Translations under genes and position numbers: made by a program | In this document: one piece after another, positions 1 to 52,410 of the stretch | How positions within the stretch are numbered: the stretch's first letter is position 1 | Layout of the letters: each line of letters starts with the position of its first letter | Origin: Candidatus Dojkabacteria bacterium | Lineage (GTDB): Bacteria > Patescibacteriota > Dojkabacteria > SC72 > JAHDCA01 | Length of the DNA stretch: 52,410 bases | Assembly (NCBI GenBank): GCA_027036675.1 | Contig: JALWDW010000008.1 | Location: forward strand, 1 to 52,410 | Direction: 5' to 3' | The notes under the pieces: generated by a model | What the model was told of the DNA's origin: nothing | The model's database searches: none | The model's input: the letters and a program-made list of their open reading frames with translations, nothing else

Positions 1-32
1 ATTTCACACCAGTCAACACACGCGAGGACTTT

Positions 33-2915
33 GTGGCGATGGAGGAGAAAATTCAATCGTACTGGCAGGAAAACGATATTTTGGACAAATACCTCAAAAG
101 AAACGAGGACTCTGAGAAACGTTTTTCATTTATCGACGGACCTATCACGGCAAACGGTTTGATGGGCTTGCACCATGCTTGGGGGAGGTCTTATAAGGAC
201 TTGGTCCAGAGATACAAGAATATGAAAGGTTATAAGCAACGTTTCCAAAACGGATTTGATTGCCAAGGACTTTGGGTCGAAGTAGAGGTTGAGAAACAGC
301 TTGATTTCAATAGCAAGAAGGATATTGAAGATTATGGGCTGGATAATTTCACGTTGGCTTGCAAAGGGCGCGTCAACAAGTATTCCAAATTGCAGACCGA
401 AGATTCCGAGAGGTTGGGCATGTTTATGGATTGGGAGAATAGTTATTACACTATGTCTGAAGAAAATAATCTTGCGATATGGGCGTTTCTGAAAAAAGCT
501 TATGAGGAAGGTCTATTGTACAAAGGGCAATCGCCGACGGCTTGGTGTCCTCGCTGTGAGACAGGCTTGTCGCAACACGAGCAGGCCGATGAATACAAAG
601 ATATCGAAGACACTTCGGTATACGTGATGTTTAAACTCAAAGGCGGTAAGGAAGATGAATATTTGTTGGCATGGACGACGACACCGTGGACGCTGGTCGC
701 GAATGTCTTGCTGGCGGTCAATCCGAAGTATCAGTATGTCAGGACGGACTACGAAGGCAGGAAGTTGCTCATGTTGGAAGAAGTTGCTCAAAAATTTGGC
801 TTTGACGATTACGAGCAAGTTGATATCGGAGAATATATTGGTAGAGAATATGAGACGTTGTTTGATGTGCCGGCTCAGCAAGGAGTGGAGCATAAGGTCG
901 TGGAATGGGATTTGGTAGAGGCTACGGCGGGTTCGGGTATAGTGCATATCGCCCCGGGTTGCGGAGCGGAAGACTTTGAATTGGGACAAAGCCTAGGAGC
1001 TGCATCGTTGACACCTATAGATTCCGCCGGGATATTTGTGGACGGTTACGGTCAGCTGGTGGGTAAATACGCTCACGATGTGGCCGACGAGGTGATCGAA
1101 ATGTTGAAGGAAAACAATTCTCTGTACAAAGTCGAGGAATATACGCATAGTTATCCGCATTGTTGGCGTTGCAAGACCAAGGTATTGTTCCGGCTGGAAG
1201 ACAATTGGTTCCTGAAAGTGACCGCCATACGCGACAAACTCAAAGACAGCGCCGCCAGCGCAAATTGGATACCTCCGCATATGCTCAAGAGGATGTTTGA
1301 TTGGTTGGAGAATATGGGAGACTGGATGATAAGTCGCAAGAGATTCTACGGACTGTCATTGCCGTTTTATGAGTGCGAAAAATGCGGTAATCTTCATGTC
1401 GTAGGTAGCAAAGAGGAGTTGAGAGAACTGGCCGTGAATCCGGAGAAAGTTGATGAGTTACCAAGCTTGCACAGACCGTGGATTGACGATATCCGGATCA
1501 AGTGTCCGAAGTGTGGGCAGGAAGTTTCACGGGTAAGCGATGTGGGCGATTGTTGGCTGGATGCCGGAGTGGTACCTTTTTCCACTTTGGGGTATTTTGA
1601 CAACAGGGGATACTGGGAAAAATGGTATCCCGGAGAGTTTGTGACGGAAATGCAGGAACAGGTGCGGTTGTGGTTCTATTCGATGCTTGTTTTCGGTGTG
1701 ATACTGGAGGGGTCGGTTCCATACCAAAACGTGTTGGCGTTTGCGGAATTACGTGATGAAAACAATGAGAAAATCAGCAAGACCAAAGGAAACGGAATAT
1801 CGTTTAAAGATGCCATAGCTATGGGTGGAGCGGATGTGATCCGATGGAATTATGCTCGCCTCAATATCACGTCAAATGCGCAATTTGGACCTTCGGTAGT
1901 AGCGGACGTCCGACGTGAGTTCTTCCTGCCTTTGTGGAATAGTTACGCATACTTCGTCACATATGCGAATATGCATTACTGGAGTCCGACAGGCCTGCCG
2001 AAGGGAATGGAAGCCAAGGTCAAGCTCGTACGTGAAGAGGGTACTCTGATGGACAAATGGCTGGTAAGTGCGTTGAACGATTTGATAAAACGTGTCAACG
2101 AAGCTCTGGATAAATATGAGTTGGCCAAGGCCACACGATCGATAGAGTCGTTTGTCAAAGAGTTGTCCACATGGTATATACGTCGTTCGCGGTCAAGGTT
2201 TCGCGATGGAGACAAGATGGCATTGGCGACGTTGTATATGGCGTTGTTGGGCCTAAGCAAATTGATCGCTCCGGTGGTGCCGTTTATAGCCGAACAGATG
2301 TATCTAAATTTGGCCGGATCGACTGACGAAGGTCGGGAATCCGTACATTTGGAAGATTACCCATCCGCCAATGAAGAAGCTATCGATGAGGATTTGATGA
2401 AACAAATGGCGCAGGTCAGAGAACTCGCTTCTTTGGGATTGGCGATACGTGATGATCGGCGGATCAAGTTGCGGCAACCTTTGCCACGTGCTTATACGAC
2501 TCTTGCAAGCGAGGAGTTTGCGAATATATTGGCTGACGAGATAAATGTGAAAGAAATAGTTGGTGTAGAATCCAAGGAAGATGTACCGGATGCGGAAGAT
2601 GTCATATTACAAGAGCAGGGCGAGATCTTCCTGGCGTTGGATTGCCAAATTGATGATGAGTTGGCAAAAGAGGGTGTCCTAAATGAGCTTCTGCGAAATA
2701 TGCAAGTCATGCGGAAAAAGGCCGGGTTGCAGGTATCGGATCAGGTTGTTTTCGAATACGACACGGACGACGAGATGCTGACGGAAGTGTTGGAGGCCAA
2801 CGATGCTCTGATACGTGAGAAAGTGAATGCAACGGAAATACGGCGAAATGATGCTATGCAGGGTGAGGAAATGGATGTGAACGGACATAAACTGCGAATC
2901 GCGATCATAAGTTGA
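33..2915 (+). CDS. ileS: isoleucyl-tRNA synthetase (type-2-like class I aaRS)
   Basis: 960-aa ORF. FIDGPITANGLMGLHHAWGR (HIGH-type motif), KISKTKGNG (KMSKS-type motif), large CP1-size insertion, several CxxC pairs (CPRC, CWRC, CEKC, CPKC). Start is GTG 33 or ATG 39. Confidence 0.88.
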   Translation: MAMEEKIQSYWQENDILDKYLKRNEDSEKRFSFIDGPITANGLMGLHHAWGRSYKDLVQRYKNMKGYKQRFQNGFDCQGLWVEVEVEKQLDFNSKKDIEDYGLDNFTLACKGRVNKYSKLQTEDSERLGMFMDWENSYYTMSEENNLAIWAFLKKAYEEGLLYKGQSPTAWCPRCETGLSQHEQADEYKDIEDTSVYVMFKLKGGKEDEYLLAWTTTPWTLVANVLLAVNPKYQYVRTDYEGRKLLMLEEVAQKFGFDDYEQVDIGEYIGREYETLFDVPAQQGVEHKVVEWDLVEATAGSGIVHIAPGCGAEDFELGQSLGAASLTPIDSAGIFVDGYGQLVGKYAHDVADEVIEMLKENNSLYKVEEYTHSYPHCWRCKTKVLFRLEDNWFLKVTAIRDKLKDSAASANWIPPHMLKRMFDWLENMGDWMISRKRFYGLSLPFYECEKCGNLHVVGSKEELRELAVNPEKVDELPSLHRPWIDDIRIKCPKCGQEVSRVSDVGDCWLDAGVVPFSTLGYFDNRGYWEKWYPGEFVTEMQEQVRLWFYSMLVFGVILEGSVPYQNVLAFAELRDENNEKISKTKGNGISFKDAIAMGGADVIRWNYARLNITSNAQFGPSVVADVRREFFLPLWNSYAYFVTYANMHYWSPTGLPKGMEAKVKLVREEGTLMDKWLVSALNDLIKRVNEALDKYELAKATRSIESFVKELSTWYIRRSRSRFRDGDKMALATLYMALLGLSKLIAPVVPFIAEQMYLNLAGSTDEGRESVHLEDYPSANEEAIDEDLMKQMAQVRELASLGLAIRDDRRIKLRQPLPRAYTTLASEEFANILADEINVKEIVGVESKEDVPDAEDVILQEQGEIFLALDCQIDDELAKEGVLNELLRNMQVMRKKAGLQVSDQVVFEYDTDDEMLTEVLEANDALIREKVNATEIRRNDAMQGEEMDVNGHKLRIAIIS

Positions 2916-3015
2916 CAATGGTGCTGAACCTGCGATTATGTTATAAATGTACCGGACCCGATGATGAATAACAATGCGTCGAGTGGGTTGCCAATTAAAT
3001 TTTAACCGCATATAA

Positions 3016-3444
3016 ATGTCTCTCAAGTCAAAAGCCGGGTATTATAGAAGAAATTCGAAAGCGAGGATCATACTGATACTGGTGTTGCTTGCTATACTGG
3101 CTGTCCTTTTTGTATTTTGGACGAAATTGAGAGTCTTTATCGTCGCCGCTGTCGTATTATTGCTTGTGGCGTTGGGTATGGAGGTTTCCAAAACGGACTA
3201 CGACCTTGGAAAATTGGTCAAGACTGGTTCTTTGCAAGAATCCAGGGTGGAACAGACCGAGAACGGATTTTGGAAGATAGGGGATGATTGCACCAGCGAC
3301 GAGATGAATTGTTCGGATTTCCAATATCAGGAAGATGCTCAGGACTTCTTTGAAAAATGTGGAGGCAGTGGGAATAATGTCAACAGGTTGGATGGCAACG
3401 ATCACGATGGGGTTGCTTGCGAAAGTTTGCCACATAAGAAATAA
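3016..3444 (+). CDS. small membrane protein with C-terminal Excalibur-type calcium-binding domain
   Basis: N-terminal TM helices. C-terminus CSDFQYQEDAQDFFEKCGG...LDGNDHDGVACESL matches the Excalibur DxDxDGxxCE pattern. Confidence 0.6.
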   Translation: MSLKSKAGYYRRNSKARIILILVLLAILAVLFVFWTKLRVFIVAAVVLLLVALGMEVSKTDYDLGKLVKTGSLQESRVEQTENGFWKIGDDCTSDEMNCSDFQYQEDAQDFFEKCGGSGNNVNRLDGNDHDGVACESLPHKK

Positions 3445-4779
3445 TTGTATATGAGTAGTCTACGACGCAGGTTGGGCAGGCTGGATTGGTTGTCGCTGAT
3501 CATTGTGGTGTTGTTGTTGCTGGTAGGTGTCATCACTCTGTTGTCCACGCAGTTGAAACCGGACGGTAGTTTCGATTTCCACGGGATCGTCGCCTCTCAG
3601 CTTTTGTTTATAGGGGTCGGTCTGGTTGTGTATATAGTGATTGCCTTGTTTTTTGACTTTTCGTACTTACGGTATTTACCGGTGGCCGGGGGATTGTTTG
3701 CCGTGGGCGTCATATTGTTGTTGTATACGGTGTTTATGGGTGTCGGTGGTGCGGAATCCGGGGCGGACAGGTGGATCCGTATAGGGAGTATGACTATACA
3801 GCCTTCCGAATTTGTCAAGGTGATACTGATCATATGGACGAGTGCGGTATTGTCTTACAAAGACCGTATAGGCGAGGTGAGGGCGGTAGCACTCACGTTG
3901 ATAGGACTTGGGATTTTGGTTGCGTTGCTTTTGGCTCAACCTCATTTGGGTATGACAGTATTGTATGTAGCTCTATGGGGCGTGATGGTCTTTACGGTGT
4001 TTGAGGAACAAAAAAGAAACGCAATGGGGGTTGCAATCTTTGTCTTGGCGATAATCGGCGGTGCGGGATTTGCGTTGCACGCCGGCAGTATCGGAGTTAC
4101 GGGATTGGCTTTGAGCGGTATACTGAGCGTATTTGCCATGGCGGGTGATGAACGGTACAAAAAGTTTTTCGTCGTCGTGACAGCGATCTCCATGGTATCT
4201 GCAGTGTTGGTGTATGGAGGCGCAAGGCACATACATTTGGCGGATTACCAGAAGGCCAGGGTTGAAGCTTTCCTCAATCCAAACGAAGGCGATGAAGCCG
4301 CGCAATTCAACAGGCGTCAAGCCATCATTGCCATCGGTTCAGGGCGGTTGACTGGGAAAGGTTTCGGACTGGGGACGCAAAGTCGATTGAAGATCCTGCC
4401 TGAAAGGACGAACGATTTCATCTTCGCCGTATTTGCCGAACAATTCGGTTTCTTGGGGTCATTTGCTCTGATGATTCTATATTTTGCATTGGTGGGGCGG
4501 ATATTTTATTTGTACAGACATATGAGGTCCGGCTTATTCGCGTCTTTGCTGGTTACCGGCATCGCATGGAAGTTGTTTTTGGAGATATCGTTGAATTTGG
4601 CGACAAATATGGGGATGATACCGCAGACGGGAATTCCTTTACCGATGATGAGTTCCGGCGGGTCGATCATGCTTTCCACATTGATTTCTTTGGCGTTGGT
4701 GCAAGCCGTAGTGGTCGCTTCCAAAGATGTAGACGAGTCTATAAACGGATTTGTTGACACCAAGGATATTTTGCTTTAA
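3445..4779 (+). CDS. SEDS-family peptidoglycan glycosyltransferase (FtsW/RodA/SpoVE)
   Basis: 444-aa polytopic membrane protein. RWIRIGSMTIQPSEFVKV and GIPLPMMSSGGSIMLS motifs are typical of SEDS proteins. Confidence 0.85.
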   Translation: MYMSSLRRRLGRLDWLSLIIVVLLLLVGVITLLSTQLKPDGSFDFHGIVASQLLFIGVGLVVYIVIALFFDFSYLRYLPVAGGLFAVGVILLLYTVFMGVGGAESGADRWIRIGSMTIQPSEFVKVILIIWTSAVLSYKDRIGEVRAVALTLIGLGILVALLLAQPHLGMTVLYVALWGVMVFTVFEEQKRNAMGVAIFVLAIIGGAGFALHAGSIGVTGLALSGILSVFAMAGDERYKKFFVVVTAISMVSAVLVYGGARHIHLADYQKARVEAFLNPNEGDEAAQFNRRQAIIAIGSGRLTGKGFGLGTQSRLKILPERTNDFIFAVFAEQFGFLGSFALMILYFALVGRIFYLYRHMRSGLFASLLVTGIAWKLFLEISLNLATNMGMIPQTGIPLPMMSSGGSIMLSTLISLALVQAVVVASKDVDESINGFVDTKDILL

Positions 4780-4792
4780 AATTCACGAAGTT

Positions 4793-5179
4793 ATGGCAGA
4801 TAAAACATCCAACAAAACTCAGAAAGAAGCTCCCGCATCAAGGGCTTCGAAAGACGCATCAGCAACCGATTTTGCCGTGTTGGAGATCGGAGGTTCTCAA
4901 TTGATAGTCCATGTGGGTGACGTCTTTGAAGTGAATAAGCTGGATGCCAAAAGTGGTGATACTATCAAGACGAAAGACGTGCTCATGATCAAGGTCGGCG
5001 ACTCTGTACAGGTGGGTGAACCGCATGTGAAAGGCGCAGAAGTCGAGATAAAAGTTTTGGCGCAGACCAAGGGCAAGAAGATCAAAGCTTTTGATTACAA
5101 AGCAAAATCACGATATAGACGAAGGTGGGGATACAGGCCTCATCTTACACGTATTGAAATTACGCAAATAAAAGCGTAG
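4793..5179 (+). CDS. rplU: 50S ribosomal protein L21 with N-terminal extension
   Basis: FAVLEIGGSQLIVHVGD... core and C-terminal KAKSRYRRRWGYRPHLTRIEI. ATG at 4793 chosen; the track start at 4751 overlaps the upstream gene. Confidence 0.85.
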   Translation: MADKTSNKTQKEAPASRASKDASATDFAVLEIGGSQLIVHVGDVFEVNKLDAKSGDTIKTKDVLMIKVGDSVQVGEPHVKGAEVEIKVLAQTKGKKIKAFDYKAKSRYRRRWGYRPHLTRIEITQIKA

Positions 5180-5206
5180 ACTACACCATAAGCAAATTTA
5201 CGCGAT

Positions 5207-6424
5207 ATGGTGAAATATTTCTTTATTCCCGGTAAAAACAAAGACTTGGCGTTTGCCGAGCTGAAATCTCTGCGAGAGATTTTGAACAACAGCTTTGTCA
5301 TTCGTCGTGATGTGGAATTTTTTGAAGTCGGCTGTGATGATATTGATACGGTTCGAGAGCTTTTTGCGCGCACCGGGGCATTTGTCAAATACGGGGTATT
5401 TTTACCGGACGATGTGCAAATTGCCAAGGTGCCGGCATATAGGTCGGATATCCTGAGCGAGAAAAGGAACCGCCCTGCCAAATCTACCAAGCGCAGGTTC
5501 GGGTTAAGCGCATATACATCATCACTGGATTTCAGCGAACTGAAGAAATTGGCTTATTCCATTAAGCGCGATTTGACACGTGCAGGGTTGAAATACGCAT
5601 ATATCCTCCCCAAGAAGGGGAATGCTCTGAACACGGCGCAGGTCTTGTACAACGACTTGTTGGACTCGGGTTTTGAACTGGATGTGTTTGATGTGAACGA
5701 GACGCAAACTGGCATATCGACAAGGTTTGGCATCACTCTGGGGGTGCAAGATATGAGCGGGTACGTCAAGAGGGATACCGAGAAGCCGTTGATTGATCTG
5801 GAAATGGGTGTCTTGCCACACAAACTGGCCCGAACTATGGTAAATCTGCTGGGGTTGCCGATCGGCAACACAGTATGGGACCCTTTCGCGGGGTCGGGTG
5901 TGTTGGGTATGGAGGCATTGCTGTTAGGGTACAATGTCTTGTTGTCTGATAAAAGCCCGGAAAGCGTCGTGGCGTTGCGGGCCAATCTGGCATGGTTGGC
6001 GGAGGAATACGACCTGGGTTCAACTCGACAAAATGTCTTTCAGTTTGATATGCATGAAAAACGCGGGAAAATTTACTCTCGGTTAACCAAATCCGACATC
6101 GGTGGCGTGGTCTTTGAACCGTATATGGGTCCACCGCAAAAAAATATCATACCCGTCAAGAAAGCCAAAAAATTGGTAAACGAAGTGACTTCATTGTTGC
6201 GTGACACCTTCAAAACGATTGAAAAAATACAGCACCGTCCTTTGAAAGTGGTGGCGGTGGTACCATCCTACAAATCGCAGCATGGCTGGCTGACTCCCAC
6301 GACTCGGGATTTTGTCAGGAAAAAATTGTGGAGAACGCCATCTGCGTTGCGTGGTATGCAATTGTACTCGCAAAGGCCTCGAAGCATTATTCGCAGAAAT
6401 ATACTTGTACTTGAAAGAGTTTGA
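5207..6424 (+). CDS. putative SAM-dependent RNA methyltransferase (UPF0020/Trm11-like)
   Basis: DPFAGSGVLGMEALLLG (SAM motif I) and VFEPYMGPP (motif IV-like). N-terminal ferredoxin/THUMP-like region. Confidence 0.5.
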   Translation: MVKYFFIPGKNKDLAFAELKSLREILNNSFVIRRDVEFFEVGCDDIDTVRELFARTGAFVKYGVFLPDDVQIAKVPAYRSDILSEKRNRPAKSTKRRFGLSAYTSSLDFSELKKLAYSIKRDLTRAGLKYAYILPKKGNALNTAQVLYNDLLDSGFELDVFDVNETQTGISTRFGITLGVQDMSGYVKRDTEKPLIDLEMGVLPHKLARTMVNLLGLPIGNTVWDPFAGSGVLGMEALLLGYNVLLSDKSPESVVALRANLAWLAEEYDLGSTRQNVFQFDMHEKRGKIYSRLTKSDIGGVVFEPYMGPPQKNIIPVKKAKKLVNEVTSLLRDTFKTIEKIQHRPLKVVAVVPSYKSQHGWLTPTTRDFVRKKLWRTPSALRGMQLYSQRPRSIIRRNILVLERV

Positions 6425-6522
6425 TTTCATATGTATAATACGCACGTTTGTCAAGGTATTGGCGAATGATGCAAATCAATGAGTTTGTTTTGCGTGGTAA
6501 TAAATTGTGATTGATATGTTTT

Positions 6523-6831
6523 ATGTCTAAAGTCGCAGCAGCAGGTAGTGTCGCAACGACGATGAATGTGGTCGGTAAGCGGCTTGGAGTTAAAAAATAT
6601 GCCGGGCAATCGGTTATCAATGGAAATATTTTGGTGAAACAGCGCGGGACCGTATTTCATGCCGGTATCGGTACAAAATTATCCAGAGACCACAGCATCT
6701 ATGCGGTGACTGCCGGTGTGGTGCGTTTTAGGCGTATGACTGGCCACAAGCGCAATAAATATTATGTGGACGTGGTCCCCGCCGAAGTTGCCTCGCCAAA
6801 GCAAAGCAAAACATCGAAATCGGCCGCGTGA
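6523..6831 (+). CDS. rpmA: 50S ribosomal protein L27 (divergent N-terminus)
   Basis: GKRLGVKKYAGQSVINGNILVKQRGTVFHAGIGTKLSRDHSIYAVTAGVVRF is the L27 core. ATG at 6523. Confidence 0.85.
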   Translation: MSKVAAAGSVATTMNVVGKRLGVKKYAGQSVINGNILVKQRGTVFHAGIGTKLSRDHSIYAVTAGVVRFRRMTGHKRNKYYVDVVPAEVASPKQSKTSKSAA

Positions 6832-6887
6832 TATGGGCCAACTTGCGTCCAAGTATTCTTTTTCATATCTCCCTGTTATAATCAGGT

Positions 6888-7634
6888 ATGGCAAAACAGC
6901 GTTTCGTACAAATTGAAAACAAAAACGCTTTGTTGGAACTTCTGGAGGACGGCAAACCCATCACCAGGCTGATCATCGCCAACAACGCTTACAAGGACGT
7001 CAAGACAAAAGCCATAGTGGAGCACGCAAGAAAAGCGGGTATCCCGATCGAACGTCGGTCACGTAAATCCATATCGCGAAGATCCAGAGTTTCCAGCAAC
7101 GAGAGTGTGATCGGATTTATGCAAATCGACAACCAATACTCTCTCGAGCAATTGCTCAGTCAGACATACGAAAACGGCGATATCCCTTTTTATATTATCT
7201 TAAACGAAATCAAGTACGCGCAAAACCTCGGCGCTATCTTCAGGACGGCGTTTGCCGGCGGTGTCAATGGCATTATCACCAATAAGCAGACCGGAAATTT
7301 GCTGAGCGATGAAATCATACGTATCTCCATGGGGACCGCTTTGCGAATACCCATAGTGGAGACCCATATATTCAACGCAATCAAAAGACTACGGAAGGAA
7401 GATATCTCAGTGTATGCCATGGATATGGAAGGTAAATCAATTTATAAAGAGAATTTGACCGGTCCGGTGGCGTTTGTTCTCGGGTCCGAAGATACCGGTG
7501 TATCTTCCAAGGTACTGGAAAGAGTGGACGGAGCATTGTCAATACCCATGAGGCGGGGGATCGGGTCGCTGAATGTAAGCATCAGCGGGGCTATAGTGAT
7601 ATACGAAAAATTGCGACAAGAGTTGCAATTGTGA
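6888..7634 (+). CDS. SpoU/TrmH-family RNA 2'-O-methyltransferase (RlmB-like)
   Basis: NLGAIFRTAFAGGVNGII, VLGSEDTGVS and IPMRRGIGSLNVSISGAIVIYE SPOUT motifs. Confidence 0.8.
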   Translation: MAKQRFVQIENKNALLELLEDGKPITRLIIANNAYKDVKTKAIVEHARKAGIPIERRSRKSISRRSRVSSNESVIGFMQIDNQYSLEQLLSQTYENGDIPFYIILNEIKYAQNLGAIFRTAFAGGVNGIITNKQTGNLLSDEIIRISMGTALRIPIVETHIFNAIKRLRKEDISVYAMDMEGKSIYKENLTGPVAFVLGSEDTGVSSKVLERVDGALSIPMRRGIGSLNVSISGAIVIYEKLRQELQL

Positions 7635-7655
7635 TTTGCATCAATCTCCGCCGAT

Positions 7656-8522
7656 TCAATCGTTGAGCATCTTCCTCGTCAAATCTTCAAGTTCTTCATC
7701 CGAATTGAATCGGATGATCATCTGCCCTCCCTTTTGCAGTTGACGGAAACGCACGGTATATCCAAGCTTCTTGGATAGCTTGTCTGCGATCGCCTTTGTC
7801 GAGCGAGTATATGCGATCACCTTCCTTTGCAGATGCTTGCGTTTGCCCATATTGATCTTCTTGACCATCCTTTCGGTGTCTCTGACCGATAACTGTCTTT
7901 TGATTACTATATTGCACGCGGCGATTAACGATGATTCACTTTCTATACCGAGCAACGCACGCCCGTGTCCTTCAGTGATACGGCCGTTGAGTACTGCGGC
8001 TCTGACTTGCGCGGGCAATTGTAGCAATCGGAGCTTATTGGTGATTGTAGATCGTTGCAGTCCCATTTTGCGGGCGATTTCTCTTTGGGTCAGACCAAAC
8101 TCGTTTTGCAGTTGCTCAAAAGCCGAGGCTTCTTCGAGAGGGTTGAGATCCTTGCGTTGAATGTTTTCTATAAGCGCGAGCTCCAACATCTCCTGCTTGG
8201 ATGCTTCTTTGATGACCACGGGGATTGTCTTCAATCCCATCTGCTGAGCGGCTCTGTACCTGCGCTCTCCGGCGATGATATAGTACATGCCCTTTTTGTT
8301 TGGATTAGCCGTGATCACAAGGGGTTGGATTATGCCGTGCTCTTGTATTGATTCGATGATCCCTTGCAAATCCTCCGGTGTAAATTGCATACGAGGCTGG
8401 TATGGGTTTGGCTCGACCAATGAAATGTCAAAAGACGGGTTGTATGCAGAATTCTCGTTTTGCATAGCGCCAGATGAAATCAGAGCAGCCAATCCTTTGC
8501 CGAGTGCTTGTTTTTCCGCCAT
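7656..8522 (-). CDS. parB: chromosome partitioning protein ParB/Spo0J
   Basis: IQPLVI, IIAGERRYRAA and an HTH (LTQREIARKMGLQRSTITN). Confidence 0.9.
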   Translation of the reverse strand: MAEKQALGKGLAALISSGAMQNENSAYNPSFDISLVEPNPYQPRMQFTPEDLQGIIESIQEHGIIQPLVITANPNKKGMYYIIAGERRYRAAQQMGLKTIPVVIKEASKQEMLELALIENIQRKDLNPLEEASAFEQLQNEFGLTQREIARKMGLQRSTITNKLRLLQLPAQVRAAVLNGRITEGHGRALLGIESESSLIAACNIVIKRQLSVRDTERMVKKINMGKRKHLQRKVIAYTRSTKAIADKLSKKLGYTVRFRQLQKGGQMIIRFNSDEELEDLTRKMLND

Positions 8523-8538
8523 AGTTTATTGTATCAGA

Positions 8539-9330
8539 TTATGTAAATCTTGTGATGAACTCCTGCGCCAACTTAGCATACGCGATGGCGCCATGAGACT
8601 TGTCATCGTATTGCAAGATGCTTTTTCCATGCGACGGGGCTTCAGATAAACGGACATTTCGCGGTATTATGGTTTCAAATGTAAGCTTAGGGAAATGCTC
8701 TCTCACCTCCGCCATCACTTGGGCCGAGAGCTTTGTGCGCGCGTCAAACATTGTCAGGATGATACCGCCCAACTCAAGCTTCGGATTTATGTTTTTCACC
8801 AAATTCATGGTGTTGGTAAGTTGCCCAAGGCCCTCCAACGCGTAGTATTCACACTGTATCGGGACGATCACATAGTCGGCAGAGTTCAGAGCGTTGATCG
8901 TAAGCAAACCCAATGAAGGCGGGGAGTCTATCAATACAAAATCAAAGGGTTCATGTAAGTCGTCCAAAGCCTTCCTCAACACGCCCTCCCTTGCCATCAC
9001 GTTGACCATCTCTACTTCAGCGCCAGCCAAGGATATATGAGATGGGACGATGGCCAAATTATCGATTTCTGTGAATGTGAAAACTTGGCTGATTGGTTTG
9101 CCGTTGATCAGGATATCATAAGTATTCAAATATCTGTTTTCCTCGCTTGCCGGATATTTCGACATATTATTCTGTTGAAAAAAACCTATACCCGAGGTGA
9201 GGTTCGCTTGAGGGTCCAGATCGATCAAAAGCACCTTCTTCCCGGCGTTTGCGAGGTATGCGCCAACATTCAATGCCGAAGTTGTCTTACCGACTCCACC
9301 TTTTTGATTGGCAAAAACAAGTGTCGTCAT
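8539..9330 (-). CDS. parA: chromosome partitioning ATPase ParA/Soj
   Basis: Deviant Walker A NQKGGVGKTT, LLIDLDPQ, VLIDSPPS. Adjacent to parB. Confidence 0.9.
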   Translation of the reverse strand: MTTLVFANQKGGVGKTTSALNVGAYLANAGKKVLLIDLDPQANLTSGIGFFQQNNMSKYPASEENRYLNTYDILINGKPISQVFTFTEIDNLAIVPSHISLAGAEVEMVNVMAREGVLRKALDDLHEPFDFVLIDSPPSLGLLTINALNSADYVIVPIQCEYYALEGLGQLTNTMNLVKNINPKLELGGIILTMFDARTKLSAQVMAEVREHFPKLTFETIIPRNVRLSEAPSHGKSILQYDDKSHGAIAYAKLAQEFITRFT

Positions 9331-9334
9331 AGTA

Positions 9335-9949
9335 TCAGTTGAGATTATAATGAGGTCCTGTGATGATCCTCATATTGTTAAACGGGAAATAAACGAAAAT
9401 TACTTCACCTTTGACAGCCTCCAACTCCACCGGTCCGAAAACTCTGGAATCCGTACTGTGAGGGCGATTGTCTCCCATGACGAAAATATGCCCCGCAGGT
9501 ACGGTGAACGGTTGACCCTCTGGTAGAGCCGGCCCCGGCATCGTCCGGACTGTGTCTGCAAGATAATCGCTTTCATCCAATTGCTCATTGTTGATATACA
9601 CATGTCCGTCTATGATCGCGATCTCATCTCCGGCCACTCCGATGACTCGTTTGATGTAATCCTCGGTAGGGGAGTGCTTGAAAATGATGACATCACCTCT
9701 GCGTGGCTCTCTGAGTTTGTAGATGATCTTGTTTGCGATGATATGCTCTTGGTTGCGAAATGTCGGCATCATAGATTGACCGTCAACTTGGTGTGGAGTG
9801 ATCAGCGTCAAGTATAATACGATACTGATGGCAAGAGCAATCACGATTGATTCGATACTTTCGAAAATGACGGATCCTACAGTCCCGAAAACGGCCGAAA
9901 CTCTTTCGAAGCCGGTTTTCTTATTTATATCCACGTCGTACATTCCCAT
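9335..9949 (-). CDS. lepB: signal peptidase I
   Basis: N-terminal TM, GQSMMPTF (catalytic Ser box), GDVIIFK, YIKRVIG, GDNRPHSTDSR. Confidence 0.85.
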   Translation of the reverse strand: MGMYDVDINKKTGFERVSAVFGTVGSVIFESIESIVIALAISIVLYLTLITPHQVDGQSMMPTFRNQEHIIANKIIYKLREPRRGDVIIFKHSPTEDYIKRVIGVAGDEIAIIDGHVYINNEQLDESDYLADTVRTMPGPALPEGQPFTVPAGHIFVMGDNRPHSTDSRVFGPVELEAVKGEVIFVYFPFNNMRIITGPHYNLN

Positions 9950-10040
9950 GAGCAGTTTGTTTCAAAATTCAGATTGACATAAGTATATCACTTCCTCCGG
10001 ATGGTGTAAGTACAATTTGCAGACAAATACAAAACGGGGC

Positions 10041-10760
10041 CTACAAATTGACTGAGACATCCATCTTTTCAAAAGCGTAAGTTACAAACTTGACTGCGAC
10101 GCATGCGATGAATATCGAGCCAATGAAGTCAATAGTGTAATGCGTACGTCCGGCTACCGACAGGAATATCAAATTTAGACTGAGGAGGATAGTCAACGCC
10201 ATCGACCACCATTTACGATGTGTGACTTGTATCAGGAGTAAACCCAATCCCATGACGACGGCCAGGTGTCCCGATGGGAATTCACCATGTATTGATGCGA
10301 AACTGTCCCATACATATTTCTGAAACAAACGGAGAAAAGTATCCAAAGAACCTTGTACAGTGTGTGGGGCAACAGTATGTGATGCTGCGGCGCGCCAATT
10401 TGCTTCTGTCAAGGGAAGCCCGAGAGGAGTAAGCGGTATCATCAAGGCTCTGAGTATGTAGATGACGCTTAATATCCATATTCCTTGGGCCACTGTCACG
10501 ACGCGCGTATCGGCTTTGAGTATCAATCCGGTTAACAGGAATATGGTGACAAGGTCGACGATATTGAAAAGCTTGAGGGCCCATGGGTTGAACGGCGTGA
10601 CAGAATGAAGTAAATCCGCCGATACGGCGAGTGGACCGAAATGGTTCTCTATGAAGTGCGATGCCGCAAGGTTGGCTCGACCACTCAAGAGTAATGCGAA
10701 TATCCCGAGGATCAGCAGTACATAATTTCTTGATGACGTGTTTTTTGCAATAAGTTGCAT
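10041..10760 (-). CDS. PAP2-superfamily (PAP2_C-like) integral membrane protein
   Basis: Polytopic. FPSGHLAVV and GRTHYTIDFIGS resemble PAP2 C2/C3 motifs. Start moved to ATG 10760 because the longer ORF overlaps tRNA-Glu. Confidence 0.5.
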   Translation of the reverse strand: MQLIAKNTSSRNYVLLILGIFALLLSGRANLAASHFIENHFGPLAVSADLLHSVTPFNPWALKLFNIVDLVTIFLLTGLILKADTRVVTVAQGIWILSVIYILRALMIPLTPLGLPLTEANWRAAASHTVAPHTVQGSLDTFLRLFQKYVWDSFASIHGEFPSGHLAVVMGLGLLLIQVTHRKWWSMALTILLSLNLIFLSVAGRTHYTIDFIGSIFIACVAVKFVTYAFEKMDVSVNL

Positions 10761-10808
10761 ATCCGGTTGACTATCTGTGTTTTGAGCAAGGACCGCTCGT
10801 GATGACTT

Positions 10809-10880
10809 TACCGCCACGGGGAATCGAACCCCGATTGCCGGGATGAAAACCCGGTGTCCTGACCGTTAGACGATGGCGGC
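10809..10880 (-). tRNA. tRNA-Glu(UUC)
   Basis: Hand-folded cloverleaf: acceptor GCCGCCA/TGGCGGT, anticodon stem CCGGG/CCCGG with loop TTTTCAT, T arm CGGGG-TTCGATT-CCCCG. 72 nt. Confidence 0.85.
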
Positions 10881-10912
10881 CTGGTACGTCAATACGACAA
10901 GGCGATTCTACA

Positions 10913-11185
10913 TTATTTCTTCCTGTTTGTTAAGAGAGCTTCTTCGCTTTCCAATGAGAGACGTTTGTACCGATTTTTCTTTTTGTCGTGGGTGAATCTG
11001 CGTCGACATTTGCATTGCAATACATCAACTCCCGGTTTGTAATCGTGTACGATAATTTCGGCTCCAGATAAAGGTTTCATACATCCTGGGCATACGCCCT
11101 TGCCGAGCAATACTTCTTGAAACGGCTTCAACACAAATTTCGGTTTACGTATCATTGCATTGTCAATGCACAGTTTAAGCGTCAT
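10913..11185 (-). CDS. small basic Cys4 zinc-ribbon-like protein
   Basis: CPGC...CKC pattern and Lys/Arg-rich tail. Lies between two tRNAs. Start moved to ATG 11185 to clear tRNA-Leu. Confidence 0.35.
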   Translation of the reverse strand: MTLKLCIDNAMIRKPKFVLKPFQEVLLGKGVCPGCMKPLSGAEIIVHDYKPGVDVLQCKCRRRFTHDKKKNRYKRLSLESEEALLTNRKK

Positions 11186-11197
11186 CACGATGCCATT

Positions 11198-11283
11198 TGC
11201 TGAAGAGAGGACTCGAACCTCCACATCCGAAAACGGATACATGGTCCTAAGCCATGCGCGTCTGCCAGTTCCGCCACTTCAGC
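11198..11283 (-). tRNA. tRNA-Leu(UAG), long variable arm
   Basis: Acceptor GCTGAAG/CTTCAGC, anticodon loop CTTAGGA, long variable arm, T arm GGAGG-TTCGAGT-CCTCT. 86 nt. Confidence 0.85.
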
Positions 11284-11295
11284 AAAAGTACTGGG

Positions 11296-11304
11296 AGTAT
11301 ATCA
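11296..11304 (-). promoter_or_regulatory. extended -10 (TGATATACT) upstream of tRNA-Leu
   Basis: The minus strand reads TGATATACT, ending about 12 nt before the tRNA 5' end. Same TGN-TATAAT style as other promoters in the window. Confidence 0.35.
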
Positions 11305-11331
11305 CAACCCGGACTTCGAACACACGTTCTG

Positions 11332-11869
11332 CATTCTAATTCCGATCGCAACAAGTCGGGGTTGAACCCCGGGCTTAAACCCCGGACTTGACAAAGGAAC
11401 CTTATCACCATGGGAATAATCACCAAGAAAATCTTGCGATTAATATTATTTTAATCGAAATTTAATGGCCAACTTACGTTGTCGTATAGGCGTTTACGAG
11501 TGCCCGTCGCTCTGGAGCGCGCATCCCGGGGACTCCGCGTATTCCTTGCAGACATGGCCTTTATCGATATTTTATAGCGACAGCGGACGATATAGCGTAC
11601 CTGAGTATAGGTGCAGAGCATGTTGACGTGTCATCGGTCGTATATTGAGAAAATGTCACTAAGAAAGCTCTGTCGCGACGCACAGTGTGCCGTGAGAACT
11701 GTAATTACGCGACATTTGTATATATCGTATACGCTCTATTTTGCATATTTGGCCGAGCCGAAATCTTGCCAACTATACCTACTACAACAGCGTTGCCACA
11801 CAATCAGTGGGTTCGAAGACCGGGTCGCAACCCCGACTTTGAATACCCGTTGCAATCGGAAATAGAATG
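11332..11869. repeat. element A: ~538-bp ORF-free structured intergenic element (candidate large ncRNA or MITE-like)
   Basis: 21-nt terminal inverted complement (19/21) plus an inner 11-nt perfect complement. Gap-free homology to 22289-22820. Confidence 0.7.
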
Positions 11870-11919
11870 TAGGAATTTGCGGTTCTGCACAACATTTGCG
11901 CAGGTTAAATCAATTTCAC

Positions 11920-11949
11920 TTGAAGAGGCTTATATTTGCTATTTATAAT
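11920..11949 (+). promoter_or_regulatory. sigma70-like promoter TTGAAG-18-TATAAT
   Basis: TTGAAG at 11920-11925 and TATAAT at 11944-11949, 31 nt before ATG 11981. Confidence 0.35.
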
Positions 11950-11980
11950 CCACTGTTCATCACATGACAATAGCTTGGCA

Positions 11981-12706
11981 ATGAAACGGAACGATTTAAA
12001 CAGGTTTACGGACCTGCACGATATACAAATGCAAATCATCAACGACCTGGCGAGGACAGGTCCGGCCACGTTTGGCGTATTGAGGCCGCATGACGTCGCG
12101 ACCGATCATTTCACATACCACATCAAAACAGTCATAGAAAAAGGGTTGGTAGCGGTGGATCGCCGTAACGGTAAGAAATACTACGTTCTCACGGAGCTTG
12201 GTAAACGGTTTGCGGATTCATTTGAGTTTTCAAAGAAGAAATTACTTGATCAAGGGATGATCATCACGGTATTTTGCGTATCGAAGGAGGTGAAAGGAGA
12301 AACAAAGTACCTGATGTCAAAACGGTTGTACGCGCCTTGGAAGGGGCATCTCGGATTCCCGGCCGGCAAAGTTCATTTTGGTGAAACAACTTTCGAAACG
12401 GCCAGACGGGAGCTTCTGGAGGAAACTGGCCTGGAAGCTCAACTGGAACTGCGGCAGGTCATTCATTATATTGATTTTGATGAGACCGGCCAGCTATTGC
12501 GTGATATCTATAAGTTTGTTTACGAAGGTAAAAACCCGCGCGGTGAGTTTCACCGGGTGGCCGACAATGGGCGTACCGAAAATTACTGGCTTACCAGATC
12601 GGAGATCGAGAGGCATAAGGTATATCCCGGATTTTGGGATGATTTTTTCATGTGGGGTAATGACGACTTCTATATCGAAAAAGTCAGAACGGTCGAGGGG
12701 TATTGA
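11981..12706 (+). CDS. winged-helix DNA-binding domain fused to a Nudix hydrolase
   Basis: N-terminal wHTH-like region (IINDLARTGPATFGVL...KGLVAV). C-terminal Nudix box GFPAGKVHFGETTFETARRELLEETGL. Confidence 0.7.
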   Translation: MKRNDLNRFTDLHDIQMQIINDLARTGPATFGVLRPHDVATDHFTYHIKTVIEKGLVAVDRRNGKKYYVLTELGKRFADSFEFSKKKLLDQGMIITVFCVSKEVKGETKYLMSKRLYAPWKGHLGFPAGKVHFGETTFETARRELLEETGLEAQLELRQVIHYIDFDETGQLLRDIYKFVYEGKNPRGEFHRVADNGRTENYWLTRSEIERHKVYPGFWDDFFMWGNDDFYIEKVRTVEGY

Positions 12707-12780
12707 TATTGCAAGTATTGGTGGACCAGGTGCCACCATACGTTGTATACTTCAAATGGCGCAGTTAGATTACAATACAT

Positions 12781-13470
12781 GTGCATATGAGGCTCGCATC
12801 TGACAAATGGGGACAATTGACGGATAACTTCGACATCACGGGGTCGGTCAAGCATCAAGACTCCGCAGATAATGTGGAAATAGCATGGCCTGTGATCATC
12901 GGTAATCTCCCCGACAGTGGAGAGGTAATCGATTTTGGTTGCGGAACCGGCGGTTTTTGTCATTATCTGCATGAGCTTGGCTTTTCGGTTGCTGGTATAG
13001 ACAATTCGCCGGGTATGCTGGACGTGGCAAGAAAACTTTTTCCGCAAATACGATTTTATCGATCCTGGGATAAGAGTGGATGTGGCGACGGGACCTTGGA
13101 TGCCGTAACCTGCGTGATGTCTCTTCAATTTGTACAAGACGTGGAAGATGTATTATCTCGTATAAGTAAAATATTGAAAAACGGTGGTAGACTTATCGTA
13201 GCTACATTTAACCCTGATTTTATATCGGAAGGCTTGAAGCAAGGGAACTTCTTTTCGCAAGAGAATGAAGGTTTATATTCCTTTGGAGATTTGAAAATAC
13301 CTACATACGGCAGGAGCGAAAAAGAGTATATAAGGATGGCTCGTGAACGTGGTTTGACGCATGTACGCACGTACTATCCGCCTTTCACTCAAGAATTCAT
13401 AGAAAAGTACTCACCGAAGTATCCTACAAACGTGCCGGAATTTATGATCATGGTGTTTGATAAAGCTTGA
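12781..13470 (+). CDS. class I SAM-dependent methyltransferase
   Basis: VIDFGCGTGGF motif I, acidic motif II (AGIDNSPGML), LKNGGRLIV. Confidence 0.75.
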   Translation: MHMRLASDKWGQLTDNFDITGSVKHQDSADNVEIAWPVIIGNLPDSGEVIDFGCGTGGFCHYLHELGFSVAGIDNSPGMLDVARKLFPQIRFYRSWDKSGCGDGTLDAVTCVMSLQFVQDVEDVLSRISKILKNGGRLIVATFNPDFISEGLKQGNFFSQENEGLYSFGDLKIPTYGRSEKEYIRMARERGLTHVRTYYPPFTQEFIEKYSPKYPTNVPEFMIMVFDKA

Positions 13471-13747
13471 GAATTTGAATTGATAGCCCTTGCTCTGGTT
13501 TCATAACCCTTTACAATTTTCGTATTGCATGGAAGCTCTGGTCGGCATTCCGGTCGCCAAAAGCATCCGTTAGACAATAATCGACTATAGGGTGTGCACA
13601 GCCCATACGGTTCCTTGGCATTTAAGGAAATGTTTATTTTCCGGTTTTCCTACCAAAATAATCCCGACGAATGGTTCGTGGCTTCTCTTGTTGAGCGACC
13701 TTCATTGCATGTGGCACGCATCGTTACTCACGGCTGGTTTAGCGTGC

Positions 13748-13776
13748 TTGCAACGCACTCTGAAATCTGTTATTAT
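13748..13776 (+). promoter_or_regulatory. sigma70-like promoter TTGCAA-17-(TG)TATTAT
   Basis: TTGCAA at 13748-13753, 17-nt spacer ending TGT, TATTAT at 13771-13776. About 50 nt upstream of ATG 13827. Confidence 0.45.
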
Positions 13777-13826
13777 CGGACAAAGACTGCTCTGCTCTTT
13801 TAATTAAATTTTAATAATTATCCATC

Positions 13827-16800
13827 ATGGTGATTTCACGTGTGATGCGAGTGCTCCGGAAGAACATTCGCAAGATAGTGTCAGTCATCACTGTATCAGT
13901 GATGTTGATGCAAAGTACGCCCGCCGTATTTGTCAGGGCGGCGACTGAAGACCCTACTGTATTTGGGGTTGGTGATGTTAGATTGGAGCCCGGAGACACG
14001 GTGCCGACGGTGACTGTGCATGCGACTTCAACCATAGATAATCTTGATCAGATATGTTTTGACCTACTGTTCACACCGCAAAACGGTGTGTCCACGATCT
14101 CCGCATCTTATTGTGCGGATATCCCCGGGGATACAAAGGATGCTGATATCGTCGCAAATGATGTTGTTAATTCTTTGTATATGGCCAGGTTCGGTACTTC
14201 CATGCCAACCGTGGTACCGGAGGATGTTTCAGCCAATTCCTCGTCACCAGCAGGTACGTACTCTTTTGAATATTGGGTGACTGATACTGGCAGTCGTACA
14301 AGTTCCCATCAGACGACAAACGTGACCATCGTGGACCCGGCGCCCGTAAGTTACATCACATCCCCTATGGATGGGGCGTACGTACACGGGACTGTGGATA
14401 TCACCGGATGGATTGATGATAATGCGGACGGAGTGATAAATGGTACGAGTAGCTATGGGCCGGAACATTATTGGCTGGTGGTACGAAATTTGAGTGGTAC
14501 CACTGTAGCAGGACCAGGTACGGTCAATGTACCACCTCCGGGGTTCCCTTTGAATGGTAGTAATCATGATGCTGTACTATATACGTGGAGTACCGCTACA
14601 CAACCTGATGGACAATACACTATAATATTTGCATCTAGGGATTCGGAAGATAATAGGAGTCAAGATACTGTAGTCAGCGTAACAGTCGACAATACCCTCC
14701 CTCAAACGAGCTTCACCTCTCCCGCAGACAATGACTTGTCGAATATGCCGTTTCAACTGGTCGGGAACTCGACCGACAATTTCGGTGTACAGACTGTAAC
14801 ATTGGAATACAGTGTGTCCGGGGCAGACGACTGGCACAGTATCGCCACATTGAATGCAAACGGGGATGCTGACTATGATTGGACATATACATGGACTCCT
14901 CCCGCTGACGGGGTTTACGATGTCAAAGCGTATGCCACCGACCTTGCTGGCAATACGGAACACACCGCATACGTTACAGGGTTGACTTACGACACGACTC
15001 CTCCCGCCGTGCCGACGGGACTGCGTCGCATAGCGCCCAACGAAGGGGGTAGGATTTATACATGTGGATCGTACAGCAAGATTCAACGGATGTGGCCGGA
15101 TTGGGACGACAACACGGAAGATGATTTCAATCACTATGAATATACATCCTTCAATGCTCCATATGGTGCGATAGGACTGCATCAGAGGGTATTCACCAAT
15201 TCAATATTTCAGTATAACGGCACTTGGATGCCTCAGGAAGGTACCTACGGATTTGCCGTCCGTGCGGTGGACGACGCCGGCAACGCATCCGCCTGGGCGT
15301 TGGGAGGCACTGAAACATTGGCTGATAGTTGTCAGATTACATACGATGATACCCCTCCGAGTGGAACGATTGATGCCATCAAATATGCAGGTGGGACGAT
15401 TGAACCGACCAAGTTTATGACAAATGCCAGTATGCCCACGATCGTAGGGACAGCGACTGACGACAACGCCGTTGGTTCAGTTTCGCTAAGTGTCAACGGG
15501 CATACATATCCCGCCACCGTTTCGGGCAATTCATGGGAAGCGACAGTAACCGACGTCATTCCTGAAGGTACGAATACGATGACTCTTACCGTATCGGATC
15601 AGGCGGGTAATACTACGACGGTGACAAAGAGTATATTTATCGACACTCATGCACCGACGGCGGTTTATCGACAATGGGACGGTACACAAGAAGTGACGGG
15701 GACCGTGCCGTATGTCAACGATTTAGCCAGATTATCGTTTACTGCTGAATATACAGATACAAGACCTTCATCTGGCTTGTATTGGGACTCTTATGTAATA
15801 TTTGAAGCGCAGGACGACGGCTCATTTAATTTTAGTCAAAATGGGAAACGAGCGTTCTGCGGTTGGCGAAGGGCACCGAACCTGGTCACATTGTCAGGTT
15901 CCAGCGTATACTCCTTGACAACGCCACAGCCGTTTAACAATTGTGTGGCGACTTTACCTGATGGAGAGTATTATATGACTCACCAGGTCTACGACACCGC
16001 GACCAGACAGGACATTCCATCTATCAACCAATTTAGAGATGTTTTAGGGTTGCATTTCTTTATGGACGCCACTCCTCCGACAATTGACGAGATCCCAGAT
16101 CAATCTTTCACCGAAGGACAATCAGTGAACCTGGGGCTTCTCGACGGTCTCGGAGTCTATGACAATATGGGGCTTGCCGATATCAATATCCATGTATCGT
16201 ACACGGATCCCGTGGGTATGACTCATACTCGTGATTACTCCCGTGATATACACACTATTGGTACGGGTGGCACGTTGAATGACCTTTACCCACTGATAGT
16301 CAACACTATATTGGGGCCGTTTGGTGTTACAGTCACAACCCCAGTCAACTTTGCCGATCACAATGCTATTGTGGACACATCCATCGTACCTGAAGGAAGT
16401 TATACCTTCACATACTATGTGACCGACCAAGCCGGAAACAGAAGCTCTACTCATGAAGTCAATATCACGGTTACCAACGAACCGCCCGTTGTAGTGCTGG
16501 ATGGTGATACTACGATAGACGAAGGAGACACCGCCACGTTCACGGGTTCGTTTACAGATCCAAGTAGCAACTTCAATACTGCATTTGGTGGGTTACTCGA
16601 CGATCATATGATGGATGACTCCCCATGGACTGCTTCCGTAGATTATGGTGATGGTGCAGGATGGGAAATTCTCGGTACTCATATGGTGCCGGAGACGGTT
16701 GAATCGATGTCTCATACATATGACAATGCAGGTACTTACACAGTATCGTTAAGGGTGTGCGAGTTTGATGACACAGTCATGTCTACGTGGCCGTTGCGGG

Positions 16801-17330
16801 TAGCTACCGCTGTCACTGGAGATGGTGAATGTACTACGGTGAGCAGGCAGTTGACGGTAAATGATGTCGTGCCTACAGTGTCGATCACAGCTGACCCCAG
16901 ATTGACCGTGGATGAAGGTACTGCGGTAACCTTGACTGCTGTCGGATCCGGAGGCAACGCCCCTTTGACTTACGCGTGGTCCGGAGATTGCAGTGGAAAT
17001 ACCACATCCGTGACTATGCCGACAGTTGCCGGTACATACACATGCGATGTGACTGTGACTGACGCTGATGGTGATACGGCTACCGATTCCGCCACCGTCA
17101 CTGTCAATGCCTCATCCGATACGGGTGATGTATTGGGCGCCACTCATGATCCCGATGGTACGACGGGTGACAACGGTTCTGCAGATACCGCATCTCAATC
17201 GGACAATCAGGGGGAAGTGTTGGGTACGACCGGGCGTGACTTGCGACCGGTGGTCTTGTTGGCTGTCTTGGCGCTCGTCCTGAGTGCGGGATACGTAGTA
17301 CGACGCAAGAGGCTTAGCGCGGAAAAATAG
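13827..17330 (+). CDS. 1167-aa cell-surface protein with tandem Ig-like/PKD-like domains and C-terminal membrane anchor
   Basis: N-terminal signal/anchor. Repeated D-x-T-x-P domain linkers (VDNTLPQ, YDTTPPAV, YDDTPPSG, IDTHAPTA, MDATPPTI). PKD-like TVDEGTAVTLTAVGSGGNAPLTYAWSGDC...TYTCDVTVTDADGD. C-terminal hydrophobic helix followed by RRKR. Confidence 0.8.
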   Translation: MVISRVMRVLRKNIRKIVSVITVSVMLMQSTPAVFVRAATEDPTVFGVGDVRLEPGDTVPTVTVHATSTIDNLDQICFDLLFTPQNGVSTISASYCADIPGDTKDADIVANDVVNSLYMARFGTSMPTVVPEDVSANSSSPAGTYSFEYWVTDTGSRTSSHQTTNVTIVDPAPVSYITSPMDGAYVHGTVDITGWIDDNADGVINGTSSYGPEHYWLVVRNLSGTTVAGPGTVNVPPPGFPLNGSNHDAVLYTWSTATQPDGQYTIIFASRDSEDNRSQDTVVSVTVDNTLPQTSFTSPADNDLSNMPFQLVGNSTDNFGVQTVTLEYSVSGADDWHSIATLNANGDADYDWTYTWTPPADGVYDVKAYATDLAGNTEHTAYVTGLTYDTTPPAVPTGLRRIAPNEGGRIYTCGSYSKIQRMWPDWDDNTEDDFNHYEYTSFNAPYGAIGLHQRVFTNSIFQYNGTWMPQEGTYGFAVRAVDDAGNASAWALGGTETLADSCQITYDDTPPSGTIDAIKYAGGTIEPTKFMTNASMPTIVGTATDDNAVGSVSLSVNGHTYPATVSGNSWEATVTDVIPEGTNTMTLTVSDQAGNTTTVTKSIFIDTHAPTAVYRQWDGTQEVTGTVPYVNDLARLSFTAEYTDTRPSSGLYWDSYVIFEAQDDGSFNFSQNGKRAFCGWRRAPNLVTLSGSSVYSLTTPQPFNNCVATLPDGEYYMTHQVYDTATRQDIPSINQFRDVLGLHFFMDATPPTIDEIPDQSFTEGQSVNLGLLDGLGVYDNMGLADINIHVSYTDPVGMTHTRDYSRDIHTIGTGGTLNDLYPLIVNTILGPFGVTVTTPVNFADHNAIVDTSIVPEGSYTFTYYVTDQAGNRSSTHEVNITVTNEPPVVVLDGDTTIDEGDTATFTGSFTDPSSNFNTAFGGLLDDHMMDDSPWTASVDYGDGAGWEILGTHMVPETVESMSHTYDNAGTYTVSLRVCEFDDTVMSTWPLRVATAVTGDGECTTVSRQLTVNDVVPTVSITADPRLTVDEGTAVTLTAVGSGGNAPLTYAWSGDCSGNTTSVTMPTVAGTYTCDVTVTDADGDTATDSATVTVNASSDTGDVLGATHDPDGTTGDNGSADTASQSDNQGEVLGTTGRDLRPVVLLAVLALVLSAGYVVRRKRLSAEK

Positions 17331-17387
17331 GCACCAGCTTAGCCCTTGGTATAAATGACATGGGGCCGGTAAGCTCTTGTAAATACA

Positions 17388-17417
17388 CGGGTGGGTAGTC
17401 CTGAAGACTCCCGCCCG
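17388..17417. terminator. bidirectional stem-loop between convergent genes
   Basis: CGGGTGGG-t-AGTC-ctgaa-GACT-CCCGCCCG followed by GTTGTTT. Lies between the 3' ends at 17330 (+) and 17444 (-). Confidence 0.5.
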
Positions 17418-17443
17418 AGTGTTGTTTGATGGACTTTACTATA

Positions 17444-18544
17444 TTATCTGGCCTCTTCCAAACGGTTTACCTGTGCGAGTTGTTCCACATCCTCGGATTT
17501 TGCTTTGTTCAATGTATAGTAAGTGCCTCTACCGGTCCCGTGAGCCTCGATATACCCTTCTTTCATGAGTTGTTTGAGGTCGCGAAACGCGGTCATAAAC
17601 GAAACTTTTGTCATTTTCGCATACTCTTGTCGGGTAATTTTGCCGAAACTTTCCAGGTAATCAAGTATCTGCAATTGCCGCGTATTGAATATGACGTGTA
17701 ATTTGCCTTGCTTGTGAACTTTCTTCATGAAAAGCGCCTTGTATGTGCTTGTCACAGTCAGCAGTTCAAGCGTGAAGGCGTACAAAAAGGCTTCTATAAA
17801 CATGGTGATATCGTTGTTGCGTTTGGCTATTTTAAACGCGTGTTTGAGATCGCTGTCTATGTGATTGAAGATGCGGACAACGGAGATCATATTGTGTGGA
17901 CTGTAATTCCACTCCTTAAGCTGTATCGTCATGAAAAGGGCCGATGTGATTTGATTGAGAGATTGGAGTGGCGCCTTGTCGATAAACTCGTACAACAGCA
18001 AAGCCAAGCGTATCAGGCGATGCTCCGGTGTCTTCGGGCGATTGAGGTAGGTGATCAGTGTTGAAAAATATGAATGCAGGTCATAATGATGCTGTGTGTC
18101 GCGCAATACGTACCAATTGTCAAACGCTTCGTTTGGCAACGCATCCGGTGAACGTAATTTCCCTATATCCCAGTCTTCCAGGAGCCCTCGCGCGAGCAAC
18201 TTGTTTAGGTGCAATAGGAGGTCCACCGATATCGGCATGGAAGTCGTACTGTCGTATTCTCGGATATAATCCAAGGCGTTGCGGTAATTGTTGTAGATAC
18301 GGTGCTCTTTTTTGGCCGTGGATATTAGGCGTCCTTTCTTGATGAGCTTTGCGCGATAAAGTCCGATATTTTCCCCGAGGAGCTCTGAGAGTTGCTCGAT
18401 CTCCTCTATATGCAGTTGTTCCAGGAGGTCGGCGACGTATTTTTGCGGTAGGGGCATGATCTTGATGCGGGCAATGCCGAGTTCTGCCTTGACGATATAG
18501 TCAACCATCAAATGTGTCAATGTGTAATTGGGTGATGTGTACAT
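17444..18544 (-). CDS. Fic/DOC-like protein with degenerate active-site motif and C-terminal wHTH
   Basis: Fic-like helical core. YEFIDKAPLQSLNQITSAL occupies the position of HPFxDGNGRxxR. C-terminal ITRQEYAKMTKVSFMTAFRDLKQLMKEGYIEAHGTGRGTYYTL. Confidence 0.5.
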   Translation of the reverse strand: MYTSPNYTLTHLMVDYIVKAELGIARIKIMPLPQKYVADLLEQLHIEEIEQLSELLGENIGLYRAKLIKKGRLISTAKKEHRIYNNYRNALDYIREYDSTTSMPISVDLLLHLNKLLARGLLEDWDIGKLRSPDALPNEAFDNWYVLRDTQHHYDLHSYFSTLITYLNRPKTPEHRLIRLALLLYEFIDKAPLQSLNQITSALFMTIQLKEWNYSPHNMISVVRIFNHIDSDLKHAFKIAKRNNDITMFIEAFLYAFTLELLTVTSTYKALFMKKVHKQGKLHVIFNTRQLQILDYLESFGKITRQEYAKMTKVSFMTAFRDLKQLMKEGYIEAHGTGRGTYYTLNKAKSEDVEQLAQVNRLEEAR

Positions 18545-18633
18545 ATTTGTTGATTTCCGACGATGTCCAAATCACTCCATAACCGACCTGTGTCGCCGAG
18601 CATGGAGTGTATGTGACGTAAAACAAAAACTTT

Positions 18634-18706
18634 AGCTGGAAATGAGACTCGAACTCATGACCTACTCTTTACGAAAGAGTTGCTCTACCAACTGAGCTAT
18701 TCCAGC
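18634..18706 (-). tRNA. tRNA-Thr(CGU)
   Basis: GCTGGAATAGCTCAGTTGGTAGAGCA..., anticodon loop TTCGTAA, T arm ATGAG-TTCGAGT-CTCAT. 73 nt. Confidence 0.85.
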
Positions 18707-19654
18707 AAATCATATTTGCCGTCTTTCCTGTCATGCGCGCTTATCGTAACATATTTCTCTGGGGAAGGGAAGAGGGCGGGGGGGGCGACCCCGGGCTTTG
18801 GTAGCATCCTTCGGGCGATAGGATGCGTACTACAGGTTGGTGGCGGTCTAATAGTTTGTTGGGCTGATGGTGTACTTACGGGCTTTGTACGAAGCCTGTA
18901 GCTTTTATTTCACAATTATTGCATGACTCGGCGAAGCCGAGTCATGCAGCCGCGAGTGCACCACTTCGGTAGAAAACGCCCAGAAGTCGGGGGTGAAGTG
19001 CTGCCGAAGAAAATTCGGCTGGCCAAAATATGGCGAAGTCATGGGACGTAGCTGCGTAGTTGAACACGATATCCCATACCTACAGGATAATACGAGACTT
19101 CGTTGATCGTTGCTGTCATGGGATCAGTACGTTTAGTGACAGGATATTTAAGGTAATCCGAGAAAGACAATGACAGACCCGGTTTACATCGTATCTTGCG
19201 TGTGTCCGTATTACCTCATACACAGCCATATCATGATATGGCGATAGTATCCGTGTCATGGGATTTACATGTCCCATCAAAGATTTTATGACGAAATGAC
19301 GTGTGATACCGCCCTTTTTCTTGGACAACAGGTGACATGACGATGATTACGAGTGAATCATGAATTTTGCATAACTAGGGGTGTTGCCATGGTGTTTCTT
19401 CTCTAAGGGTGGGACCCATGGTAGGACCGGAATCCCGGCGTCCATGTACGGCGCGTGTCCAATATACCGATGTACCGGAGTCTGCGCATATACGGGTGAG
19501 TAATGTACCATCAGGACCTTGGCTTGTCGCTGACGCGAATACTCTCGATCGTTTCACGGGGATTTGCGATAGACAATCCTGATCGTAGAGTCGGAGGCTT
19601 CACTGGGTGGGTAAGCGCGACTCCTGGCTGATGACATTAATCACAGGGAATGCC

Positions 19655-20215
19655 TCATTTGGTGATAAGCCGTAAAACTGTTTGTCTGTAAACGTCTGGA
19701 TCAATATGCGTAGTATTGACCGACCGGGCGGTCGCGAGAAAATCATGGGCGGTGATCAGCATAGTGGCCAAAGATACGGGGTCGATATCCACGAGCTCAC
19801 CAGCCTCAATCCCATCTTGGATGATATTCGCAACAAAACGGATATAATTGTTCAGATACTCAGTGGCTACCAGAGCGCGTATACTCTGGTGCGAATCATA
19901 AATCATGGCATATATGGCGGAGAACTCTTGTATCCCATCTGTCGGTTCGACGATGAGCTTCTCCAATTGTGCCAATGGCGATACAATATTGGCGATCAAT
20001 ACCTTGCTTCTGTCCAGCCGGTCCGCGGCGACATATCTGACAACCGAAATCATCAAGTCGTTTTTACTTGCAAAATAGGTATAAAAAGACCCTTTGCCGA
20101 TCCCAAGGACAGAACATAAACTCCGAACGGACAGGCGTTCAAGACCGTTTTGCATTATTAATTCGGTCGCTGTGTTTAGGAGCCCTTCCCTTGTAATCCT
20201 CTTTTTTTTGATCAT
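19655..20215 (-). CDS. TetR/AcrR-family transcriptional regulator
   Basis: N-terminal HTH (TREGLLNTATELIMQNGLERLSVRSLCSVLGIGKGSFYTYFASKNDL). ATG 20215 preferred over GTG 20224. Confidence 0.85.
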   Translation of the reverse strand: MIKKKRITREGLLNTATELIMQNGLERLSVRSLCSVLGIGKGSFYTYFASKNDLMISVVRYVAADRLDRSKVLIANIVSPLAQLEKLIVEPTDGIQEFSAIYAMIYDSHQSIRALVATEYLNNYIRFVANIIQDGIEAGELVDIDPVSLATMLITAHDFLATARSVNTTHIDPDVYRQTVLRLITK

Positions 20216-20239
20216 TGTGTACACGAATTATATTCACGG

Positions 20240-20255
20240 TTGACCGTGCGGTCAA
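20240..20255. promoter_or_regulatory. perfect palindrome TTGACCG-TG-CGGTCAA, candidate TetR operator
   Basis: 16-bp inverted repeat 25 nt upstream of the TetR ATG, in the divergent intergenic region. Confidence 0.45.
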
Positions 20256-20429
20256 GTATTTGAAGTATCTACCTGATAGCAGTCCAAATTTATATTAAAA
20301 TTTAAAATTCGGTTGTTTGTGATTTTAGAGTGTAGGCCGTGTTAGGTATGGGGTGATCGATATTGAATCCACAAGGATAATGAGACCTGACCGCATGGGC
20401 AGACAACGAATGCGGATAGAATATGTTTC

Positions 20430-20458
20430 TTGAGGAATCGCATATATCGTGCTATAAA
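20430..20458 (+). promoter_or_regulatory. sigma70-like promoter TTGAGG-17-TATAAA
   Basis: TTGAGG at 20430-20435 and TATAAA at 20453-20458, 8 nt before ATG 20467. Confidence 0.35.
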
Positions 20459-20466
20459 AGGAAGCT

Positions 20467-21039
20467 ATGAAATTCGTTTATCACGGTTCGCCTATGGGTG
20501 GGCTGAAACTAATTAAACCCAGGATGAGTACGCATGGCAAGGCGTATATATACGCCTTGCCTGAGAAAGCTGAAGTTGTGATGTTCTTTGGTCGCAATTA
20601 CGACCTGATTTGCTCGCAAGGGTGGTACCTTGACGTCCCTTATTTGTGGGAAAGGTTTGAAGGAGCTTTGGAATATGCGTATGGTGGTCAAAAAGGTTCA
20701 GTTTACACATTGCCTGCCGATACGTTTCATCCACTGCATGACAGGTTTGCGACTGACAAAGAAATGGTCTCCGAGGTGGCTGTCAAACCTGTGTCTGAAG
20801 AAGTCATAGATGATGCTTTGGTTGCTTTGCGGAATATGGCGAAAGAAAAAGAATTGCTTATTTTCAATTACCCGAATCGCCCTGATTTCCTGCCAGACAG
20901 GGGAAAGGATGACCTTATCCAAAAGACGATAATGTTTACCAATGGCGATGCAGACCATCCGGTGGTGGCCGATGTGCGTCAATTTCATCCTGATATATTG
21001 GACAGGGTGTTGGATGGTATCCGTGCCAAGCAAGATTGA
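20467..21039 (+). CDS. hypothetical protein (possible Arr-like ADP-ribosyltransferase fold, speculative)
   Basis: 190-aa ORF between TetR and MFS genes. FVYHGS...AYIYALPE...GSVYTLPAD spacing resembles the H-Y-D pattern of rifampin ADP-ribosyltransferases. This comes from my recall of that family only. Confidence 0.6.
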   Translation: MKFVYHGSPMGGLKLIKPRMSTHGKAYIYALPEKAEVVMFFGRNYDLICSQGWYLDVPYLWERFEGALEYAYGGQKGSVYTLPADTFHPLHDRFATDKEMVSEVAVKPVSEEVIDDALVALRNMAKEKELLIFNYPNRPDFLPDRGKDDLIQKTIMFTNGDADHPVVADVRQFHPDILDRVLDGIRAKQD

Positions 21040-21078
21040 GACGTTGGATATTGCAGTCACAGAGTATATAATTGCGAC

Positions 21079-22281
21079 ATGAGTATTCCGACATTTGGTA
21101 ATCGCAATATTATTATCTTCTATATCTTGACGGTCCTCAAGAATGCATGGTTTATCACCGGCAACTGGATTTTCTTCTGGTCGTTGTACATGACTTATGG
21201 GCAAATGGGGATCCTTGACACGATAGGGTTTCTTTTTGGCATGCTGATGGAGATCCCGACCGGTGGGTTGGCGGATATTATTGGTAGGAAACGAACTTTG
21301 CTTGTATCGTTTTTGTTGTCGGGGATGGGTATATTTGTCATGACGTTTGGCCACGCGTACGCGCCTATGTTTGCCGGGTTTTTGATAGCTCAACTCGGGT
21401 GGGCGCTTTATTCCGGCAGTGCGGAAGCTATGGCTTTTGACAGTCTGGTTGAAATAGATGAAGACAGTCATTTTGACAGGGTTATTTCGTTTGGCACGGC
21501 TTTGGGGGTTGTCGCCACCAGCGCTACGATCTTGGTCGGTACTTGGCTGTACAAATTGAGTCCGCCGTTGCCACATATAGCATGGGGCATGGCCAGCATT
21601 GTTGCACTGCCATTTGTATTCGCAATCAAGGAGCCTGGTGTACGAAGGGACGCTACCTTGGGATTCTCGATGAGACAATATTTGCACCAAATGAGCTTGG
21701 GCGCGAAAAGGCTTATGTCGTCGAGCTTGGTGCCGTATATCGCATTTATATTTACTTTGTCCGGCGCGATGTATATGTTTACCGAGAGTCTTACACGGCC
21801 GGCCGTATCGCTGGAATTGGGATTCGGTCCGACGGCGCAGGGGGTTATATTTACAGTTGCCGGACTGGTGGCGGTGGCGACTTCTCTTAGTGTGCCGTAT
21901 TTGAGAAAGTTTATGAGTGATTTTGTTGGTTTATCTTTGCTCAGCATGACTATGGCTGCAGTCTGGTTGCTGTTGTCTGTGAAGATCGGCGTTTGGGGTG
22001 CCATACCTATCGTGTTGGTTACAGCGGTTGGCAGTATTGGGGTTCCGTGGATATCTATAGCCATCAACAATGAAACTCCGGCCTCGCAGAGGGCCACCAC
22101 GTTGTCTACGGTTTCTTTCGTCGCTTTTATCCCGACCGCTCTGGTGGGGGTATTGGTCGGTCATTTGGCGCAACACGGCCATGTACGATATTTTACGTTT
22201 GCCGTGGCTTGTGTGATCTTTTTGTTGACAGTGGTGAATATGCTTCGGTTTAATACCTCCAGCGTAATTTCCTGGCAGTAA
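21079..22281 (+). CDS. MFS transporter
   Basis: 400 aa, about 12 TM helices. GGLADIIGRKRT motif A-like loop. Confidence 0.8.
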   Translation: MSIPTFGNRNIIIFYILTVLKNAWFITGNWIFFWSLYMTYGQMGILDTIGFLFGMLMEIPTGGLADIIGRKRTLLVSFLLSGMGIFVMTFGHAYAPMFAGFLIAQLGWALYSGSAEAMAFDSLVEIDEDSHFDRVISFGTALGVVATSATILVGTWLYKLSPPLPHIAWGMASIVALPFVFAIKEPGVRRDATLGFSMRQYLHQMSLGAKRLMSSSLVPYIAFIFTLSGAMYMFTESLTRPAVSLELGFGPTAQGVIFTVAGLVAVATSLSVPYLRKFMSDFVGLSLLSMTMAAVWLLLSVKIGVWGAIPIVLVTAVGSIGVPWISIAINNETPASQRATTLSTVSFVAFIPTALVGVLVGHLAQHGHVRYFTFAVACVIFLLTVVNMLRFNTSSVISWQ

Positions 22282-22288
22282 AGCCGAT

Positions 22289-22820
22289 CGCGATCGCTAC
22301 AAGTCGGGGATGAACCCCGGGCTTAAACCCCAGACTTGACATGGAAACCTTATCACCATGGGAATAACCGGCAAGAAAATCTTGCGGTTAATATTATTTT
22401 AATCGGAATTTAATGACCAACTTACTGTGTCGTATAAGCGCTTGTGAGTACCCGTCGCTCTGGAGCGCACATCCTGGGATCTCTGCGTATTCCTTGCAGG
22501 CACGGTTTTTATCGATACTTTGTAGATATGGTAGATGGAACGATGTACCTAAACATACGTACGGAGCGGGTTGCTGTGTTGTCTGCCGTATCTTGAGAAA
22601 ATGTCCCCGAAAAAGCGCCTTTTCAGCGTCTAATGTGCAGTGAGAGCAGTGACCACACGGTATTTGTATATGTCGTATAGGTTCTGTTTTGCACATTAAA
22701 ACTGGGTGACACTTTGTTGACCAGCTGCATTACAACAGCGTTTTCGCCCAATCAGTGGGTATGAAGATCGGGTCCCAACCCCGACGTTGCATGCTCCTTG
22801 CAATCGGAAATAGGATTTAC
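22289..22820. repeat. element B: second copy of the ~530-bp ORF-free element
   Basis: Aligns to 11341-11872 at a constant offset of 10,948 with no indels. Begins right after the MFS stop codon. Confidence 0.7.
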
Positions 22821-22892
22821 GATGTTTTTGTGTAATATAACTTTTATGATATAGTTCGTGTCATCTAAGCTCATATTCACAAAATCGGAGAA

Positions 22893-23636
22893 ATGACGAA
22901 ACGCAAAATCCTGATAATTCAGCTACGTCCAGAGGATGAAATCGCAAACAGTGAATTCAATGCAATTTTGTCAAAATCTGGTTTATCGCGAGACGAAGTG
23001 CATCGCATCAGGGCAGAAGAAGAGCCGGTAGCAGATGTGGATCTGACAAAATACAGCGCCTTGATTGTCGGTGGAAGTCCGTTTGACGTAAGCACACCGC
23101 AAGATGAAAAATCCGATATGCAGGTAAGGGTTGAGGCTGACTTGGGTGTATTGTTGCGACGTGTTGTCGACATGGATTACCCGTATCTGGGAGTATGCTC
23201 CGGGACCGGGCAGATGGGGTATATATGTGGCGGGGTAGTGGACCGCAAATTCCCGGAAACTGTATCGGCTGTCGATGTCACACTTACCGAAGCCGGAATA
23301 TCTGACAAGTTACTGCAAGGGATACCTGCAAAGTTTCGCGCTTTGGTCGGCCACAAGGAAGCTTGCAGTGTCTTACCGGCGGGAGCTGTACTCTTGGCTT
23401 CATCAGAGAAATGTCCCGTACAGATGTTTAAAATAGAACAAAATGTTTACGCGACACAGTTTCATCCTGAAGCTGATGCTGATGAATTCGCTTTGCGAAT
23501 AGATATTTATCGACACAACGGATATTTCGACCCGGCTGATGCAGAGAGAATCAAGAAACAACTATATCAAGAGAAGTTGGAATACCCACACTTGGTACTC
23601 AAAAACTTCGTCTCACTATATGCGGATCGCGCGTAA
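22893..23636 (+). CDS. class I (type 1) glutamine amidotransferase-like protein
   Basis: YLGVCSGTGQMG (nucleophile elbow) and ATQFHPEAD (His/Glu motif). GGAG 4 nt upstream of the ATG. Confidence 0.75.
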   Translation: MTKRKILIIQLRPEDEIANSEFNAILSKSGLSRDEVHRIRAEEEPVADVDLTKYSALIVGGSPFDVSTPQDEKSDMQVRVEADLGVLLRRVVDMDYPYLGVCSGTGQMGYICGGVVDRKFPETVSAVDVTLTEAGISDKLLQGIPAKFRALVGHKEACSVLPAGAVLLASSEKCPVQMFKIEQNVYATQFHPEADADEFALRIDIYRHNGYFDPADAERIKKQLYQEKLEYPHLVLKNFVSLYADRA

Positions 23637-23643
23637 TGTAGGG

Positions 23644-24330
23644 TTATTTCACCTTTTTGTGGCACAACCACCAATCCACGCATTCGTGGTGCCCGCTTTG
23701 CGCATCTTTGAGTCTCTGTTGCGCTGTCTCGACATCAGTCGCCGGTGGCACGATCACATCGTCTTGAAACAATTCATTGTTTGGCCAGTTGGCTGGAGTC
23801 GCTACACCATGTTTGTCAGATGTCTGTAATGCCTTGACGACTCGAAGTAATTCCTCGACATTTCTACCGATTTCCGGCGGGTAGTAGACAATCGCTCTAT
23901 TGACACCGTGCGGATCTACAATGAAGACGGCGCGCACGGTATTGCTACCCTTGGCCGGGTGGATCAAGCCCAATCTACTCGCTACTTCACCTGTATCCGC
24001 GATGATTGGAAATTCGATCTCGGTATCCAGTTTCTCTTTGATCCATTCGATCCATTTGATGTGTGAAAATACCTGGTCCACACTTAATCCTATCAATTCA
24101 CATCCCAAGCTTTTGAAATCTTCGAAGTGTCTTTGGAAGGAAACAAACTCGGTGGTGCATACCGGAGTGAAATCTGCCGGATGGCTGAAAAGCAGAAACC
24201 ATTTACCTGAAAAGTCCCCCGGGATATTCACCTTACCGTGAGTCGTTTGTACGGTGATCTCGGGGAAAGAATCACCCAATAGAGGCATTTTATTATCCAT
24301 GCTGTCTTCCATGCTATTCAACGTGTACAA
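23644..24330 (-). CDS. 1-Cys-type peroxiredoxin (Prx6-like)
   Basis: LLGDSFPE..., [18 protein letters not shown] peroxidatic Cys motif. The true start may be the internal ATG at 24288 (MPLLGD). Confidence 0.85.
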
Positions 24331-24358
24331 TTTTATCTAAGTTTGCTATCGGTACGAT

Positions 24359-24721
24359 TTACTTTGTCAACGTCTTTTTCACGTTCTTCCAATCTTTACG
24401 CATTTGGACGCCAAGCTTACGTGTGACGGCAGGATCGAGTGTCTTCTTCGCTTTCAACTCATTGATCACGTCTGTTATCAATTCTCTGTATTTGGTTTCG
24501 TCTACGACCTCACCTAAGCTTTTCAAGTTTGCGATTTTCTTATGTACTTCTTTGGTGGCTGTATTGTACGCAGACTCAAATTTATCTTTGATCTCAACAC
24601 CTTTGTTTTTTATATCTTCACGGGTTTCTTTCCCCGATTTGGGTGCGAAAAGTACCCCGGCCGTGACACCGGCCAATGCTCCTATCAACGCTCCTTTTAC
24701 AAAAGAAAAAGCTTTTTTCAT
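24359..24721 (-). CDS. YtxH-domain protein
   Basis: GALIGALAGVTAGVLFAPKSGKETREDIKNK N-terminus followed by a helical Lys/Glu-rich tail. Confidence 0.7.
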   Translation of the reverse strand: MKKAFSFVKGALIGALAGVTAGVLFAPKSGKETREDIKNKGVEIKDKFESAYNTATKEVHKKIANLKSLGEVVDETKYRELITDVINELKAKKTLDPAVTRKLGVQMRKDWKNVKKTLTK

Positions 24722-24807
24722 GATTTTAATGGATTTATTTTATATATGATCACCTCACACGTATATGTTAGTCTGAAATAATAAGGATGTCCAGAGTTAT
24801 CCCTGCC

Positions 24808-25389
24808 TTATAGTCGGAAACGGAAAACGAGTATGTATCCGATTAATCCAAAAAAGGCGACACCGCTGAATATTCCGAGTGTTTGCAGGAGTGACAAATG
24901 TGAATCACTATTGTCGTTTCTTGATATGCTGTCATTGGAGGTATCAAGGACAGTGCCATGATCTGTATTATCCTTTGCGCTTGCCTCCGGGTCCGCAGTG
25001 CGTGCTTCGTCGATATCGCTGTCACCATCGTGCAACGTATCAACCCCGGCCCGCGACAGTAAGAAATCTCTGATCTCCTTTTCGCCGGTCATACATTGTC
25101 CCTCATACACCATGAAAGGAACAGTACGCATCTGCGAGTCCGGGAAACAGTCCGCAAAATCGGACCTGTATTCGACGGGAAACGATGAAGAGTCTCTGTA
25201 CTCGATGTCGAGTTTTTCTTGTATATCGTATTTGTCCAACTCATTCAACAGGTTTTTGCAATGTTCGCACCCGGTGGAGTGGTACAAAATACGTCTTTGT
25301 CCGTCTTCGTTTGCATGTGTGGAAGGAATATGCATAAAGACGCTCAATGACAGTAAAATCGCTATTGATACCGCTATCTTCAAATTCAT
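24808..25389 (-). CDS. secreted glutaredoxin/thioredoxin-fold protein with C-terminal anchor
   Basis: Signal peptide, CEHC (CxxC) motif, VPFMVYEGQCMTG, acidic linker, C-terminal TM. Start moved to ATG 25389. Confidence 0.55.
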   Translation of the reverse strand: MNLKIAVSIAILLSLSVFMHIPSTHANEDGQRRILYHSTGCEHCKNLLNELDKYDIQEKLDIEYRDSSSFPVEYRSDFADCFPDSQMRTVPFMVYEGQCMTGEKEIRDFLLSRAGVDTLHDGDSDIDEARTADPEASAKDNTDHGTVLDTSNDSISRNDNSDSHLSLLQTLGIFSGVAFFGLIGYILVFRFRL

Positions 25390-25457
25390 GACAATATTAT
25401 ATATGAAAATAAACCATCTTGCATTCCTGATTATCCTGTTTCTCAATCCACTCAAGT

Positions 25458-26447
25458 TTATCCGGCAACAAAAATATCTTCTATCATCTTCTCCAACGGC
25501 ACCTTTTCAATATCGATATCGACAATATTATATTCGGATGTCATTGCGGTGATGACTCCGGCCATGTCGGTATTTGACACAGCCACAAGGTAGGCTTCAT
25601 CTTGACTTGTGATGATGGAGGCGTCGTACTGCTCCAGTATCGATGATATGTATTCCATCGGTGGCAACTCCCGGAATACAAAATTCACATATCTCTTATC
25701 CTTGTAAGTGTTTGAAAGATTGGACAAAGTATCATCGTAGACTTTCTTGCCTTTGTCGATCACGATGACTCTGTCACATACCGTTTCTACATCATCCATA
25801 TCGTGGCTTGTCAGAAGTAATGTAACATTGTATTTCGATTGTATATCGCGGAGGAACTTACGTATAAGGTGTTTGGAGGTAATATCCAGTCCGATGGTCG
25901 GTTCGTCTAGGAACAGCACTTTGGGAGAGTGTAAAAATGATGCTATCAATTCCTGCTTCATCCTTTCACCGAGGGACAATTTGCGAATGGGTATGTCCAT
26001 TAGGTCCTTTGTATGTAATAGCGTAGTCATTTCATTTACCTTTTTTTGAAAGACGACTGGGTCGATTTTGTAGATGCGTTGATACAATTCGTAACTTTGT
26101 CTTGTGGTCAAATCCCAATTCAACCCGGATTTATTCCCCATCACCAACCCAATTTGCGACAAAAACTCCCTCTTTTTGTCAAATGGCATAAATCCCAATA
26201 CGTTTACAGTACCGGCAGACGGGTAGATCAATCCGCTCAGCATCTTTGTGGTCGTAGTCTTGCCGGCTCCGTTCGGCCCCAAGAAAGCGACGGACTCACC
26301 TGTGAAGACGTCGAAACTCAGATCATCTACAGCTTTCGTAAGTACATAATCCGGTCTTAGTATGTCTTTGAAGAATCCATGTTTGCGTTTGGTTTTGAAA
26401 ACTTTCGTGAGATGGCTTACTTTGATCACAGGTTTGTTTTTCATCAT
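25458..26447 (-). CDS. ABC transporter ATP-binding protein
   Basis: Walker A GPNGAGKTTT, signature LSLGERMK, Walker B LFLDEPTIGLD. Confidence 0.85.
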   Translation of the reverse strand: MMKNKPVIKVSHLTKVFKTKRKHGFFKDILRPDYVLTKAVDDLSFDVFTGESVAFLGPNGAGKTTTTKMLSGLIYPSAGTVNVLGFMPFDKKREFLSQIGLVMGNKSGLNWDLTTRQSYELYQRIYKIDPVVFQKKVNEMTTLLHTKDLMDIPIRKLSLGERMKQELIASFLHSPKVLFLDEPTIGLDITSKHLIRKFLRDIQSKYNVTLLLTSHDMDDVETVCDRVIVIDKGKKVYDDTLSNLSNTYKDKRYVNFVFRELPPMEYISSILEQYDASIITSQDEAYLVAVSNTDMAGVITAMTSEYNIVDIDIEKVPLEKMIEDIFVAG

Positions 26448-26484
26448 GTTGTACTGTTTATTTAATAAATTAATATATGTCACA

Positions 26485-27321
26485 TCACGAACTTGCACTT
26501 GAGTATCGTCTCAACGCCGATGTCCAAGCTAAATGTCTAAGTAATATGGCTATGACGAAAGTTATGGACAATATTGAAATCAGATGCGCTGAATTACCTT
26601 TACCCAAAAAGATAGATGTGGCGACAGGTCCCGTCACCATGACGGGTAGGATGGTGATAAGAAAAAGTCTCATGTTCCGGTTCATGACATCGTAGGGGAT
26701 TTTGCCGGAGATGGCTTGATCTACGGCATACGCCAGACCGCTGGCCTGACGGCTTCGTCCTGTCCATGTCGCGCTGATAATTGCCAAGAAATGGAACGTT
26801 TGCAGGATAAACAACCCCATCACCAAGACGACTACCCCAGATAGAAGATTGCCAAAAGTAAAATGAATCAAATTAAAGTTGACAAAAAGGGAGTTGACAA
26901 TGACGGCCGGAAGTCCATCTCGCAACATGGTGAATAAGCTGATCCTGCGATGTACGATGAAGAACAGTGAAGGTATGGGTTTTGTGAGTATTGTATCCAG
27001 CCCGCCTTCGTTGATGTATTGATCGAGATCAAGCATATTGTAATACGTCAGCGAATTGAGAAAATAGGCAGCGTGACTGACCAACAAGAAGAAACGCATA
27101 TCGTTTTCCGAGTAGCTGCCGATAGTATGGAAATGCCGGTATAAAATATTGAATAATCCCAAACCTACCAAAGAGTAGGTGATAGTTGTTATGAGGTTTG
27201 TAATCCCATCCAATGGGTAAGCTGTATCGTTGAACCAGGCGTATTTGACGCCCAACCTGATCAACTCGAGACGAGTGCGCATACCGTTTATCAGATTATT
27301 TACGCTATATCGGATTTTCAT
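26485..27321 (-). CDS. ABC-2-type permease (uncharacterised ABC system, COG3694/COG4587-like)
   Basis: About 6 TM helices. Operon with the ATPase and a paralogous permease. Confidence 0.6.
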   Translation of the reverse strand: MKIRYSVNNLINGMRTRLELIRLGVKYAWFNDTAYPLDGITNLITTITYSLVGLGLFNILYRHFHTIGSYSENDMRFFLLVSHAAYFLNSLTYYNMLDLDQYINEGGLDTILTKPIPSLFFIVHRRISLFTMLRDGLPAVIVNSLFVNFNLIHFTFGNLLSGVVVLVMGLFILQTFHFLAIISATWTGRSRQASGLAYAVDQAISGKIPYDVMNRNMRLFLITILPVMVTGPVATSIFLGKGNSAHLISILSITFVIAILLRHLAWTSALRRYSSASS

Positions 27322-27337
27322 TGATCAGTCGGTTATT

Positions 27338-28102
27338 TTAGATTCCCACAGCCTCGTATCTTTTGAGACCCCTGGCCCACAATTTATAAAATACGATATT
27401 GAGTACGATCATCCATACCATTGCCACCGTATATTCTTTCATATGGAAGTCGGTCAGACCTTTGTACGGGCCGTATATCATCCATGGGAAGGGAGAGAAC
27501 GTTAATACTTTTTGCACGATTTTTGGGTAGTAAAAAAGCGGTACCAATTCTCCAGATAACAGGGTGATCGTTTTGAAAATAGATATGGACAATCCGCTCG
27601 CGCGAGCTGAGATAAATCCGAGTGACGCACTCATCGTATTAAGAGCGACTCCGTAACCTATCGCTACGATCAAAAATGCCACAAAGCCAAGAAGGTTGAT
27701 ACCACTTCCACTCAAGATCGTGATCCCGAGAGTGGTGAACAGCACAGCCGATAAGTATTGTACGAAGTTCCGGCCGATAGCGATGGCATGGAAATATCTG
27801 ATCGCGCCGATCGGTAGCCGTAGGATATTGGAGAATCTGCCAAGACGCATATAATGCCTGATCGTCCTGCCCACGTTTCTCGAATTGATCATGGTGAAAC
27901 GGCCGACCCCATCAGCGATCAGGAAGTAGCCGATCAAGCGAAGGAACTCGTCGGGCGAGGCGTTGTCCCCAAGTACTATATGCCAAAAGTACAGTACGAA
28001 GAATAGCTTAAATAAGCGTTTGGCGACCGAGAAAATCAATTCGGATGGATACGCAAGCTGCTCGAGGATATAAAATTTACATATGTCGAAGTATAGGAAC
28101 AT
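27338..28102 (-). CDS. ABC-2-type permease, second subunit
   Basis: Polytopic. Start moved to ATG 28102 (MFLYFDICKF) to avoid overlap with the divergent gene. Confidence 0.6.
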   Translation of the reverse strand: MFLYFDICKFYILEQLAYPSELIFSVAKRLFKLFFVLYFWHIVLGDNASPDEFLRLIGYFLIADGVGRFTMINSRNVGRTIRHYMRLGRFSNILRLPIGAIRYFHAIAIGRNFVQYLSAVLFTTLGITILSGSGINLLGFVAFLIVAIGYGVALNTMSASLGFISARASGLSISIFKTITLLSGELVPLFYYPKIVQKVLTFSPFPWMIYGPYKGLTDFHMKEYTVAMVWMIVLNIVFYKLWARGLKRYEAVGI

Positions 28103-28193
28103 GCTGTGATTATAGCAAATGGCTGAAGCCCAGCTTCCATATGCTATACTTCCGCATGAGATCGATGAACACTTAATCTCATCACAGACAGCT

Positions 28194-28793
28194 ATGGCCA
28201 CGACAGTGCCCGAACTTTTTCAACACGATGAGTTTTTTATCGACGAGAAGGTGCAAATATTGAAGCTATTGCCCAACACGTACAGAATTTACGATAAAAA
28301 CGGTGTCCAAATCGGCGGGGTCCAGGAAAAGTTAAGTCGTGCACATAAGTTATTGCGCTTCTTCATCAACAGAAAATTACTGAAATTTGAGCTCGATATA
28401 GTTGATAAGGACGGGAGTGTATTATCTTCACTTAAGAGGAAACGGGTATTTTTCCTGAGTACGATACGGGTGTCGGGTGCCGACGATCAAGAGATCGGGT
28501 ATATCAAGCAGAAATTCTCGCTACTTACCCCGCGGTTTAAGCTATACTCGCGATCCGGCGATATGGTTGGCAGTATATCCGGCAATTGGACCGCCTGGAA
28601 TTTCACCGTAAAAGATGCTGCTGGCAATACTATTGGCACAATTGACAAAAAATGGGCGGGAAGTTTGCAGGAAATCTTAACGGATGCGGATAAGTATCAT
28701 GTATCGGTAAACAAGGATATACGTGAGGACACGACGAAAATGTTAATCTTGAGCTGCGCAATCACCATAGATATGATATTGAAAGAAATTTAA
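28194..28793 (+). CDS. phospholipid scramblase / LURP-one-related (tubby-like) family protein
   Basis: Repeated beta-strand pattern. IGYIKQKFSLLTPRFKLY, GTIDKKWAGSLQEILTDADKYHVS and a C-terminal hydrophobic helix, as in scramblase-family proteins. Confidence 0.55.
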   Translation: MATTVPELFQHDEFFIDEKVQILKLLPNTYRIYDKNGVQIGGVQEKLSRAHKLLRFFINRKLLKFELDIVDKDGSVLSSLKRKRVFFLSTIRVSGADDQEIGYIKQKFSLLTPRFKLYSRSGDMVGSISGNWTAWNFTVKDAAGNTIGTIDKKWAGSLQEILTDADKYHVSVNKDIREDTTKMLILSCAITIDMILKEI

Positions 28794-28814
28794 GTTCAAA
28801 CAGGCTGAGCGACT

Positions 28815-29648
28815 ATGAATTATGTAAAGGTGATATTGTTATTTTCGCTGTTGACTGTGCTTTTTGTGGCCGTGTCGTTTATTTTGCTGGGTCGCCAAGG
28901 TATGTGGTTTGGACTACTTTTCGCGGGGATTGTCAATTTTGTGTCATTCTTCTTCTCGGATAAAATCGCTTTGAAGATGGCTCATGCTCGTGCGTTATCT
29001 GAAGAGGAAAACCCGAAACTATACGAGATTGTCGGGCGATTGGCACGGCAAGCCGGTATCCCGATGCCGACACTGTACATGATCGACGATCCACGCCCAA
29101 ATGCTTTTGCGACAGGTAGGGGACCTGCGCATAGTGCGGTGGCGGTGACTAGGGGGTTGGTCGATTTGTTGGACGAGGATGAACTGTCCGCGGTACTGGG
29201 GCATGAATTGACTCACGTGAGATCCAGAGATATCTTGATCTCAAGCGTAGTCGCCACGGTTGCAAGTGCGATCACGATTGTCACACGCAATGCTTTGTGG
29301 CGGGGTAGGGGAGATAGAGATAATGATATTAACCCTATATTTACGATATTCATTTTATTGACCGCTCCACTACTGGCTTTGATGATCCAAATGGCAATAT
29401 CGCGTTCCAGAGAATTTCATGCGGATGCGGGTGGCGCGAAATTGGCGGGGAAGGAGGCGATGATCAGTGCTCTGTACAAGATAAATGGAGTATTGAAGCG
29501 CAACCCGATGAGGGATATCAATCCGGCACAGGCTCATATGTATATCGCAAATCCGCTTGGCGACGTCCGGTCCGTATTTGCGTCGTTGTTGGCGACACAT
29601 CCACCTCTTACCGCACGCGTCCGGGCTTTGGAGGAATTAAGCTTGTAG
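28815..29648 (+). CDS. htpX: zinc metalloprotease HtpX (M48)
   Basis: HELTHV zinc motif, downstream REFHAD, four TM segments. Confidence 0.9.
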   Translation: MNYVKVILLFSLLTVLFVAVSFILLGRQGMWFGLLFAGIVNFVSFFFSDKIALKMAHARALSEEENPKLYEIVGRLARQAGIPMPTLYMIDDPRPNAFATGRGPAHSAVAVTRGLVDLLDEDELSAVLGHELTHVRSRDILISSVVATVASAITIVTRNALWRGRGDRDNDINPIFTIFILLTAPLLALMIQMAISRSREFHADAGGAKLAGKEAMISALYKINGVLKRNPMRDINPAQAHMYIANPLGDVRSVFASLLATHPPLTARVRALEELSL

Positions 29649-30279
29649 CCGACAGGAGGTCGGGTCAAACTATTGAGTATTGGAAATGGTATGTACATGC
29701 CCCCAGGTTTTGGGATTTACTTCTTCGTCCTCGAATTGACCCTACGGTCGGGGAACTGCGCCTGAGGTATAAGATCTTATCTACTGTCGTAGTGGTCATC
29801 GATCTGTGTGGGTGCTAAATCTTCATTGGAAGATAGCCTATAGAAGAACGTTCTATCGAAGGAAACCTGAGGGGTAAAGCCATCTAGTGACCGAATGATC
29901 AGCTATAGGCCGTGTGTGAAAAACTAGTGACCAGGCGTTCAGTACGAGATTGGCAACTCCTGGAAGTCATACCCCGATAGTCAGTACGGTAACGACCGAG
30001 TGGTTAGTCCATGGTTGATGGTTTCCGGGGCTTATGCATGCAGCTGGTGTGCTGACGACCGGGTGGTCGTCTACGGTACTGTGCATACAAAACCTGCCGA
30101 CCGGGCGGTCAGGCGTAGTGACTGCTGGTGAGTACGAATCTCTGCGAATACGCTGTTTGCGAGCGACCGTGCGTTCACGGTATTCGCTACTTAAAATGGG
30201 ATCCCGATAGTATGGTCGATACAGCGATTCGACATGCTCGTAGTAGTATAAAGCTAAAGTGGCCTAGGTGAGACAACCG
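29649..30279. other. 631-bp ORF-free hairpin-dense spacer between convergent htpX and helD
   Basis: No ORF of 60 aa or more. At least seven GACC-N4-GGTC-like stem-loops and an 8-bp stem (30144-30151 with 30180-30187). Confidence 0.6.
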
Positions 30280-32484
30280 CTATTTTCCGACGATAAACAG
30301 CCGGTGCAGAGCTCTTGTCATGGCGACGTACAATAAGCGTTGCGAGTACTCATCCCGCCCGTAGGTCGGTTCGTCTACGTCTATGATGAACACACTGTCA
30401 AATTCAAGCCCCTTGGCTTTGGCAACCGGTAATACGAGAACCCCGGTCGAGTGGTTGTCGTCCGATTCGGTATGCAATTTTCTGGTAAAAAGGTTTTTGT
30501 GTTTTACCAAACGTTGATGGACCTTGCGAAAATGGGTGAGATCTCTGGTAATGATGCCGACCGTGGACGCGCCTTTGTCAAATTGTTCGTTCACTTTGCG
30601 GATTATATCTTTGATTGTTTGTTCATCAGCGTCGTCGAATGTTGCACCGATTGATATGGTCTCGACCGGATCGCCATGCCTGAGTACAGCTTCCGGCGGG
30701 TTCAAGCCTTTTGGCATGAAATCGGTGAGGAGGGTATTCGTATAGTCAATGATCTCCACCGTAGTGCGGTAAGACTTATTCAACTGTGTGTAAATAGTAT
30801 CACCTCCCGTCTCTTTGCGCAGTATCTCGACCACATCCTGCCAATCCTTGATATAAAACGGGGGGATGATCGCTTGCGCCAAGTCACCAGCCAGCATCAA
30901 GTTGTTGCGTCCGGCCAGTTTGGCTATGGTCAGCAATTGAGCGATACTGTAGTCTTGCGCCTCGTCTACCATGATCACATCCTTTACATACTCTCGGTAT
31001 CCGTACAAGGACATGGACAACTCAAGCAATAAAGGTATATCTTCCTGCTTATGGAACTGCACATTACCCGTCATATTGAAATATGATTTGGTAAATGCTT
31101 CTATATTCCTCATCGTGGCGGTAGGAATCCCTTCCGATTCAAACGCTTCGTGATCTTTTAGCAACGCCATATACATATTGCGCAACCTCAATCGCTTCTT
31201 GATCAACTTTAGTACCTTTGCTTCCTTATCTTTGATATTACGCAACTGTCCCATATAGTCTCCGGCGACACCCATGTTTTGCTCCTTTTGATTGAAAGCG
31301 TATCTGACCGCCAATTCCAGGCTCTCGTAAATATCGATATCTGAATGATTGTTTCTGAGCTCCTCGTAACGGGATGTGACTACCCATTTGACTGACTCGG
31401 ACAGTTCGTCAAGTATTTGTTCGACGTATCTGGCGAACGCTTTGCGAATACCGCGATAAAAGGCGTACGATCCTTTGATTGACTTAATCTCCAAATTGTC
31501 TGGCGTATCGCTGAGTACGTGCCTGTCGTCCCATTTGAGTACTTTCTTGGCAAGAGACATATATACGTCCGTTTGTGTGCCAAAGATTCCCAGGTTTGGC
31601 AAGAGTTCGGAAATATAATCTATAAACATTTTGTTTGGAGCCAGAACCAATGCTTTGTTCATCGATATTTTGGACTCCTGCGAATAAGCGAGGTATGCCA
31701 GGCGGTGGAGAAGGATCGTCGTCTTGCCAGAACCGGCGACCCCTTGAAGGATAATCGGTCTGTCGATCTGTGCGCGTATAATTTCGTTTTGCGTTTTTTG
31801 AATTGTGGAAACTATATCCACCAGTTTTTTCCCGCTACGACCTGAGAGCTCATGCAAAAGAAACTCATCGGCGCTTGAATTCCCACTTTTGATGTCATAG
31901 ATGTTTTGGAAACGTCCCAACACGATCTCAAACTGTCTCTTCTGCGTCAAATCTCCTGTGATCTTGCCGGCCGGGCTTGTGAAATCGACATTTTCAGTTG
32001 GACCAGAGTGTTGATAGTACAGGTTGGCGATAGGTGCACGCCAATCCGTGATCAGAGGCACCCCAGTGCTAGGATCAATCATAGCAAATTTGCCGATATA
32101 TACTTTGACAGGTTTTGAGGTTTTGTGATTTTTGAATACGATCTTGCCAAAGTAGGGTTTTTTAATGATCGTCAAATCATGATTCAGATCCTTGACGTAC
32201 TTTCGCATGCGTTTCAACAATTTATTGTAGGTTTTGACGGCATCTTCTCTGTCGTCTCCTGTCTCGTGTTCCATCGCGAAGATAGCATCCTCCATCTCCA
32301 CGAGCAAGCTCGCTCTGCGTGCATCTATATCCTTGATCTGTCCATGGATCAGCTCTATGGCACGCAATAAGTGAGGGTATTCTTCCTCTTCCACACTGTC
32401 TTTGGGTACGACATCGTCGTTTGAAACTATCTGCGGCAATTGTTCATATACCGGCAGGATGTACTCTTGATAATCGATGGGCAT
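30280..32484 (-). CDS. helD: HelD-type UvrD/Rep-family helicase (RNA polymerase recycling ATPase)
   Basis: KPYFGKIVF...VYIGKFAMI...ITDWRAPIANLYY N-terminal signature, then IVSTIQKTQNEIIR and Walker A ILQGVAGSGKTT. Length and layout match HelD. Confidence 0.85.
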   Translation of the reverse strand: MPIDYQEYILPVYEQLPQIVSNDDVVPKDSVEEEEYPHLLRAIELIHGQIKDIDARRASLLVEMEDAIFAMEHETGDDREDAVKTYNKLLKRMRKYVKDLNHDLTIIKKPYFGKIVFKNHKTSKPVKVYIGKFAMIDPSTGVPLITDWRAPIANLYYQHSGPTENVDFTSPAGKITGDLTQKRQFEIVLGRFQNIYDIKSGNSSADEFLLHELSGRSGKKLVDIVSTIQKTQNEIIRAQIDRPIILQGVAGSGKTTILLHRLAYLAYSQESKISMNKALVLAPNKMFIDYISELLPNLGIFGTQTDVYMSLAKKVLKWDDRHVLSDTPDNLEIKSIKGSYAFYRGIRKAFARYVEQILDELSESVKWVVTSRYEELRNNHSDIDIYESLELAVRYAFNQKEQNMGVAGDYMGQLRNIKDKEAKVLKLIKKRLRLRNMYMALLKDHEAFESEGIPTATMRNIEAFTKSYFNMTGNVQFHKQEDIPLLLELSMSLYGYREYVKDVIMVDEAQDYSIAQLLTIAKLAGRNNLMLAGDLAQAIIPPFYIKDWQDVVEILRKETGGDTIYTQLNKSYRTTVEIIDYTNTLLTDFMPKGLNPPEAVLRHGDPVETISIGATFDDADEQTIKDIIRKVNEQFDKGASTVGIITRDLTHFRKVHQRLVKHKNLFTRKLHTESDDNHSTGVLVLPVAKAKGLEFDSVFIIDVDEPTYGRDEYSQRLLYVAMTRALHRLFIVGK

Positions 32485-32491
32485 CCGCGCA

Positions 32492-33580
32492 TTATATCAC
32501 TACACCGCTTCCGTAGCAACGTTTGTCGTCGTAAATCGCCAAAGTTTGGCCCGATGCGACAGCGCAGTGAGGTTCAGAATGTGATATCGTGACCGTATGG
32601 TCAGAATTGTCGTATGAGATTGATTTGACCTGCACCATATCGCCCCGATGCCTGATACGAGTGTATAGGTCTGATCGTCCGCTCAAAGTCTCGATGGAGA
32701 TATCATTACCTATCAAGTTGAGATTGCTTATCGATATTTTTGTTTTATACAAAAGCGGGTTGTCGTGTCCTTGACAGGCGTATACCGTATTGTGTTCCGC
32801 ATCTTTGGCGCATACGTAATAAGGTGTCGATACTCCTCCTATGTCGAGCCCGTGGCGTTGCCCGATAGTTATGGACCAAACCCCTTGATGTTTCCCGAGA
32901 ACTCGACCGGTTTCCATATCCACGATATTACCGGTGTTGTCGCCTATCGCGTCCCGCAGGTACTCGCGTACGTTTATCTTACCGACAAAGCAAATGCCCT
33001 GACTGTCTTTTTTAGTGGCGTTTGGCAAGTTGATCGAATCGGCGATCTCCCTCACTTCCTGTTTGGTAATATTGCTTAATGGGAATACGACATCATATAG
33101 TTGCTCTGTTTTCAAGGCGGATAAGAAATATGTTTGATCCTTGCCGATGTCTGCCGACAAAAGGAGTTGGGCACCGCTACGTTCGTCGTGCAAAACCCCG
33201 GCATAATGCCCGGTAGCGACTTTGTCCGCCCCAAGGTCGAGCGATTTTTGTTTAAATACTCCAAATTTGATGTCACTATTGCACAATACATCGGGATTTG
33301 GTGTCAGCCCTGCTTTGTACGCTTCCACAAACGGCCTCATGACCGATTCCATATAATTATCCACAAAGTCCATGACCATAAACTCTATACCCAAGCTGTG
33401 AGCGACGGCCTCGGCTGAGTCCCGGTCGACCTTTTGCGTGCATTCGGGGTCTTTGCCGTCAGAACCTGCCCAATTGCGCATAAACACACCCACGACCTTG
33501 TACCCGGCTTGCAATAATAGGTATGCGCCGACCGCGCTGTCCACTCCGCCGGACAAGCCCAAAAATACCGTTTCCTTCAT
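32492..33580 (-). CDS. mnmA: tRNA 2-thiouridine(34) synthase
   Basis: PP-loop GLSGGVDSAV, catalytic Cys contexts (PDVLCN, SQGICFVG). Confidence 0.9.
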   Translation of the reverse strand: MKETVFLGLSGGVDSAVGAYLLLQAGYKVVGVFMRNWAGSDGKDPECTQKVDRDSAEAVAHSLGIEFMVMDFVDNYMESVMRPFVEAYKAGLTPNPDVLCNSDIKFGVFKQKSLDLGADKVATGHYAGVLHDERSGAQLLLSADIGKDQTYFLSALKTEQLYDVVFPLSNITKQEVREIADSINLPNATKKDSQGICFVGKINVREYLRDAIGDNTGNIVDMETGRVLGKHQGVWSITIGQRHGLDIGGVSTPYYVCAKDAEHNTVYACQGHDNPLLYKTKISISNLNLIGNDISIETLSGRSDLYTRIRHRGDMVQVKSISYDNSDHTVTISHSEPHCAVASGQTLAIYDDKRCYGSGVVI

Positions 33581-33660
33581 AATAACTGTTTTTAAGTACG
33601 ATAATAAAGTATAATACAGGTGGTTCTTCTCGGCAAATTAGACTATTATTCGAATATCCG

Positions 33661-34443
33661 ATGAAAAAATATTTAAAAGATAAAGTAGTGTTGCATGGGC
33701 TTCTGGCCCTTCTGGGTTTAGCACTGTTTATATTTTTTCTATTGCCGATGGCAAGCTCGGAAGAATTGCCCGTGGCGACCGATTATACGCAGACATTGCT
33801 TGAAGCCGATAACCCGAAGATCGCACCGCAGGATAAATCGGATAAAACTGATACGACAGGTACCGACAGATCTGCAACAGAGAGCGATACCGATACCGCC
33901 AGGAGGAGGGTAGATGTGGATAATGGATCTGACGAATCTGCAAATAGTACGGATAATGAATCTGCAAGTACCACTGGTACGGACAATACTGACAATCACA
34001 CCAACGACAACACCAACGATATGGTAAAGCATCCGTGGTCTCCGTACGAATACAAATTGGTGACTGTGAAAATAATCAGAAATGGTGATGATGAGCCTCT
34101 GTTGGTCAAAGCTGAATTGGCTGACACGTTGGACAAACAAACATACGGTCTCAAAAATCGGTCAGCAATGGACGAGTCGGAGGGAATGTTGTTCGTTTTC
34201 CCGGAAGAGGTTGAATATGCTTTCATCATGGAAGATATGCAAATACCGCTTGATATCATCTTTATAGACAAGGATGGGTATATTGTAAGTATTATCGAGA
34301 ATATGACACCGTGTGCAGGGTCAGGCGACAAATGTCCTCTATATCATTCATCTGCGCCGTATCTGCGGGTGCTTGAGGTGAATGCCGGGTACGTGAAACG
34401 GCATGGTATAGACGTCGGGGACAAAGTTCGAGTCCTGGACTAA
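33661..34443 (+). CDS. membrane-anchored DUF192-domain protein with low-complexity linker
   Basis: N-terminal TM, Asp/Thr/Asn-rich linker. GLKNRSAMDESEGMLFVF...MQIPLDIIFIDKDGYIV matches the DUF192 pattern. Confidence 0.6.
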   Translation: MKKYLKDKVVLHGLLALLGLALFIFFLLPMASSEELPVATDYTQTLLEADNPKIAPQDKSDKTDTTGTDRSATESDTDTARRRVDVDNGSDESANSTDNESASTTGTDNTDNHTNDNTNDMVKHPWSPYEYKLVTVKIIRNGDDEPLLVKAELADTLDKQTYGLKNRSAMDESEGMLFVFPEEVEYAFIMEDMQIPLDIIFIDKDGYIVSIIENMTPCAGSGDKCPLYHSSAPYLRVLEVNAGYVKRHGIDVGDKVRVLD

Positions 34444-35084
34444 GAGGCTTCAATCGCTTGCATGACGCTTGATACTTTCGCTCCCCAAGTGGTGCATGGC
34501 GGGCAGTAAGACCCTTCTATTGCGTAAGGACTTGTCGCGCCATTGGCATAGTACCTCCCCATACCTCGCGATACGGTATCGATACCTTGCTCCAAGTTGG
34601 CGAAGGTGGCTGCATGTTCTTGTCCGCCCCATCCCCAACAATTGTTGACGCGATATGTGTGGCGGCAACCATTGGATTCGATGATTGAAATTGATGCCAC
34701 AAGCCTATAATCTATCCCATATTCATCGGCTTTCATGACCAATACTTCCGCATAATCGGCCAATGGGGACCCTCTTCGTCTTAAGTACCTTTCCAATTTG
34801 GCAACTTTGACGGGATCGGCATAAAGGTTGCGGACTTTTGGGGATACGTCCTGCTGTACGGCCGAAAGTGCCGAAAACTGCGTATTGACGTCGCCTGTCA
34901 TGGGTAGGGTGCTCAATGTGAAATTGTCGTTGACCTGTGCCGGTTTGGATTGCTCAAGTGTTGCGGAAGACGCGCTGATCGGTGTTGACAGAAGGTCGGA
35001 GATATTGGTGTACAACATCGATACGGTGATGACTGCGACAGCCACCGCAAGTATGTGTTTTTGCCAATTTGATACGTTTTGCAT
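34440..35084 (-). CDS. secreted lytic-transglycosylase-like protein (paralog of 48861-49643)
   Basis: N-terminal TM. YGIDYRLVASISIIESNG (E-S motif), CWGWGG, SYCPPC. Motif order shared with the 260-aa paralog. Confidence 0.45.
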   Translation of the reverse strand: MQNVSNWQKHILAVAVAVITVSMLYTNISDLLSTPISASSATLEQSKPAQVNDNFTLSTLPMTGDVNTQFSALSAVQQDVSPKVRNLYADPVKVAKLERYLRRRGSPLADYAEVLVMKADEYGIDYRLVASISIIESNGCRHTYRVNNCWGWGGQEHAATFANLEQGIDTVSRGMGRYYANGATSPYAIEGSYCPPCTTWGAKVSSVMQAIEAS

Positions 35085-35125
35085 AAGGTTATCGAATGGT
35101 AAATTTACTTATCAAATTACTGGAT

Positions 35126-35134
35126 ATTATACCA
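35126..35134 (-). promoter_or_regulatory. extended -10 TGGTATAAT (minus strand)
   Basis: The minus strand reads TGGTATAAT, 41 nt upstream of the ATG at 35084. Confidence 0.4.
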
Positions 35135-35787
35135 CAAAACAGCCTATAGCGCTACCTAGCAATCGAAGCCGGGGTTGGACCCCAGGCTTGAACCCCGGGC
35201 TTGATGTGAAGGTATTGTTATCGTGAGAATGAAGGGTAGAAAAACAGGATTTTCAGGGGCTTGGCTATAGAAATTGTACAATCGGTTTATATTGTCACAC
35301 CAATCTTTTCAACGCCCTACCACACCGAAGTGAGTGATTTCCCATGACTACAAGGTTTATCCCAGGTTTCAATAGTTTTCCGCTCCCGTAGCGGGTAAGC
35401 CTATGTTTTTTTACATAGTCAAAGTAAGACATAATGACATTGTCCAATGACAACGGGTGTTTTACTTGGGTATGGAGTATTGCGATAACCGCTTTATTTA
35501 TATCTGAGGCTTCGTAAGTCCTACGAGAGGAATTTCGGTAATACTATTTTTTATCTAACAGTCCGGGGGATGCTTTTCTATATAGATGAAAACTTAATGA
35601 AAACTTCACATCCGATGTGAAGTATCAGCAGTGGCACCGCATCCGCAATCGTGGTAGCGACTGTGGGTGCGGTCTTAATGAAAACTTAGTCCTCGTTCCC
35701 CGCCGGGTCGTGAGTTGCCAGTGCTTGAATGTTGCCGGCGGGGCTCGCGATTGCTACTGCAGATGAAAATTTAATGAAAATTTCACG

Positions 35788-35932
35788 TCGGCTGGGGCGC
35801 CCATTATCCGAGGACCTTGACCTGTGGCGTGAGTAGAGCTTTTGTGGGTCCGCGGACTGGTTCCGTTGAGGAAGGTTTCCTTCGCGGATGAAGATTTAAA
35901 GCCTCCGGCGTAATTCCCCGACCGTAAGGTCG
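35788..35932 (+). repeat. 145-bp direct repeat, copy 1
   Basis: Identical to 36178-36322 except at 3 positions. Confidence 0.9.
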
Positions 35933-36177
35933 ATTGGGGATGAAGTAGCTCCCAAATCGTCAGGACGATGTGCTGAAGGTTGCTCAGCGGATTGCAGTAT
36001 GTCGATTTACCTGTGTGTAATGTATGTATGTTGTACTCGAAGCTACGGCATGATATGCGTTGAGAATAAATTTACATTCGGCAGTATTTTGGACGTTGAC
36101 GATATTCGAAAGATTTGGGACAAACGAAGTTTGTAAAGTCGATACCCCGACCGGCAGGTCGTGGGAGAGGCTTCATC

Positions 36178-36322
36178 TCGGCTGGGGCGCCCATTATCCG
36201 AGGACCTTGACCTGTGGCGTGAGTAGAGCTTTTGTGGGTCCGCGGACTGGTTCCGTTGAGGAAGGTTTCCTTCGCGGATGAAGATTTAACGCCTCCGGCG
36301 TAATCCCACGACCGTAAGGTCG
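36178..36322 (+). repeat. 145-bp direct repeat, copy 2
   Basis: Same as copy 1, 390 bp downstream. Differences are A/C, T/C and C/A near the 3' end. Confidence 0.9.
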
Positions 36323-36619
36323 GGGGACTGTAGTTGCGACCGCAGGTTGAAGCACGTCCTTCAATAATAGGCTCTGTCATTGGGATAAACCAATACAGGT
36401 AAGACAGTGTATTGCCATCAACTCCCGTCCATCCGGTATCGGTTGGGCGACTCCTCAAAGCCCACTGTCATTGTACAGAAGGTGTATTTGCCTACGTCCA
36501 GCCTTTTTGAGCCATCACCGGAAATCACGAATTCCGGGCCATGCAGCCTGTGGCCACAGTGCTTTGTCTCAAAGGGTGGGTTCCCATCCCGGGGTCGAGG
36601 CCAGGCTTCGCATTCCTTA

Positions 36620-36628
36620 TGATATAAT
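36620..36628 (+). promoter_or_regulatory. extended -10 TGATATAAT immediately upstream of proS
   Basis: TATAAT ends 9 nt before ATG 36638, which implies a leaderless or near-leaderless mRNA. Confidence 0.45.
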
Positions 36629-36637
36629 TTCTCCATT

Positions 36638-38371
36638 ATGAAATATTCAAAACTCTTTGGGAAAACATTGCGAAGTGTAAAGAAAGATATCGTTCTTGAT
36701 TCTCACCGTCTTCTGTACCAAGGTGGCTTCATAAGGGAATTGAGCGCCGGCAGGTATGAATTTTTGCCTCTGGGTCTCAGAGTGCAACAAAAGATAATCG
36801 ACTTGATCGACAAGGAAATGGAAAAGATCGGCTCGCAACGGATGAGCATACCGATTTTGCAACCACTCAAGATATGGCAAAAGACAAATAGAGACGGGGT
36901 ATGGGGTAGTTCGCTGATGCGATTGACCGACCGCAACAATACTGAATTTGCGCTAAGCGCGACCGGAGAAGGCGTGGTGACCGAGATGGTGGCCCGTTCC
37001 AACCCGACATATAAGGATTTGCCCGTGACATTGCATCAATTTATCATGAAGTTTCGCGACGAATTGCGACCTCGCGGAGGGTTGATCAGGGTGCGCGAAT
37101 TTATCATGAAAGATGCTTATTCGTATCATACTACTGAAGAAGATTTGATGGAAACGTACGAAGATTTCCACGCTGCGTATACAAGGATCTTCGACAGATT
37201 GGACTTGCCTGACGTTTACCCGGTCATAGCGGATAGTGGTGCTCTTGGAGGAGCGTACTCGCATGAATTCCAGATGATCTCGGATGCGGGAGAGGATAAA
37301 TTTGTGAAGTGTGATACTTGCGATTATGCCGCAAATGTGGAAAAAGCCGTATTTGAGAGGGAATCAGTGAATGAGGATCAGGAACTGAAGGAATATGAGG
37401 TGGTTGAATTACCTGCTGAAGTTTGTACCATGAAGCAATTGGAAGAACATTACGGACTGCCTCCGGAAAATTACATCAAAAATGTGATGTACAAGGCGGG
37501 AGATGGTACGTTGATCATAGCGACCGTGACCGGTAATTTGGATGTAAATGAGGTTAAGTTGACCAATGCGGTCGGCAAGGGCCCTCTGGAGATGGCGGAT
37601 GATGAAGATTTGAATTCCATCGGTAGCAAACACGGATACTTGCACTCGTGGGGATATGACGAACACAAAGATCGCATCATTTATGTTGTGGATTTGTCCC
37701 TGAAGAAGGCTCGCAACCTGTATGGTGGTTACAAAACGGATACGACAGATCCGATCAATGTAAATTATCCGAGGGACTTCCAAGCGGATATAGAGGCGGA
37801 TATAGCGGAAAGTCCGGAGGGGGCAAAATGTGCTCAATGCAAAGATGGCCATTTACATATACGCAAATCTATAGAGCTGGGACATATATTCAAATACGAT
37901 CATTTTTACACCAAAGCGCATGATGCCAAGTTTGTCGATAAGGATGGGAAAAACAAATATATGTGGAGCGGTGCTTACGGTATCGGGATCGGTCGAGCGA
38001 TGGCGGCGTCAGTTGAAGCTCACCACGATGATGCCGGGATCGTATGGCCTGCAGTGATAGCGCCTTACCATGTGCATCTCGTGCAGTTGGGAGACAATGC
38101 GGAAATCACTGAGTATGCGGAGTCTTTGTATTCAAAGCTCAGGGAAGCCGGTGTGGAGGTGTTGTGGGATGACAGGACTGATGTATCGGCTGGAGTGAAA
38201 TTTGCAGATGCGGATCTGATCGGCAATCCTATACGAGTTGTTGTCTCCGCGAGGGGGATGGACAAAGGTACGGTTGAGGTTAAGAAGCGGGGTGAGCAAA
38301 AGAGCAAGGATGTGAAACTTGACCGGGCGGTAGAGGAGGTCCGGAAGATATTGGAAGAACTATTGAAATAG
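36638..38371 (+). CDS. proS: prolyl-tRNA synthetase (bacterial type)
   Basis: SHRLLYQGGFIRELSAGRYEFLPLG, FRDELRPRGGLIRVREFIMKDAYSYH (class II motif 2), C-terminal anticodon-binding domain. Confidence 0.9.
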   Translation: MKYSKLFGKTLRSVKKDIVLDSHRLLYQGGFIRELSAGRYEFLPLGLRVQQKIIDLIDKEMEKIGSQRMSIPILQPLKIWQKTNRDGVWGSSLMRLTDRNNTEFALSATGEGVVTEMVARSNPTYKDLPVTLHQFIMKFRDELRPRGGLIRVREFIMKDAYSYHTTEEDLMETYEDFHAAYTRIFDRLDLPDVYPVIADSGALGGAYSHEFQMISDAGEDKFVKCDTCDYAANVEKAVFERESVNEDQELKEYEVVELPAEVCTMKQLEEHYGLPPENYIKNVMYKAGDGTLIIATVTGNLDVNEVKLTNAVGKGPLEMADDEDLNSIGSKHGYLHSWGYDEHKDRIIYVVDLSLKKARNLYGGYKTDTTDPINVNYPRDFQADIEADIAESPEGAKCAQCKDGHLHIRKSIELGHIFKYDHFYTKAHDAKFVDKDGKNKYMWSGAYGIGIGRAMAASVEAHHDDAGIVWPAVIAPYHVHLVQLGDNAEITEYAESLYSKLREAGVEVLWDDRTDVSAGVKFADADLIGNPIRVVVSARGMDKGTVEVKKRGEQKSKDVKLDRAVEEVRKILEELLK

Positions 38372-38647
38372 CCCATTTTTTCGCAAATTACGTTACTTCG
38401 CACCCGAGTAGTCCGTGTGACCTGCAATCTTCCCAATCACCGATCGACCCTACACGGCCATGAAAAAGCTCGTAGCGTCAACTGTAGACTTGTCCCCGGC
38501 GGAACCCTGACGCGCAATAGAGTGTTTCGAAACGTAACATACTCCCGAGGGACTGCGAACGTTGCATACCGTTGGGCACCTTGCCATTTGGGGATTTAGG
38601 CAGGTTTTCTTGCATATGGTCCGATGATGATACGAACGGGCGTAATA

Positions 38648-40180
38648 TCAGTACAAAGGCGCACCGTTCATCTCTTCAGGTATATTGAGCTCGAGCAATT
38701 TCAGTATTGTGGGAGCGATATCTTTCAAAGCGCCTGTTCGCAATGTCTTGACTCTGTTTTGTGGGTCTATGACGATGAAAGGTACCGGGGCGTTGGAATG
38801 TTCCGTGTCTACTTCACCGGTGTTGATCTTGATCATCTCCTCTATATTGCCGTGGTCCGCCGTGATGATGACCGTACCTCCCGCCGCGGTAAACCTCTCT
38901 ACGAGTTTGCCGACATTATGGTCGGTAGCTTGCATCGCTTTGACACCAGCCTCAAGATTACCAGTATGTCCTACCATATCGGGAGGGGCGAAATTAACTA
39001 TATATATATCGTACATTTGCATGGTGATCCGCTCGAGTATGATATCGGTCATCTCCGGAGCACTCATCTCGGGCTTAAGGTCGTAAGTGACAACATTTGG
39101 CGACGGGACCTCTATCCGATACTCGTCCATGTACTGCACGGGCATTCCACCGTTGAAGAAATATGTGACGTGCGGGAATTTTTCCGATTCTGCTATGCGC
39201 AACTGTTTGTATCCGGCATCTGACAGCAGTTTGCCCAAAGACAGGTGAATGGTGTTTTTGGGGAACAGAACATGTTTTGGCAGATCCTTCATGTACTCCA
39301 CCATGCCAGCGAAATAGATGTTTTGCAACGGTGTTACCGGGAAATGATTGAATCCGGGCTGTGTGAGGGCGTTGGATAGCTGTATCGCTCTGTCCGCACG
39401 GTAGTTCATATGTAAAACAGCATCACCGTCCTTGATACGGGATCCTGCGGGGTCGGTGGCCAATATTATCGGTTCTATGTACTCGTCCGATCTTCCCGCC
39501 GAGTATTCGGCCTGTATGGCGTGGTTCCAATCGTTGTCGCGAGTCCCTTCACCCATACGCAAAAGTTTGTATGCCTTTTCGGTGCGTGGCCAAGTGCTAT
39601 TCCTATCCATAGCGAGGGAACGCCCTACGATTGATGCAATCTCACCGATCTGCAGGGAATTGATGGCCTTCTGCAGTTTATCAAGGTAAATATATGCTGA
39701 TTGTGGGTGTGTATCGCGTCCGTCTGTGAATGCATGTATATAGACCGGTTGCTTGAAATTGTGTGCTCGCAACACCTCCAACGTAGCTATGAAATGATCT
39801 ATATGTGAATGGACCGCTCCGTCGCTTAGGAGTCCCATGATATGCATGGCGGAATTATGCTCGATACAATACCGCATCATCTCGGCCAACGTCTGATTGT
39901 TTTTGTACGAACCGCTCGCTATCGCTTTGTTTATCCTGGGTAGGTTCTGCAAAATTACCCTGCCCCCGCCTATATTCATGTGCCCGACTTCGCTGTTGCC
40001 GTAGACGCCTTTTGGCAATCCCACATGTTCTCCCGATGCATGCAGATATGTATGCGGGTTTGCATCCCACAACCTGATCAGGTTACTCGGTTTGGATAAA
40101 CTGACGGCGTTTCCGCGATTGTCGTCGGCCACACCCGTACCGTCCAATATCAATAACATCAGCTTGTTGGCGTATTGCAT
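38648..40180 (-). CDS. gpmI: 2,3-bisphosphoglycerate-independent phosphoglycerate mutase
   Basis: LLILDGTGV, GNSEVGHMNIGGGR, ADHGN. 510 aa. Confidence 0.9.
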   Translation of the reverse strand: MQYANKLMLLILDGTGVADDNRGNAVSLSKPSNLIRLWDANPHTYLHASGEHVGLPKGVYGNSEVGHMNIGGGRVILQNLPRINKAIASGSYKNNQTLAEMMRYCIEHNSAMHIMGLLSDGAVHSHIDHFIATLEVLRAHNFKQPVYIHAFTDGRDTHPQSAYIYLDKLQKAINSLQIGEIASIVGRSLAMDRNSTWPRTEKAYKLLRMGEGTRDNDWNHAIQAEYSAGRSDEYIEPIILATDPAGSRIKDGDAVLHMNYRADRAIQLSNALTQPGFNHFPVTPLQNIYFAGMVEYMKDLPKHVLFPKNTIHLSLGKLLSDAGYKQLRIAESEKFPHVTYFFNGGMPVQYMDEYRIEVPSPNVVTYDLKPEMSAPEMTDIILERITMQMYDIYIVNFAPPDMVGHTGNLEAGVKAMQATDHNVGKLVERFTAAGGTVIITADHGNIEEMIKINTGEVDTEHSNAPVPFIVIDPQNRVKTLRTGALKDIAPTILKLLELNIPEEMNGAPLY

Positions 40181-40294
40181 ATAGGATAAATGAGATTTTT
40201 TATTATTGACATCATTCTAGCATAATACTGGAAAAACTGGTAAAAGTGTTTTATAATGCGTCGAGTTTGAGTTAAATTTTTGCATTTTCTCGCA

Positions 40295-40858
40295 ATGAAT
40301 ACACAGTTAAAAAAGAAAGTGGAATCAAAATTTGTCAAAGCAAGACCGGATATACGGGTAGGTGATGTCGTGAGGCTGCATATAAGGATCTCTGAAGGTG
40401 ATAAGTCAAGGATTCAGTATTTTGAGGGGATTGTGATCAGTCTTAAAGGCGCCGGATTGAACAAAATGATTACTGTGAGGAAGATCTCCAACGGTATAGG
40501 TGTTGAGCGTATAGTTCCTCTGCATGCACCAAACCTTGAGGATGTCGATATTTTGAAACGAGGTAAGGTGCGTCGTTCCAAGCTTTACTATATCCGCGAC
40601 AGAGTCGGGAAGGCTGCCACAAGGATCAAGAATCTCAAAGAATTTGTCGCCCCGCGGGAAACCGACGAGGATGTTGAGGATAACAGTTCGACAGTTGTAC
40701 AGGAAGAACAGGGCGAATCCGCCGAACCGGTTACAGATACGCAAACCGAAGCTAAGGACGACAAAGGTGCCGCCGATGATACGGCTAAATCCGCCGAGGT
40801 TGAGGGCTCAAAAGAGGGTGACGCATCATCTGACACGGAAGACGACAAAAAAGAATAA
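40295..40858 (+). CDS. rplS: 50S ribosomal protein L19 with acidic C-terminal extension
   Basis: VGDVVRLHIRISEGDKSRIQYFEGIVIS...RKISNGIGVERIVPLHAP...RRSKLYYIRDRVGKAA core, plus an Asp/Glu-rich tail of about 70 aa. Confidence 0.85.
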   Translation: MNTQLKKKVESKFVKARPDIRVGDVVRLHIRISEGDKSRIQYFEGIVISLKGAGLNKMITVRKISNGIGVERIVPLHAPNLEDVDILKRGKVRRSKLYYIRDRVGKAATRIKNLKEFVAPRETDEDVEDNSSTVVQEEQGESAEPVTDTQTEAKDDKGAADDTAKSAEVEGSKEGDASSDTEDDKKE

Positions 40859-40868
40859 TTGGTTACTT

Positions 40869-40941
40869 GCGGGACTAGTATAAAGGATTATTATGTCTCC
40901 CTTCCAAGGAGAAGATACGGGTTCGATTCCCGTGTCCCGCT
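40869..40941 (+). tRNA. tRNA-Gly(UCC)
   Basis: Acceptor GCGGGAC/GTCCCGC, anticodon stem TCTCC/GGAGA with loop CTTCCAA, T arm ACGGG-TTCGATT-CCCGT. AT-rich, weakly paired D arm. 73 nt. Confidence 0.75.
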
Positions 40942-40961
40942 TTTGGATTACGGTTGTCGCC

Positions 40962-41543
40962 ATGAAAAATGCAATCTTGGTACATGGTACATGTGATGAA
41001 GATGAGTATTTCGATGAACAGTATCCGTCAATGTCAAATAGTCACTGGTTTCCATGGCTACAGAAACAACTTTTAGTGAGGCGCATACACACTAGCACTC
41101 CTGAAATGCCGGATGCCTACGCGCCAGACTATGCTAAATGGAAAAAAGAGTTTGAGCGATACGATATAACCGAAAGTACAATACTTGCTGGACATAGCTG
41201 TGGGGGCGGGTTTCTCGTACGTTGGTTATCGGAAAACCCTGTAAGCGTTAGGCAAGTTGTGTTGGTTGCTCCATGGTTGGACCCGTTTCGGCTGAAGACA
41301 ACGGATTTCTTTGAGTTTACAATAGATAAGGAGCTGTTGAGCCGTGCAGATAAGCTTGTTGTTTACGTTTCGGACGATGATGATAAAGATATATTGAAAT
41401 CAGTTGAAATTATACAAAGTCAACTGGGCAGGATTATGACAAAACACTTCACTGGTATGGGGCATTTCACTGAGGAGGCGATGGGGAAATCAGACTTTCC
41501 AGAGTTGTTGCATGAAATTGTGGGGAAAGTTGGAAAAAACTGA
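40962..41543 (+). CDS. alpha/beta serine hydrolase (YdeN/RBBP9-like)
   Basis: ILVHG..., HWFPWL, nucleophile elbow LAGHSCGG. Start moved to ATG 40962 to clear tRNA-Gly. Confidence 0.6.
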   Translation: MKNAILVHGTCDEDEYFDEQYPSMSNSHWFPWLQKQLLVRRIHTSTPEMPDAYAPDYAKWKKEFERYDITESTILAGHSCGGGFLVRWLSENPVSVRQVVLVAPWLDPFRLKTTDFFEFTIDKELLSRADKLVVYVSDDDDKDILKSVEIIQSQLGRIMTKHFTGMGHFTEEAMGKSDFPELLHEIVGKVGKN

Positions 41544-41574
41544 AAGGACTTTACAAAAAGTGCGAAAACCCTAC

Positions 41575-42410
41575 ATGCATGTGATAGAGGTGTTGAGCGA
41601 CTATTCGTCGCAAGTCTTTGTCGTCGGTCAAACGAGAAAAAATATGTCTTGAAACGTTGTACCCAGAGGAAGTTGTCACAGAAAAACTATTTTACAAAGA
41701 GTTATCAAAAGCCGGTATACCTACACTCACTGTCGTTGAGCGTGGAAACTTGAGAGACGATGAGATCTTGCCTGAGTACGTTACAGGTTCCAAACGTTGT
41801 CCGACAACCTCACGATAGAAAACTGCAAGCAATGGGGTGCGCTCACAAAACAGATGCATGAGATAAAATACCCCGGATGTTTCAGATACGGTGAACACGC
41901 ACATGAAATAGAGCTGGATTGGCCGTCGTACATATCAGGAAAAGTCTATCGCGCAATACAAAGGGCGGAAAGCAATAACAACTATGGCATTTCCGAAAAT
42001 GAAACGCAAGCGATAGAAAAGTACCTCAAGGCATCTTTACCCGTACGCATAAACGAGTACTTTCTCATACATGGTGATTATCATACCAGCAACGTGCTTA
42101 TGAAAGACGGAAACCTGTCCCATTTAATAAAAACCCTGATGTATTTGCGGGAGACCGTTTGTTGTATTTAGCTATTGCGATGATAGATATACCAAATGAT
42201 ACGCTAATATGTACGGATGAAGAAAAACATAAAGACGACAAGCTTTGCTTGGAGGTTTTTCTGGAAGGGTATGGATATAATTTTCTCAGTGAGTCAAACC
42301 TACAGTTTTATATTCTATTGATAGCTTATGGGCGTTTACATACCCTGTTCGCCAAGAACTATAAAAAAGTTATTCGTACAATTTTGCAGTGGAAGTTGGG
42401 AAACCCGTAA
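41575..42410 (+). pseudogene. frameshifted aminoglycoside/choline-kinase-like phosphotransferase (APH family)
   Basis: Four consecutive reading segments in frames 1, 2, 1, 0. LIHGDYHTSNVLMKDGNL (HGDxxxxN catalytic loop) and, in the next frame, NPDVFAGDRLLYLAIAM (the GD...DLA region). Confidence 0.6.
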
Positions 42411-42532
42411 GCCAGCAATTGTTAGACAAAAAAGTATGAACTATGTGCGGCCCCAACACACCCGCCTCTATGGCATCCTCGGTCGTCGCGTGTTATACTG
42501 CTGTACGGCCTAAAATAAAAACAATCATCCCA

Positions 42533-43126
42533 ATGCAAGAGTATATAAAATATATCGTGGTATTTGTAATTTCCTTTGTGATCGTGTTTGCCGTCCTTTA
42601 CAAATTTAGCGGGACGAAGGATGTTGCAAACAAACCGGTAGAGGAGAAGACTGATAAGCAGAGTACATCCGTTCAAGAAAATGTCGCCGAAACGACGCAA
42701 ACTGCGCAAGATACGACCTCCAAGCCCGACGCGGGAGTCGATCAAGTATCACAGCCCGCGGAGCAGGGACAAGTCGGCGATTTCCCGGAGCTGAAGATAG
42801 AAACCTTGCGAGAAGGTGAAGGTGAAGGAGCTGCCAACGGTGATACTGTCACCGTTCATTATGTCGGGACTCTGCGAGACGGTACGAAATTTGACTCGTC
42901 ATACGACAGGGGAACTCCGTTCAGTTTCGTCCTGGGACAAGGAAAGGTGATCGCAGGTTGGGAACAAGGCATACTCGGCATGAAAAAGAACGAGAAAAGA
43001 AGATTGGAAATACCCTCAAGCATGGGATATGGTGAATACGGAGCGGGCGGAGTGATCCCACCAAATGCCGGGTTGATCTTTGAGGTTGAATTGTTGGACA
43101 TCGCTCATCCAGCACCGGCTGAATAG
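42533..43126 (+). CDS. membrane-anchored FKBP-type peptidyl-prolyl isomerase
   Basis: N-terminal [47 protein letters not shown]...[10 protein letters not shown]. Confidence 0.85.
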
Positions 43127-43181
43127 TTTACCCATCAGTCCGATATAGTGTTCCCAATGCTGGTAGAGATGACTCTATGTA

Positions 43182-43190
43182 TGGTATAAT
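43182..43190 (+). promoter_or_regulatory. extended -10 TGGTATAAT immediately upstream of ATG 43199
   Basis: TATAAT ends 8 nt before the start codon, the same leaderless-type geometry as proS. Confidence 0.4.
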
Positions 43191-43198
43191 AGGGAACT

Positions 43199-44335
43199 AT
43201 GCAGGAAATCACGTTGAAAAAGAAGTCGAAACCCACCGACGATAGGAAAGGGCAACCGAACCGAAACGACGACGTACCTTCCGGCGGTATGAAAAATTCG
43301 ACCAACGATGATCCATCTTCGATAACTACTATATCGACGGCAGACCCGGTCCCGTCACATACCGCGACTGCTTCGACAGGATTTCAAGATACGGCCGGTA
43401 CCCAATCCGCTTCGAAATCAGTACACGGTGATGGGAATATAGGCTCTGAGATACATACGCAACCTTTGGAACCGGTCGGCACGGACGACGGGTTTATTAC
43501 ACATTCCAAGCCGGTGGTACGCGCATCCGGTGCGCACGGTGTAGGTTCAGCACAAAGGTCGGGGAGCGGTGATATGTATAACACTTTTTCGCAAAGTTCG
43601 TTTGGTTCAAGTGGATCCGATGCGGGCGACGGCGGGGATACACCCGCGCGTGACGGTTATTTTGGCTCAAACGGTTATTGGGGTGCAAACGATTACCCTG
43701 CAGCCGATGACCCTTTTGAGACGAATCGGAGAAGGCATCTCACACCGAGGGAAAGAGTCAAAGTGACGGAACGGCTTTATATGGAAGTCTTGGGAAGAAA
43801 ACCGAGTTCACGCGATATCGGATATTACAAATACAGCAATCTGACCGAGGATGAAATACGTACCGAATTATTGGAGGGAAGTGAGCATAGAAAACTGATC
43901 GAAGACGGGCGTAAATACAAAGACATCGAGAAACGGGCTGAAGCCGCGGAAACTCGGATCAAGATGTTGGAATCTAAATTATCCGACCACAGCGCAGAAT
44001 ACGAAGCGTTGACGGAGATACTCGAGGCAAAAAACAAGGAAATCACCATAATGCGAGAGAAATTGCAAAGCCCGTTCATACAAGGACAACCACAACCTAC
44101 GGACGGGACGCACCAATACACTCTCACTCGAGATCAGCGCGGTACCGCCGACACACGTAAAAAGGTTGCGCAGACGACAAAGCCCCAAAGCGGTTTCCGT
44201 ACACCCGACCAACAAAGCAAACCTCAAGAGAAATCTCTCAGCAGCGAACCGGTCAAGGAGTATGCGCGAAAAAATCCGGTAAGCTTCTGGAAAGCCGTAT
44301 CGTTGCTGGTCAAAGATCTTTTGTCGCATGAATGA
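43199..44335 (+). CDS. hypothetical protein: disordered N-terminus, DUF4214-like segment, coiled coil
   Basis: RLYMEVLGRKPSSRDIGYYKYSNLTEDEIRTELLEGSEH resembles DUF4214. Heptad-rich region KRAEAAETRIKMLESKL... Confidence 0.5.
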   Translation: MQEITLKKKSKPTDDRKGQPNRNDDVPSGGMKNSTNDDPSSITTISTADPVPSHTATASTGFQDTAGTQSASKSVHGDGNIGSEIHTQPLEPVGTDDGFITHSKPVVRASGAHGVGSAQRSGSGDMYNTFSQSSFGSSGSDAGDGGDTPARDGYFGSNGYWGANDYPAADDPFETNRRRHLTPRERVKVTERLYMEVLGRKPSSRDIGYYKYSNLTEDEIRTELLEGSEHRKLIEDGRKYKDIEKRAEAAETRIKMLESKLSDHSAEYEALTEILEAKNKEITIMREKLQSPFIQGQPQPTDGTHQYTLTRDQRGTADTRKKVAQTTKPQSGFRTPDQQSKPQEKSLSSEPVKEYARKNPVSFWKAVSLLVKDLLSHE

Positions 44336-44666
44336 TATGGAAATTTCAATAGGTTCGAAAATACGTAAGGAACGCGAACGGCAGGGTATGTCGCAACGGC
44401 GTCTGGGCATGGTGCTCGGCCTTTCAGACAAAGCGGTGAGTTCGTATGAGAGTGATCGGACCGTCCCATCCTTGGACACACTTATGAAAATTGCAAATGA
44501 GCTTGGCAAACCGATCAACTACTTCTTATCCGATTATGTGGATGATATTGACTTGGTTGATCATATGGATTTGTTGCAAAAAAAAGTTGACGCTTTGGTG
44601 GCGGAATTAGCGGAATTGAAGGAAGCCATCTTGCGAAAAAACTCCACCGCCAACGACAATGGATGA
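44328..44666 (+). CDS. XRE-family HTH transcriptional regulator
   Basis: IGSKIRKERERQGMSQRRLGMVLGLSDKAVSSYESDRTVPSLDTLMKIANELGKPINYFL. Its start overlaps the upstream stop by 8 nt. Confidence 0.75.
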   Translation: MNDMEISIGSKIRKERERQGMSQRRLGMVLGLSDKAVSSYESDRTVPSLDTLMKIANELGKPINYFLSDYVDDIDLVDHMDLLQKKVDALVAELAELKEAILRKNSTANDNG

Positions 44667-44675
44667 GTGTCAGAT

Positions 44676-45488
44676 TTAATTCTCCCGTTGGATATTGAGT
44701 TGATCTTGCATATCACGGTTGGCATTCGTACGTGAAAACGACAGCGAAGTTTGGTAATCACCGATCTTGTTGTGTATGGACTCGACGGTAGTCTTGTCCT
44801 CGGCATCGATGGCTTTGTACAGGTTTTTTATATTTTCCCAAGTATCGATAGTGTCTCGCAAGTATTTGATTTGAATATCATCATCAAACAAATTTGACTG
44901 CCTCCTATTGGAGGCCAGCCACTGCTCGAACTCACGATTGACTGTATCGCAATCATTTATCCGAGACACTATGGTCGCATTGTCACCCTGTATCGAATTT
45001 TCATAGCAGTTCACCATATTATTGTCCTTGATGACGTAAGTATAATATATCTGCATAGCACGGACGGTTTGTTGCAATTGTTTGACATTTTGCAAGCTTG
45101 ATCGGTCGGCGATCAGCAAGGAACTTACTTGTTGTTGAGTCTTGTTGTCCAATGCTTGTTGACCTATTTCTTCGTCCAAAGCAATCAATTGCTTCAATGC
45201 CTCTTCCTCGTCCTGTAGGCTTTCGGATGCAGACTGTAGTCCGGCGAGTATTTTATCGGGGTCGGATTGGTCTGTGATTGCCGTCATAGAAACAGTGATA
45301 CTTTGATCTAATTTGTCTACCTTATCCACATAGGATTTCCTTCGATCAAGTTGGGCGTCAATATTCTCCCGTCTAGTCGCCAATTGGGGAGGTTCGATAT
45401 CGCGTAATAAAAATACCGTCGCCAAAAAAGCGGTACCTATGAAGAACACTATCACCACATAGATTGCCAACAGTACTTTGTGTCGCAT
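44676..45488 (-). CDS. N-terminally anchored coiled-coil protein, hypothetical
   Basis: One N-terminal TM followed by a Gln/Asp/Leu-rich helical region. Last gene of the minus-strand cluster. Confidence 0.5.
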   Translation of the reverse strand: MRHKVLLAIYVVIVFFIGTAFLATVFLLRDIEPPQLATRRENIDAQLDRRKSYVDKVDKLDQSITVSMTAITDQSDPDKILAGLQSASESLQDEEEALKQLIALDEEIGQQALDNKTQQQVSSLLIADRSSLQNVKQLQQTVRAMQIYYTYVIKDNNMVNCYENSIQGDNATIVSRINDCDTVNREFEQWLASNRRQSNLFDDDIQIKYLRDTIDTWENIKNLYKAIDAEDKTTVESIHNKIGDYQTSLSFSRTNANRDMQDQLNIQREN

Positions 45489-45489
45489 T

Positions 45490-46167
45490 TTATACGTTTG
45501 GCGGAGCCATAAACGCCTTCAATTTACGTAACCCGATTTTACCTGCGATCAGCAGCGCGAACATCGCCAATATACCCGCTACAGCGAGGATTGCGTACTT
45601 GATCGCCAAATTTTGCCCGTACTTCGGAGTGCGCGGTACAAGCAAAAGGTTATTGTCGAAGGTGAACGCGTAGTTTTTTGAAGATGTGTAATTGGTAGAG
45701 GTTGTCCACTCAATGGCTTCAAATGCGATATTGAAAGTACCGGCTTCAGCGGGTTTGATTTTGATGGTGTACGTCCTGGATTCACCCTGTGCCAGTGGTA
45801 GATCGCCACGCGGTTTGACATTGCCGGAAATCTGTTTCGGCGCATCCACGTTGATTCGCAGGGCTTTGATCGGGTGATCCTTGGCGGTAACCGTCATATA
45901 GATTGTCACGTATTTTGTCCAAGGGGATTGCTCTCCCAAAGCCAATTTGACATCAAGAGAATCCTCGTTGCGTTTGGTTTCGGCGTTTGCCGTCTGTTTT
46001 GTTGCCGTCGTAGGTGTGTCTTTGGATTTGTCTTCAACAGTTCGCAAAGATTGTGCATGTACTATTGTGTGATGGCGCCATGGGGACGGTACAGCCACAA
46101 ACATCAACGACAATAGCAGGATTAGTATTGTATATAAGGTCGGTTTGAAGTTTTTTGCAATATGCAT
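45490..46167 (-). CDS. secreted beta-rich protein with C-terminal TM anchor, hypothetical
   Basis: Signal peptide, an Ig-like-sized beta domain, C-terminal hydrophobic helix followed by basic residues. 1-nt gap to the downstream gene. Confidence 0.5.
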   Translation of the reverse strand: MHIAKNFKPTLYTILILLLSLMFVAVPSPWRHHTIVHAQSLRTVEDKSKDTPTTATKQTANAETKRNEDSLDVKLALGEQSPWTKYVTIYMTVTAKDHPIKALRINVDAPKQISGNVKPRGDLPLAQGESRTYTIKIKPAEAGTFNIAFEAIEWTTSTNYTSSKNYAFTFDNNLLLVPRTPKYGQNLAIKYAILAVAGILAMFALLIAGKIGLRKLKAFMAPPNV

Positions 46168-46260
46168 GATGACTGATTTCGTTAGATATAAATTCAGGTT
46201 ATTTTATCATGTTTTGATACGGCGGATGCAACCGAAGTTGGAATTTGTGTGGAAGAAGTC

Positions 46261-48126
46261 TCATTTTGGGCGTATGACGAAAAAGTACAAGTACATGGTA
46301 CCCAACACGAGGAGCAATATACCTGCGCTTGTCGCCACGGATACGCGATTGACCCAATTTACACGTGAAATTGGTATATTGACCTTGACACTGCGATCTT
46401 CTCTGCGCCCGTCAATATATACGGCGGTTATCGGGACTTCGGTATCGATGGCTTCTTCATACCCATCTGTCGGGATCAGCAGTACTATCGACGAAGTGTC
46501 GCCGGGTAACAAGATATGGCTGTCGTCATCCTGCCGTTTGAAATCATCACGCGGAATCTCGAAATGATCAATGATCATATTACCTGTATTCTCGATTTGT
46601 AAACTGATTTTGGCAAATTTATCCAATTCCGTAACATCTGTCGGGGCAAGCTCCGTACGGTACGAATAATCATGATCCGTTTGCCCTTCGTATGGTGCGA
46701 TCAGCAAATCATCCGGCACCCTGAGAGTCAATTTAGGAGTAGAAGGTAGCGTATAATGAATAAGTATGGGAATATGATCATCCAGCATACCGATATTGGC
46801 TCTGCCTGTGATAGCGTCCAATGCCGGATCCATATCTGTCCAGTTTTGTGTATCTTGTTCCTTGTACTGAACCCATGTGTGAGCGAAATCGGCCCCATCG
46901 TGCAGTGATGCATCGGAATTAATGATATACCCCACAACTTCGCGGACAGTGTACCCTTCGTGTGCCAAAATGCTCAACAGTATATCCGCATAATCCAAAC
47001 TGCTTATGTATCGGCTACGGTCATCATATACGGCTGTACCTCCACGTATAGTCTCGCTGGAGATTTCATTTTGATCCAGGCTGTGCAAGACAAACATATA
47101 TGCGCGAAACACATCATCGGGAATATTATATATATTTGGCCTGTTTGGTGAGTAATTTGCCAAATCGGACTGCATACGTTCCGTGAACTTCCAATATGGA
47201 TTGTCGGTATTCGGTGGCTGTGTGACGGTATTGCCGGTGTCTTTGCGTACTCTGTTTTGCAGTATGACGTTGAGGTTGACGGTCAGACTGTCATACGATG
47301 GGATTGTGTACAGTAGCTCTGTATTCCCGTCTGTGTCTTTGGTGATCTGTGTCGGTGTCGGGTGAACCTCGTTTACTATGGTATCTGAAAACAGGTCGGG
47401 GGCGGGTAGGGGAATACTTACAGTACGCGGTATATCTGTCTCGTTGTCGTAGGTTTTTGTAACTTGATACGAGAAGGACGTCGGCACGGTTTGACGGAGT
47501 ACGATGCTCTTGTATTCCGGGTTTGTATAGATCAAAACTTTATGTTTGTTGGTTTCCCGGGTACTGTTGGGAGGAGTTGAAATATACTCGTAGTGAAAGT
47601 CGACTGGCGTTATCAATTGCACTTCCGTGACGTCAATACCTGTCAACAGCGTCGGTATATTTATTTCCTCCGAAGCGTCGGCAAGTGTGAAACGAACGTC
47701 GAGAGATGTTTTTGTATGTGGCTTCAGGATATAGCTTTGGGTATTGATATTGACGATGGTTTCGGAGTGCTTGCGCGAACCGGTATATGTCAGATCTTTG
47801 CCGTTGTGTTTGATACGAAGGTCTTTAACTTTCCGTACCGGTATGGCGAAACTGTAGTAATCCAAGATTATTGAAGATGGGGAATTATTTGTAACTAATA
47901 GGTTATACTCGGCAGATACGGTTCCCTGATCATTAATTTTGTACCGTAGCTTGGCGGTGGTGGAATGATTTGTCGATACTGCGAGAGATCTCCCGGATAT
48001 TACGAATCCGAAAAGCAATACCGCAAATGCGAAGATTGTTAGAATTTGGTGAGACGTAGTTCTACGAACCCTCGACAAGTTCAATAGGTGTTTCGGTTTT
48101 GTCGAAAAGCCATCGGCATTTATCAT
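46261..48126 (-). CDS. transglutaminase-like-fold membrane protein (catalytic Cys apparently absent)
   Basis: GYTVREVVGYII...FAHTWVQYKEQDTQNWTDMDPA parallels the His/Asp half of transglutaminase cores. SLDYADIL sits where the Cys motif is expected. N- and C-terminal TM helices. Confidence 0.5.
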   Translation of the reverse strand: MINADGFSTKPKHLLNLSRVRRTTSHQILTIFAFAVLLFGFVISGRSLAVSTNHSTTAKLRYKINDQGTVSAEYNLLVTNNSPSSIILDYYSFAIPVRKVKDLRIKHNGKDLTYTGSRKHSETIVNINTQSYILKPHTKTSLDVRFTLADASEEINIPTLLTGIDVTEVQLITPVDFHYEYISTPPNSTRETNKHKVLIYTNPEYKSIVLRQTVPTSFSYQVTKTYDNETDIPRTVSIPLPAPDLFSDTIVNEVHPTPTQITKDTDGNTELLYTIPSYDSLTVNLNVILQNRVRKDTGNTVTQPPNTDNPYWKFTERMQSDLANYSPNRPNIYNIPDDVFRAYMFVLHSLDQNEISSETIRGGTAVYDDRSRYISSLDYADILLSILAHEGYTVREVVGYIINSDASLHDGADFAHTWVQYKEQDTQNWTDMDPALDAITGRANIGMLDDHIPILIHYTLPSTPKLTLRVPDDLLIAPYEGQTDHDYSYRTELAPTDVTELDKFAKISLQIENTGNMIIDHFEIPRDDFKRQDDDSHILLPGDTSSIVLLIPTDGYEEAIDTEVPITAVYIDGRREDRSVKVNIPISRVNWVNRVSVATSAGILLLVLGTMYLYFFVIRPK

Positions 48127-48817
48127 GTTTACGTAGTACTTGCTTGAGAATCGGTGTTTTCTCGGTGATATTATATTTCTTGAGTATTTTGCTCCAATTA
48201 ACCTTGCTGACCGGTATCGCCGTATTAAATGAGGGATTCTTGACGAGTTCTTGCTTGGCGTTTTTGCGTATTACATAGTATGGCATTCCGTTCATTTCGT
48301 CCAGTACGTATTTGTGGCGAACATCTGTGGAGTATATTTCTTTGACCACTAAGTGGGATGCTCTGGCATTGAGTATCGTCATTGAGTATTCCGGTGGAAT
48401 TATGGCTTTTTTCCCTTTGGACAGTTTTGATACGATGAAGGTACTTTCTTTTTTGGTCATACGAAACAACAACAATGTAGCGGATCCGTATACAACTTCC
48501 AAAAGCTTCGGAAAACCGTTTGTGCGACTTGCTTTGGTTTTGAAGTATTCAACTCCGAGGACGCCCGCCGGCATGGAGTAAAGATTGAGACGTAAACCTC
48601 GAGACATCAAGATGTTTTCGTCGTCCACTTGAATAAACTTGGTATATACGAGGGTATTTGCGGCGACATCTTTGTTCATCAATTGTGAACGCAACGTATC
48701 GGACGTAAACAATTTACGCTGAACCACTGTGGCCTGCGGTGAGACGAATTGATTCGTAGCCAAGTCCAATTGCGCTGGGAACCCCAACAGGGTCTTCAAC
48801 TCTAAAACTTTTTTCAT
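48062..48817 (-). CDS. cupin-type phosphoglucose-isomerase-like protein lacking metal-ligand histidines (tentative)
   Basis: YFKTKASRTNGFPKLLEVVYGSATLLLF and AIIPPEYSMTILN line up with my recollection of the archaeal cupin PGI motifs TKGHFH...EVY...G.G.MLL and PPYWAHRTVN. Confidence 0.4.
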   Translation of the reverse strand: MKKVLELKTLLGFPAQLDLATNQFVSPQATVVQRKLFTSDTLRSQLMNKDVAANTLVYTKFIQVDDENILMSRGLRLNLYSMPAGVLGVEYFKTKASRTNGFPKLLEVVYGSATLLLFRMTKKESTFIVSKLSKGKKAIIPPEYSMTILNARASHLVVKEIYSTDVRHKYVLDEMNGMPYYVIRKNAKQELVKNPSFNTAIPVSKVNWSKILKKYNITEKTPILKQVLRKHDKCRWLFDKTETPIELVEGS

Positions 48818-48860
48818 ACACTTGATTATACCATGTTGCCATCACAACCTCGGCTTCGCA

Positions 48861-49643
48861 CTACCCTCCGCGCACGTTTTGCTCGTAGGAAGCCAATTCC
48901 ACCATAAAATGAGACACCGCGTCCGGCCATGGCCCGTTACCCTCAACGCAATCCGGACAGTAGGAAGGAACGATCTCGTACGGGGTGAGATCCGTCCCGT
49001 ACCCGAGTGCAAGCCCCTTGGTGACGGTGGCAATCCCATCACTCCACCCGTCAAAATAACTCCATCGCACGGAGCGATCTTTGTTACCCGCCCAACCCCA
49101 CGCATTGTACGAGTACCCGTGTTCCGGAGAAGTCGGCACGTATTGTCCAAACGCCGACTCCACACCTGAAATGGCGACGACCAACCTCCAATCCAGACCG
49201 TATTTGTCCGCCTCACGTACAAAAATATGAGCGTATGGGTACATTGGTGAGTTGTAGTCTTTCAAAAACAACTTCGTAGCCTCGACCCTGGTATCCCCAC
49301 TGACTATCGATGCGGTTGCGGTCGGTGTCTTCCGACTGTCCAGAGAACCGGAACTGTCATCCGGTACATAAAAGGCGCCGAGCAAATCGGTATCGTTTTG
49401 CATATCATTGTTTGAGATCTCTGGTTTGTATCGGCTATGATAAAATGCGCGAATTCTGCTGTGAGTGAACCTTTGCAACGGTGCGAAGGTTGTCCCGAAA
49501 AGCACCGCTGCGAACATTGTAAACATTAAAAGCTGTGGCGCTTTTTTCATACGAAACTTGGAATCGCTATGATGTTTCGGACCCTGTTTATGAGCTGTGG
49601 AAGCCTTGTGAAGTATCATGACTGGCGGTTTTGGATGATACAA
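48861..49643 (-). CDS. secreted lytic-transglycosylase-like protein (paralog of 34440-35084)
   Basis: N-terminal TM. YGLDWRLVVAISGVESAFG, AWGWAG, SYCPDC. Confidence 0.45.
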   Translation of the reverse strand: MYHPKPPVMILHKASTAHKQGPKHHSDSKFRMKKAPQLLMFTMFAAVLFGTTFAPLQRFTHSRIRAFYHSRYKPEISNNDMQNDTDLLGAFYVPDDSSGSLDSRKTPTATASIVSGDTRVEATKLFLKDYNSPMYPYAHIFVREADKYGLDWRLVVAISGVESAFGQYVPTSPEHGYSYNAWGWAGNKDRSVRWSYFDGWSDGIATVTKGLALGYGTDLTPYEIVPSYCPDCVEGNGPWPDAVSHFMVELASYEQNVRGG

Positions 49644-49715
49644 AATTTATTTGTATAGAGTTCAGAAGCAATTTCATATTATAATGATATATTCATTGTA
49701 TAAGAAACCCTGATA

Positions 49716-52410
49716 ATGTCAAAGTTTACACATTTACACTTGCATAGCGAATTTTCGATCCTTGACGGTACCATCCGCATACCTCAATTGGTCGAATATC
49801 TGCAGGAAAACGGGATGGACTCATGTGCATTGACTGATCATGGGAATATGTACGGTTCATTTAAATTTCACTCTGCAATGAACAAGGCCGGTTTGAAGCC
49901 GATCTTGGGTATGGAAATCTATATCGCACCAAGGTTGCTGACTCAGAAAGAAGCGGGCGTCGACAATAGATATACTCATCTCGTGGTGCTTGCGAAAAAC
50001 AGGCAGGGTTATCAAAATTTGATAAAACTCGCATCTATCGGCAGTCTGGAAGGGTTTTATTATAAACCTAGAGTCGATATGCAGGTTTTGGCGGAGCATT
50101 CGGAAGGTTTGATCGCCACCACCGCCTGCCTTGGCGGACACGTTTCGAAGTATTTGAATGCTGGCGACGATGAAAAAGCAGAACAAAACCTGTTGCAACT
50201 ACAAGAGGTATTCAAAGACGACTTGTATGTGGAAATACAAAGAAACGGGATACCGGCACAAGAACCTGTCAACGAAAAATTGATCGCGTTGGCCAAAAAG
50301 CATTCACTTCCGCTCGTAGCTACGTGTGATGCGCATTACCTACGTAAGGAAGATTCCATGATACAGGAGATACTGTGGGCGATTGCCGATGGTAAAACAT
50401 TGGATGATGAATCGCGTCGGAAATTGGATTCGAACGAATTTTATGTAAAAACTCCGGAGGAGATGAGCAAATTGTTTGAGGATTTGCCGGAGGCTGTGGA
50501 AAATACGCAGGAAATTGCAGGAAAGGTAGAGCAATATGATTTGACCTTTGGCCGTATACAACCGCATTACCTGGCCCTCAAGGAAGGCGAAACGGCGCAG
50601 AGCAGGCTAAGGACGATGGCGGAAGAAGGTATCGTAAGACGGTTTGGGAAAATGACGCCGGAATTGCAAGACAGGATTGATATGGAATTGGGAATCATCC
50701 ACGACAAAGGGTACGATGATTATTTTTTGGTAACACAGGAGATCGTGCAATTTTGTCGAGACAATCGAATTGAGGTTGGTATGAGAGGATCGGGTTGCGG
50801 GAGCTTGGTGGCGTACGCGATTGGGATTACTTTTATCGACCCATTGGCCTGGGAATTGTACTTTGAGAGGTTCCTAAATCCGGAACGTAATTCTCCGCCG
50901 GACTTCGACTTGGATATAGCGGATCGCAGGCGGGATGAGGTTATTGAATTTGTGCGGAAGCGATATGGGGCTACGCATACGCGCATGATCGGGACGTTTG
51001 GTAAATTGCAAACCAGAGCGGCCATACGTGATGTGTCGCGAGTGCTGGGAGTCAGTTTGCAGGTGGCCGATGAATTGTCAAAAAGGGTGGAGGTAGTGTT
51101 TGGCAAAGCTCGTTCCATAGATTATATGTTGGAAAACGACCCGGAGTTTCGCGCCATAGTCGAAAGTGATCCGCAGATAGGCCAAATGGTTGATATAGTA
51201 CGCAAAATCAGCGGGATGATCAGAGGGGTATCGCAACATGCGTGCGGTATGGTGATCACCCCCGAGCCTGTCGATACATATGTGCCACTTCAAAAAGATC
51301 AGCAACGTGGTCATATAGGGATGACTCAGTACGAATTCCCTGAGTTGGAGGATGCGGGTCTGATGAAATTTGATTTCCTGGGTTTGCGGAACTTGAGCGT
51401 CTTAGGAGATGCACGCGACAAAGTGGAGGAAAGACATGGAATCACCATTGATCTGGACACCATTGATATGACTGATGAAAAGACTTTTGATTTGATCTGT
51501 GCCGGCAAGACAGTGGGAGTGTTTCAATTGGAAAGTGCCGGGATGCGGAAAACCATAAAGCTGCTACAACCAAGGACGATGGAAGAACTAAGCTACCTGA
51601 TCGCCGCTTACAGACCGGGACCTATCGGTTTTATACCCGAATATGCGGCTATCAAAAACGGAGAAAAAGAGATGGATTTATTGTTCCCTGAGTTGGAGCC
51701 GATCCTTGGAGTGACAAACGGGATCATCACATATCAGGAGCAGGTGATACGTATCGCGGTGGATTTTGCGGGGTATACGATGGGTGCCGCTGACAAATTG
51801 CGCAAAGCAATGGGGAAAAAGAAGATGGATATCATGGAGGCGGAGAAACCGAAATTCATATCGGGGATTATCGCGAGTGGGTATTCGGAGGAAATTGCGA
51901 ATGAATTGTGGGAGCGACTGCTCAAGTTTGCTAATTACGGTTTCAATAAGGCTCACTCGGCGGCGTATGCGACTGTATCGTACAGAACCGCATATTTGAA
52001 GGCGCATTATCCGTTGGAATTTATGGCTGCGTTGTTGGAAAACGATTTGGATAATTTTGATCGTATTGTCGTGGACTTGCAAGAATGCGACAGAATGGGA
52101 ATCAACGTATTGCCGCCGGATGTCAACAAGAGTGGAGTGTCGTTTATCTCAGAGGGAGACAACGCCATCAGGTTCGGCCTGGCAGGTATCAAAAACGTGG
52201 GCGAGGAAGCGGTAAAAAGTATAATCAAGGAGCGTGAGGAAAATGGTGAATACAAAAGTATCGATGATTTCGTCCGACGGAATATAGGAGAAAAGCTCAA
52301 TAAGTCATTGGTTGAAAACCTGGTGAAGGCCGGGGCGACTGATGCCTTCGGAGATCGTAAACAGATCCTTGCCGTATTGGAAAGATTGTTTACCAAATAT
52401 AAGAAGGAGG
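49716..52410 (+). CDS. dnaE: DNA polymerase III alpha subunit, 5' partial (runs off the window end)
   Basis: My own translation from ATG 49716 gives MSKFTHLHLHSEFSILDGTIRIPQLVEYLQENGMDSCALTDHGNMYGSFKFH...GMEIYIAPR...THLVVLAKNRQGYQNLIKL (PHP domain). The frame stays open to 52410. It is absent from the ORF track because no stop codon lies in the window. Confidence 0.9.
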   Translation, partial: MSKFTHLHLHSEFSILDGTIRIPQLVEYLQENGMDSCALTDHGNMYGSFKFHSAMNKAGLKPILGMEIYIAPRLLTQKEAGVDNRYTHLVVLAKNRQGYQNLIKLASIGSLEGFYYKPRVDMQVLAEHSEGLIATTACLGGHVSKYLNAGDDEKAEQNLLQLQEVFKDDLYVEIQRNGIPAQEPVNEKLIALAKKHSLPLVATCDAHYLRKEDSMIQEILWAIADGKTLDDESRRKLDSNEFYVKTPEEMSKLFEDLPEAVENTQEIAGKVEQYDLTFGRIQPHYLALKEGETAQSRLRTMAEEGIVRRFGKMTPELQDRIDMELGIIHDKGYDDYFLVTQEIVQFCRDNRIEVGMRGSGCGSLVAYAIGITFIDPLAWELYFERFLNPERNSPPDFDLDIADRRRDEVIEFVRKRYGATHTRMIGTFGKLQTRAAIRDVSRVLGVSLQVADELSKRVEVVFGKARSIDYMLENDPEFRAIVESDPQIGQMVDIVRKISGMIRGVSQHACGMVITPEPVDTYVPLQKDQQRGHIGMTQYEFPELEDAGLMKFDFLGLRNLSVLGDARDKVEERHGITIDLDTIDMTDEKTFDLICAGKTVGVFQLESAGMRKTIKLLQPRTMEELSYLIAAYRPGPIGFIPEYAAIKNGEKEMDLLFPELEPILGVTNGIITYQEQVIRIAVDFAGYTMGAADKLRKAMGKKKMDIMEAEKPKFISGIIASGYSEEIANELWERLLKFANYGFNKAHSAAYATVSYRTAYLKAHYPLEFMAALLENDLDNFDRIVVDLQECDRMGINVLPPDVNKSGVSFISEGDNAIRFGLAGIKNVGEEAVKSIIKEREENGEYKSIDDFVRRNIGEKLNKSLVENLVKAGATDAFGDRKQILAVLERLFTKYKKE

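Follow-up and report, generated by a model that had tools for sequence, protein, structure and literature searches.

Does the ORF-free segment that adjoins tRNA-Leu and tRNA-Glu in the 52,410-nt stretch of DNA analysed here (the window) specify a large structured RNA, or is it a piece of mobile DNA? The initial annotation had put forward both readings for this segment, element A, which it placed at 11332-11869 (538 bp) and described as closed by a 21-nt terminal inverted complement. Its second reading, that of a non-autonomous element closed by terminal inverted repeats, finds support in an empty site in relatives that are ~97% identical to the window and in a perfect 8-bp duplication. Rather than a large structured RNA, A is probably a lineage-restricted, MITE-like non-autonomous DNA transposon.

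The window is cellular DNA of an uncultured bacterium of the Patescibacteria (CPR): it encodes IleRS, ProRS, L19, L21, L27, FtsW, ParAB and a signal peptidase. The closest ProRS are those of a Patescibacteria MAG (63%) and of Candidatus Roizmanbacteria (57%), and no exact match is on record for the methyltransferase and PAP2 proteins of the window. The ENA contigs of the same strain are interrupted within its limits, L021 ending at window position 1 and a break, where L021 and L023 overlap, falling at 10765-10801, beside tRNA-Glu. The window thus seems to have been joined from shorter assemblies or to come from a separate one. Genomes of Patescibacteria are small and generally considered poor in mobile DNA; a description of MITEs in this group was not found in the literature searched.

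Empty sites and limits of element A

Loci related to that of A were reached via the protein of the neighbouring NUDIX gene (11981-12706), which has one close relative, 96% identical, present on three contigs: L002 (NCBI GCA_027024505.1), L003 (ENA ERZ23491057) and L004 (Logan SRR13622960). These contigs, ~97% identical to the window over both flanks, carry the tRNA-Leu/NUDIX locus without element A. In L002, positions 6303-8636 correspond to window 9000-11333 and positions 8629-9257 to window 11882-12510. The eight bases L002 8629-8636 therefore align on both flanks of A, and L003 and L004 agree. Read directly, the empty site of the relatives is ACACAC GTTCTGCA CAACAT, with a single GTTCTGCA. 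Where the relatives have ACACAC GTTCTGCA CAACATTT, the window has ACACAC GTTCTGCA, then 548 bp, then GTTCTGCA CAACATTT. The perfect 8-bp repeat that flanks A is the signature of transposition with target cuts staggered by 8 bp. The alleles compared, all from the two ~97%-identical lineages, fit an insertion in the lineage of the window as well as a precise loss in its relatives; in either case the duplication of GTTCTGCA marks transposition.

The filled allele is also present in an independent ENA contig, L023 (sample SAMN10217879), where it is contiguous; this contig, free of Ns, shows 2 mismatches over 16.5 kb. Because A is assembled unbroken in this short-read contig, near-identical sister or donor copies of A are probably absent.

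The comparison with the empty sites defines A as 548 bp of inserted DNA and moves the limits proposed previously (Table 1): the left repeat begins with two bases of the target-site duplication, and the element continues for 12 more bases past the right repeat. The indel limits fall within 0-12 nt of the ends of the inverted repeats, and within 9 and 7 nt of the limits of the homology between A and its paralog B.

Table 1. Coordinates, in the window, of element A, its surroundings and its two relatives
Feature	Positions	Strand	Remarks
tRNA-Glu	10809-10880	-	near tRNA-Leu and A
tRNA-Leu(UAG)	11197-11284	-	A inserted 50 nt upstream of the tRNA 5' end
Flank resembling A's own right arm	11305-11325		includes the unit AAGTCCGGGTTG on the minus strand
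Target-site duplication, left copy	11326-11333		GTTCTGCA; alignment of L002/L003/L004 and direct reading
Left terminal inverted repeat (initial limits)	11332-11352		complementary at 19/21 positions to 11849-11869
Inserted element A	11334-11881		missing from L002/L003/L004; contiguous in L023
Left arm, extended imperfect foldback	11343-11402		RNAalifold; 95% identical between A and B
Interior of A	11403-11788		no constrained ORF; no excess or conserved secondary structure
Right arm, extended foldback	11789-11858		RNAalifold; inner-arm complementarity
Right terminal inverted repeat	11849-11869		followed by 12 element bases, TAGGAATTTGCG, partly repeating the terminal AATTCC motif
Target-site duplication, right copy	11882-11889		GTTCTGCA; alignment of L002/L003/L004 and direct reading
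Paralog B	22291-22822		532-nt core, flanked by MFS and glutamine amidotransferase genes
Element C	35164-36610		~1.45 kb, ORF-free, upstream of proS; distant longer relative of A and B

The inverted ends themselves were correctly described: CATTCTAATTCCGATCGCAAC and GTTGCAATCGGAAATAGAATG form the 21-nt terminal inverted complement, and just inside, AAGTCGGGGTT (11353-11363) is complementary to AACCCCGACTT (11829-11839) at 11/11 positions. The inverted-repeat score of A is 15, a value reached by none of 300 dinucleotide-preserving shuffles (mean 8.6, maximum 13). The terminal repeat can be extended to 24 nt at 88% (11329-11352 with 11849-11872), and the arms continue inward as an imperfect foldback of ~60 nt with 43 predicted pairs, drawn from RNAalifold helices 1-5 (columns 12-71 with 458-527). 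The inner arms (11353-11383 and 11809-11839) are 77% complementary over 31 nt. A 12-nt unit, AAGYCCGGGGTT, is present as three copies in the left arm and as one in the right; allowing at most 2 mismatches, this unit has 23 matches across the window, versus 11.5 ± 2.8 expected by chance. The left arm also includes a quasi-palindromic motif of 39 nt (11352-11390).

As had been noted, A adjoins tRNA-Leu and tRNA-Glu, both on the minus strand. It sits in the spacer between the divergent promoters of tRNA-Leu and of the NUDIX gene. The promoter-like site of NUDIX (11920-11949) and the proximal upstream region of tRNA-Leu are intact, so that the insertion of A would be tolerated. The flank that precedes the left copy of the duplication resembles the right arm of A, 11310-11325 being 88% complementary over 16 nt to 11807-11822. 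Compared with the empty-site contigs, this flank carries 4 substitutions clustered in 6 nt (GGACTT versus AGGCTC), and these substitutions mirror the variation of the 12-nt unit between A and C.

Two other observations concern this locus. An ORF of 109 aa lies on the minus strand between tRNA-Glu and tRNA-Leu (10913-11242), with an overlap of 46 nt with tRNA-Leu; it has CxxC...CxC motifs and no Pfam match, and corresponds to a gene call in the relative's contig L004. On the other side of A, ~1 kb of the window (12511-13507) is also missing from L002-L004: it comprises, besides the entire SAM-methyltransferase gene (12781-13470), the C-terminal third of NUDIX. No direct repeat is visible at this junction. 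The NUDIX protein has 241 aa in the window and 176 aa in the relatives; distant homologs being as long as the former (230-280 aa), the version of the relatives looks like the product of a deletion.

Relatives of A inside and outside the window

A paralog of A, B, had been reported at 22289-22820. It does exist, with limits shifted by two bases (Table 1). A and B align without gap over 532 nt with 124 differences (76.7% identity). Conservation peaks at the ends (95% and 82-85%) and is lowest inside (45-75%); the left ~200 nt are 75-95% identical and the remainder 45-75%. The two cores are equal in length despite the 124 substitutions, and three internal segments differ in sequence, not in length. 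The ends of B were read directly and no target duplication could be recognised.

B is found in both strain lineages, with 98.5% identity in L009/L010/L011, and is thus older than their split. Its divergence between strains is 1.3-1.5%, versus 5.8% for third codon positions over the L002/L009 alignments and 2.2% for third positions of the adjacent MFS gene. Given this last value, the low divergence of B may reflect a locally young segment. Strain differences are also visible around B. An indel of 7 nt (ACTGTTG in L009) occurs at window 22825, just beyond the right edge of the B core. Directly upstream of the MFS gene, L009 1-4050 and window 17444-20454 differ in structure: L009 encodes a protein of 1303 aa and an ORF of 95 aa, and the window carries a Fic/HTH gene, tRNA-Thr, an ORF-poor tract and a TetR gene.

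The third member, C, is longer and distant. An nhmmer search with a profile of A and B hits ~80 nt at its left end (35163-35243, model positions 13-98, E=1e-6), and blastn finds 87% identity over 39 nt. C also has inverted arms (35164-35196 and 36578-36610), 73% complementary over 33 nt. Its six frames contain no Pfam remnant. C lies in an ORF-free tract of 1.55 kb (35085-36637), and its A-like left end is the left edge of this tract. It contains two internal repeats of 151-169 nt (35782-35949 and 36172-36337) that are 93-97% identical, as well as repeated GATGAAAAYTTAATGAAAAYTT motifs. An inverted partial copy of this internal repeat is present in another ORF-free gap (29649-30280): 29695-29778 matches 35891-35971 at 72% over 85 nt, which suggests a second small repeat family. 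The folding of this gap is no better than that of shuffles (z about -1).

Within the 52 kb, the family thus numbers two full copies (77% identity) plus a longer, distant relative. Many near-identical copies, the pattern that the initial annotation had associated with a pure MITE, were not found: the copies are diverged, and A was assembled straight through. The same nhmmer profile detected no further member of the family in the 278 kb of DNA searched. The motif GGGGNTGNACCCCNGGCTTNAACCCC, common to A, B and C, had no exact occurrence in 185,579 species genomes, 241 million metagenome records and 2.9 million viral contigs; the internal block CCTTATCACCATGGGAATAA had no match in viral contigs, and plasmids and phages yielded no blastn match to A. 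Loci anchored on ProRS in the two closest genomes and in four metagenome contigs contained no A-, B- or C-like DNA. A crude stop-to-stop scan of these loci revealed no ORF-free gap of at least 400 nt beside proS, but is weak evidence, since it overlooked A and B in the window as well. As far as visible from these searches, the family appears restricted to a narrow lineage of Patescibacteria. Neither a transposase nor an integrase was found among the domains of the sizeable ORFs in the window.

Coding capacity, RNA structure and other explanations for A

The initial annotation stated that A and B share no ORF. This is inexact, as ORFs start at a homologous ATG and in the same frame in both copies (A, 11465-11626, 53 aa; B, 22413-22643, 76 aa), but the absence of a coding signal holds. 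Over the 60-codon stretch that is open in A and B the differences are distributed 17/10/14 by codon position, with 5 synonymous versus 25 non-synonymous codons; by these measures the shared frame is not coding-like. A has stops in all six frames and no codon periodicity, and its differences from B are distributed 32/45/47 by position modulo 3. Its six-frame translation had no homolog at E<=10 among 5.8 billion proteins. No gene caller has thus made a related spurious ORF that would lead to other copies.

We consider it quite improbable that A is the gene of a large structured non-coding RNA, a neighbour of tRNAs like ROOL or GOLLD, with its ends as closing helix and with mobility as a possible addition. 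The precedent of ROOL/GOLLD had been offered for the context only, and no covariance model of these RNAs matches A. More generally, Rfam 15 at the gathering score detects nothing but tRNAs in the whole window. At permissive thresholds no family emerges either: the best match to A at E<=10 is a meaningless 11-bit lncRNA match, and B and C have no match at E<=1. The entire element does fold more stably than its shuffles (z = -2.45 and -3.78 for the plus and minus strands), but the interior without the arms folds like random sequence, with z of 0.02 and 0.01 for A and of -1.16 and -1.37 for B, so that all the excess folding energy of A resides in its terminal arms. In the closing helix 41 of the 43 pairs are invariant between A and B. 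Among the mismatches of the arms, some are G-U when read on the plus strand and others, elsewhere, on the minus strand; G-U/A-C favour neither strand, as predicted by a repeat that exists at the DNA level. The consensus fold of A and B has z of about -2.1 and -2.5 versus column shuffles. For these two sequences the structure conservation index (0.58/0.56) does not differ from that of column shuffles (0.55/0.54). Likewise, for the diverged pair A and B, the RNAalifold structures contain 8 (plus) and 11 (minus) compensatory pairs, against 9.6 ± 2.8 and 8.9 ± 2.5 after column shuffling. Helices of at least 5 bp that A and B both retain and that include one or more compensatory pairs amount to 20 and 13, where shuffles give 27 and 26. 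A tool count of 8 compensatory pairs, versus 4 for its shuffles, seemed favourable but was discarded as circular, the structure being derived from the same two sequences. A promoter-like site is present on the minus strand of A (11472-11445), within a conserved block, but A and B have no promoter-like or terminator-like site in common. The equal core length of A and B at 23% divergence and the conserved internal blocks of 15-22 nt would also suit a structured RNA. So would the divergence of B between strains, which is lower than that of third codon positions over L002/L009 but in line with the third positions of the adjacent MFS gene, as in a segment that may be locally young. Finally A is dispensable, since it is missing from the ~97% relatives.

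Could A instead be ancestral, immobile intergenic DNA that the relatives have lost by replication slippage between chance 8-bp repeats? Deletions did occur at this place, as the same relatives are also devoid of ~1 kb just downstream, a loss that truncates NUDIX, but this neighbouring deletion has no such repeat at its ends. Moreover, slippage requires that an 8-bp direct repeat present by chance (about 1.5e-5 per position pair) happened to enclose the foldback exactly at the limits of the homology with the paralog, and the unrelated locations of B and C demonstrate that this sequence has been mobile. Slippage is thus very unlikely. The proximity of tRNA genes and the short direct repeat at both junctions could also evoke a remnant, or a cargo-less form, of a site-specific integrative element using a tyrosine or serine recombinase, with GTTCTGCA as att core. 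But A did not enter the 3' end of tRNA-Leu, being inserted upstream of the 5' end; neither B nor C lies at a tRNA gene or is flanked by GTTCTGCA, and no recombinase was found in the window. Long terminal inverted repeats are not among the features of site-specific integrative elements. We regard this origin as extremely unlikely.

Movement of A and comparison with known elements

We come back to A as a MITE-like transposon. The A family displays a presence/absence polymorphism, an 8-bp duplication, inverted ends, a paralog (B) and a longer member (C) with the same ends. A itself has the traits by which MITEs are recognised: it is short and devoid of coding capacity, and it has terminal inverted repeats, a target-site duplication and an empty site. 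We propose that a transposase encoded elsewhere, acting in trans, would paste A into the tRNA-Leu/NUDIX spacer. This enzyme would bind the two inverted ends, the units AAGYCCGGGGTT of the arms being candidate binding sites, and would cut the target with a stagger of 8 bp; gap repair would then copy GTTCTGCA onto both sides of A. The enzyme is presumably of the DDE type and encoded outside the window.

Some observations fit this reading less well. In addition to the lack of a transposase in the window, no autonomous partner with the ends of A was found. There are two full copies only, 23% apart, with one distant relative. Such a low copy number, with near-identical sister copies probably absent, is atypical for an actively amplifying MITE, but compatible with cut-and-paste movement: the latter, or a precise loss in the relatives, would explain the perfect duplication and the strain polymorphism of A although a near-identical donor is unlikely. 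B has no recognisable duplication, and the right inverted repeat of A is not flush with its duplication because of the 12 extra bases. Finally, the cores of A and B are equal in length, and conservation at the left, over ~200 nt, reaches deeper inside than a simple end for transposase binding would need.

The equal core lengths and this conserved left module, together with the low divergence of B, the arm-like flank and the low copy number, are the reasons why we keep a small probability for a mobile family that is also functional, through its left module of ~200 nt and its fixed length. The function could be that of an outward promoter now feeding tRNA-Leu, or of an element RNA needed in cis for movement. 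If so, selection would keep B in a genome-reduced lineage of Patescibacteria, and the unusually large ORF-free tracts C, D and E would be related, domesticated mobile non-coding DNA.

How does A, as a MITE-like transposon, compare with known bacterial elements? For MITEs the comparison draws on general knowledge and was made by description rather than by sequence. Like the Correia elements of Neisseria, RUP of Streptococcus pneumoniae and Nezha of cyanobacteria, A is short and non-coding, with foldback inverted repeats; it shares with these elements a target-site duplication, an intergenic location near promoters and presence or absence between close strains. It differs from typical MITEs in its length, 548 bp being at the large end of the range, and in its very few and strongly diverged copies; no parent insertion sequence was identified for it. 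Correia and RUP elements duplicate TA, whereas A duplicates 8 bp. Among insertion sequences, the families IS256, ISL3, IS6, IS66, IS1595 and IS1 duplicate 8 bp (ISfinder definitions). An 8-bp duplication combined with inverted ends in the range of 15-40 bp is what a deletion derivative of such an element would show, but A has neither a transposase gene nor a remnant of one, and the likeness was judged on the definitions of these families.

A resembles ROOL and GOLLD in being ORF-free, several hundred nucleotides long and located beside tRNA genes; unlike them it is bounded by a target-site duplication and has no covariance-model match, conserved structure or covariation. With the REPINs and PATEs derived from IS200-IS605 it has in common a non-coding, hairpin-forming nature, its 39-nt motif being a REP-like palindrome. 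But REPINs and PATEs are far shorter and are moved by Y1 (HUH) transposases without target duplication, and they have subterminal hairpins instead of inverted terminal repeats. The 8-bp duplication and the true inverted ends of A do not fit an element of this kind.

The candidate for a new large RNA is thus replaced by a documented polymorphism of a mobile element. As non-coding transposons that are long-lived and low in copy number, the A family could be used to tell strains apart in the source population, and it would offer a handle for finding the partner transposase.

The window contains further tracts poor in ORFs. The tract 18707-19655 (0.95 kb), beside tRNA-Thr, has several long perfect hairpins (e.g. 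18920-18948) and one copy of the 12-nt unit (18787-18798). It gave no Rfam hit at the gathering score, and its folding z, estimated on 20 shuffles only, is -3.2 for the plus and -2.1 for the minus strand. The stretches 49643-50720 (~1.1 kb) and 51118-51678 (0.56 kb) contain no ORF of at least 120 aa. Together with A-E, they bring the ORF-free share of the window above 10%.

Follow-up and report, generated by a model that had tools for sequence, protein, structure and literature searches.

Two similar stretches of non-coding DNA, designated elements A and B, lie about 11 kb apart in a 52,410-nt contig of a Candidatus Dojkabacteria bacterium (JALWDW010000008.1; the whole contig was analysed and is referred to as the window), and the question that they raise is what kind of unit can lose about a quarter of its sequence identity without gaining or losing a single nucleotide. 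The alignment of A (11341-11875) with B (22289-22823) was gap-free by MAFFT, between about 11341/22289 and 11875/22823, and also by global alignment with ordinary gap penalties, in which the offset was constant at 10,948 bp and 408 of the 535 positions were identical. The blastn comparison, spanning 532 nt, returned 124 mismatches (76.7% identity) and, again, no gaps. The gap-free match claimed in a preliminary description of the locus, which had proposed a formal pairwise alignment as the check, was therefore borne out by all three methods. The six anchors that it quoted were all found in both copies (11352/22300, 11563/22511, 11645/22593, 11714/22662, 11783/22731, and 11853/22801), and its count of 48 matches over 77 central positions (11571-11647 vs 22519-22595) was reproduced.

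The 127 mismatches, consisting of 85 transitions and 42 transversions, were distributed unevenly along the element (chi-square P = 5e-8). Identity was 87% in the first 215 nt (the 5' conserved module, 11341-11555 of A, + strand), 64% in the next 225 nt (the diverged central segment, 11556-11780, + strand), which nevertheless has the same length in both copies, and 81% in the last 95 nt (the 3' module, 11781-11875, + strand). The GC contents of A and B were 46.7% and 46.5%, respectively, and that of the whole window was 46.5%. When gaps were made very cheap, the aligner introduced 12 of them, compared with a mean of 12.8 for simulated pairs differing by substitutions only, so hidden compensating indels are not indicated.

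The significance of the missing indels was calibrated by comparing the window with a sister strain (GCA_027024505.1 together with matching ENA and Logan contigs), which is about 97% identical. Ordinary intergenic DNA showed 60 substitutions and 5 indel events in 813 aligned nt between the strains, that is, about one indel per 12 substitutions, whereas coding DNA showed 318 substitutions and no indel in 13,046 nt. At the intergenic ratio, about 10.6 indels would be expected to accompany the 127 mismatches between A and B, and the probability of finding none is 2.5e-5 (about 3e-5), rising to 0.03 at the lower 95% bound of the ratio, which is the conservative end. Since the intergenic indel rate of the lineage predicts about 10.6 events where none was found, it is statistically reasonable to infer a length constraint. 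The complete absence of indels suggests that length or spacing may be selected along the whole unit.

Element A was found to be a 548-bp unit (11334-11881, + strand) that is missing from the sister strain. Window positions 2700-11333 corresponded to positions 1-8636 of the sister-strain contig L022, and window positions 11882-12510 to its positions 8629-9257. The empty site read ...CACAC GTTCTGCA CAACATTT... with a single GTTCTGCA, whereas the window read ...CACAC GTTCTGCA (548 nt) GTTCTGCA CAACATTT.... The alignment of the junctions placed the left copy of the duplicated sequence at 11326-11333 and the right copy at 11882-11889 (neither assigned to a strand), with an 8/8 match and 548 nt between them. 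As the sister strain lacks 11334-11881 and has one GTTCTGCA in place of two, A is a discrete 548-bp insertion with an 8-bp target-site duplication. The same breakpoints were present in two further sister-strain assemblies (L023 and L024), giving an empty site in three assemblies, and the filled site was present in the window and in L014, which came from a further sample. The insertion boundaries agreed with the limits of the similarity between A and B to within 7 nt at the 5' end and 6 nt at the 3' end. These results show that A moved, by insertion or excision, as a discrete unit of 548 bp accompanied by the 8-bp duplication, after the sampled strains had split. The insertion is upstream of a tRNA-Leu gene (11197-11284, minus strand), at a distance of 42-49 nt from its 5' end, and also upstream of a promoter-like site of a NUDIX gene.

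The ends of A form an imperfect terminal inverted repeat of about 57 nt. Its left arm (11334-11390, + strand) begins with TTCTAATTCCGATCGCAAC... at the first base after the duplication, and its right arm (11801-11867, + strand) carries a 9-nt insertion. The local alignment of the 5' end with the reverse-complemented 3' end scored 56, compared with 17 +/- 3.3 and a maximum of 35 for shuffled sequences. A further 14 nt (11868-11881) extend beyond the long inverted repeat at the 3' terminus and end in GGAATTTGCG, which matches the 5' tip in inverted orientation at 7 of 10 positions as counted by eye. The long-range helix between the ends that had been described earlier was recovered as a 12-nt helix, perfect in A and with two uncompensated mismatches in B.

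Several other differences between the strains were observed in the same part of the window. About 1 kb (12511-13507), comprising the last 65 codons of the NUDIX gene together with a whole methyltransferase gene (12787-13470), is absent from the sister strain, where the NUDIX protein has 176 aa as compared with 241 aa in the window. Further to the right, window positions 17870-20460 were compared with positions 1-4050 of the sister contig L011, which has an ORF of 1303 aa or more upstream of the 190-aa and MFS genes and lacks the tRNA-Thr gene, the 950-nt spacer, and the TetR gene of the window. Because the gene content upstream of the MFS gene differs in this contig, the interval between A and B has been rearranged between the strains. 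The 950-nt spacer adjoining the tRNA-Thr gene (18707-19654) lacks ORFs of at least 80 aa and gave no hit in Rfam; it carries one CCCCGGGCTT and one AAGTCGGGG and shows no wider similarity to A or B. A third copy considered at position 18984 was rejected as a 9-mer coincidence only.

Element B (22289-22823, + strand) is an older copy present in both strains. It is flanked by genes for an MFS transporter and a class-I glutamine amidotransferase, beginning right after the stop codon of the former. The first ~9 nt of A are absent from its 5' tip, and no target duplication was recognisable around it, the best candidate matching at 6 of 8 positions, which is within chance expectation. Its inverted repeat is weak, with a score of 34 that falls inside the shuffle range. 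The loss of the 5' tip, the duplication, and a clear inverted repeat indicates that B is the older and probably an immobile copy. Several contigs of other assemblies start inside B, which may reflect extra copies or merely mixed strains.

The copies share a GC-rich hairpin module near the 5' end. In A (11353-11391, + strand) it consists of AAGTCGGGG followed by the tandem 13-mers ACCCCGGGCTTAA and ACCCCGGACTTGA, and a motif scan located the corresponding hairpin and 13-mers of B at 22301-22339 (+ strand). A partial copy, designated C, was detected at 35160-35245 (+ strand; nhmmer E = 3.4e-7). The module common to the three reads AAGYCGGGG and then two tandem 13-mers ACCCCRGRCTTRA; six matches to the 13-mer were found in the window, all within A, B, and C, against 0.33 expected. 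The similarity of C to A and B was confined to this module and the ~40 nt after it, with nothing beyond. The hairpin stem is AAGTC...GACTT in A and B and AAGCC...GGCTT in C, a single compensatory T-A to C-G change recognised by eye. The 52-kb window accordingly holds two full copies and one 5' fragment.

Partial copy C is contained in a 1.5-kb, ORF-poor, and Rfam-negative region (35085-36637) upstream of the prolyl-tRNA synthetase gene, and this region has repeats of its own. A 151-nt sequence occurs twice with 97% identity (35782-35932 and 36172-36322), and GATGAAAAYTTAATGAAAAYTTCAC motifs recur as judged by eye. The sister strain lacks 35596-36170 (575 nt), and contigs of other assemblies break within 35085-36637. 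A 1.46-kb element bounded by C-like inverted ends (35158-35196 and 36578-36617) was considered and rejected, since its score of 36 was below the shuffle maximum of 41. In addition, a 45-nt inverted match of 80% (29734-29778 vs 35891-35935) links a 630-nt ORF-free region (29649-30279) to the repeats at 35-36 kb and looks like a second family of non-coding repeats.

Next, the divergence of B between the strains was compared with that of its surroundings. B differed at 8 of 535 positions with no indel (1.5%), far less than other intergenic DNA (60/813, 7.4%; Fisher P = 3e-7), and its divergence was also lower than that at third codon positions pooled over both flanking genes (P = 0.013). The 69-nt spacer to the right of B contained 4 substitutions and a 7-nt indel, the latter located 2 nt past the end of the similarity between A and B. 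The low divergence of B hints at a function, for the host or for the element, beyond that of selfish DNA. However, the adjoining MFS gene shows a divergence of just 1.25%, and against the third codon positions of this gene alone B does not stand out clearly as slower. The unusual similarity of the adjacent gene between the strains weakens the case for a function of B, as the similarity may be regional.

A and B are likely to represent a family of small, non-coding, and non-autonomous DNA transposons of about 548 bp that resemble MITEs. A DDE-type transposase encoded elsewhere would act in trans, binding the inverted ends and integrating the element by staggered cutting with an 8-bp offset. Among the putative sites that it recognises are probably the GC-rich hairpin in its subterminal position and the tandem 13-mers. 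The better-kept 215 nt at the 5' end and 95 nt at the 3' end could be the cis sequences needed for transposition, or they may be promoter- or terminator-like.

Definitions of MITEs include small size, inverted repeats, a short target duplication, and decay of the duplication in older copies (PMC11602168, PMC10969869), and the size range in prokaryotes is 50-800 bp (PMC11602168). Element A, with 548 bp, no coding capacity, an inverted repeat, an 8-bp duplication, and both filled and empty sites, agrees with this description. Where an inverted repeat of at least 10-15 bp is expected, A has one of ~57 nt, albeit imperfect, and that of B is degraded; where a duplication of 2-10 bp is expected, A has 8 bp and B has none recognisable, as is expected for old copies (PMC10969869).

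When compared with the prokaryotic MITEs Correia of Neisseria, QMITE1/2 of Coxiella, Chunjie of Geobacter, and MITEAba12 of Acinetobacter, A and B are similar in being small, lacking a transposase, and occupying intergenic positions near gene starts. They also share with these the terminal inverted repeats of A, a duplication kept in the young copy A and lost in the old copy B, and polymorphism between strains. They are different in several respects. The inverted repeat of A is imperfect and long (~57 nt), with a 14-nt offset at one end, unlike that of typical MITEs. Their GC content is the genome average, unlike that of AT-rich MITEs, only two to three copies are known, and no parental IS is known. 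Membership of a multi-copy family is at most putative, the known copies being two full ones and one fragment, all in one species. Finally, MITE families normally vary in length, QMITE1 from 39 to 400 bp and Chunjie from 178 to 235 bp (PMC10969869), whereas A and B are 24% diverged and yet of equal length. Divergence of this extent without an indel is not explained by a plain decaying MITE, and the foremost candidate explanations for the strict length are that transposition depends in cis on the whole unit and that the host uses the element as a regulatory platform.

The source of the transposase was searched for in the window and in sister-strain contigs. No transposase gene is encoded in the 52-kb window, and the search did not yield an autonomous element whose ends match those of A and B; the one IS encountered in the lineage, which is of the IS256 type, has unrelated ends. 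This IS, present in the sister strain, is 1051 bp long (L037 6993-8043) with a perfect 24-bp inverted repeat GGTTTAATTTACAAAACGTGTTGG and an 8-bp duplication GGTTTTTA, and it encodes an IS256-family transposase of the Zn-binding variant (NF048019, 276 bits). Its empty site is at window positions 42128-42135. The lineage therefore has active transposition that makes 8-bp duplications. Members of the IS256 family generate duplications of 8-9 bp, and the 8-bp target-site duplication is common to this IS and A; unlike the IS, A and B encode no protein. As a parent of A and B the IS was rejected, because it shows no similarity to their ends or interior and only the duplication length agrees. Elements derived from IS200/IS605 insert without target-site duplication and have subterminal hairpins at both ends in direct orientation. 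An origin from this group, which includes PATEs and carriers of omega RNA, was ruled out by the 8-bp duplication and the mutually inverted ends of A.

The reach of the family was examined in several collections. The exact-pattern scan of viral contigs gave no match, and that of the GTDB genomes (species representatives) gave no relative, with five chance matches consisting of tandem 13-mer hairpins in unrelated high-GC genomes. Two exact-pattern scans of JGI metagenomes likewise gave no relative, the first being without a match and the second with six chance 19-mers, and blastn against phage and plasmid collections returned no match to A or B. The species of the window is known only from tundra-soil assemblies. 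For the amidotransferase next to B, identity to other recorded proteins does not exceed 58%, and the nearest named homologues, from Candidatus Kaiserbacteria and Nomurabacteria of the candidate phyla radiation, are about 50-53% identical. In more distant relatives reached by synteny through this gene (55-58% identity), the neighbourhood was not conserved and the element was absent.

In the unrelated high-GC genomes, the tandem 13-mers CTTGAACCCCGGG occur at L007 3591-3623, L008 813-841, L009 5479-5508, and L010 3887-3913, in Gemmatimonadota, 'bacterium HR33', and Lysobacterales. In L007, L008, and L010 they are followed by an inverted GCGCCCGGGGTC, and the sites in L007 and L008 lie in short intergenic gaps. 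They share nothing else with A and B and are for this reason regarded as convergent; they are probably REP-like. The 5' module of A and B (AAGYCGGGG with ACCCCRGRCTTRA) resembles REP and BIME palindromes as a GC-rich repeat that can form a hairpin. REPs are units of 20-40 nt without target duplications, whereas the hairpin of A and B occupies only a subterminal position in a 548-bp element that transposes in one piece.

Among the alternatives to a MITE-like transposon, the one that survives best, doubtful as it is, holds that the host has co-opted B, and possibly the entire family, for cis-regulation, as a platform on which the phasing of sites would forbid indels. It might act as an array of protein-binding sites, as the terminator of the upstream MFS gene, or as the promoter of the downstream amidotransferase gene. 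The low divergence of B between the strains relative to other intergenic DNA, and to the spacer on its right with its 7-nt indel, is consistent with such a platform, with the reservation that the adjacent MFS gene is also little diverged. A and B also point the same way, each preceding a + strand gene, by 105 and 69 nt, respectively, and MITEs that carry promoters are documented (PMC10969869). Near the 3' end of A the scan reported TTGAAT-18-TAGAAT, the equivalent of which in B, TTGCAT-18-TAGGAT, was seen by eye and was not reported by the scan. On the minus strand of the 5' module, TTGGYC-16-AATAAT is conserved, as found in A by the scan and in B by eye. However, these promoter-like matches are weak (9/12) and went unreported in B by the scan. 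Moreover, the NUDIX gene of the sister strain keeps a better site, TTGAAG-18-TATAAT (11920-11949), without A, indicating that A is not needed there.

A combination of mobility and function is also conceivable, in which A and B would be a mobile, length-locked regulatory or RNA cassette of an undescribed kind, with the whole 0.5-kb interior under purifying selection for exact length. The module of such a cassette, an RNA from the 5' 215 nt or a phased protein-binding platform, would have been spread by transposition around a small genome. We regard this as unlikely.

Somewhat less likely still is a gene for a structured non-coding RNA, about 535 nt long and perhaps carried by a mobile unit, whose fold would fix the length such that substitutions are tolerated and indels are not. 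The absence of indels despite 127 mismatches agrees with this idea, as do the compensatory change in the 5' hairpin between C and the two full copies and the single-sequence minimum-free-energy z-scores of -2.3 to -3.5; that stability, however, comes largely from pairing of the inverted ends, and the minimum-free-energy folds of A and B differ. Structure conservation was tested with RNAalifold against column-shuffled alignments, a test whose power is limited with two sequences. The structure conservation index (SCI) of the whole alignment was 0.60 on the + strand and 0.57 on the minus strand, compared with 0.59 +/- 0.04 and 0.58 +/- 0.04 for the shuffled alignments (z = +0.25 and -0.27). One window on the + strand, 11421-11540, reached an SCI of 0.81 against 0.66 for shuffles (z = 1.55), whereas the central windows were below random on both strands. 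A stable fold conserved in both copies was confined to 11341-11460 (z = -3.7 and -3.2 in 120-nt windows against shuffles). No Rfam match was obtained for A or B at the gathering score or at E values up to 10, the only hits in the window being its four tRNAs, and scans of A and B found no conserved promoter or terminator pair.

In size, non-coding nature, intergenic position, and conserved length, A and B are similar to the large bacterial RNAs OLE, ROOL, GOLLD, and HEARO/omega RNAs and to ORF-less group II introns. Unlike these, they have no Rfam match and no conserved fold past the first 120 nt. An 8-bp target duplication is, in addition, unlike the mobility of IS200/IS605-type elements or introns. 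That the fixed length results from a conserved fold is not supported by these data. The constraint on spacing or architecture put forward in the preliminary description consequently holds in part: the lack of indels is statistically unusual and a length constraint is a fair reading, but a conserved RNA or a fixed architecture along the whole element is not supported, the SCI being equal to that of column-shuffled alignments. The mobility of the elements was not part of that description.

It is very improbable that A and B are what is left of a duplicated coding gene, or that they contain a small ORF conserved by selection. The absence of indels is typical of coding sequence, and an ORF of 53 and 75 codons starts from the same ATG in the two copies (11465/22413). 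However, each frame of both copies contains 3 to 10 stop codons, and these are of two or three kinds, so that reassignment of a single stop opens no frame. Non-synonymous differences far exceed synonymous ones in every jointly open segment (25 vs 5 in the frame of the shared ATG), and the 3-nt periodicity of mismatches is not significant (47/48/32). The concatenated six-frame translation of A and B had no match among 5.8 billion proteins, and an exact look-up of the ORF products of A (11611-11865) and B (22394-22696) returned no called gene in the collection. The stops in every frame and the non-synonymous excess in both copies agree with the earlier statement that no reading frame is conserved.

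Equally improbable is that A and B descend as diverged direct repeats from a segmental duplication of great age, or that they mark the two ends of an 11-kb island (11.3-22.8 kb). Their direct orientation at a distance of 10,948 bp and the tRNA gene adjoining A would fit, but island repeats would be identical at integration and would have no inverted ends of their own, and no integrase or recombinase is encoded between A and B. The sister strain lacks A by itself, the duplication of 8 bp being clean, and retains most of the DNA on either side and a large part of the interval (11882-12510 and 13508-17869), which excludes the 11-kb island.

In summary, element A is a documented case of the recent transposition of a non-coding element in an uncultured soil bacterium. 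It provides exact ends, a target duplication, and an empty site, and can thus serve as a seed for hunting the missing transposase. For genome scans, the lesson is that sister strains should be checked for empty sites before diverged repeats that align without gaps are called RNA genes. If the zero-indel pattern holds over more copies, it would mean that selection on length can act inside a MITE.

Follow-up and report, generated by a model that had tools for sequence, protein, structure and literature searches.

REP, REPIN and BIME sequences are repetitive extragenic palindromes (Bertels & Rainey, PMC3116915, PMC3337134). The literature that we searched gave no description of REP families in bacteria of the candidate phyla radiation (CPR). 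A second point of comparison is the operator of the TetR-family regulator RutR, which binds TTGACCAnnTGGTCAA, often away from promoters and mostly inside genes (Shimada et al. 2008, PMC2475637). The locus described here shares features with both. It is a 631-bp intergenic spacer filled with serial hairpins of the form GACC-N4-GGTC, located in a 52,410-nt stretch of DNA (hereafter, the window). The host is an uncultured vent bacterium, apparently a member of the Patescibacteria (CPR), and its ProRS places it near the Dojkabacteria/Microgenomates. Genomes of Patescibacteria are small and gene-dense. In this window, several gaps between genes are enlarged to 0.6-1.5 kb by dispersed non-coding repeats of at least two families.

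The spacer between htpX and helD

The spacer occupies positions 29649-30279. On its left lies an M48/HtpX peptidase gene on the plus strand (28815-29648; Pfam, with HtpX as the best NCBIfam match, E=4e-90) and on its right a gene for a HelD-type UvrD-family helicase on the minus strand (30280-32484; Pfam, with HelD_BACSU as the best NCBIfam match, E=4e-85), both NCBIfam scores falling under the curated cut-offs. HelD is an RNA polymerase recycling motor or factor. These profile matches bear out the convergent htpX/helD pair named in a preliminary description of this DNA, made from the letters alone. The spacer is also ORF-free, as stated there: it contains no ORF of 60 aa or more, the longest reaching 58 aa. 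Since the remaining convergent pairs in the window are mostly separated by 0-114 bp, with a single gap of 277 bp, the 631-bp gap is an outlier.

A length of 631 bp falls within the range of small genes, and several ORFs of 40-58 aa are present, as might be expected if the spacer were what is left of a dead gene for a protein or concealed a small protein gene. Nevertheless, a Pfam search of all six frames, read through stop codons, gave no match at E<=10. In strain haplotypes from vent metagenomes, X7 no longer has a TTG start at 29673, a frameshift is present at 30040 in X5, and a 39-aa ORF carries five SNPs in its first 25 nt. The X5 insertion and the X7 start-codon loss argue against a small protein, leaving a function in RNA or DNA, and we consider a coding explanation of either kind very improbable.

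Several other candidates were rejected. With regard to a replication origin or terminus, GC skew is positive throughout the window. The palindrome ATAAGATCTTAT has the wrong spacing for a dif site. The near-identical, regular repeats of a CRISPR array are absent and no tandem repeats were detected; for CRISPR, retron and DGR systems alike, regular repeats are missing, and the neighbouring genes include neither a reverse transcriptase nor a Cas gene.

All motifs listed in the preliminary description are present at their positions, and the palindromes among them exceed chance. In 2000 dinucleotide-preserving shuffles of the spacer, the sequence TGACC-N4-GGTCA (TGACCNNNNGGTCA) was expected 0.019 times with up to one mismatch and 0.28 times with up to two (shuffle maximum 3), compared with 4 and 8 observed occurrences, respectively. 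Across the 52-kb window, exact GACC-N4-GGTC was found at nine sites against 0.5-0.6 expected (19722, 20242, 29738, 30057, 30099, 32591, 35920, 36149 and 36310). This enrichment is limited to a spacing of 4, the other spacings among 0-11 giving 0-2 occurrences. Seven of the nine sites are intergenic. The two within ORFs, 19722 in the gene for a TetR regulator and 32591 in mnmA, lie no more than 33 codons from stop codons and are therefore also located at gene ends.

The hairpin units of the spacer have stems of 4-7 bp and loops of 4 nt, are separated by 40, 65, 63, 42 and 66 nt, and have only a 14-nt core in common. The six right-hand palindromes lie on the plus strand: TGACCGAATGATCA (29888-29901); TGACCAGGCGTTCA (29928-29941), which has one mismatch and the same CTAG 5′ flank as the palindrome at 29888; CGACCGAGTGGTTA (29993-30006), identical in every haplotype seen; the perfect 7-bp stem GACGACC-GGGT-GGTCGTC (30054-30071), whose sole change between strains is in the loop (30062 G>A); a palindrome at 30098; and CGACCGTGCGTTCA (30164-30177), around which an 8-bp stem, GCGAATAC/GTATTCGC, forms at 30144-30187. 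A SNP in the first of these, 29898 A>G, yields the perfect palindrome TGACCGAATGGTCA in haplotypes X5, X6, X7 and X9. All six share the same orientation and a CT flank, and in each the left GACC is intact while the right half alone is degenerate. Their centre follows the pattern G-N-G-Y (each G in 5/6, Y in 6/6) and five of the six have a GACCG half-site; both the centre pattern and the half-site recur in the sites at the TetR locus. An internal duplication of 168-171 nt (29888/29928/29993 versus 30056/30098/30164) was suggested by the spacing, but the similarity (z=2.9) is confined to the hairpin and is not significant.

Further hairpins lie at the gene ends. Directly 3′ of the htpX stop codon, the plus strand reads CCGAC-AGGAG-GTCGG (29649-29663). 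A consensus scan detected a terminator-like hairpin, CCCAGGTTTTGGG, with a T-rich tail at 29702-29725 on the plus strand (hairpin at 29702-29714), a candidate end of the htpX transcript, although the match is weak and not above shuffles. On the minus strand, the same scan identified a candidate helD terminator at 30087-30112, CTGACCGCCCGGTCGG followed by CAGGTTTTGT. Here the hairpin (30112-30097), with a stem of 7 bp including one G-U pair, precedes a U run and lies 167 nt past the stop codon; haplotype X3 carries changes in both stem and tail. The count of two terminator-like hairpins in the spacer is no higher than shuffles predict (1.0); they point outward, one per gene. Between them lies the inverted repeat GCCTATAG...CTATAGGC (29836-29910), which encloses the 29888 palindrome and a 10-bp palindrome, AGAACGTTCT (29845-29854). 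It is the sole local fold with a z-score near -2 (-2.4 and -2.0 for the two strands), and such scores on both strands point to a DNA palindrome.

A dispersed hairpin module and other repeats

The minus strand of the spacer is homologous to a hairpin module of roughly 65 nt that is also found upstream of proS, at 35891-35956 and 36281-36321. The module consensus, ..CCTCnGGCGnAnTTCCCCGACC-GTAR-GGTC.., describes a hairpin with a conserved 5′ flank. Its hairpin form, CCCCGACC-GTAA-GGTCG(N)GGGG, is a short imperfect palindrome, as REP/REPIN sequences of about 20-40 nt are. One recognisable, diverged copy of the module lies on the minus strand of the spacer at 29709-29868 (core 29716-29772), with the hairpin CCCCGACC-GTAG-GGTC. 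By BLAST, the minus strand of 29709-29778 aligns with 35891-35956 over 70 nt at 74% identity (E=4.6e-8), and two further colinear blocks, exact over 11 and 12 nt and in the same order (29816-29826 and 29857-29868), extend the alignment. Smith-Waterman comparison of the spacer minus strand with the module gave z=19.7. A covariance model (R1) built from four copies, the spacer copy among them, scores the spacer copy at 48.1 bits. The same model recovers a further copy at 22251-22300, in which the flank is kept and the stem sequence is different, which suggests that the hairpin matters more than its sequence.

More decayed copies were detected at lower stringency. A mismatch scan with the 26-nt module core returned 11 sites at the level of 9/26 mismatches, against 1.45 expected. 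Within the spacer, two copies of the module core lie about 200 nt apart, at 29762-29737 on the minus strand (4/26 mismatches) and at 29963-29988 on the plus strand (9/26, a weak match by Hamming scan). The latter, GAAGTCATACCCCGATAGTCAGTACG, is a weaker copy, inverted relative to that at 29716-29772, and a 15-nt stretch of it matches 36136-36150 with 93% identity. A further decayed module hairpin, TCCCGATAGTATGGTCG, lies at 30202-30218 on the plus strand and agrees with the module hairpin at 13 of 17 positions by hand alignment; the BLAST match of this remnant (CCCGATAGTATGGTCG) to 35917-35934 is weak (18 nt, 83% identity, E=1.8). This third module remnant accounts for the repeated CCCGATAGT (29973 and 30202) remarked on in the preliminary description. 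The pair appears meaningful, as both members resemble a decayed form of the module hairpin CCCGACCGT.

In the metagenome where the exact sequence described here is found, the module family occurs in multiple copies, and their flanks are unrelated. Summed contig depth at 35912-35942 is 269, compared with a baseline of 10-13 (counted over metagenome contigs, possibly from several genomes), and many contigs diverge into unrelated sequence at 35895, 35932 and 35961. The module carries the GACC-N4-GGTC core in at least 20 copies. The spacer itself is single copy in this metagenome at >=80% identity, and its six right-hand palindromes have no extended flank in common with the module, both of which count against a pile-up of repeats. 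No RAYT or IS200/605-type transposase was found among the ~26 of ~50 long window ORFs that were scanned with Pfam. The module region gave a single sub-threshold match to the group II intron model RF02001 (35918-35971, 17 bits, E=1.1, 121 model positions deleted), which we treated as chance.

The window genome is rich in other intergenic repeats. A separate, MITE-like family of 535 nt with terminal inverted repeats is represented at 11343-11880 and 22291-22825 by copies that are 84% identical; these copies occupy two other long gaps between genes, and the family, too, is multi-copy in the metagenome. Ends resembling those of this element bracket a 1.45-kb non-coding block upstream of proS (35169-36608). 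This large repeat block is absent from the nearest relative, represented by a contig (L167, ENA sample ERZ27262658) with a ProRS that is 75% identical and with conserved gene order. There, 151 nt lie upstream of proS versus 1553 nt of repeats in the window, and the module has no match; the long gaps of the lineage are therefore recent repeat insertions. The relative's contig ends at the mnmA stop codon, just before helD. No HtpX relatives above 53% identity were found in GTDB genomes, JGI metagenomes or a set of 5.8 billion proteins, and pattern scans of viral contigs gave no relevant match. A search for RNA sequencing runs that contain the locus returned none.

At least the left third of the spacer, together with parts of the rest, originates from a lineage-specific dispersed hairpin repeat. 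The finding is real and mostly ordinary. Among the origins put forward in the preliminary description, that of a decayed repeat element is the best supported, by one clear diverged copy of the module and at least one decayed copy. We tentatively favour, at slightly under an even chance, a REP/REPIN- or BIME-like pile-up together with the terminal hairpins of the two genes. The spacer would then be a composite and not a single gene. The 3′ ends of htpX and helD would each carry a hairpin with a possible role in terminating or protecting the transcript, while between and around them would lie decayed copies of a lineage-specific dispersed repeat with the stem GACC-N4-GGTC, such repeats accumulating in the ‘safe’ gap between converging genes. 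We infer that the module family, or else local duplication of a unit, gave rise to the six plus-strand palindromes (29888-30177), because these have their orientation, CT flank and G-N-G-Y centre in common. The present role of the hairpins would probably be to end and insulate the convergent transcripts and not to encode an RNA.

Strain variation and the conserved core

The vent-metagenome haplotypes allow comparison at the strain level. Across strains the spacer is retained with small indels, with the exception of one X8 variant contig, which follows htpX to 29714 and then departs into different sequence starting TGACCGAACGGTCG (continuing TGACCGAACGGTCGCG...). This contig is a structural variant of the left part of the spacer. 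The preliminary description had named high variability or absence in close relatives as evidence against a function; applied to strains, this check finds the spacer kept, apart from the departure of this one contig.

Divergence along the spacer is uneven. Between the window and haplotype X7, the central core (29747-30061) differs by 5 SNPs in 315 nt (1.6%), compared with 8.2% at the TetR locus and with pS=0.085 and pN=0.009 for helD. The left flank (29649-29746), which includes the hairpin directly after the htpX stop codon, diverges near-neutrally, with 7 changes in 98 nt. On the right, the hypervariable 3′ untranslated stretch of helD (30062-30279, minus strand) shows 15-18 SNPs over its 218 nt and, in X7, a deletion of 3 nt, so that both spacer flanks diverge by 7-8%. 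Neutral-site divergence is 7-8.5%, and the core evolves about five times more slowly. Within it, the stretch 29937-30061 shows no SNP in any haplotype and a single 1-nt insertion, in X5. The middle of the spacer is therefore about as conserved as coding DNA, while the flanks drift neutrally.

The low divergence of the core may reflect constraint, or it may reflect a recent recombination tract. The latter option is raised by haplotype X3/L083, which shows recombination acting next door: it has 20 SNPs within 30085-30277, while its flanking genes differ by ~0.1%. A core that diverges at roughly one-fifth the rate of synonymous sites or of the spacer flanks speaks against a pile-up of plain junk, unless a recent recombination tract has homogenised it.

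Changes inside the palindromes are mostly in the central 4 nt. The changes 30166 A>G, 30167 C>T and 30177 A>G abolish the palindrome at 30164 in X6, X7 and X8, and that at 30098 is damaged in X3. Strain variation affects two of the three exact GACC-N4-GGTC sites within or adjoining the terminator-like elements of the spacer, and one palindrome is lost.

Conservation of this kind could also arise if the core (~29730-30090) were an independent, unclassified non-coding RNA, lying between terminators and using the GACC-N4-GGTC units as hairpins. Its divergence is about fivefold below neutral, 125 nt of it are free of SNPs in all haplotypes, and it is flanked by outward-facing terminator-like hairpins. 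Strain changes in the hairpins are mostly in loops (29742, 29935, 30062, 30103 and 30105), and 29837 C>T retains a G-U pair on the plus strand, but the G-U evidence shows no consistent strand preference. Fold z-scores for the whole spacer, the core and eight sub-blocks range from -0.2 to -1.5 on both strands, no different from shuffled sequence apart from the inverted repeat at 29836-29910, and the spacer has no sigma-70-like promoter. Rfam 15 gave no match at E<=10 in 29500-30450. At the gathering score, only four tRNAs were found by Rfam 15 in the whole window, and the spacer contains neither tRNA nor tmRNA. The independent structured RNA gene suggested in the preliminary description thus drew no positive support from Rfam, fold z-scores or the promoter scan, all of which were null, and we regard an RNA of this kind as unlikely.

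Operator-like palindromes and likeness to known systems

The same class of palindrome forms a textbook candidate operator at the promoter of the TetR gene (19655-20224), an observation that counts against the repeat pile-up. The palindromes in the spacer might accordingly be read as a cluster of binding sites for this TetR regulator or for another dimeric regulator, with a putative operator of the 7-2-7 form TTGACCG-NN-CGGTCAA. A sigma-70-like promoter (11/12) reads into TetR, and its -35 box overlaps a perfect 16-bp palindrome, TTGACCGTGCGGTCAA (20240-20255); a second site with one mismatch lies 147 nt away at 20388, beside a divergent MFS transporter. Judged from its sequence, this arrangement is probably the standard autoregulatory layout, which would make the palindrome an operator candidate. 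The operator architecture of RutR matches the 7-2-7 palindrome of the window (PMC2475637), and RutR is among the top NCBIfam matches of the local TetR, but at 33 bits versus a cut-off of 368.

The TetR-locus sites and the spacer also have sequence in common: CCGACCGGGCGGTC occurs unchanged at both 19720 and 30097, and the sites at 20242 and 30165 have GACCGTGCG in common. A perfect site, GTGACCGTATGGTCAG (32589-32604), precedes the helD start codon by 106 nt and a promoter-like site (10/12) by ~75 nt, and has a near-twin in the spacer, agreeing at 15/16 positions with the X7 form of the 29887/29888 site. Four of the spacer sites fall within the conserved core. An array of this type may act as a roadblock or insulator, as a decoy, or, with the site upstream of helD, in the control of helD.

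Other properties of the sites fit such an array less well. Each spacer site agrees with the half-sites at 8-10 of 12 positions, and the asymmetry of all six right-hand sites runs one way; this shared direction, together with the CT flank, fits common descent better than dimer binding or independent selection. Two sites are broken in some strains, no promoter-like site was found in 29400-30500, and helical phasing, computed from the site coordinates, is no more than marginal (Rayleigh p ~0.06 with six sites, 0.18 when a seventh is included). Between strains, the gene for TetR differs by 8.2%, and no TetR homologues were found at E<=1e-10 that could be used for footprinting. The presence of GACC-N4-GGTC in at least 20 copies of the module means that the resemblance to an operator may be inherited from the repeat. 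On balance we think that the array of protein-binding palindromes suggested in the preliminary description is plausible but unlikely.

We likewise hold it improbable that the 315-nt, terminator-insulated core is a new functional element, whether a CPR non-coding RNA built from repeat-derived hairpins or a TetR-type operator array. If it were, the operator array and the twin palindrome upstream of helD would jointly bracket and control HelD. For annotation, the value of the locus lies in a simple precaution: the status of a sequence as a dispersed repeat should be checked before serial hairpins in a long gap are called an RNA gene. Its wider interest is that a CPR host carries two repeat families, a conserved core, and a stem common to a selfish repeat and a candidate operator. 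The two families would make this host a useful case for the persistence of selfish DNA in reduced genomes.

Read as a repeat pile-up with gene-end hairpins, the spacer resembles REP, REPIN and BIME sequences in its short, imperfect, hairpin-forming palindromes, and in probably belonging to a set of many dispersed, mostly extragenic and lineage-confined copies that cluster between gene ends. Its inverted module copies (minus strand, 29762-29737; plus strand, 29963-29988) recall a REPIN doublet; unlike a REPIN, however, the two are separated by ~200 nt, and one of them has decayed badly. None of the right-hand palindromes is inverted relative to the others, in contrast to the alternating REPs of BIMEs, and the RAYT transposase of REP/REPIN systems is absent from the ~26 window ORFs scanned.

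The operators of RutR (TTGACCAnnTGGTCAA; Shimada et al. 2008, PMC2475637) have the same 7-2-7 form with TTGACC/GGTCAA outer half-sites. The spacer copies differ from them in being degenerate and asymmetric and in forming a cluster of eight within a 3′ intergenic gap, and the score of the local TetR (33 bits against 368) shows that it is not a RutR orthologue. MITEs, exemplified in the window by the 535-nt family, are likewise lineage-specific, non-coding insertions that are present in multiple copies and lengthen the gaps between genes; in contrast to these, the spacer has neither terminal inverted repeats nor a target-site duplication at its ends, and the spacer and the 535-nt family have no sequence in common. 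Finally, like bidirectional Rho-independent terminators, the spacer has G+C-rich hairpins at both gene ends and a U run after the hairpin at 30112-30097, but two terminators need ~100 bp, not 631 bp, and most of the spacer hairpins are without U tracts.

Strain variation between htpX and helD

In the strain represented by run X3, one of the hydrothermal-vent metagenomes, and by the metagenome locus grouped with it (L083), htpX (28815-29648, + strand) and helD (30280-32484, - strand) are ~99.9% identical to the window. The same strain carries 20 SNPs within 193 nt (30085-30277) of the helD 3′ untranslated region, a cluster that looks like a mutational hot spot or a short recombination tract. 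At the other end of the ORF-free spacer (29649-30279), a 285-nt contig from run X8 follows the htpX 3′ end as far as 29714, beyond which it reads TGACCGAACGGTCGCGATCCTGGTACGTGG, a sequence absent from the window. The X8 contig represents a structural variant of the left part of the spacer, and may be an empty site for insertion of the module, the dispersed ~65-nt hairpin repeat with the stem GACC-N4-GGTC.

Repeat elements elsewhere in the window

A non-coding repeat mosaic of 1.45 kb (35169-36608) lies between proS and a divergent hypothetical gene. Within this mosaic, a 151-nt unit is duplicated (35782-35932 and 36172-36322, 97% identity), ATGAAAAYTTAATGAAAAYTT occurs four times and the module hairpin three times; metagenome depth over parts of the block reaches 5-25x baseline. 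The X6 strain is missing the 390 nt between the two units of this duplication, and the syntenic contig of the nearest relative (L167) has just 151 nt at this position. Both termini of the block are similar to the terminal inverted repeats (CAAGTCGGGGTTG... / ...CAACCCCGACTT) of a separate non-coding element of ~535 nt, present in two copies that are 84% identical (11343-11880 and 22291-22825). At a metagenome depth of 100-300 vs 10, this element is multi-copy; it has no match in Rfam and has the appearance of a MITE family.

The ~950-nt stretch between the TetR gene and tRNA-Thr (18707-19654) is single copy in the metagenome. No convincing ORF was found in it, and Rfam gave matches at chance level only; it includes a strong hairpin, GCATGACTCGGC GAA GCCGAGTCATGC, around 18930-18958.

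Palindromes, the TetR locus and lineage

In the segment 20227-20255, the TetR gene (19655-20224, - strand) is preceded by a sigma-70-like promoter (11/12), whose -35 box is overlapped by the perfect 16-bp palindrome TTGACCGTGCGGTCAA (20240-20255). A second site with one mismatch (20388-20401) lies within the same divergent TetR/DUF/MFS intergenic region, and this arrangement is probably an autoregulatory operator with an architecture like that of the TetR-family protein RutR. Over the 881 nt of the TetR locus (19600-20480), 72 SNPs and 2 indels (8.2%) separate the X7 strain from the window. This per-nucleotide divergence, ~3x that of helD, points to a regulator that is fast-evolving or under relaxed constraint.

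Another perfect palindrome, GTGACCGTATGGTCAG (32589-32604), is located within the mnmA 3′ end. Reading from it toward helD, a promoter-like site, TTGCTA-17-TATAAT (32519-32491, - strand, 10/12), follows after ~75 nt and the helD start codon after 106 nt. The spacer holds a near-twin of this palindrome at 29887.

ProRS has its best match overall at 75% identity, and its best named matches are to Patescibacteria (Dojkabacteria, WWE3, Roizmanbacteria; 57-64%). No close relatives of HtpX were found (≤53% identity; GTDB genomes, JGI metagenomes, 5.8 billion proteins), nor any TetR homologues at E ≤ 1e-10. Together, these protein comparisons indicate that the window derives from a sparsely sampled CPR lineage of hydrothermal-vent metagenomes.

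The module hairpin and group II introns

The module hairpin at 35918-35971 was matched in Rfam to group-II-D1D4-3 (RF02001) with 17.2 bits (E = 1.1), below the gathering score of 32, and the alignment deletes 121 model positions. The match is probably due to chance, although the GNRA hairpin with GAAG after it is similar to an intron domain fragment.

Follow-up and report, generated by a model that had tools for sequence, protein, structure and literature searches.

An ORF-free mosaic block between two divergent promoters upstream of proS in a Dojkabacteria bacterium, possibly a non-autonomous repeat element

The gap between positions 35085 and 36637 of the 52.4-kb stretch of Candidatus Dojkabacteria DNA analysed here (the window) measures 1553 nt and separates a gene for a 214-aa protein (34440–35084, minus strand) from proS (36638–38371), whose product carries the Pfam domains tRNA-synt_2b, tRNA_edit and HGTP_anticodon and finds its best named relatives in Dojkabacteria and other Patescibacteria. 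Housekeeping genes in the window encode IleS, FtsW, L21, L27, ParAB, a signal peptidase, MnmA, ProS, iPGM and L19. An earlier note on this DNA had described the gap as ORF-free and as the largest non-coding stretch of the window, and both descriptions hold: it contains no credible ORF, its longest stop-to-stop frame (131 aa) has no Pfam match, and the runner-up among the ORF-free gaps measures 948 nt. Genomes of the Patescibacteria (CPR) are regarded as streamlined and repeat-poor. The GC content of the window is ~46% and its GC skew is positive throughout; a replication origin, an idea raised by the nearby parAB genes, was ruled out by a cumulative GC skew that is monotonic across the window.

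The closest relative available, represented by the locus L005, is a different genus-level relative whose ProS is 75% identical. Its gene order is the same (mnmA, DUF192, a 222-aa gene and proS), with an intergenic region of ~221 nt that aligns with the window up to 35151 (CCTATAGCG, 35143–35151) and again from ~36607 (TTCGCA...). Between these two points ~1455 nt in the window stand against ~85 unrelated bases in L005, and the insertion junctions lie within ~12 nt of two inverted modules at 35164–35196 and 36578–36610. We refer to the inserted block as D. The earlier note had proposed this comparison, and had named absence from close relatives among the outcomes that would speak against its idea of a very large structured RNA; D is indeed missing at the orthologous site of L005. 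Loss of D in the L005 lineage is formally possible, the sole outgroup being distant. The promoter-like elements that had been placed at the extreme edges of the gap, TGGTATAAT at 35126–35134 on the minus strand and TGATATAAT at 36620–36628 before proS, are both present and both conserved in L005, where the extended −10 of proS reads TGTTAGAAT at the same position. Since the conserved −10 of proS lies downstream of D, the proS mRNA would also start downstream of it, and, as each of the flanking genes has a conserved extended −10 of its own outside D, the block is not their leader. The particular case of a cis-regulatory proS leader found no support either, D being located upstream of the promoter and Rfam returning no T-box or riboswitch match. 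The layout of the gap is as follows, A, B, C, E and F denoting other non-coding blocks of this genome that are described below.

35085–35151, minus strand: native intergenic DNA homologous to L005, with the promoter of the 214-aa gene (extended −10 TGGTATAAT at 35126–35134)
35152–36606, plus strand: inserted non-coding block D, ~1455 nt, in place of ~85 unrelated bases in L005
35164–35204, plus strand: left terminal module, 2.8 tandem copies of the 13-nt unit CCGGGCTTGAACC
35205–35253, plus strand: sub-terminal stretch with weak homology to A/B and to F
35584–35617, plus strand: A-rich 34-nt repeat M1, copy 1, with a tandem ATGAAAACTTA 11-mer
35636–35743, no strand assigned: hairpin island with the stems 35636–35644/35665–35673 and 35698–35706/35735–35743, and a partial M1 at 35676–35690
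35761–35794, plus strand: M1, copy 2, 85% identical to copy 1
35782–35949, plus strand: internal direct repeat R, copy 1, ~169 nt
35880–35944, plus strand: module Mod, copy 1, consisting of GATGAAGATTTAA, then GCCTCCGGCGTAAT, then the palindrome CCCCGACC-GTAA-GGTCG
36145–36166, no strand assigned: third GACC-NNNN-GGTC palindrome, CCCCGACCGGCAGGTCGTGGGA, complementary to 36304–36325
36172–36337, plus strand: internal direct repeat R, copy 2, 93% identical to copy 1
36270–36332, plus strand: module Mod, copy 2
36370–36610, plus strand: 3' domain, homologous to F (positions 526–763 of contig L023; 62% over 245 nt, E 2e-12)
36578–36610, plus strand: right terminal module, 33 nt, 73% complementary to 35164–35196
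36607–36637, plus strand: native proS promoter region, with the extended −10 TGATATAAT at 36620–36628, 9–10 nt before the ATG

The interior of D is built of repeats and hairpins. The first copy of M1 runs into a 10-bp hairpin (35603–35623), and the stems that the earlier note had singled out are all there: ACCGCATCC (35636–35644) with GGGTGCGGT (35665–35673), 9 bp including one G-U pair; CCCCGCCGG (35698–35706) with CCGGCGGGG (35735–35743); and two CGACC-GTAA-GGTCG hairpins, at 35919–35933 and 36309–36323. The last two are copies within one 169-nt internal duplication, so they are not independent. Among all copies of the GACC-NNNN-GGTC hairpin an invariant stem is combined with changing loops (GTAA, GGCA, GTAG, GCCC, ACCC), which is the opposite of the usual RNA pattern; a constant stem with a variable loop is the signature of a repeated palindrome and not of a selected tetraloop. 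The string GACCNNNNGGTC occurs nine times against 0.63 expected (a 14-fold enrichment), and the M1-type motif GATGAARAYTTAA four times in D, against 0.43 matches expected in the whole window. Mod, present twice in D, recurs on the opposite strand in C, a block of 631 nt at 29649–30279 (29726–29782, minus strand), in F (L023 58–118) and, as a partial copy at 22248–22289, inside the last codons of an MFS gene and directly abutting B. An arrangement of the R copies as template and variable repeat of a DGR was considered and rejected, there being no reverse transcriptase and the differences not being adenine-specific.

The ends of D connect it to other blocks. A (~11331–11876) and B (~22285–22826) measure ~545 nt each and are 77% identical overall, the identity being 87% for the first 235 nt and 71% for the middle part; this uneven conservation hints at some constraint, which counts against a pure repeat reading. 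Their left ends consist of a 13-nt tandem repeat and their right ends of an inverted, diverged copy of the left ones. The left module of D is homologous to the left ends of A (11353–11391, 87% identical) and B, positions 11–89 of an A/B profile match D at 35166–35243 (E 3.7e-08), and the right module of D (36578–36610) is homologous to the right ends of A, B and F, in agreement with the likeness between the 3' ends of D and A that had been remarked upon before. The two short complementary strings quoted in that connection, TCGAAGCC at 35163–35170 and GGCTTCG at 36604–36610, are in place as well. The proposal that D is an expanded member of the A/B family stands for the terminal modules, which A, B and D have in common, and falls for the interiors, since those of D and A/B are unrelated. 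When left ends are compared with reverse-complemented right ends, 53, 46 and 43 positions match for A, B and D, those of A extending over ~65 nt and including a non-palindromic outer part, CATTCTAWTTCCGATYGCAAC. The pattern GRACCCCRGGCTTRAACCCCRGRCTTGA was found at A, B and D only in an exact scan of the window (0 expected by chance). The profile built from their six ends has no matches in the window other than these ends themselves (E 1e-14 to 7e-19); upstream of the window it also detects one end of F (E 8e-09).

F became accessible when a look-up of neighbouring proteins extended the genome 4.7 kb upstream of the window (contig L023), nothing being gained downstream. This sixth element occupies L023 1–770; the contig starts inside F, and the 13-mer module lies at the start of F. 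Its Mod copy reads CCTCCGGCGTAAT followed by the palindrome CCCCGACC-GTAA-GGT, L023 1–73 is 64% identical to the sub-terminal stretch of D, and its last 240 nt, 62% identical to D 36370–36610, end 2 nt before the −10 TGGTATACT of the next gene. E, the 948-nt ORF-free block at 18707–19654, shows weak collinear similarity at both ends, and the 3' domain of D is weakly similar to it near its own end (19382–19419, 77%); E is probably a member of the family. Copies A, B, D, F and probably E therefore lie within ~57 kb, ~8% of which consists of non-coding modules shared in mosaic fashion. The plus strand carries each of the five oriented copies (F, A, E, B and D), and four of them end just upstream of a plus-strand gene; this one-strand placement is not predicted by a purely selfish element and so counts against one, with numbers too small for significance. 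A and E adjoin tRNA genes.

Look-ups of exact proteins yielded conspecific contigs from five other assemblies or samples, 99.8–100% identical to the window. B, C and D are present, collinear and in the same orientation in every conspecific assembly that spans them, and D is fixed and stable within the species. Its sequence is 100% identical among conspecifics and the flanks carry 12 SNPs in 6960 nt; ~2.7 SNPs would be expected in D and zero were found, which is weak evidence of constraint. Neither presence/absence nor orientation polymorphism was seen among the conspecific assemblies spanning D, so that recent mobility or inversion is not supported.

Searches for coding content were negative throughout. 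The ten longest frames of D gave no Pfam match at E<=0.1, the longest one had no counterpart in 5.8 billion proteins, and frame translations of D (36075–36467, minus strand) and of B had no real relative among billions of predicted proteins; a match of one frame translation to the tandem-repeat protein P0121 was spurious. By tblastn, D showed no similarity beyond the end modules to the rest of the window or to the loci of relatives, and by blastn it had no match in phage and plasmid collections. Resolution into pseudogene fragments, which the earlier note had named as a refuting outcome, was not observed in the Pfam, protein and tblastn searches. A small conserved ORF in A and B (MANLRC.../MTNLLC...) was discarded, as A and B do not share the position of the stop and are separated mostly by non-synonymous changes. 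The end module and Mod had no match in metagenome and viral contig collections; three genome-contig matches, to tandem GAACCCCGGGCTT, proved to be unrelated GC-rich terminator-like loci. No transposase, integrase, reverse transcriptase or recombinase is encoded in the 52-kb window and the 4.7 kb upstream of it, and no autonomous copy, with a transposase gene between the same ends, occurs in the window or in the retrieved loci. Inspection of the borders of A, B and D revealed no convincing direct repeat that could represent a target-site duplication, the exact ends being uncertain and the outer repeat decayed. In the literature on repeats or large RNAs in Patescibacteria nothing relevant was found.

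The description of the gap as hairpin-dense is borne out by its folding. For the whole gap the minimum free energy on the plus strand is −528.6, whereas dinucleotide shuffles give −476.3 ± 11.2 (z −4.7); the minus strand reaches z −5.5. Equally long coding sequences, three of which served as controls, gave z values from −0.03 to −1.5. This excess is concentrated in islands at 35550–35750, 36200–36450 and 35100–35250, the remainder being near z = 0; the segment 35575–35800 folds with z −4.9, and F as a whole shows no folding excess (z −0.2). The excess is equal on both strands, as would be expected of Watson-Crick palindromes in DNA. Rfam 15 was searched with D, the whole window and F, both at the gathering score and with relaxed E-value limits (E<=5 for D), and returned nothing but tRNAs and noise, so that none of the families the earlier note had listed for such a search (RNase P, tmRNA, 6S, SRP, ROOL, GOLLD and OLE) was matched. 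D stayed below the gathering thresholds of these models and of HEARO, T-box and group I/II introns, its best sub-threshold match, to group-II-D1D4-3 (17.2 bits vs a threshold of 32, E 1.3), covering a single hairpin. Covariation was likewise lacking: with the limited power of two sequences, alifold gave z −1.5 for A/B, with 8 compensatory pairs vs 8.2 in column shuffles, and, again from two sequences and with limited power, z −1.5 for the 3' domain of D and F, with 7 vs 10.5 in shuffles. End-to-end mismatches in A, B and D comprise 2, 1 and 2 G-U, 2, 5 and 2 A-C and 6, 8 and 12 non-pairing positions; to judge from these counts, the complementarity of the 5' and 3' ends looks like a decaying inverted repeat, not a selected helix. 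Scans of D for promoters and terminators found no sigma-70-like promoter or canonical terminator above shuffle expectation. With these tests taken together, the positive case for a large conserved structured RNA falls away; such an RNA is not supported, and transcription of D is still compatible with the results.

The earlier note had offered two interpretations of D, a very large structured RNA and a composite of decayed elements. The former is not supported, given the lack of an Rfam family, the absence from the closest relative, the lack of covariation between paralogues and end complementarity of the decaying kind, and the latter comes close to the evidence, D having A/B-type end modules and a mosaic interior of duplicated and shared modules. 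We give even odds to the view that D is a MITE- or BIME-like element, that is, a non-autonomous, non-coding repeat belonging to a species-specific family. D would be the largest known member, and A, B, D, F and probably E have as their borders imperfect inverted modules of ~45–65 bp made of 13-bp sub-repeats. The element would have entered the intergenic space from which proS and the 214-aa gene are divergently transcribed, or would have been assembled there; nothing is disrupted at this site, and both promoters are retained at the edges. Its interior might then have been enlarged as segments were duplicated (one of 169 nt, present twice, and one of 34 nt, present two to three times), and might have gained short palindromic modules found also in other intergenic blocks; by such duplication and gain of modules D would be a mosaic comparable to BIME or BOX rather than one unit that folds as a whole. 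To move, the element would depend on a transposase or recombinase acting in trans, encoded elsewhere in the genome and recognising the 13-bp sub-repeats, and we infer both this mobilisation in trans and the role of the sub-repeats as protein-binding sites. As for a present function, the hairpins might act on transcripts reading into D, or the block might insulate the two promoters.

D and its family share with MITEs, such as the Correia elements of Neisseria, the pneumococcal RUP and the cyanobacterial Nezha, a non-coding nature, an intergenic location, several diverged copies and imperfect terminal inverted repeats common to these copies, with interiors that may differ between subfamilies; the empty site in L005, beside filled sites in all conspecific assemblies that span it, would be in keeping with a MITE. 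In contrast to MITEs, no target-site duplication was recognised and no parent insertion sequence or transposase was found, the ends are long (45–65 bp) and composed of 13-bp sub-repeats, and there is no insertion polymorphism within the species. MITEs are usually shorter than ~0.6 kb. A and B (~0.54 kb) stay below the upper size limit of MITEs (~0.6–0.8 kb), whereas D, with ~1.45 kb, is larger than typical MITEs, which counts against the MITE reading of D. A second likeness is to the mosaic intergenic repeats, namely REP/BIME of E. coli, the pneumococcal BOX (boxA-boxB(n)-boxC) and the palindromic elements of Rickettsia, which also combine short palindromic units with linker motifs in modules that vary in order, number and orientation between intergenic sites. 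As in these repeats, the end modules are mutually complementary and the hairpin potential is strand-symmetric, and, as with the Rickettsia elements, one module copy enters the 3' coding end of a gene (the MFS gene beside B). The units nevertheless lack sequence similarity to any of those families, and the blocks of the D family are much longer than typical BIME or BOX. RAYT-type transposases are the enzymes linked to REP elements, and, unlike for REP, none was seen in ~57 kb of genome. With the large RNAs OLE, GOLLD and ROOL, D has in common that it is long, ORF-free, intergenic and hairpin-rich. GOLLD and ROOL are often found next to tRNA genes, a position shared by A and E. D differs from these RNAs in having no covariance-model match, no covariation between paralogues, an interior of recent duplications and no conservation beyond one species.

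Among the alternatives to a repeat element, we consider it unlikely that D encodes one very large structured ncRNA, or several smaller ones, on the plus strand, with the 5' and 3' modules pairing into a stem for closing or processing, like that of rRNA precursors, and with interior hairpin arrays that would carry the function. Such an RNA would account for the strong self-complementarity, both of the whole block and of 35575–35800, for sliding-window z values that are slightly lower on the plus than on the minus strand in most hairpin islands, for the plus-strand location of all five oriented copies and for the perfect conservation of D among conspecific strains; 1.5 kb of junk would also be unexpected in a compact genome. 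It is hard to reconcile with the empty Rfam search, the site lacking D in L005, the missing covariation in both A/B and D/F, and terminal mismatches that are mostly non-pairing and not biased towards G-U. The whole-block z is, moreover, at least as strong on the minus strand, F does not fold better than its shuffles, promoters and terminators do not exceed expectation, and the two GNRA-like hairpins come from one duplication, within a set of copies whose stem is constant and whose loop is variable. Extending the same idea to the family, A, B, D, E and F could all be genes for lineage-specific large modular ncRNAs, placed on the leading strand, a reading that we hold to be quite unlikely. By analogy with the RNase III stems flanking rRNA, the shared 5' and 3' modules could then form a processing stem, and the variable interiors, GC-rich hairpin arrays with an A-rich linker, could work in these ultra-small cells as, say, a scaffold or a sponge for proteins.

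An origin as a repeat is also compatible with a later use by the host, in which D would now be an array of protein-binding palindromes, or of minus-strand terminators or insulators made of a hairpin and a U-rich tract, between the divergent promoters. The exact position of D between two conserved promoters, its invariance among strains, the 14-fold enrichment of GACCNNNNGGTC and the four copies of GATGAARAYTTAA, each of which, taken on the minus strand, gives a U-rich tract that follows a GC-rich hairpin, suit this account, and one such hairpin and U-rich unit was called terminator-like. We nonetheless judge it unlikely, for there is no minus-strand gene upstream that needs termination, terminator-like sites number 2 against 2.0 expected in shuffles, the zero SNPs against ~2.7 expected are weak as evidence of constraint, and no candidate binding protein was found. 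Decayed coding DNA, be it a pseudogene, an insertion sequence or a prophage remnant, is very improbable: the size and the inverted ends would suit an insertion sequence, and the output of gene callers includes a 72-aa ORF at 36418–36636 on the minus strand, but the Pfam, protein, tblastn and phage/plasmid searches described above were all negative, similarity beyond the end modules was lacking, and the interior is made of short repeats and hairpins. We attach hardly any probability to an inverton, or phase-variation switch, in which a site-specific recombinase would flip D and thereby control proS or the 214-aa gene. Inverted repeats do flank a segment directly upstream of genes, and the same repeat consensus occurs at several loci, as with global invertases; nevertheless, every assembly spanning D or B shows a single orientation, with contigs breaking at R instead, no recombinase gene is present in 57 kb, both flanking genes have promoters outside D, the ends are only 73% complementary, and an essential tRNA ligase is an implausible target for phase variation.

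Under the preferred reading of D as a non-autonomous repeat element, selfish or domesticated non-coding repeats could expand even in the reduced genomes of Patescibacteria, with ~8% of a 57-kb stretch given over to one family of ORF-free mosaic elements without counterpart in public data. This raises the questions of which enzyme recognises the 13-bp sub-repeats and of whether the arrays of hairpins affect the neighbouring promoters. Blocks of this kind can be mistaken for giant structured RNAs, and D is no candidate for an RNA family entry without transcript evidence. They also break metagenome assemblies; several of the conspecific contigs end at the internal repeat R, and not at the inverted ends.

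The family of non-coding repeats comprising A, B and the ORF-free block D upstream of proS includes a further, D-like element, F. The features considered here, including Mod, a hairpin module present twice in D, are listed below.

Features of the repeat family and related motifs (window coordinates unless stated)
L023 1-770 (contig reaching upstream of the window, ~4 kb before its position 1): D-like element F, sixth family member
18707-19654: block E, 948 nt, ORF-free; neighbouring genes: tRNA on the minus strand (18634-18706), TetR
22248-22289: partial Mod (AATACCTCCAGCGTAAT...), forming the final ~11 codons and stop of an MFS transporter gene
29649-30279: block C, 631 nt, ORF-free, lying where an M48 peptidase gene and a UvrD-like helicase gene converge
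19722, 20242, 29738, 30057, 30099, 32591, 35920, 36149, 36310: palindrome GACCNNNNGGTC
35585, 35681, 35763, 35889, 36279, and 29813-29826 (minus strand): mini-ORF ATG-AAR-AYT-TAR

The contig carrying F starts inside the 13-mer module of this element, and the 96-aa gene called within it, which had no match in Pfam, is probably a spurious prediction. The 3' end of F falls 2 nt short of the extended -10 (TGGTATACT) belonging to the gene that follows; D ends 9 nt before the proS -10. Block E had no match in Rfam and is strongly self-complementary (z -4.2 on the plus strand, -3.0 on the minus strand). The similarity of its ends to the end modules of D, A and B, at 18781-18800 and 19382-19442, is weak and collinear; E is probably a decayed member of the family.

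The partial Mod directly adjoins the left end of B, and the C-terminus of the MFS transporter gene seems to have been replaced by this repeat, in the manner of Rickettsia palindromic elements. Palindrome GACCNNNNGGTC occurs at nine sites, where shuffled sequence would give 0.63; non-coding blocks hold seven of them, and the other two lie within genes (the TetR gene and mnmA). The recurrent A-rich linker motif can be read as a three-codon mini-ORF (Met-Lys-Ile/Thr-stop); no obvious ribosome-binding site was found at these mini-ORFs in the window, and their likeness to lambda bar-type minigenes is limited to form.

Mod also lies in block C, on the opposite strand, together with several GACC-NNNN-GGTC hairpins. 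When L016, a conspecific contig from another sample, was compared with the window, 21 of the 24 mismatches, mostly transitions, fell inside 29935-30277, a divergence of ~6% versus ~0.1% in the flanking genes, and this clustering suggests recombination or gene conversion in block C.

A 13-mer nearly identical to that of the family (GAACCCCGGGCTT) was found in two to three tandem copies in three GC-rich, unrelated genomes (Gemmatimonadota, bacterium HR33 and Lysobacterales):
L002 3591-3640
L003 811-850
L004 5470-5525
All three arrays are intergenic, and in two the hairpin GCGCCCGGGGTC follows; a tentative reading is that terminator arms converged on this sequence or underwent slippage.

In the window (36620-36640) and in the closest relative (L005 2915-2942) alike, just 9-10 nt separate the end of the proS extended -10 from the ATG, and a Shine-Dalgarno sequence is missing, suggesting that the proS mRNA is leaderless. 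Within proS, 37457-37498 (42 nt) is a strain-variable or misassembled spot: in the conspecific contig L017 (GCA_027021945.1) ~10 nt replace it, splitting the gene into two ORFs, and L028, an ENA contig obtained from another sample, stops at 37499.

Follow-up and report, generated by a model that had tools for sequence, protein, structure and literature searches.

The window analysed here, 52,410 nucleotides long, is contig C8 of assembly G000 (GCA_027036675.1), from an uncultured Patescibacteria (CPR) bacterium of the Dojkabacteria. Other contig labels below (C4, C10, C41 and so on) refer to the same assembly, which holds 881 kb (0.88 Mb) on 49 contigs, is 83% complete and is ~87% coding; the genomes of its relatives span 0.5-1.6 Mb. 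Four blocks of the window, termed A to D, are linked by a short module: the pattern GGGGNNNNNCCCCRGGCTT matches at exactly four positions (11358, 18780, 22306 and 35171), all on the + strand, where dinucleotide-preserving shuffles give an expectation of 0.01 matches. The earlier note had drawn attention to these four + strand copies, and the shared, palindromic and intergenic module is indeed present and non-random. The letters that it gave for A (AAGTC at 11353), B (22301) and C (AAGCC at 35166) are exactly those of the sequence, whereas its partial copy D agrees only in the GGGG-N-CCCCGGGCTT part and carries eight G after GGGC, not seven.

In a 548-bp non-coding element, MITE A (11334-11881, + strand), module copy A (11353-11391, + strand) sits 20 nt in from the left end. 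The element is flanked by two copies of the 8-bp sequence GTTCTGCA (11326-11333 and 11882-11889). A sister strain, represented by three assemblies (L033, which is GCA_027024505.1, L034 and L035) and reached via a truncated homologue of the NUDIX gene, is without exactly 11334-11881 and keeps a single GTTCTGCA. The sister-strain contigs align at 97-98% identity as far as 11333 and pick up again at 11882, overlapping by 8 bp in the subject; the 548 bp are therefore an insertion flanked by a target-site duplication, and copy A is a true insertion. Module copy B (22301-22339, + strand) forms the left part of a second such element, MITE B (22282-22829, + strand; bounds approximate, set by register with A), which is common to both strains. 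A clear target duplication was found at copy A only, and none is detectable at the other, older copies, those of the C type included.

Copies A and B each open a ~530-nt repeat; the two repeats are 76-77% identical and nearly gapless, with repeat blocks at a constant offset of 10,948 nt. The genes downstream are unrelated, a NUDIX gene following A and a glutamine amidotransferase gene following B. Across the genome this A-type family has ~18 copies, 61-93% identical (median 70%) over ~500 nt, and conservation falls from 89% in the module region to 83% in the next 130 nt and 64% in the interior. A hidden small ORF was considered and rejected: the ATG in ATGGGAATAA is unconserved among copies, and substitutions are spread evenly over the codon positions (3681/3669/3563) with no 3-base periodicity. 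The short ORFs of A are, moreover, not the same as those of B.

Both elements carry the module again, inverted, at their right ends. In MITE A the right terminal repeat contains a degenerate three-site module at 11802-11839 on the - strand (alignment score 68.5, shuffle maximum 34.5), whose reverse complement reads AAGTCGGGGTT, GCGACCCGGTCTT and CGAACCCACTGATT in succession; in MITE B, end-to-end alignment places the corresponding inverted module at 22750-22787 (- strand). The left module aligns with the reverse complement of the right end over ~50 nt plus an outer 20-25 nt, the latter being a further inverted repeat, ATTCTAWTTCCGATYGCAAC, that lies outside the half-site array at both A-type ends. 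For MITE A, MITE B, the C block and the C41 element described below, the alignment of left with right end beats all 200 shuffles.

The module itself is built from three half-sites of ~12 nt, AACCCCGRCTT, one inverted and two direct. Half-site 1 (AAGTCGGGGTT) is inverted and abuts half-site 2 (GAACCCCGGGCTT) to form a palindrome, while half-site 3 (AAACCCCGGACTT) stands in direct orientation 13 nt beyond site 2 and leads into TTGACA, a hexamer that is invariant among copies directly after the module. A-type copies have GACTT at half-sites 1 and 3 and GGCTT at site 2; the C type has GGCTT at every site. The complementarity within the module is thus explained by inverted and direct copies of one half-site lying within a terminal inverted repeat. 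A genome-wide list of half-sites also includes many further repeats that end exactly at G[GA]CTTCG.

The third copy belongs to a different element. Module copy C (AAGCCGGGGTTGGACCCCAGGCTTGAACCCCGGGCTTGA; 35166-35204, + strand) is part of the left terminal repeat of a non-coding C-type element, which here forms a block (35163-36610, + strand) enlarged by copies of further repeats nested within it. The surrounding 1.55-kb gap between genes (35085-36637) has only a 39-46-nt module in common with the A-type copies. The basic C-type form is ~780 nt long, as at C41:14719-15495; the left 370 nt and right 270 nt of the C block match that element, and the middle consists of other repeats. Partial copies lie on C25, C22, C45, C12 and C15, and the genome holds at least five C-type copies. 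Conservation starts flush at (AAT)CGAAGCC, and the right end closes with the inverted module ...GGCTTCG, found in the C block as GGTGGGTTCCCATCCCGGGGTCGAGGCCAGGCTTCG at 36575-36610 on the - strand (alignment score 45, shuffle maximum 36). Next come an extended -10 box, TGATATAAT (36620-36628), and the start of proS (36638). A-type and C-type elements therefore have unrelated interiors and the same end module, as would be expected of a sequence recognised by a transposase.

Both strains have the left end of C, module included. In the sister-strain locus (L049) the left end of the C block is present and 575 nt (35596-36170) are missing, a segment that coincides with one unit of an internal 151-nt duplication (35782-35932 and 36172-36322, 97% identical).

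Block D (18774-18937, + strand) is a separate repeat, a family of ~165 nt with five copies that has one half-site in common with the module. Its layout comprises CCCGGGCTTTGG, a variable hairpin and TACTAsAGG, and the copies lie at 18790-18840 in the window and at C13:12534, C19:1898, C33:16218 and C44:1907 elsewhere in the assembly. The hairpin stem varies among copies yet stays complementary (GCATCCT/AGGATGC, CACCCT/AGGGC and CACCCT/AGGGGTG), and the D-type repeat, known from five copies only, could itself be a small structured element. The copy on C19 lies ~200 nt upstream of a Y1/HUH gene, either IS200-like or RAYT-like (C19:2119-2720).

A fuzzy search of the whole genome finds ~26 module copies, on both contig strands, and a separate pattern count gives 15 forward and 10 reverse modules against 0 for a control pattern. 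Despite a genome that is ~87% coding, 23 of the 26 copies are intergenic, and their orientation relative to the downstream gene is split ~50/50 between same and opposite. Outside this genome the module was not found in 40 relatives with up to 3 mismatches allowed, in 185,579 species genomes (one genome per species), in JGI metagenome contigs or in phage and plasmid collections. A metagenome scan with the protein of a neighbouring gene likewise gave no match. An order-wide BLAST search with the whole A-type element returned only two short matches. When species genomes were scanned with the outer 20-mer of the A-type ends, matches were at about chance level, plus one Dojkabacteria MAG.

Small size, lack of coding capacity, terminal inverted repeats, dispersed copies and, for copy A, an empty site in a sister strain are all found here, as in MITEs. 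We consider it likely that the module is a terminal-repeat module shared by several MITE families, and most probably an array of transposase-binding sites. At least two families carry it in their long, imperfect terminal inverted repeats, of which it makes up the inner portion (A/B type) or the terminal one (C type). The same half-site array, degenerate and inverted, recurs at the other end of each element, and a mobilising transposase would then bind the array at both ends. Counting against such a reading is the palindrome inside each end, a feature that simple DDE transposons do not typically show there.

The earlier note had favoured RNA, on the grounds that the outer stem AAGTC/GACTT of A and B becomes AAGCC/GGCTT in C. 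That double change is present, and the module could on this basis be a hairpin-in-stem of a transcribed RNA, for example the 5' domain of a multicopy non-coding RNA, or a processing site. Standard pairs form in 93% of cells of the proposed stems, a second double change (G-C to A-T) occurs in the inner hairpin of C10:11822, the path T-A, T-G, C-G of the first passes through a wobble pair, and the invariant TTGACA follows the module immediately on its 3' side. Over the 26 copies, the highlighted pair is T-A in 16, T-G in 4, C-G in 3 and other in 3. However, the three C-G copies (on C8, C22 and C25) are all of the C type and so amount to about one event, and the tabulated covariation does not exceed that of shuffled controls: 46 of 500 shuffles attain the observed score for the structure proposed in the earlier note, and 49 of 500 do so for an alternative helix. 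These two structures are mutually exclusive and fit equally well. Because C-type elements have GGCTT in all three half-sites, the apparent compensation is equally well a variant of a repeated site, and we infer that the change is a family-specific half-site variant rather than the product of RNA base pairing.

Other observations likewise speak against a transcribed structure. On an unbiased two-end ladder, G:T occupies 28 cells and A:C 46, with no G:T excess and hence no sign of a strand-specific RNA; folding z of the interior averages about -1 on both strands; and a helix scan of the ~500-nt alignments on either strand finds no long covarying helix. RNAalifold, applied to the same alignments, returns only long-range pairing of the two ends and a few weak helices. 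Rfam gives no match at the gathering threshold and, at a lax threshold, one chance match (E=6). There is no -10 box 16-18 nt past TTGACA (the position 17 nt past it reads TGGGAA and is variable among copies), the orientation of modules relative to genes is random, and the inverted module recurs at the opposite end of each element. The RNA reading is not supported by the tests run and appears very improbable, and the single compensatory pair does not favour RNA as had been argued. A DNA-level hairpin or cruciform, which the earlier note had mentioned in brackets, is possible.

Three further candidates were set aside. A closing helix from RNAalifold, rich in G:U and seemingly strand-specific, proved to be an ascertainment artefact, the ladder having been redefined from consensus complementarity. 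A cyanobacterial or rRNA leader, guessed from GATCGC motifs, was dropped, the window holding no rRNA and the relatives having genomes of 0.5-1.6 Mb. A sigma-70 promoter with TTGACA as its -35 element was also rejected, there being no promoter at 11386-11391.

The position of many elements raises the alternative that a host DNA-binding protein uses the half-sites as operators or as promoter-associated sites, the palindrome serving a dimer and one half-site being extra, in which case the repeats would spread or conserve a regulatory module next to promoters. The palindrome of sites 1 and 2 is typical of dimeric HTH operators, and extended -10 boxes (TGnTATAAT) follow many element ends at a distance of 8-13 nt, among them those of proS (36620-36628) and of 5-6 tRNA genes. 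In addition, the right end of MITE A (11839-11868) carries an outward-facing TTGAAT-N18-TAGAAT. Yet ~37 of 43 tRNA promoters have no half-site, anything from 0 to 25 nt separates half-site and -10 box, modules face toward and away from genes equally often, and the module travels with a mobile element that bears a target duplication. The spacers between element ends and -10 boxes differ in both sequence and length. Such a regulatory role thus seems decidedly unlikely, and we do not take the proximity to promoters to mean that the half-site has a core promoter role; in a genome this compact, the elements would have inserted or survived in the only space that is free. Effects of MITE A on its neighbours are nevertheless possible because of the outward-facing promoter-like sequence at its right end.

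Promoters of tRNA and other genes in this genome are of the extended -10 type (TGnTATAAT) with no recognisable -35. Repeat ends of the form ...GGCTTCG stand 8-13 nt upstream of such boxes at 36605-36628 in the window, at what is apparently the proS promoter, and ahead of several tRNA genes, at C2:12756, C22:162, C26:556 and C29:9089.

If a transposase binds the array, its gene may be among the 17% of the genome that the assembly does not cover; no autonomous IS with matching ends was found in the 83%-complete assembly. Whole-genome profile searches found no transposases of the IS256, ISL3, IS4/5, rve, IS66 or IS6 groups. The sole DDE transposase detected was of the IS1595 family (C44:19634-20050, 97 bits). 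It belongs to an IS of ~757 bp (C44:19379-20135; L048 1080-1836) with a 222-aa ORF and 24-nt inverted repeats, ATTAAATATTGGGGTCTTGTGAAG, of which a second, partial end lies at C4:440. The 8-bp duplication recalls the IS1595 family, from which MITEs with 8-bp duplications are on record, such as the ISHwa6-derived MITE of Haloquadratum walsbyi (PMC3852290, table 4), and a transposase gene of this family is present in the same genome; but the inverted repeats of the resident IS differ, its ends having at most a short, weak similarity to the MITE ends. Duplication length, the one feature that connects the MITEs with IS1595, makes a link possible but is not diagnostic, since the IS6 family also makes 8-bp repeats (PMC7986276).

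Alternatively, the module could be a REP-like hairpin recognised as single-stranded DNA by a tyrosine HUH (Y1, RAYT-like) transposase. The genome has a Y1_Tnp gene (C19:2139-2483, 53.6 bits) in a 200-aa open frame with the HUH motif HYH, the module forms a short G+C hairpin near element ends, C-type copies show no target duplications, and compensatory changes would suit a DNA hairpin. As in REP/REPIN systems with their RAYT, there are short, G+C-rich, intergenic palindromes in inverted pairs. Y1 transposases (IS200/IS605), however, are not known to make target duplications, whereas copy A has a clean one of 8 bp, and the elements are 0.5-0.8 kb long, 5-8 times longer than REPINs. The 38.5-kb contig with the Y1 gene contains neither a half-site nor a GGGG-N3-7-CCCC hairpin, so that this gene is not flanked by the module as a RAYT is by its REPs. 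We regard mobilisation by the Y1 enzyme through such a hairpin as very unlikely, and prefer the reading in which a transposase binds the half-site array at both ends of the MITEs.

The A-type copies have one property that simple decay does not account for. Among 15 copies with a median identity of 70%, only 8 columns in 500 are gapped, while intergenic DNA compared between the two strains has 9 gap openings per 125 substitutions, or ~1 per 14; indels are therefore ~tenfold rarer among the copies, which implies a constraint on length or spacing. Furthermore, copy A was inserted after the strains split, and no other copy in the assembly comes closer to it than 89% identity. A passive, decaying MITE predicts neither the scarcity of indels nor so distant a relative. 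The elements could instead be long-lived, competing lineages with a functional interior, an RNA or DNA scaffold for their own mobilisation, and with a half-site array bound by the resident Y1/HUH or some other enzyme. Favouring this idea are the scarcity of indels at 30-39% divergence, the strong conservation of the left 170 nt of A-type copies (83-89%) and the 89% relative of copy A; as a whole we consider it unlikely.

In their general character the elements resemble prokaryotic MITEs such as Correia/NEMIS of Neisseria. Like these, they are small, protein-less, dispersed and intergenic, with terminal inverted repeats, a target-site duplication that is clear at copy A, insertion polymorphism between strains and outward promoter-like ends. 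Correia/NEMIS elements, however, are ~100-160 bp long and duplicate TA, whereas those described here measure 548-780 bp with an 8-bp duplication. Further differences are ends made of ~70 nt of repeated half-sites, an end module common to several families, copies that are old (median 70%) yet near indel-free, and a host that is a CPR bacterium with a ~1-Mb genome. Several copies of one short site in inverted arrays also occur at the ends of Mu, Tn7 and the IR-DR type of Tc1/mariner transposons. Mu and Tn7 differ in making 5-bp duplications, compared with 8 bp here, and multi-site transposon ends differ in that one site of the present module is inverted relative to the other two. The likeness is one of architecture.

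For annotation, these blocks would be better masked as mobile repeats than labelled as RNA genes or riboswitch-like leaders. Our data indicate that a streamlined CPR genome of ~1 Mb carries several MITE families, active now or until recently, that are built on one end module. Their members are squeezed into scarce intergenic space, often directly upstream of extended -10 promoters. Should the mobilising enzyme be found, the half-site array would offer a defined DNA substrate for the study of transposition in a lineage whose mobile DNA is nearly unexplored.

The genes beside solo outer-end fragments are housekeeping ones (ftsH, efp, recA and RuBisCO), with no transposase among them. The match in the Dojkabacteria MAG noted above consists of one outer end sequence, CCTACATTCTAGTTCCGAGTGCAAC, at L042 1508-1534 (G018:C32; JAQVGB010000048.1, Candidatus Dojkabacteria). 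That genome belongs to another family of the same order, and the sequence lies there in a divergent intergenic region with no adjoining module.

Two observations concern the neighbourhood of MITE A. At 11302-11317 a half-site-like sequence, AACCCGGACTTCGAAC, adjoins the extended -10 box of a tRNA-Leu gene, 10 nt from the insertion point. The same AACCCGGACTTCGAAC is present in the sister strain without MITE A, and insertions may therefore cluster beside pre-existing repeat fragments. On the other side, ~1 kb of the window (12511-13507) is missing in sister-strain locus L033. The gap takes in a SAM-methyltransferase gene in full (12781-13470) and the C-terminal portion of the NUDIX gene, and the NUDIX product is 176 aa long in L033 and 241 aa here.
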